Source of the DNA: Candidatus Lindowbacteria bacterium RIFCSPLOWO2_12_FULL_62_27
GTDB lineage: Bacteria; Lindowbacteria; 2-12-FULL-62-27
Assembly (NCBI GenBank): GCA_001784175.1
Contig: MFPR01000044.1
Coordinates: forward strand, 44,491 to 64,490
DNA length: 20,000 nucleotides
Reading direction: 5' to 3'
Part shown: piece after piece, positions 1 through 20,000 of the stretch
Position numbering within the stretch: position 1 is the stretch's first letter
Layout of the letters: the number at the start of each line of letters is the position of its first letter
Program-made: the position numbers and the translations under genes
The notes under the pieces: model-generated
Database searches by the model: none
Told to the model about the DNA's origin: nothing
What the model saw: only the letters and a program-made list of their open reading frames with translations

Positions 1-513
1 CATACGGGCGAGGGGATATTTTTTACTTCTCGGGCGGCCGATTCGATGGAAATCATGAGTCACCAGATCGGCCTCACGTATGACAACCGGATCGACGACG
101 TGTTCGTCCGGGAAATCCGCCAGAAGCGCGGGACCCGCGTCGCCTTCGAAATCAGCCGGCGGTCGCGCAAAAAGCTTGAGACCGTCTTCGAGGCATTCGC
201 CGGCCGGCAGTTCGACTACCAGTTCGCCCGCACATCGGTCAGGGTCAAGCTTTTCAAGGGAACCGCAGACTTCTATGTCTCGCGGTCCGAGGCACGACGG
301 CTTCTTCATGGCCTGGACCGATTCAAGCACATCGTTCTCGATTTCAAGGGCATTCGCGGTATCGGCCAGGGCTTTGCGGACGAGCTCTTCCGCGTCTTCG
401 CCGCCCGACACCCCCGCATCGCCCTCGAACCGGTCCACGCAAACGCGGCCGTGGCGGCGATGATCCGGCACGCGATGAATCCCGGCGCCGTTCCCGGACG
501 GATCCGGAGGTAG
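1..513 (+). CDS. 5'-truncated HATPase-like + C-terminal STAS-like (DUF4325-type) protein
   Basis: Frame 1 is open from base 1 (HTGEGIFFTSRAADSMEIMSH...), so the ATG at 46 is internal. HxGEGIFFTSR resembles the G-box of this family, and the C-terminus VSRSEARRLL..L.RFKHIVLDFKGIRGIGQGFADELFRVF is STAS-like/DUF4325-like. Stop TAG 511-513. Confidence 0.75.
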   Translation, partial: HTGEGIFFTSRAADSMEIMSHQIGLTYDNRIDDVFVREIRQKRGTRVAFEISRRSRKKLETVFEAFAGRQFDYQFARTSVRVKLFKGTADFYVSRSEARRLLHGLDRFKHIVLDFKGIRGIGQGFADELFRVFAARHPRIALEPVHANAAVAAMIRHAMNPGAVPGRIRR

Positions 514-564
514 ATTGACAATTCTGACCGGAGGACTGGCATTTTCCGGTTCGGCCATGTATGC

Positions 565-578
565 TGTAAGCGTTTTCA
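565..578. promoter_or_regulatory. LacI-family / cre-like operator (TGTAAGCGTTTTCA)
   Basis: 14-bp imperfect palindrome with central CG matching the LacI/CcpA consensus TGWNANCGNTNWCA, in the intergenic region directly upstream of a sugar ABC operon. Confidence 0.6.
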
Positions 579-600
579 GCAGGCGTTGGTAAAATTAGGT

Positions 601-629
601 TTGACGCGCGACCGGCGCAGAGTCACAAT
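601..629 (+). promoter_or_regulatory. Putative sigma70 promoter of the sugar operon (-35 TTGACG, 17 bp, -10 CACAAT)
   Basis: TTGACG at 601-606 and CACAAT at 624-629 with a 17-bp spacer; AT-rich TAAAATTA tract at 590-597 just upstream in otherwise GC-rich DNA. Confidence 0.5.
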
Positions 630-684
630 CGGGCCCGGATCTGACGGACGGATGGTTCTCATCTCTCTTGTCGAGGGGTTGATT

Positions 685-2919
685 ATGCACGTTCTGCTCA
701 TCAGTCTCATCGGCCTTCTGGCCGCGTTTCCCGCCCATGGCGCCGAGCCTCCGGATGTCCTGCGCGTGTGGGCGATGGGGTTTGAAGGCAAGAAGATCGC
801 GGATGTCGCGAAGGAGTTCGAAAACGCCAACGACTCCCGCGTCAAGGTCGTCACCCAGGCGATCCCGTGGAGCGGGGCGCACGAGAAGATCATGACGAGC
901 GTCATCGGCGAGATTCCACCGGACGTGTGCCAGATGGGCACGACCTGGATGGCCGAATTCGCCACCATCGGCGCGCTTGAGCCGCTCGATGAGTTCCTCT
1001 CGCAATCCCGTGACGTCGACGTCTCGCGATTTTGGCCGGGCGCGCTCGAAACCAACCGCGTGCGCGGCCGGCTCTACGGCGTGCCCTGGTATGTGGACAC
1101 CCGCATTCTGTTTTACCGCGCCGACCTTTTGCGCGCGGCCGGCTTTGACAAACCGCCTGAAACCTGGGAGGAGCTTCTGGCCGTTTGCCGCAAACTGAAA
1201 AAGACCGGCCCGGATGACAAGCCCGAGCGCTACGGCATCGCGATGTCTCCGAACGACTGGGGCGAGTTTCTGCCCTTCTTCTGGCAGAACGGCGGCATGT
1301 TGCTGAACGACGAGATGACAGCGGCGGCGGTGGACCGCGAGACCTTCATCGAGTCGATGAACGTCTTCAAGACTTTTTTTGACGAGGAGCTTGCCCCGCT
1401 TCTGTCCCAGGGCGCCGGCATGGACCTGTTCCACGCCTTCAAGACCGGCTATTTCCCGATGTTTGTCAGCGGGCCATGGATGGTCTCCGAGATCAAGACC
1501 AAGATTCCCGAAGTCTCGGACAGTTTCGCCGTCGCGCCACGCCCCGGGAAGAAGAACCGGAAAAGTTTCATCGGTGGATGCAATCTGGTGACGTTCCAGA
1601 AGAGCCGGCAGAAAGCGTGGGCGCTTAAATTCATCGCCTACATGAGCCGGCCCGATGTCCAAGTACGCTGGTACGAGCTGACGTCAGATCTGCCGTCCGT
1701 CCGCGGAGCCTGGGACGCGGAGCCGCTCAAGAGCAACCGCCATCTCGAGGGATTTCATCAACAGCTCGAATGGACCCAGGCGCCGCCCAATCATCCGTCC
1801 TGGGAGGAAATGGCGCAGACCGTCATCATGCAGGTCCAGGAGAAAATCGTCAGGGGGAAAATCACCGTCGAGCAGGGATATCAGGAACTCGTCGACGGCA
1901 TCAACGGCGTGATCCAGCGCAGTTCCGCGCAGCAGAGCAACTCGCTGAAACTCGCCGTCTGCGGCGGCCTCGCCCTTCTCTTGATCCTGGCACTCGTCAT
2001 CTACTTCGTCACCGGCAAAGCCGAAACGGCGCCATCGAGCCAGACGCGGCCCGCACAGGCGGTCCCGTTTTTGTTTCCCGCACTGCTCCTCCTTTCAGTA
2101 TTCCTGCTCATCCCCATCATGGCCTCGCTCATCATGAGCCTGACCAACTGGGACATCTACAGCCTGATGCGCCTCAGCAACCTCAATCTGGTCGGGTTCG
2201 ATAATTACAGGAAACTACTGACCCAGGACGAGGTCTTCAAACGCTCGGTCCTCAACACCTTTGTGTTTGTCCTCGTCGCCGTCCCGCTCACGATCTCCGT
2301 CGCGCTCGGAATGGCGCTCGTGGTCAATTCGGCTCTGCTCAAATTCAAAGCATTTTTCCGCACGGGTTTTTTCATCCCGGTCATCACCACCATGGTGGCC
2401 GTGGCCGTGATCTGGCGGTGGCTCTACAATCCGCAGTTCGGCCTTTTCAATCTGGGGCTGGAAAAATTGGGGCTCCAACCCCAGAACTGGCTCGGTGAGC
2501 CGCATCTGGCCCTGCCGTGCCTGATCCTCATGGCGGTCTGGAAAAATTTCGGATACAACATGATCATTTTCATCGCGGGCCTCCAAGCCATTCCGCACGT
2601 CCTCTACGAGGCGTCCGACATCGACGGCGTCAATCCTTGGCAGAGGTTCCGGCACATCACGCTGCCGATGCTGAAACCGTCCATGATCTTCGTCTGCATC
2701 ACCACCGTGATCGGCTATTTCCAGTTCTTCGCCGAACCCTACATCATGACCGAGGGCGGGCCGAACAACGCGACCAATTCGATCGTGCTCTACACCTACA
2801 ATCACGCGTTCAAGTTCTACAACATGGGATACGCGTCGGCCATCTCGTATGTCCTCTTCATGATGACCCTGGTCTTCAGCCTGGCCCAGATCGCGTACGC
2901 GAAAAAATCGGAGGCGTGA
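685..2919 (+). CDS. CUT1 carbohydrate ABC transporter: extracellular solute-binding protein fused to MalF-type permease
   Basis: Likely start ATG 685 (GAGGGG SD at 673-678) giving signal peptide MHVLLISLIGLLAAFPAHG/AE. SBP motifs (VWAMG.EG, PDVCQMGTTWMAEF, GVPWYVDTRILFYR, FIGGCNL), then one linker TM helix, then a permease with EAA loop EASDIDGVNPWQRFRHITLPML and TEGGPNNAT. Confidence 0.9.
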   Translation: MHVLLISLIGLLAAFPAHGAEPPDVLRVWAMGFEGKKIADVAKEFENANDSRVKVVTQAIPWSGAHEKIMTSVIGEIPPDVCQMGTTWMAEFATIGALEPLDEFLSQSRDVDVSRFWPGALETNRVRGRLYGVPWYVDTRILFYRADLLRAAGFDKPPETWEELLAVCRKLKKTGPDDKPERYGIAMSPNDWGEFLPFFWQNGGMLLNDEMTAAAVDRETFIESMNVFKTFFDEELAPLLSQGAGMDLFHAFKTGYFPMFVSGPWMVSEIKTKIPEVSDSFAVAPRPGKKNRKSFIGGCNLVTFQKSRQKAWALKFIAYMSRPDVQVRWYELTSDLPSVRGAWDAEPLKSNRHLEGFHQQLEWTQAPPNHPSWEEMAQTVIMQVQEKIVRGKITVEQGYQELVDGINGVIQRSSAQQSNSLKLAVCGGLALLLILALVIYFVTGKAETAPSSQTRPAQAVPFLFPALLLLSVFLLIPIMASLIMSLTNWDIYSLMRLSNLNLVGFDNYRKLLTQDEVFKRSVLNTFVFVLVAVPLTISVALGMALVVNSALLKFKAFFRTGFFIPVITTMVAVAVIWRWLYNPQFGLFNLGLEKLGLQPQNWLGEPHLALPCLILMAVWKNFGYNMIIFIAGLQAIPHVLYEASDIDGVNPWQRFRHITLPMLKPSMIFVCITTVIGYFQFFAEPYIMTEGGPNNATNSIVLYTYNHAFKFYNMGYASAISYVLFMMTLVFSLAQIAYAKKSEA

Positions 2920-2923
2920 GATC

Positions 2924-3775
2924 ATGAAGGAAGAAACACGGGAACGCGTCGAAATGCGGTTTCGAACGATTTCGCTCTTTGTGTTTGTGATCTTCGCCAC
3001 CGCCATCACCCTGATGCCCTTCGCATGGATGATTTCGACGTCGTTCAAGCCGGAAGACAAGATTCTCACCAAAACGCCCGATCTGATCCCCGCCCTCGAT
3101 GTTTTCACCGATACGCACTATGTGAAACTCTTCGACCAGGTCAACTTCATGGGTCATTTCTTCAACAGCCTCATCGTCACCCTCGGCGTGACCTTCTTCA
3201 GCCTCGCCGTCAACGCCGCGGCCGCGTACGCGTTCGCCAAACTGCACTTCCCGAAAAAGGAGCGGCTCTTTGCGCTCCTCCTCATCACCATGATGATCCC
3301 GATGCAGGTCACGATGATTCCGAGTTTCATCATCCTGAAATACCTCGGGCTTCTCAACAGCTACGCCGGCCTCATCATCCCGGGCGGCGCCAGCGTCTAC
3401 GGGATTTTTCTCCTCAGACAATTCATGATGTCCATTCCCAATTCCCTCCTCGAAGCCGCGCGGATCGACGGATGCGGCGAGTGGACGATTTTCTGGAGAA
3501 TTGTCCTGCCGCTCTGCCGGCCCGTCCTCGCGACGCTCACGATCTTCACGTTCATCGGCGCATGGAACGATTTCCTCGGGCCGCTCATCATCCTCCTTGA
3601 AGAATCCAAGTACACGCTCCCCGTGGCCCTTGCGACCCTCAACGGCCAGTACGGCACCGAATGGGGACTCTTGATGGCCGGCAGCGTCATCGTCGTGGTG
3701 CCGGTCGTCATCGTGTTCCTTTTGGTCCAGCGGCATTACATCAAGGGCCTCATGGTCGGGGGTGTCAAGGGATGA
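2924..3775 (+). CDS. Carbohydrate ABC transporter permease (MalG-type)
   Basis: PFAWMISTSFK, multiple hydrophobic segments, EAA motif SLLEAARIDGCGEWTIFWRIVLPL, WNDFLGPL, and C-terminal QRHYIKGLMVGGVKG; GGAGG SD at 2910-2914. Confidence 0.93.
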   Translation: MKEETRERVEMRFRTISLFVFVIFATAITLMPFAWMISTSFKPEDKILTKTPDLIPALDVFTDTHYVKLFDQVNFMGHFFNSLIVTLGVTFFSLAVNAAAAYAFAKLHFPKKERLFALLLITMMIPMQVTMIPSFIILKYLGLLNSYAGLIIPGGASVYGIFLLRQFMMSIPNSLLEAARIDGCGEWTIFWRIVLPLCRPVLATLTIFTFIGAWNDFLGPLIILLEESKYTLPVALATLNGQYGTEWGLLMAGSVIVVVPVVIVFLLVQRHYIKGLMVGGVKG

Positions 3776-6183
3776 CCGGCGGGCGCTGCGCGGTCCGCGA
3801 GGGCCGGCTCGAAGTCGACGGGCGGCCGTTTTTTGTCTATTCAGGCGAAATCCATTATTTCCGCGTCGACCCCGCCGAGTGGCCCGACCGCCTGCGGAAG
3901 GCCAAACGCGCCGGGCTGAACACCGTCAGCAGCTACATTCCCTGGCGATGGCACGAGCGGACGGAGAAAAAATTTGATTTCACGGGCCGGACGCATCCGG
4001 CCAGAAACCTGGTCCGGTGGATGGACGAAATCGTCAAGGCCGGGCTTTTTTTCATCGCGCGTATCGGCCCCGTTTCCAACGCGGAACTCATCCGCGAGGG
4101 GTTGCCGGACTGGCTCATGGAAAAATACCACGAGGTCCATCTCGCCGGCCGGCCCCTGCCCGGCCTGCCGCATGTCACCATCGTCGCGTATCGCAGCCCC
4201 GTCTTCATCGAGAAAGTCTCCAACTGGTACCGCGCGCTCCTGCCGCGTCTTCTGCCGTACCACCACACCATGGGCGGGCCGATCATCCTCACGCAGATTT
4301 GCAACGAAATCGGCATGGTGCACTGGCTCAACCGCGCGGCCGACTACTCGCCGCGGGCGGAAAACGCGTGGCGGGAATTTCTCAAAAATAAATATGGAGA
4401 CATTTCCGAACTGAACCGCGCATGGGGCGGAACCGGATCGCGAAAACGCCGGTTGGGGTCTTGGAACGCGGTGCGCCAGCCCGCAGGCGCGTTGGAGCAA
4501 ACGCGCTGGGCGGAGGCCGCCGACTGGGCGCTGTTTTATCGAGACTATTATGCCGGCTATTTCGCCGCCCTCTCCGGGCAGGCGGCAAAGGAGGGCTTCA
4601 CCGGACCGTACATCGCCAACATTCCGCAGTTCTGGGATCATGACGTGCGCGGGCGCGGCACGCCCGCGCCGATGACGTCGTCGCTCTTTCGGGACTTCCA
4701 GAAAAAAACGCCGGCGCCCGTGCTCTTCGGCGGCGCCTACCAGATGCGCCGGCTCGACATCGACAATTTCCACGACATCGCGCTCGCCACCGAAAGCGTG
4801 AATCTCCTGCACCCCGACGGCGACGTGCCCTCCATCTGCGCCGAGCTTCAGACCGGCATCATGCGCGACCGGCCGCGGCTCTACGGGACCGACGTCGAAC
4901 TCAACCTCAAAACGTCGACGGCCCACGGGCTCGGCGGCGTCAACGGATACATGTTCTGCGCGGGTACGTCCACCGATGACATGGGGGCCTTCGGCCGGTA
5001 TCACGAATGGCAGGCGGCGGTCGACTCGAAAGGCGCCGCCCGGCCGCATTTTGCGGAGATGGAAAGGTTCGGCCGATGGGTGAAGACCGCCGGCCGGAAT
5101 CTGGCCGGATGGAAAAAATCGCCGGACGTGGCGCTGGGAATTTATCTTCCGTATTTTTCAACGGAGTACTGGAAGGGCGAATGGGTGGAACGGCTGGCGT
5201 TTCGCCGGGACCACTACTGGTTTGACGGGCTCGCCCGGTTGCTTGCGCTCAACAATTACAATTTTTCCTTCGTCGACATCTGCCGGTCCCTGGACATATC
5301 CACGCTCGTCGCGGCGCATCTTTCCAGAAGTCTCTGGGTCTTCACCACCGAATGTATGGACGCCGAAACGCAGCGCCGGCTCGTCGGTTTCGTCTCCGCC
5401 GGCGGAAGGCTTTTCATCGGGCCATGGATGCCCGCCTTTGATTTGACCGGCAAGCCCTGTTCGATTTTGTCCGAGGCCTTGGGCGTGAAACGCGTCGAGG
5501 TCCTTGAGGAAAAACGGGTGCGGATCAACGGCGGCGAGGGATGGTTTGACGGAAACCTCGTCTGCGCGCATTCCCCGGGGTCGGCTACGCTTCTCAAAAG
5601 CGCGGCCGGCCGGCCGGTGGCGTGGATCCGGAAGGCCTCGCGCGGCGCCCGGGGCGCGGCGCTTTTTTGCGGGATCCCCCTGCACCACACGTTCGATCCC
5701 GCCATCCCCATGGTCCGGCGTCTGGCGGAGGCGTTGGCGGGCGAGCCTCGTGTCCGGGCACAGTCGGATGCGGACCTCCCGCTCGTCTGGCGCGGAACCG
5801 ATCGTGAGGGGCTCTTGCTGGTCCCCAATTACCACGACCGGCCGGTCCGCGCGCGCCTCCGGATAAACTCGCCCGCATTTCACACGGATTGGCTGACCCT
5901 GCCCCCGCGCAAGGCATACTTTTTCCCGGTGAACTTTCCGCTGGACAACGGCCTGACGGTCACCGCGACCGGCGAGCTGCTTGACGTCAACCCGGCGCCG
6001 GGCGGCTGCACGCTGGTTTTCGATTTTCCGGCCGGCCGGAACCTGCTGGCGGTCGGCCGCAATCGCCGGCGCCTTGATTTCGTTTACGGCGTGCAGGACC
6101 GTCAGCGCTGCGATGTGAAGATTCGAATTCGAGCGGGAACAGATCAACCCCCTCTCCCCCGGAGGGGGAGAGGGTCGGGGTGA
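3772..6183 (+). CDS. Cytoplasmic glycoside hydrolase family 35 (GlmA-like GH35 with GH42-like insert/trimerisation region), beta-glycosidase or transglycosylase
   Basis: Start likely ATG 3772 (ATGA overlap with the permease stop). GH35 N-terminus SGEIHYFRV..EWPDRLRKAKRAGLNTVSSYIPWRWHE..FDFTG; GGPIILTQICNE (acid/base Glu 4306-4308); CAELQTG (probable nucleophile Glu 4843-4845); GH42-like FLKNKYGDISELNRAWG; no signal peptide. Confidence 0.85.
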   Translation: MTGGRCAVREGRLEVDGRPFFVYSGEIHYFRVDPAEWPDRLRKAKRAGLNTVSSYIPWRWHERTEKKFDFTGRTHPARNLVRWMDEIVKAGLFFIARIGPVSNAELIREGLPDWLMEKYHEVHLAGRPLPGLPHVTIVAYRSPVFIEKVSNWYRALLPRLLPYHHTMGGPIILTQICNEIGMVHWLNRAADYSPRAENAWREFLKNKYGDISELNRAWGGTGSRKRRLGSWNAVRQPAGALEQTRWAEAADWALFYRDYYAGYFAALSGQAAKEGFTGPYIANIPQFWDHDVRGRGTPAPMTSSLFRDFQKKTPAPVLFGGAYQMRRLDIDNFHDIALATESVNLLHPDGDVPSICAELQTGIMRDRPRLYGTDVELNLKTSTAHGLGGVNGYMFCAGTSTDDMGAFGRYHEWQAAVDSKGAARPHFAEMERFGRWVKTAGRNLAGWKKSPDVALGIYLPYFSTEYWKGEWVERLAFRRDHYWFDGLARLLALNNYNFSFVDICRSLDISTLVAAHLSRSLWVFTTECMDAETQRRLVGFVSAGGRLFIGPWMPAFDLTGKPCSILSEALGVKRVEVLEEKRVRINGGEGWFDGNLVCAHSPGSATLLKSAAGRPVAWIRKASRGARGAALFCGIPLHHTFDPAIPMVRRLAEALAGEPRVRAQSDADLPLVWRGTDREGLLLVPNYHDRPVRARLRINSPAFHTDWLTLPPRKAYFFPVNFPLDNGLTVTATGELLDVNPAPGGCTLVFDFPAGRNLLAVGRNRRRLDFVYGVQDRQRCDVKIRIRAGTDQPPLPRRGRGSG

Positions 6184-6188
6184 GGGGG
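6148..6188. repeat. REP/BoxC-like palindromic element (minus strand CCCTCACCCCGACCCTCTCCCCCTCCGGGGGAGAGGGG)
   Basis: Perfect 11-bp stem CCCTCTCCCCC (6150-6160), GGA loop, GGGGGAGAGGG (6164-6174), plus tail TCGGGGTGAGGG. Matches the widespread CCCTCACCCNNNCCCTCTCCCNNNNGGGAGAGGG repeat pattern. Confidence 0.75.
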
Positions 6189-6190
6189 AG

Positions 6191-8242
6191 ATGTCGGCCC
6201 TGAATCGCCTCCCTCACCAGCTTCCAACGAAACCTGCTTTCGGCCGGTGGCTGATCGTGGTGGCTGCCATGGGCCTCTTCGGGTGTTCGTCGCCGCCGCA
6301 GGCGCCGCAAAAACTGACGGCCCTGCCGGACACCCGGCTCAAAGGAGAATGGTACACGCTGTACCGTGAAACATTTGACACGGGCGCGATCGACTCCGCC
6401 TGGGAACAGTTTCAGGGACCCGATATTGCCCGCCTGGCCCCCGCGCCCGGCGGATGGTTCATGGCCAACGGCCGCCTCATCGGAAAAAGCTCTGTAGCGA
6501 TCGGACTGAAGAATCGAGTGCCCCTCGGCGGCGACATCGACATCACCCTCCGGTTCGCCCACCCGATTCAACTGCGCCGGTGGGGACTGGCCATCGGCAA
6601 GACGGGATTTCAGGACGGGTATGGCCTCATGGTGGACCGCGCGGAAATGCGGCTGACCCGAAACGGCCTGAGAAATCTCGCGGACGCCGCCGACATCGGC
6701 CGGCTGCCGCCCGCGGAATACGCCGAGTTGCGGCTGGTCCGGGAGGGCGGCCGAATCACGGTCCACGTGGACAACTTTGAGGCGATCAATTTTTGGGATT
6801 ATACACCGATCCTTTCGCCCGACGCGGAATCTTTGACGCTGGTCTGCGAGGAATCGAAACTTGAAATCATGGAACTGAAAATCCTCGGAAAAACGGTTCG
6901 GGAGCCTGACGCCGAAATTCAAAAAATGGCCGAAGATTTCCGGCAAGGGTCCGCCGCCCTGTTCCTCGACGGCCATCGCAGGCTCAAACGGCCTTCCCCG
7001 GATCAGCCGCGAATGGATGTCATGGCCCTGCAGGCCGCCTGCGCGCTGGAGGATTATGGCGCGCTGGAAAACGCGCCGAAAGACTTCCCCCATCTGCCGG
7101 ACGGGTTCACGGAATTTTTGCGGTTCCACGCGCTCACGCGGCTGGGCCGCGCGGCGGAGACGGAGGAACGGGCGCTCAAAGAATGGATGGCCGATCCGCA
7201 GACGCTCAAGAATCTCCGGCTGGTTTTGCTCGAAAAAATAGCGGCGGCCAGACTGAAAAACGACGCCGGTACCGTCGACTCGGTCTATGATCTCCTTGCG
7301 CGTCTCTTCAAGAACGCCCGGGAATTTCTTGTGCCGGTGCAGTTGGAACAGGTGATTGAACTGGCCAATGCGGGCCGCAGGGAAAAGTGTTACGAAATTC
7401 TGGAGGCGCTCACAGCCGGCGGGATGGCCGGACAAAAGCAGGACTTGGCGCGGATCGTCATCGCCCGGGCCTCCATCGCAAAACGGCTGGACGACCGCCA
7501 GACCTTTGAGCGCGTGTTCAAATTCGCGGGGGAGCAATTGAAGGGCGTTCCCGGCGGAATCAGCTGGCTGTATTTGCTCAAGGGCGAGTGGCTCATGAGC
7601 CGGGGCGAGCATGAGGAGGCGCTGGCATGGCTGGACAAGGTCATCAAGCTTTTCTCCAACGAGCCCGAACCTGTTCTGTGGGCGCATACCAACAGGGCAA
7701 AAATCCTGAGCAGGGAGGGAAGCCTCGAGCCGTTTCTGGCGGAGTTCCGGGAGGTCGCCGAAAACGACGCGTACCAGAAACCCGCCGCCATCGTCGAGGA
7801 GATTCTTCACCGGGCGGAGGAAAAAAAATCGCGCGCGGCGGAGGAGGTCGCCCTTCGGGCGCGGACCGGCATCCGGTCCATCACGGTCTCATCCGAGGAG
7901 GTCGGCTTGGGCGGGCCTTATGCCATGGTCGACGGCTCGCTCAAAACGCGGTGGGGATCGGAACACGGAATCGATCCCGGCTGGATCGTCATCGAATTTC
8001 AAACGCTTCATGAATTCAGCCGCATCACCCTTCACTGGGAAGTGGCGGCGGCCCGCGAGTACGATCTTCTGATCTCATCCGACGGCGCCCGCTGGGAAAC
8101 CGTCGCAACAGAATCGGCCGGCCTCGAAGGCGCCGTGCGGTCGTTCGAACTCGAGCGAAAAGTCGGCCGGTTCCTGAAAGTATGGATGAAGCGGCGCGCG
8201 ACGCAATGGGGGTATTCCATCTGGGAAATAGAGTGGTCATGA
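6191..8242 (+). CDS. Putative lipoprotein: N-terminal beta-sandwich-like region, central TPR-like helical region, C-terminal F5/8 type C (discoidin/CBM32) domain
   Basis: Hydrophobic stretch ending in lipobox LFG-C. Central helical repeats (LYLLKGEWLMSRGEHEEALAWLDKVIKLF). C-terminus VSSEE..AMVDGSLKTRWGS..WIVIEF..ITLHWE..AREYDLLISSDGARW..GRFLKV..WGYSIWEIE is typical of F5/8C. Confidence 0.75.
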   Translation: MSALNRLPHQLPTKPAFGRWLIVVAAMGLFGCSSPPQAPQKLTALPDTRLKGEWYTLYRETFDTGAIDSAWEQFQGPDIARLAPAPGGWFMANGRLIGKSSVAIGLKNRVPLGGDIDITLRFAHPIQLRRWGLAIGKTGFQDGYGLMVDRAEMRLTRNGLRNLADAADIGRLPPAEYAELRLVREGGRITVHVDNFEAINFWDYTPILSPDAESLTLVCEESKLEIMELKILGKTVREPDAEIQKMAEDFRQGSAALFLDGHRRLKRPSPDQPRMDVMALQAACALEDYGALENAPKDFPHLPDGFTEFLRFHALTRLGRAAETEERALKEWMADPQTLKNLRLVLLEKIAAARLKNDAGTVDSVYDLLARLFKNAREFLVPVQLEQVIELANAGRREKCYEILEALTAGGMAGQKQDLARIVIARASIAKRLDDRQTFERVFKFAGEQLKGVPGGISWLYLLKGEWLMSRGEHEEALAWLDKVIKLFSNEPEPVLWAHTNRAKILSREGSLEPFLAEFREVAENDAYQKPAAIVEEILHRAEEKKSRAAEEVALRARTGIRSITVSSEEVGLGGPYAMVDGSLKTRWGSEHGIDPGWIVIEFQTLHEFSRITLHWEVAAAREYDLLISSDGARWETVATESAGLEGAVRSFELERKVGRFLKVWMKRRATQWGYSIWEIEWS

Positions 8243-8272
8243 AGGAATCACATTCTTGAACGGGGGTGCGGC

Positions 8273-9382
8273 ATGGCTGAGGTGACATTGAAGGGCGTGG
8301 CGAAAATCTATGAGGGCGGGGTGCAGGCGGTCCACGACGTGAATCTGACCATTCACGACAAGGAATTCATGGTCCTCGTCGGGCCGTCCGGGTCAGGCAA
8401 ATCAACCGTGCTCCGGATGGTCGCCGGGCTTGAGTCCATTTCCGAGGGCGACATCTCCATCGATGGCCAGGTCGTAAACCATCAGCCGCCCAAGAAAAGG
8501 GACATCGCCATGGTCTTTCAGGACTATGCGCTCTACCCCCACATGAACGTCTTTGACAACATGGCCTTCGGCCTCAAAGTCCAGAAATATCCGATGGCCG
8601 AAATCCGGCGGCGCGTGGACGAGGCGGCGGCCATCCTGGAACTGACGCATCTTTTGGAGCGAAAACCGAAAGCGCTGTCCGGGGGTCAGCGGCAGCGCGT
8701 GGCGGTGGGCCGGGCGATCGTGCGGAAACCCAAAGTTTTTCTCTTCGACGAACCGCTGTCGAATCTCGACGCCAAGCTGCGCACGCAGATGCGGACGGAA
8801 ATAAAAAAAATCCACGCCAGGCTCGGCGCCACCATTATCTACGTGACCCACGACCAGGTCGAAGCCATGACCATGGGAGACCGCATCACGGTCATGGACC
8901 ACGGGAAAGTTCAGCAGATCGATACGCCGATCAACCTCTACCAGCGGCCGGTCAACCGCTTCGTCGCGGGGTTTCTCGGATCCCCGCCGATGAACTTCAT
9001 CCCTTGCAGAACGGTCGATGAGGGAGGGGCGATTTATCTGGATGAGGGAACCGCCAAGATCCGCGTGCCGCAGAAATGGGCCGGGCCGCTGCGCGCCGCC
9101 GGACGCATCGGCCAGGAAGTCATCCTGGGAATCCGGCCGGAAAACATCGGCGACAAGCTCTACGTCCAGCCGAAATACCCGGACAGCGTGATGACGGCGA
9201 CGGTCGACGTGGTCGAACCGATGGGGTCTGAAGTGTACTGCCTGTTGAAATCCGACAAGAACAACATTCAGGCCAGGTTCGGCGGGATGAGCCGCGTGCA
9301 GCCCAACCAGGAGATCGACATCGTATTCGATCTGGATGCAATCCACTTTTTCCATCCGGAAACCGGCGCGGCCATTGTATGA
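8273..9382 (+). CDS. Sugar ABC transporter ATP-binding protein (MalK/MsmX/UgpC family)
   Basis: Walker [11 protein letters not shown]-loop [13 protein letters not shown], signature [14 protein letters not shown], Walker [17 protein letters not shown]-loop [15 protein letters not shown]-terminal TOBE region (LGIRPE...VVEPMGSE). Confidence 0.95.
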
Positions 9383-9400
9383 GTTTGACCGGGTAACCGG

Positions 9401-10846
9401 ATGGGCATTTGGAAATTACTCGACGCCGGCCGGGAAAAATTGCGGCTGGCCCAGGCCTCCCATGACCTCGGCTGGCGGGGGCTGCTGCTGGCTTCCTTTT
9501 TTCTGTTCTGGGCCGGCGTTTTCTTTGCCGTGGACCGGACGCTGTTTTATCCATGGATGGTGTTCCTCCCTCTGGCCGCCGCGCTTCTGTATGATCCGTC
9601 CTGGATATGGGCGGCAGGCCTGGGAATGTCGGCCGTCGGCATGGCGGCGGCGGTCGGCGAAGGGCTGTTCGCAACAACCAGGACGGGATGCGCCGCCGCT
9701 TTTCTCTTTTCTCTTTCGTCTCTTTGGATCGCCAGGGGAATCACAAGATCGATCGGACGGATCGACGACGCCCGCGTGATGGGCCGCGTCGCCGTCCGGG
9801 AGGCGGAGGAACGGCTGACGGAACTCGAGCGGGTCAGCGCGCCGGAATTGTTCAAACACATGGAACAGCTCCGACTCAGACTTCAAAAATATGACCGGCT
9901 CAACCGCCTCCTGCTGGACGTGCCCGAGGGCGAGGGCCTGACGGAGGTGGCGGCGTTTTATGTGACGGAGGCCGAGAACCTGATCGGGAGGGGGCACGGC
10001 GAATTTTATATAGAAAGCGACGAAGACAACATCCGGCTGGCCGTGGTCGGCGAGGGCGGAAAGGTTGACCCGAACGCCCGGCGCTGCCGGACCGTCGAGG
10101 ACGCTGAAAGCCTCGCCGGATATTCCAAATGGTTGCTGCGCCCGCGGTCGGCCCTGGCGGAGCACAGCGGCGAAATCGCCACGCCGGTCGTTGTGGAAAA
10201 CAGGCCGATCGGAATGATGAGGGTCGTCGCCCGGCGGGGAGAATTGTCGGAAACGGATTTGCGGACGCTGGACGGCCTCTCGATCCTCGCGTCGATATCC
10301 GTGATGAACTCGATCCTCTATAAAAGAATGGAACACCTCGCGAGAACCGACGGTCAGACAGGGTTGGGAAAGAGAATCGTGCTCGACGAAGCCCTGGCGG
10401 AGGAAATCCTTCGCGCGGAGCGGCATGGCCTGCGGCTCTCGGTCGCCATGCTCGACATCGACCATTTTCGGAATTTCAACAATAAATACGGACACCTCAC
10501 CGGCGACTGGGTCCTACGGGAACTCGGGCGGTACATCCGCGAAACGCTGCCGCCGTACGCCGTTTCGGTCCGGTGGGGCGGCGAGGAGTTCGTCGTGCTT
10601 CTTCCGAACGAGGACGCGCAAAGCGCCGCCAAACGCATCGAGGGATTGCAGCAGATTCTCGCCGAACAGATGCGCATCCCGCCGGAAATCGCCGATGCGC
10701 CGGAGGAACGCGTCACCTTCAGTGCCGGAATCGCGCAGTTCCCGGAACATGCCCGGAAGGCCGACCTCATGGTCCAGTTGGCGGATGAGGCGCTCTATCG
10801 CGCCAAAAATTCCGGCCGGAACCGCGTCGTGATCTATGGGTCCTAA
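9401..10846 (+). CDS. Membrane-anchored diguanylate cyclase (TM region, coiled coil, GAF-like, GGDEF)
   Basis: N-terminal hydrophobic segments; GAF-like IATPVVVENRPIGMMRV; TDGQTGL, MLDIDHFRNFNNKYGHLTGD, RWGGEEF, VTFSAGIA, ADEALYRAKNSGRNRV. No RxxD I-site. Confidence 0.9.
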   Translation: MGIWKLLDAGREKLRLAQASHDLGWRGLLLASFFLFWAGVFFAVDRTLFYPWMVFLPLAAALLYDPSWIWAAGLGMSAVGMAAAVGEGLFATTRTGCAAAFLFSLSSLWIARGITRSIGRIDDARVMGRVAVREAEERLTELERVSAPELFKHMEQLRLRLQKYDRLNRLLLDVPEGEGLTEVAAFYVTEAENLIGRGHGEFYIESDEDNIRLAVVGEGGKVDPNARRCRTVEDAESLAGYSKWLLRPRSALAEHSGEIATPVVVENRPIGMMRVVARRGELSETDLRTLDGLSILASISVMNSILYKRMEHLARTDGQTGLGKRIVLDEALAEEILRAERHGLRLSVAMLDIDHFRNFNNKYGHLTGDWVLRELGRYIRETLPPYAVSVRWGGEEFVVLLPNEDAQSAAKRIEGLQQILAEQMRIPPEIADAPEERVTFSAGIAQFPEHARKADLMVQLADEALYRAKNSGRNRVVIYGS

Positions 10847-12041
10847 GTTCTCGTTTCTTCTGGCCGCCGCGTGGGTTGCAGTTCCATGGATCGAGACCCG
10901 GCCCGGGCCGAAGGGAGAGGCCTCCGGACGGGGGCGGACGCTTCTGCTGTGGACAATCGCCGGGATCGGCCTTGCGATTGGATCAACCGCGCCGCATCCC
11001 CTCTGGTGGATCGTGTGGGCGGCGCTCGTGTGGGCGCTCGAAATGGAACACCGGCAGGCCAGGGAGGGCCTCCGGGATCTGGCCGAGGCGCCGGCGATTA
11101 AATTGCGGAGAAAAATCCAGCCCTTGGAGGATAAGTGCCGCGCGCTCCAACATGAGATCCACGGTCTGCAGGCCGGCGTCTCCGCCGCGGTGGGGCGGTA
11201 TCTCGCCATGAAGGATTTTCATCGGTCCCTCCGCGCCGAGGATCTGGGCCAGGCGGTGATCGACAAGATGCTCAAATTGACCGGCGCGAATGAGGCGGCG
11301 GTCGGCATTTGGAACAACGACGGCCGCGCCATCCTTTTGCTCGGCCATCCCGCGGACAGGGTCGGCGACATTTTGGATCACGGCGCATGGAAACGCGAAG
11401 TCGAGGTCGAAAGCGTCCGCGTCCGGATGGCGGCGAATGGTCCGGGAAGTACGGTGGCGCTGGAAGAATCACTCAAAGAACTGATCCTGCCCCTGCCGGC
11501 GCTCTGGCGACAGAGCATCCTGTATGCGCGGGTCGAGGAGATGGCCATTACGGACCGCCTGACAGGCCTCTACGTCCACCGCCTGTTCGCCGAACGATTA
11601 CGCCAGGAAATCGCGAGAGTCGCTGAAACCGCGCGGCCCCTGAGTTTGATCATGGTCGATGTCGACCATTTCAAACGCTTCAACGACACCTTCGGCCATC
11701 TCCTGGGCGACCGGGTCCTGCGGGCCATCGGGCAGACATTCATTGCCGAAGTGAGAAAGTCCGATTTCGCCGCGCGCTACGGCGGCGAGGAAATGGCGCT
11801 CATCCTTCCGGAAACGCCCTTGAGCGGCGCGCTCCTGAAGGCCGAGCGCCTGCGGAAGGCCGTCGAAAAAATAAAAATATCCCATCAGGACCAGATGCTC
11901 GGCGTCACCGCCAGTTTCGGCGTCACCGAGTGGTCCAGAACCGATCAGTCGCCGGTCGACTTCATCCGCCGCGCCGACCAGGCGCTCTACCGCGCGAAAG
12001 AGAACGGGCGAAACAGGGTCGAGATTTCGGAGGCCGGATAA
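10836..12041 (+). CDS. Membrane-anchored diguanylate cyclase (GGDEF domain, GGEEM variant, RxxD I-site)
   Basis: N-terminal TM segments; TDRLTGLY, MVDVDHFKRFNDTFGHLLGD, RKSD-FAAR-YGGEEM, VTASFGV, ADQALYRAKENGRNRV; overlaps the upstream gene by 11 bp. Confidence 0.88.
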   Translation: MGPKFSFLLAAAWVAVPWIETRPGPKGEASGRGRTLLLWTIAGIGLAIGSTAPHPLWWIVWAALVWALEMEHRQAREGLRDLAEAPAIKLRRKIQPLEDKCRALQHEIHGLQAGVSAAVGRYLAMKDFHRSLRAEDLGQAVIDKMLKLTGANEAAVGIWNNDGRAILLLGHPADRVGDILDHGAWKREVEVESVRVRMAANGPGSTVALEESLKELILPLPALWRQSILYARVEEMAITDRLTGLYVHRLFAERLRQEIARVAETARPLSLIMVDVDHFKRFNDTFGHLLGDRVLRAIGQTFIAEVRKSDFAARYGGEEMALILPETPLSGALLKAERLRKAVEKIKISHQDQMLGVTASFGVTEWSRTDQSPVDFIRRADQALYRAKENGRNRVEISEAG

Positions 12042-12047
12042 AACCGC

Positions 12048-13331
12048 TCACCGCGCCGCGGCGGTCTGGGCGCGGATCTTGACGGCCTGCTCCATGTAGA
12101 CTTCAGCCTCGATCAGACGGTTCATTTTGACGTACAGGTTCGAAACGGTTTCCATCAGGCTCGCCACGGCGGGATGATCGGGGCCGAGCACCCTCTGCTT
12201 GATGTCCAGGGCGAGGAGAAATGTGTGCTCTGATTCGGTGTATCGCCTCTGCGCAAGCAACCGCAGGGCCTCGCTTTCATAGAACTCCGCATACATTAAA
12301 GGGGTGGAGTCTGGATGGGACGAAGGTGGTTGGTCGAGGTTTATCCGCCACAGCTTCAACGTGCGACGCTCCAGAAGATCAATCGCCGCAAGGTGGCGGC
12401 CGTCCGGCGAAAATTCAACCCAGTCCACTGGGCCCGCGCACGGAATCGTCTGCAACAGAATTCCACGGCGCGCATCCCACATCTCGATCCATCCCCGGCT
12501 TACCGTCGGCCGGCTTAGCGCGGTCCCGCCGATGCCCGACGCCAGCCGGACGCCGGTCGCATCAAAGGCCAGCGATCGCACGTTCAACCGGTCGTTCTCC
12601 CTCTTTCCCAGCGTCCGCGCAGGAGCGCTCGTGTCCGGATCGATCAGGCGGATCGACAGGCCGCTGCCGGCCGCAAGTTTGCGGCCCGTGGGGAAAAACG
12701 CGAGGTCCCGGACCCATCCCCGGTGATGGACCGTTCGGAGACGCGCTCCCGTTACCGCATCCCATATCGTGACGGACCCCGTGACGATGCCGGCGGCGAG
12801 GCGCGCGCCGTCCGCAGAGAATTCCATTGCGGTGATCACGCCCTTTCGGTCGGCCTGAAACGTGCGGATCGTTTCACCCGTGGCGGCGCCCATCAGAAGC
12901 ACCCGGTCGCCGCCGGACGGCGCGGCCAGAAATCGGCCGTCCGGCGAAAAAACCACCGGCGCATCCGGATCGGCGCGGTCCAGCGTCCCGAGCAGTTTTC
13001 CTCGCGACCATGTCCGCAGTTTCGTTTCCTGCCCCGACCGCGTCACCACCTGCCGCCCGTCGGGGGAAACCGCGATCACCCGCTCCTCCGCGCCGAGCGG
13101 CCGGCCCTCGTCGGTGATCGTCCAGCGGCTCAGGACCTGCCCGCTTTCGGGGTCCATGATGTCGAACGTCGCGGGCGCGGTGGAGACAAGGAGATGGCCG
13201 GAGGGGAGAAATTTCGCCCACTCGGCGGGCGGGGGTTCTTTGAACTCAACAGGCTCGTACGATTCCGCGACGACGGCAGGACTCCAGATGAGAATCATCA
13301 ACGCGAACGCCGCGCAGAAACGTCCCGTCAC
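12048..13331 (-). CDS. Exported WD40 beta-propeller protein with C-terminal TPR
   Basis: Signal peptide MTGRFCAAFALMILIWSPAVVA/E; repeated WD40-like motifs (VSPDGRQV, FSPDGRFLA, FSADGARLA..VTIWD, FFPTGRKLA, FSPDGRHLA..LKLW); TPR ALDIKQRVLGPDHPAVASLMETVSNLY. GTG start overlaps the upstream TGA (GTGA). Confidence 0.8.
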   Translation of the reverse strand: MTGRFCAAFALMILIWSPAVVAESYEPVEFKEPPPAEWAKFLPSGHLLVSTAPATFDIMDPESGQVLSRWTITDEGRPLGAEERVIAVSPDGRQVVTRSGQETKLRTWSRGKLLGTLDRADPDAPVVFSPDGRFLAAPSGGDRVLLMGAATGETIRTFQADRKGVITAMEFSADGARLAAGIVTGSVTIWDAVTGARLRTVHHRGWVRDLAFFPTGRKLAAGSGLSIRLIDPDTSAPARTLGKRENDRLNVRSLAFDATGVRLASGIGGTALSRPTVSRGWIEMWDARRGILLQTIPCAGPVDWVEFSPDGRHLAAIDLLERRTLKLWRINLDQPPSSHPDSTPLMYAEFYESEALRLLAQRRYTESEHTFLLALDIKQRVLGPDHPAVASLMETVSNLYVKMNRLIEAEVYMEQAVKIRAQTAAAR

Positions 13332-14245
13332 GGGATGTCCCCGAAACGGATCGTCAGGCTGAACCGGTGCGTGTCGCCGAAAACGCCCAGCGGCACAAAG
13401 GCGTAGTCGACGTCCACCATCTTGAATCGAACGCCGACACCGGCCGTCAGCCCGTCGTCCGCGTCCTTGTTTTCCAGCGTGTAGCCCAGCCGGAGGGAAA
13501 AATGCCGCAGCAGCGTGTACTCGGCGCCGAAATTGATGAAGAGATCGTCATAGCGAACCTTGTTCAGATCCAGGCTCAGAACCACGTTGCGCTCCGGCAG
13601 AAACTTCAGGGCGGTCCCGACCCGGAAGGACCTCGGCAGGGGTTCTTCGACCGTCAGGTATTTGATGCCGGACCCATAGTTCTTGACGGAGGCGCCGATC
13701 GTCCAGAAGTCCATCGGCCGGACCTGGATTCCGAAATCGCCCGTGACCGCTGTGCCGCCGTGCTCGTAAATCCGGCTTGAAATGAACCGGCCCAGGGCGC
13801 CGACCGACACGCCATTCGTGATTTCCCGGCCATAACCGATGTCGAACGCCATGTCCCGCGCGCCGAAAAATCCCAGCACCTGACCCGCCTGCCCGGACGT
13901 CAGAGTCGTCCGCTCAATGTCCTCGATCGTCATGACGTTCGCGCTGATCCCCCAGTTGCCATAGGGCGTCGGAAAGGCCAACGCCAGGTAATTCTGGTCG
14001 ATGTCGGCGATGTACTGGTTGTTCTGGAACGTCACTTGGGCCGTCCGAACCCTTCCGAGTCCCGCCGGGTTCCAGTACATGCTCGTGGCATCGTCCACAA
14101 CCGCAGTGTAGGCGCCGCCCATCGCAACCGCTCGCGCGCCCTGCCCAATGCGCAGAAATTCCAGCGAAGTGGATCCCGGTTCCGCCCATGCGGGGAGCGC
14201 CGGCAAGAACAACAGGAAAGACAGGATGAACTTTGCAGGCCTCAT
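13328..14245 (-). CDS. PorV/PorQ-family (UPF0164-like) outer-membrane beta-barrel protein
   Basis: Signal peptide; hallmark FLRIGQGARAVAMGGAYTAVVDDATSMYWNPAGL; amphipathic beta strands; terminal VDYAFVPLGVFGDTHRFSLTIRF. ATGA overlap with the giant gene's stop. Confidence 0.85.
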   Translation of the reverse strand: MRPAKFILSFLLFLPALPAWAEPGSTSLEFLRIGQGARAVAMGGAYTAVVDDATSMYWNPAGLGRVRTAQVTFQNNQYIADIDQNYLALAFPTPYGNWGISANVMTIEDIERTTLTSGQAGQVLGFFGARDMAFDIGYGREITNGVSVGALGRFISSRIYEHGGTAVTGDFGIQVRPMDFWTIGASVKNYGSGIKYLTVEEPLPRSFRVGTALKFLPERNVVLSLDLNKVRYDDLFINFGAEYTLLRHFSLRLGYTLENKDADDGLTAGVGVRFKMVDVDYAFVPLGVFGDTHRFSLTIRFGDIP

Positions 14246-17200
14246 TTAATGATCGCCACCTTCTTGGTGACGCGCTGGCCCGTCTTGTTGTCCGTGATCA
14301 CCATGAGATACACGCCGCTGGCCACCATCTGGCCGCCGATCGGGTCGATCGTCGATAGGTCCCACTGAAACCGGCCGGCGCCCGTGACTTTGCGGTTGAA
14401 CAACTCGCGCCCCGCAACCGTGAACACCCGCACGGTGATGTCGGCGCTGATGTTGTCCACGATGATGCCGGTCGTGAAATCGCCGGGCAGGGGCGGCTTG
14501 CCGTTTTCGTCAATGCCGTCATACGGAATGTACGGGTTCGGATAGACGATGACTTTCGAAAGATCGCTCGCCGCAAGTTTCCCCGTGTCCGGGAAAACGG
14601 CGTAAAACGAGAAATGGAACGGAGCGCCGATGACGGCGTTCTGGCCCGCATCCCAGGCGCTGCCCGTCACCGCCTCCCAACCGCCGGTCGCTTCGTTCAG
14701 CGTATGGAACTTCATCGCAGACAGCGGCAGGCCGGCCAGGTCGCTTCCCGACGCCGGCTTCCACAAAAGCCGCACGGCGCCGAACGCGCTCCGCTCGCTG
14801 CCCACGTCCGCGCCGGTTTCGGTGTAGAGATTGATTTCAAACGCGGTGAACCGCATCCGCGTGATGCGATCGTCCGTGCCGAGTTTCAAATCCTTGGAAT
14901 TGCCCGCCCGCTGGATGGTGAACAGGCTGCCGACATTGGACGGCTGCAGATCGACCGCGAGCTTGTCGCCATAGGCCTTCTTGGTGGAGTCGTAGACGGG
15001 CGTGGAAATCATGGTCATCACCGTGTCCGAGAAATACACCGCGCCGCGCCACGTGTCGTACTGCGACAGCTCCGGAAATGTGATCGGCGCGCCGTTGCCG
15101 GCGACCATCATGTAGTCGACCTTGTAGATGTCGTAGGTGTCCATCAATAGCCGGCCGGTCGTGTCCATGGCCTTCAAAATAAACCGGTTCTGGCCCTTCA
15201 CCAGCGGGACGGTGGCGGTCGCCGAAAAAATCCGGCTGTCGGCGCCCACGGCAAGGCCCGTCGCGGTGTCTGAATTCTGAGTGATCATCAGAGTGGCGAT
15301 CGGAACGTACGACCGCACCTCCGCCGTGAGCGTCGTGACGACGTCCGTGTCGACCGGCTTGCGCGACTTGAATTTCGCGGTCGGCGGCGACGTGTCGATC
15401 ACGATGGCGCGCGTGTCCTCACCGGCGAATCCGGAGGCGCCGACCGCCCGGGCGGTGATCGTCTGCGTGCCGGTGCCTGTGAAGGTTCGGGTCGTCATGA
15501 AGGCGCCCATGGAATCGACGGGGGCCGTGTCCGTCACATCCACGCCGTTGATCCGGAAGAGGACGGAGGTCGGGGTGTCAAACGTTGCCAGCACGGTGCC
15601 TTTAATCGTGATCGTCAGCGAATCCGTGATGACGCCGGAATCGGGCGCCGTGATCTGCACAACCGGCGGCGCGCCCGAATCGACGCGGAATGTCCGGTAC
15701 GCCGTCGTTTCCACGTTGCCGGATCGGTCCTGCGCGCCCACGCGCCAGTAATAGGTGTTCGCGACAAATCCGTTCAGAGGCGTGTGGCTGGTGCCGGACG
15801 TGACCTTGCTGTCCACCATCGTCACGAACAGGGAATCGCGCGCGACCTGCACCGTATAGGTGTCCCCGGTCCCGCTCCACGTGAGTTTCTGGAACGAGTC
15901 CGTGGTGGTCGCCGAATCCGACGGACTGGCCAGAGCCACGGTCACCGCCGTGTCGATGACGAGCGCGCGGGCGGCGCTTGTCTCGGCATTGCCCGCGGCA
16001 TCCTGCGCCGTCACGCGCCAGTAATACGTGTCCGACCCGTAGCCGCTCGACGGCGTGTACGTCACCGCCGTCGTCGTCTTGCTGTCCACGACCGTTCCGA
16101 ATCCGGCCGTCTTCGACACCTGCAGCGTGTACGTGTCGCCGGTCCCGTTCCATGTAAACGTCGGCGTCGTGTCATTCGTCTCCACGCTGTCCGCCGGGCT
16201 TGTCTGACTCACCGTCACGCCCGTGTCGATGAACAACGCGCGCGCGGCCGACGTCTCAAAGTTCCCCGCATCGTCGCTCGCGATCACTCGCCAGAAATAG
16301 GTGTCTGCGGCGTACCCGCCGGCCGGCGTGTACGTCAACGACGCCGTCGTCTTGCTGTCCACCAGCACGCCGAAGGCGCTCGACTTCGATACCTGCAGCG
16401 CATACGTATCGCCTGTGCCGTTCCATGTGAACGTGGGCGTCGTGTCGTTTGTGCCGGTGGTATCCGCCGGGGTCGCCAGACTCACCGTCACGCCGGTGTC
16501 GATGAACAACGCGCGCGCGGCTGACGTCTCGTGGTTCCCCGCATCGTCGCTCGCGATCACGCGCCAGAAATAGGTGTCCGCCGAATAGCCGGTGGTGGGC
16601 GTGTACGCCAGAGCCGCCGGCGTCTTGCTGTCCACGAGCGTTCCGAATCCGGCCGTCTTCGACACCTGCAGCGTGTACGTGTCCCCCGTCCCGCTCCACG
16701 TGAACGTGGGCGTTGGATCGTTCGTCTCCGCGCTGTCCGACGGGCTCGTCAGGCTCACGGCGATCGACGTGTCCACAACCAGAAGACGCACGAGGCTTGT
16801 GTCGTAACTGCCGGCGGAAGTGCTCGCGATCACGCGCCAGAAATACGTGTCCGCCGGATAGCCGGCCGCCGGCGTGTAGGTCACGGCGCCCGTCGTCGCG
16901 CTGTCCGCCAGCGCGCCGAACGCGCTCGATTTCGAGACCTGAATCGTGTAGGTGTCCCCCGTCCCGCTCCACGTGAACGTGGGCGTTGTGTCGTTCGTCT
17001 CCGCGCTGTCCGGCGGGCTTGCCTGACTCACCGTCACGCCCGTGTCGATGAACAACGCGCGCGCGGCCGACGTCTCAAAGTTCCCCGCGTCGTCGCTCGC
17101 GATCACACGCCAGAAATACGTGTCCGCGCCGTATCCCCCCGACGACGTGTACGTCAACGACGCAGTCGTCTTGCTGTCCACCACCGTGCCGAATCCGCCC

Positions 17201-20000
17201 GATTTCGACACCTGGATCGTGTAGGTGTCCCCCGTCCCACTCCACGTGAACGTGGGCGTTGTGTCGTTCGTCTCCGCGCTGTCCGATGGATTTGCCAGAC
17301 TCACCGTCACGCCCGTGTCGATGACCAGCACGCGGGCGGCCGACGTCTCGTAGTTTCCCGCGTCATCGAGCGCGACCACCCGCCAGAAGTACGTATCCGC
17401 GCCGTATCCGCCGGCCGGCGTGTACGTCAACGACGCCGTCGTCTTGCTGTCCACCACCGTGCCGAAGCCGCCCGCTTTCGACACCTGCAGCGTGTACGTG
17501 TCGCCGGTCCCGCTCCACGTGAACGTGGGCGTCGTGTCGTTCGTCTCCGCGCTGTCCACCGGGCTTGTCTGGCTCACCGTCACGCACGTGTCGATAAACA
17601 ATACACGCGCGGCCGGCGTCTCAAAGTTCCCCGCGTCGTCGCTTGCGATCACGCGCCAGAAATATGTGTCCGCGGCGTACCCGCCGGCCGGCGTGTACGT
17701 CGTCGACGACGTCGTCTTGCTGTCCACCACCGTTCCGAATCCGCCCGATTTCGACACCTGCAGCGTGTACGTGTCGCCGGTCCCGCTCCACGCGAACGTC
17801 GGGGTCGTGTCGTTCGTCTCGGCGCTGTCCACCGGGCTTGCCAGACTCACCGTCACGCTCGTGTCGATGACCAGCGCACGCGCCGCCGCCGTCTCGTGGT
17901 TCCCGGCGTCGTCGCTCGCAATCACCCGCCAGAAATACGTGTCCGCACCATATCCGCTCGACGGCGCGTACGTCGTTGACGACGTCGTCTTGCTGTCCAC
18001 CATCGCGGCGAAGTCGCCCGCTTTCGACACTTGCAGCGTGTACGTGTCCCCCGTCCCGCTCCACGTGAATGTGGGCGTTGTGTCGTTCGTCTCCGCACTG
18101 TCGGCAGGGCTTGCCAGGCTCACCGTCACGCCCGTGTCGATCACCAGAACCCGCGACACCGTCGTGTCGTGATTGCCTGAAATCGTGCCGGCCGTTACAC
18201 GCCAGTAATAGGTGTCGGCCGGGTAGCCGCCGCTCGGCGTGTAGGTCACGGAAGAGGTGGTCTTGCTGTCGAATATGGAGCCGAACGCGCTGCTCTTTGA
18301 AATCTGAATCGTGTACGTGTCGCCGTTCCCGCTCCACGTGAAGCTCGGCGTTGTATCGTTCGTCTCGGCGCCCTCCGCCGGGGTCGACAGGCTCACGGAC
18401 ACCGCCGTGTCGATGATCAACAGGCGTACAGACGTCACACCGGTATTTCCGGCCTGGTCCGCCACGACGACGCGCCAATAGTACGTATCGGCGGCATAGT
18501 AGGCGGCCGGCGTGTAGGTGGCCCCGCCGGTGGTCTGGCTGTCGAAGATCGCGCCGAACCCGGCGGTTTTCGAAACTTGGAGCGTATAGGTGTCGCCATC
18601 CCCGCTCCACGTGAAGGTCGGCATCGTGTCGCTTGTCTTGGTCGAATCCTCCGGACTGGTCTGGCTCACGGTCACGCCGGTGTCGAGGTAGAGAACGCGG
18701 CTTGCGCTCGTCTCATGATTTCCCGCGGCATCGATCGCGGCGACCCGCCAGTAATAGGTTTCCGCCGCATACCCGGTCGACGGCGTGTACGTCACGGCGG
18801 ACGAGGTCAGACTGTCAGCGAGGGCGCCGAACGCCGCCTGCTTTGAAATCTGAAACACATAGGTATCGCCCGCGCCGCTCCACGAAAACGCCGGCGTCGT
18901 GTCGTTCGTCCGGGTCGAATCGGCGGGCGACGTGACGCTCACCGTCACACTCGTGTCGAGAACGATCATGCGGACGGCCGTCGTCTCGAAATTCCCCGCC
19001 TCGTCCCATGCGATCACGCGCCAATAGTACGTGTCCTCCGGATAGCCCGACGGCGTGTACGTCAGCGCGGCCGTCGACGTACTGTCACGGAGCGTGCCAA
19101 ACGTGCCGCTCATGGATATCTGAATCTGGTAGGTGTCGCCTGTTCCGCTCCAGGCAAAGGCCGGCGTTGTGTCGTTCGTCCGGGTCGTATCCGCCGGGCT
19201 GGTCAAACTGACGGTGACGATCGTGTCGATCAACAGAAACCGCGATGCGGACGTTTCGAAATTTCCCGCCTTGTCGCCGGCGATCACGCGCCAGAAATAT
19301 GTGTCCGCGCCATAACTGCTCGACGGCGAATAGCTGGTTCCATTCGTGGTCGACGCCTCATACAAAACGGCAAACGTGCTGACCTTCGCAATTTGAATCG
19401 TATACGTGTCGCCTGTCCCGCTCCACGTGAACGTCAGCGTCGTGTCGTTCGTCTCGGCTGAATCTGACGGGGCCGTCAAACTCACGCTTACGATCGTGTC
19501 CACCTTGATCATCCGCGCGGCTGTCGTCTCGTAGTTCCCTGCCGTGTCCTTCGCCACCACCCGCCAATAGTACGTGTCCGTCGCATACCCGGGACTCGGC
19601 GTGTACCCCAGCCCCCCCGTCGACTGGCTGTCGTAAATCGTCCCGAAGGACGTGCTCGTCGAAATCTGAAACGTGTACGTCTCTCCATCCCCCGTCCACG
19701 TGAAGCTCGGCGTCGTGTCGTTCGTCTCGTACGTGTCCGACGGACTCGTCAAACTCACGCTCACCTGCGTGTCCACCACCACCCTCCGCAACACCGTCGT
19801 CTCGTAGTTCCCCGCATCGTCCCACCCCACCACTCGCCAATAGTACACCGCAGGCGCGTACCCCGGACTCGGCGTGTATGTCGCGCTCGTCACCGTCGCC
19901 ACATCGTGGATCGTCGCAAACGTCGATAATTTCGATACCTGCACCGTGTACGTGTCCCCCGTCCCGCTCCACGTAAAGGCCGGCGTCGTGTCGTTCGTCT
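14242..20000 (-). CDS. Giant repetitive surface protein/adhesin (5'-truncated; >1,900 aa) with Ig/FN3-like repeats and a T9SS type-A/FlgD-like C-terminal sorting domain
   Basis: Frame stays open to the window edge (TNDTTPAFTWSGTGDTYTVQVS...), so the GTG at 19944 is internal. 16 repeats L.SP.D..ETNDTTPTFTWSGTGDTYTLQVSK...Y.ADTYYWRV.A.D.AGN.ET, two further Ig-like domains, an HFS motif, and C-terminal VIVYPNPY...VRVFTVAGREL...WDL...VASGVYLMVI...KKVAIIK. Confidence 0.88.
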   Translation of the reverse strand, partial: TNDTTPAFTWSGTGDTYTVQVSKLSTFATIHDVATVTSATYTPSPGYAPAVYYWRVVGWDDAGNYETTVLRRVVVDTQVSVSLTSPSDTYETNDTTPSFTWTGDGETYTFQISTSTSFGTIYDSQSTGGLGYTPSPGYATDTYYWRVVAKDTAGNYETTAARMIKVDTIVSVSLTAPSDSAETNDTTLTFTWSGTGDTYTIQIAKVSTFAVLYEASTTNGTSYSPSSSYGADTYFWRVIAGDKAGNFETSASRFLLIDTIVTVSLTSPADTTRTNDTTPAFAWSGTGDTYQIQISMSGTFGTLRDSTSTAALTYTPSGYPEDTYYWRVIAWDEAGNFETTAVRMIVLDTSVTVSVTSPADSTRTNDTTPAFSWSGAGDTYVFQISKQAAFGALADSLTSSAVTYTPSTGYAAETYYWRVAAIDAAGNHETSASRVLYLDTGVTVSQTSPEDSTKTSDTMPTFTWSGDGDTYTLQVSKTAGFGAIFDSQTTGGATYTPAAYYAADTYYWRVVVADQAGNTGVTSVRLLIIDTAVSVSLSTPAEGAETNDTTPSFTWSGNGDTYTIQISKSSAFGSIFDSKTTSSVTYTPSGGYPADTYYWRVTAGTISGNHDTTVSRVLVIDTGVTVSLASPADSAETNDTTPTFTWSGTGDTYTLQVSKAGDFAAMVDSKTTSSTTYAPSSGYGADTYFWRVIASDDAGNHETAAARALVIDTSVTVSLASPVDSAETNDTTPTFAWSGTGDTYTLQVSKSGGFGTVVDSKTTSSTTYTPAGGYAADTYFWRVIASDDAGNFETPAARVLFIDTCVTVSQTSPVDSAETNDTTPTFTWSGTGDTYTLQVSKAGGFGTVVDSKTTASLTYTPAGGYGADTYFWRVVALDDAGNYETSAARVLVIDTGVTVSLANPSDSAETNDTTPTFTWSGTGDTYTIQVSKSGGFGTVVDSKTTASLTYTSSGGYGADTYFWRVIASDDAGNFETSAARALFIDTGVTVSQASPPDSAETNDTTPTFTWSGTGDTYTIQVSKSSAFGALADSATTGAVTYTPAAGYPADTYFWRVIASTSAGSYDTSLVRLLVVDTSIAVSLTSPSDSAETNDPTPTFTWSGTGDTYTLQVSKTAGFGTLVDSKTPAALAYTPTTGYSADTYFWRVIASDDAGNHETSAARALFIDTGVTVSLATPADTTGTNDTTPTFTWNGTGDTYALQVSKSSAFGVLVDSKTTASLTYTPAGGYAADTYFWRVIASDDAGNFETSAARALFIDTGVTVSQTSPADSVETNDTTPTFTWNGTGDTYTLQVSKTAGFGTVVDSKTTTAVTYTPSSGYGSDTYYWRVTAQDAAGNAETSAARALVIDTAVTVALASPSDSATTTDSFQKLTWSGTGDTYTVQVARDSLFVTMVDSKVTSGTSHTPLNGFVANTYYWRVGAQDRSGNVETTAYRTFRVDSGAPPVVQITAPDSGVITDSLTITIKGTVLATFDTPTSVLFRINGVDVTDTAPVDSMGAFMTTRTFTGTGTQTITARAVGASGFAGEDTRAIVIDTSPPTAKFKSRKPVDTDVVTTLTAEVRSYVPIATLMITQNSDTATGLAVGADSRIFSATATVPLVKGQNRFILKAMDTTGRLLMDTYDIYKVDYMMVAGNGAPITFPELSQYDTWRGAVYFSDTVMTMISTPVYDSTKKAYGDKLAVDLQPSNVGSLFTIQRAGNSKDLKLGTDDRITRMRFTAFEINLYTETGADVGSERSAFGAVRLLWKPASGSDLAGLPLSAMKFHTLNEATGGWEAVTGSAWDAGQNAVIGAPFHFSFYAVFPDTGKLAASDLSKVIVYPNPYIPYDGIDENGKPPLPGDFTTGIIVDNISADITVRVFTVAGRELFNRKVTGAGRFQWDLSTIDPIGGQMVASGVYLMVITDNKTGQRVTKKVAIIK
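15680..20000 (-). repeat. Coding tandem repeat array, 273-bp (91-aa) period, at least 16 units
   Basis: Equivalent GTGTCGTTCGTC-like anchors at 15896, 16169, 16442, 16715, 16988, 17261, 17534, 17807, 18080, 18353, 18626, 18899, 19169, 19442, 19715 and 19988. All spacings are 273 bp except one of 270 bp. Confidence 0.95.

What the first reader, a model, noticed from the sequence alone, without database searches (positions are those of the whole stretch)
14590..14850. HFS motif just before the sorting domain: candidate GAIN/ZU5-like autoproteolytic release site
Seen: ...KFHTLNEATGGWEAVTGSAWDAGQNAVIGAPF-HFS-FYAV (HFS at 14608-14616) lies between the Ig stalk and the C-terminal sorting domain. 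Known: His-x-Ser/Thr motifs drive N-O acyl-shift self-cleavage in adhesion-GPCR GPS/GAIN domains (HL/T) and in Nup98 and PIDD (HF/S). Inference: the protein may cleave itself at F/S, leaving the stalk non-covalently tethered to the CTD/barrel and sheddable by force.
Basis: partly seen in the sequence, partly recalled or inferred. Interest (0 to 1): 0.7.

Follow-up and report, generated by a model that had tools for sequence, protein, structure and literature searches.

The report
Self-cleaving-type domain before outer-membrane anchor
A giant surface protein of an uncultured groundwater bacterium carries, just before its type-IX-style secretion tail, a domain with the predicted fold and the His-Phe-Ser turn of a recently described self-cutting family, so it likely cuts itself while the tail likely stays clipped into a barrel protein encoded by the next gene, which would make the long outer part releasable.

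Summary
In detail: HFS is at 14608-14616 on the minus strand. It closes a ~183-aa domain (14575-15123) between an Ig stalk and a T9SS type A-like tail. In the AlphaFold model (pLDDT 88.7) HFS sits in the turn before the last strand. The best fold matches for that domain include the CD97 and CELSR1 GAIN domains and ankyrin ZU5 (Z 7.4-8.3, modest). This fits the MAIN domains of a 2026 preprint (Brogan and Rudner), which cleave at HF|S. In relatives, 96 of 107 such domains placed before a tail keep H[FL][ST]. The preprint text I read does not describe this anchor. A PorV/PorQ-family barrel gene overlaps the stop codon, and 11 of 11 such genes in this genome have one adjacent. The genome has a divergent SprA-like translocon and no detectable PorU-family peptidase. 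Caveats: cleavage, docking and force release are untested, this copy has an atypical Pro two residues before the His, and 5 of 11 paralogues lack the His. The scan found the same cassette before on other DNA. Verdict: a new variant of a known kind.

The parts
14608..14616 (-). His-Phe-Ser motif; predicted scissile bond between Phe (14611-14613) and Ser (14608-14610)
   Evidence: Sequence. Model residues 170-172 lie between strands E163-166 and E173-178.
14575..15123 (-). MAIN-type (GAIN-B/ZU5-like) beta-sandwich, about 183 aa
   Evidence: AlphaFold2 with a 90-row alignment. VIA-align matches residues 1-183 to CD97 GAIN, CELSR1 GAIN and ankyrin ZU5. No Pfam hit.
14590..14610 (-). Last strand of the domain (SFYAVFP), which would start the C-terminal fragment and hold it in the sandwich
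   Evidence: DSSP strand E173-178. Its role is inferred from GAIN/MAIN.
14245..14571 (-). T9SS type A-like C-terminal sorting domain, closest to the PorZ and PorU tails
   Evidence: TIGR04183 28.8 bits against a cut-off of 23. VIA-align Z 12.1 to PorZ 5m11 and 10.2 to PorU 6za2.
15124..19998 (-). Ig-like stalk: 16 repeats of about 91 aa plus further Ig-like sequence; runs off the contig end
   Evidence: Pfam Big_13 in 15 stretches; 16 Y[YFW]WRV motifs spaced 90-91 aa apart.
13328..14245 (-). PorV/PorQ-family outer-membrane barrel gene (305 aa); its ATG overlaps the TGA of the cargo gene (ATGA at 14242-14245)
   Evidence: NF033709 196 bits against a cut-off of 90; PF19572 over its cut-off; the overlap is read from the sequence.

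Best explanation
The HFS closes a predicted MAIN-type (microbial GAIN/ZU5-like) domain that likely cuts its own chain between Phe and Ser, while the downstream sorting tail likely stays bound to the PorV/PorQ-like barrel encoded by the next gene, so the giant outer part would hang on the cell by one non-covalently inserted beta-strand and could be shed. Step 1 (inferred): export through Sec and the genome's single SprA/Sov-like translocon, guided by the tail. Step 2 (inferred from the PorZ-PorQ and type B CTD-PorP precedents and from gene pairing): the uncleaved tail docks in its own barrel. Step 3 (shown for other MAIN domains, inferred here): after folding, the His activates the Ser, and an N-O acyl shift and hydrolysis give a 122-aa strand-plus-tail piece and an N-terminal piece of at least 1796 aa. 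Step 4 (hypothesis only): pulling on the stalk extracts the strand and releases the outer part, which probably ends in a sugar-binding, glycanase-like head. My odds: fold and family 0.9; this copy cleaves 0.7; docking on the adjacent barrel 0.75; force as the trigger 0.4.
For: Fold: model pLDDT 88.7, with 96 and 89 over residues 161-180. The rows that align to residues 1-183 are CD97 GAIN (Z 8.3, rmsd 4.0, 143 aligned; Z 8.2, 148 aligned), CELSR1 GAIN (Z 7.8), ankyrin ZU5 (Z 7.4 and 7.8) and two unnamed axonemal chains. The match ends at CD97 residue 540/541, about ten residues after its cleavage residue S531 (PMC12519206, passages); our Ser172 is 11 residues from the end. Motif: in 150 representatives, 178 of 218 domains have H[FLM][ST]. 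Of the 107 placed directly before a C-terminal tail, 96 have H[FL][ST] and 106 keep S/T. The same profile finds SLH-anchored proteins, the preprint's canonical layout; three carry a Pfam ZU5 hit, and HFS aligns in register (hhalign probability 97.8). Anchor: 11 of 11 domain-plus-tail genes in this genome have an adjacent barrel gene, against 5 of 25 tail genes without the domain. Tail and barrel similarities co-vary across 16 pairs (Spearman 0.57; 0 of 5000 permutations reach it). Export: an 1826-aa SprA/Sov-like ORF at G000:C20:84307-89784. No C25/PorU-family peptidase was found in G000, while the search rang in 24 of 61 genomes.
Against: No cleavage, binding or expression was measured. The Z-scores of 7.4-8.3 lie in the range the tool calls common, and the domain could not be folded alone. 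This copy alone among 230 aligned rows has Pro two residues and Phe one residue before the His (usually V/T/I/L and N/T/S/D), which could distort the turn. In this genome 5 of 11 tail-linked paralogues replace the His with G, K, S, T or N. Ankyrin ZU5 shares the fold and is, from my recall, not self-cleaving. The motif counts come from hits chosen by a profile that contains the motif and include seed proteins. In G016 and G059 a barrel follows tail genes with the domain (12 of 17) and without it (12 of 16) alike, so the barrel belongs to the tail, not to this domain. No direct sequence link to B. subtilis YfkN was obtained. The signal peptide is not in the window.
Confidence: 0.6

Rival explanations
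1. The domain has the GAIN/ZU5 fold, but this copy is an uncut structural spacer between stalk and tail, and the HFS is inherited without activity.
For: Pro and Phe just before the His are unique among 230 rows. 5 of 11 paralogues lack the His. The preprint says 'nearly all' tested domains cleaved and leaves one of the five in its Fig. 2G out of the list of cleaved ones.
Against: H, F and S are all intact in a protein with only 8 His. The four closest homologues keep HLS. Model confidence at the turn is high.
Confidence: 0.2
2. The domain cuts itself, but as a built-in substitute for the missing PorU peptidase: the cargo parts from its tail and barrel without force and is secreted, so the cut is a maturation step and not a mechanical fuse.
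For: Of 61 genomes, 25 carry such tails. The domain sits before a tail in 0 of 10 with a strong C25 peptidase match and in 10 of 15 without one (7 of 12 families). Two of these families (G030, G040) were not in the profile's seed.
Against: In the preprint the fragments co-purify and co-elute and part only in SDS or heat. The pattern is confounded by lineage and by a profile seeded from C25-negative genomes. C25 is wider than PorU.
Confidence: 0.15
3. HFS is a chance tripeptide in an Ig-like linker.
For: No Pfam or PDB sequence match for the domain. The single-sequence model was unfolded here.
Against: The motif is conserved at this position in distant homologues. The alignment-based model folds confidently and matches GAIN/ZU5.
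Confidence: 0.02

Closest known systems
MAIN (Microbial Autoproteolysis INducing) domains, e.g. Bacillus subtilis YfkN (Brogan and Rudner, bioRxiv 10.64898/2026.05.12.724683; read parts 1-4 of 7 plus term searches of the main text; supplements closed)
   Same: GAIN-B-like beta-sandwich, HFS in the turn before the last strand, placed between a large adhesion/enzyme ectodomain and a C-terminal surface anchor.
   Different: The anchors named there are sortase signals, wall-binding domains and SLH domains. The main text has 0 occurrences of 'type IX', 'T9SS', 'PorV', 'FlgD' or 'ZU5' and frames MAIN as a possible Gram-positive counterpart of autotransporters, though it lists Bacteroides and Spirochetes among carriers. 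Here the anchor is a T9SS-like tail with a dedicated outer-membrane barrel. The supplementary domain tables may list such tails.
Bacterial ZU5-superfamily autopeptidase domains (Zhang et al. 2012, PMC3482391; read section 8 and passages)
   Same: Groups ZU5, GPS and Nup96/98 domains and predicts autoproteolysis in large bacterial surface proteins with adhesion and enzyme domains.
   Different: It describes a CxH thiol motif and mostly N-terminal domains of RHS proteins. This domain has no Cys, no Pfam ZU5 hit, and sits at the C-terminal anchor.
GAIN domain of adhesion GPCRs (CD97/ADGRE5, CELSR1)
   Same: Among the best structural matches for residues 1-183; H-x-S/T before the last strand.
   Different: No helical GAIN-A subdomain, no cysteines, no 7TM receptor; the last strand leads into a sorting tail.
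PorZ-PorQ pair and type B CTD-PorP/SprF pairs of the Bacteroidota T9SS (PMC10947112 passages; PMC9143113 and PMC12618676 abstracts)
   Same: An uncleaved tail bound to its own outer-membrane barrel, often encoded next door. The tail here is closest to that of PorZ.
   Different: Here many type A-like tails each have their own PorV/PorQ-family barrel, no PorU-family peptidase is found, and a self-cleaving-type domain precedes the tail.

Membership tests
MAIN domain | GAIN-B-like beta-sandwich fold | tested here: met
   Model pLDDT 88.7. CD97 GAIN Z 8.3, rmsd 4.0, 143 aligned; CELSR1 GAIN Z 7.8; ankyrin ZU5 Z 7.4-7.8. Modest scores from a two-domain model.
MAIN domain | Conserved H-X-(S/T) in the turn before the last strand | tested here: met
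   HFS at model residues 170-172 before strand 173-178; 178 of 218 homologous domains have H[FLM][ST].
MAIN domain | Order: ectodomain, domain, C-terminal surface anchor | tested here: met
   Ig stalk, domain, T9SS-like tail. The anchor type differs from those named in the preprint.
MAIN domain | N-terminal signal peptide | tested here: inconclusive
   The gene runs off the contig. The probable 5' part on C40 begins with a hydrophobic leader, but the join is inferred.
MAIN domain | Sequence link to a tested member (YfkN) | tested here: inconclusive
   YfkN was not among the hits. SLH-anchored relatives were reached.
MAIN domain | Autoproteolysis at F|S with fragments staying associated | not testable with these tools
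   Needs expression of the domain.
Adhesion-GPCR GAIN | Helical GAIN-A subdomain and a following 7TM receptor | tested here: not met
   Only one 4-residue helix in the domain model; a sorting tail follows.
Pfam ZU5 (PF00791) | HMM match over the cut-off | tested here: not met
   No hit in this protein or the 32 aligned domains. Hits occur in three SLH-anchored relatives.
T9SS cargo (Bacteroidota type) | Type A C-terminal sorting domain | tested here: met
   TIGR04183 over its cut-off; Z 12.1 to the PorZ tail.
T9SS cargo (Bacteroidota type) | PorV/PorQ-family barrel in the genome | tested here: met
   NF033709 196 bits for the adjacent gene; 19 PorV-like ORFs in G000.
T9SS cargo (Bacteroidota type) | SprA/Sov translocon | tested here: inconclusive
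   One 1826-aa ORF matches TIGR04189 at E 1.3e-19 (69 bits, cut-off 200) and SprA_N-bearing proteins of other genomes. PF14349 itself misses it.
T9SS cargo (Bacteroidota type) | PorU sortase (peptidase C25) that removes the tail | tested here: not met
   PF01364 not found in G000 (94% complete); found in 24 of 61 genomes searched.
T9SS cargo (Bacteroidota type) | PorK/N ring and PorL/M motor | tested here: inconclusive
   The GldK model gave only partial matches and none over the cut-off in any of 61 genomes. The GldN search had no positive control. PorL/M were not searched.

The most novel reading that the evidence does not exclude
Several diderm lineages outside the Bacteroidota run a PorU-less, T9SS-like display route. 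Each giant cargo is clipped by its uncleaved tail into its own PorV/PorQ-like barrel, and a MAIN domain placed before the tail replaces the sortase as a cis-acting, load-sensitive release point. The domain precedes a tail in 10 of 15 tail-bearing genomes without a strong C25 peptidase match and in 0 of 10 with one.
Probability: 0.3. Interest if true: 0.7.

Novelty: new variant of a known kind. Interest (0 to 1): 0.48.

Why it matters
It would extend the GAIN-like release module from cell-wall anchors to an outer-membrane anchor. It also offers an answer to how cargo leaves the cell in lineages that have T9SS-like tails, barrels and a SprA-like pore but no PorU. The ~183-aa domain drops straight into the published His-domain-SUMO assay. 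This genome supplies natural variants with and without the His, which makes the catalytic requirement easy to test. The domain type and its chemistry are already published, which caps the surprise.

Tried and rejected
Single-sequence AlphaFold left the domain unfolded (pLDDT <50 for residues 1-185), and its Foldseek hits were the tail only. Foldseek on the good model was also filled by the tail and listed no GAIN in the rows shown; the GAIN matches came only from the VIA-align wide search. Sequence search of the PDB with the domain profile gave nothing meaningful. The word-indexed homologue searches found 0 and 4 proteins. The ESM Atlas gave three unnamed clusters at 0.91 and a ZU5 cluster at 0.87, with recognition 2270 below the 2300 mark, so a lead only. 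Own-genome searches for SprA_N, C25, GldN and ZU5 rang in no control. SprA and C25 were redone across 61 genomes. The first impression of 'no SprA' was rejected once a divergent copy was found. No RNA holder was listed. Contigs of four runs did not bridge the contig end, so the 5' part of the gene is not proven. I rejected the idea that the barrel is specific to this domain, because it follows tails generally in G016 and G059. Literature searches for autoproteolysis + type IX secretion + GAIN domain gave 0 papers. Searches for T9SS parts in Elusimicrobiota-type lineages gave nothing relevant in the listings.

Full report
Observation. The window is G000:C44:44491-64490, the end of a contig of a 4.39-Mb, 94%-complete genome. 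Runs holding half or more of this DNA's words are groundwater and soil metagenomes. A minus-strand ORF runs from beyond 19998 to the stop at 14242 (1918 aa). HFS is at 14608-14616 as stated and is the only H[FLM][ST] in the ORF; 0.034 HFS are expected by composition. Contigs of runs X1 (a possible source), X5 and X7 cover the site without differences.

Anatomy. The ORF holds 16 Ig-like repeats of about 91 aa, further Ig-like sequence, a ~183-aa domain with no Pfam match (14575-15123), and a C-terminal tail that passes the TIGR04183 cut-off and is closest to the PorZ tail. The next gene starts inside the stop codon (ATGA overlap) and is a PorV/PorQ-family barrel (NF033709, 196 bits against 90).

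Fold. Alone, the sequence did not fold. With a 90-row alignment the domain-plus-tail model reached pLDDT 88.7; HFS is residues 170-172, in the turn before the last strand E173-178. Against 48,161 PDB representatives the tail matched PorZ (Z 12.1) and PorU (Z 10.2). The rows covering residues 1-183 were CD97 GAIN (Z 8.3, rmsd 4.0, 143 aligned; Z 8.2, 148 aligned), CELSR1 GAIN (7.8), ankyrin ZU5 (7.4) and two unnamed axonemal chains (8.1, 7.9); a second look added AnkG ZU5 (7.8). These are middling scores. The match ends at CD97 540/541, and S531 is the CD97 cleavage residue (PMC12519206, passages). The register is therefore compatible, but only end points were given.

Conservation. A 32-row profile hit 15,788 of 1.84 billion representatives at E<=0.001. 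In the best 150, 230 domain rows aligned and 12 were dropped for gaps at the motif. Of 218, 178 have H[FLM][ST]. Of these 218, 107 lie directly before a C-terminal tail; 96 of them have H[FL][ST] and 106 keep S/T. These counts are biased upward: the profile contains the motif, and the hits include seeds and this protein's own cluster. The same profile reaches SLH-anchored proteins, three with a Pfam ZU5 hit, with HFS in register. Of 37 tail-linked hits scanned, cargoes include peptidases C39, M4, C11 and C1, GH81, lectins and Ig arrays. Named relatives are from Elusimicrobiota and Desulfatiglandales and a 'Ca. Hydrogenedentes' MAG. Against activity of this copy: it alone of 230 rows has Pro at -2 and Phe at -1 from the His. 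In this genome all 11 tail-linked paralogues keep S/T but only 6 keep the His.

Anchor and export. In G000, 11 of 11 domain-plus-tail genes have an adjacent barrel gene (10 downstream, 1 upstream), against 5 of 25 tail genes without the domain. Most of the latter look like one paralogue family, so the contrast overstates. In three genomes of the same family the downstream counts are 7 of 10 and 6 of 31; in two genomes of other families, 12 of 17 and 12 of 16 (7 internal or partial tail matches of 81 were dropped). So the barrel pairs with the tail, not specifically with this domain. Tail and barrel similarity co-vary over 16 pairs (Spearman 0.57; 0 of 5000 permutations), which shows joint duplication, not binding. 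Pfam SprA_N misses G000. However, SprA_N-bearing proteins of other genomes find one 1826-aa ORF at C20:84307-89784 (E from 3e-192 to 2e-14) that matches TIGR04189 at 1.3e-19, below the cut-off. It lies among LPS genes. No C25/PorU-family peptidase was found in G000 (24 of 61 genomes have one). Of the 25 of 61 genomes with tail matches, the domain precedes a tail in 0 of 10 with a strong C25 match and in 10 of 15 without (7 of 12 families). Lineage and profile seeding confound this.

Probable cargo. The gene's 5' part is missing. A database protein that holds the same C-terminal sequence extends it by about 380 residues of further repeats (P0020). The ORF running off the end of C40 (6120 aa) is the reciprocal best repeat match (601 bits against 219 and 250). 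Its first 2400 residues carry malectin, Glycoamylase PF10091 and CBM30 matches. If joined, the protein would exceed 8000 aa and display a glycan-active head. The join is inferred.

Mechanism. See Best explanation. The chemistry was shown for other members: cleavage between Phe and Ser of HFS, loss in Ser-to-Ala, co-purifying fragments, and release by SDS or heat (bioRxiv 10.64898/2026.05.12.724683, parts 1-4 of 7). Force-driven release is only proposed there. Precedent for uncleaved tails held by their own barrel comes from PorZ-PorQ (PMC10947112, passages) and type B CTD-PorP pairs (PMC9143113 and PMC12618676, abstracts).

Novelty. The domain type is published, and bacterial ZU5-type autoproteolysis was predicted in 2012 (PMC3482391, section 8). 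The outer-membrane form with tail and dedicated barrel is absent from the preprint's main text by term search and from my searches. The preprint's supplements were not visible and may list it. Earlier notes of this scan describe the same cassette in other genomes and tail-barrel pairs in this genome. They are not independent support, and my reading was recorded before I saw them. One of them says most relatives lost the cutting residues; my sample shows the opposite overall, though not among this genome's paralogues. Verdict: new variant of a known kind, interest 0.48.

Noticed in passing
G000:C40:104686-123045 (L052): A 6120-aa ORF with a leader and malectin, Glycoamylase (PF10091) and CBM30 matches, followed by the same Ig repeats, runs off the contig end. 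It is probably the 5' part of the window's gene.
   Followed up: partly
G000:C20:84307-89784 (L062:6304-11784): A single divergent SprA/Sov-like translocon gene among LPS genes (LptF/G, two GT9). Pfam SprA_N misses it.
   Followed up: partly
G000:C44:34165-43772 (L053): A second cassette on the same contig, opposite strand: a 2899-aa beta-helix/CBM30/Ig protein with an HLS domain, tail and own barrel. It is the closest paralogue (42% over domain plus tail).
   Followed up: partly
G000:C24:20547-23168 and C26:31606-33264: Two HFS domains followed not by a T9SS-like tail but by a short Cys-containing, Arg-rich C-terminus that recalls the CFI-box-CTERM sorting signal. This label is from memory; NCBIfam gave no hit for the C24 one.
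   Followed up: partly
G000:C9, C13 and C38 cassettes (L037-L039): The three paralogues with SFS, TFS and NFS are each paired with a barrel that has an insertion and a long C-terminal extension (about 760-840 aa after the barrel). Loss of the His coincides with this extended barrel type.
   Followed up: no
G000, about 18 genes (e.g. C13:72468-82109, C19:1-21600, C34:2-15673): A second family of tail-bearing giant proteins shares a different pre-tail module ending in an 'LTLAVGLPEYL'-like strand and mostly has no adjacent barrel.
   Followed up: no
window 586-9382: A sugar-use cluster: fused binding-protein/permease, permease, GH35/42-like glycosidase, a TPR-like protein with an F5/8 domain, and an ABC ATPase.
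   Followed up: partly
window 9401-13331: Two tandem membrane proteins with GGDEF-like C-termini (by eye) converge on a secreted WD40-TPR gene that follows the barrel gene.
   Followed up: no
G000:C2:43827-110684: An open frame of at least 22,286 aa ends in a T9SS-like tail with a barrel gene downstream.
   Followed up: no
G052 (L073, L088): Short proteins (open frames of 195 and 239 aa) end a few residues after an HFS domain, with no anchor.
   Followed up: no
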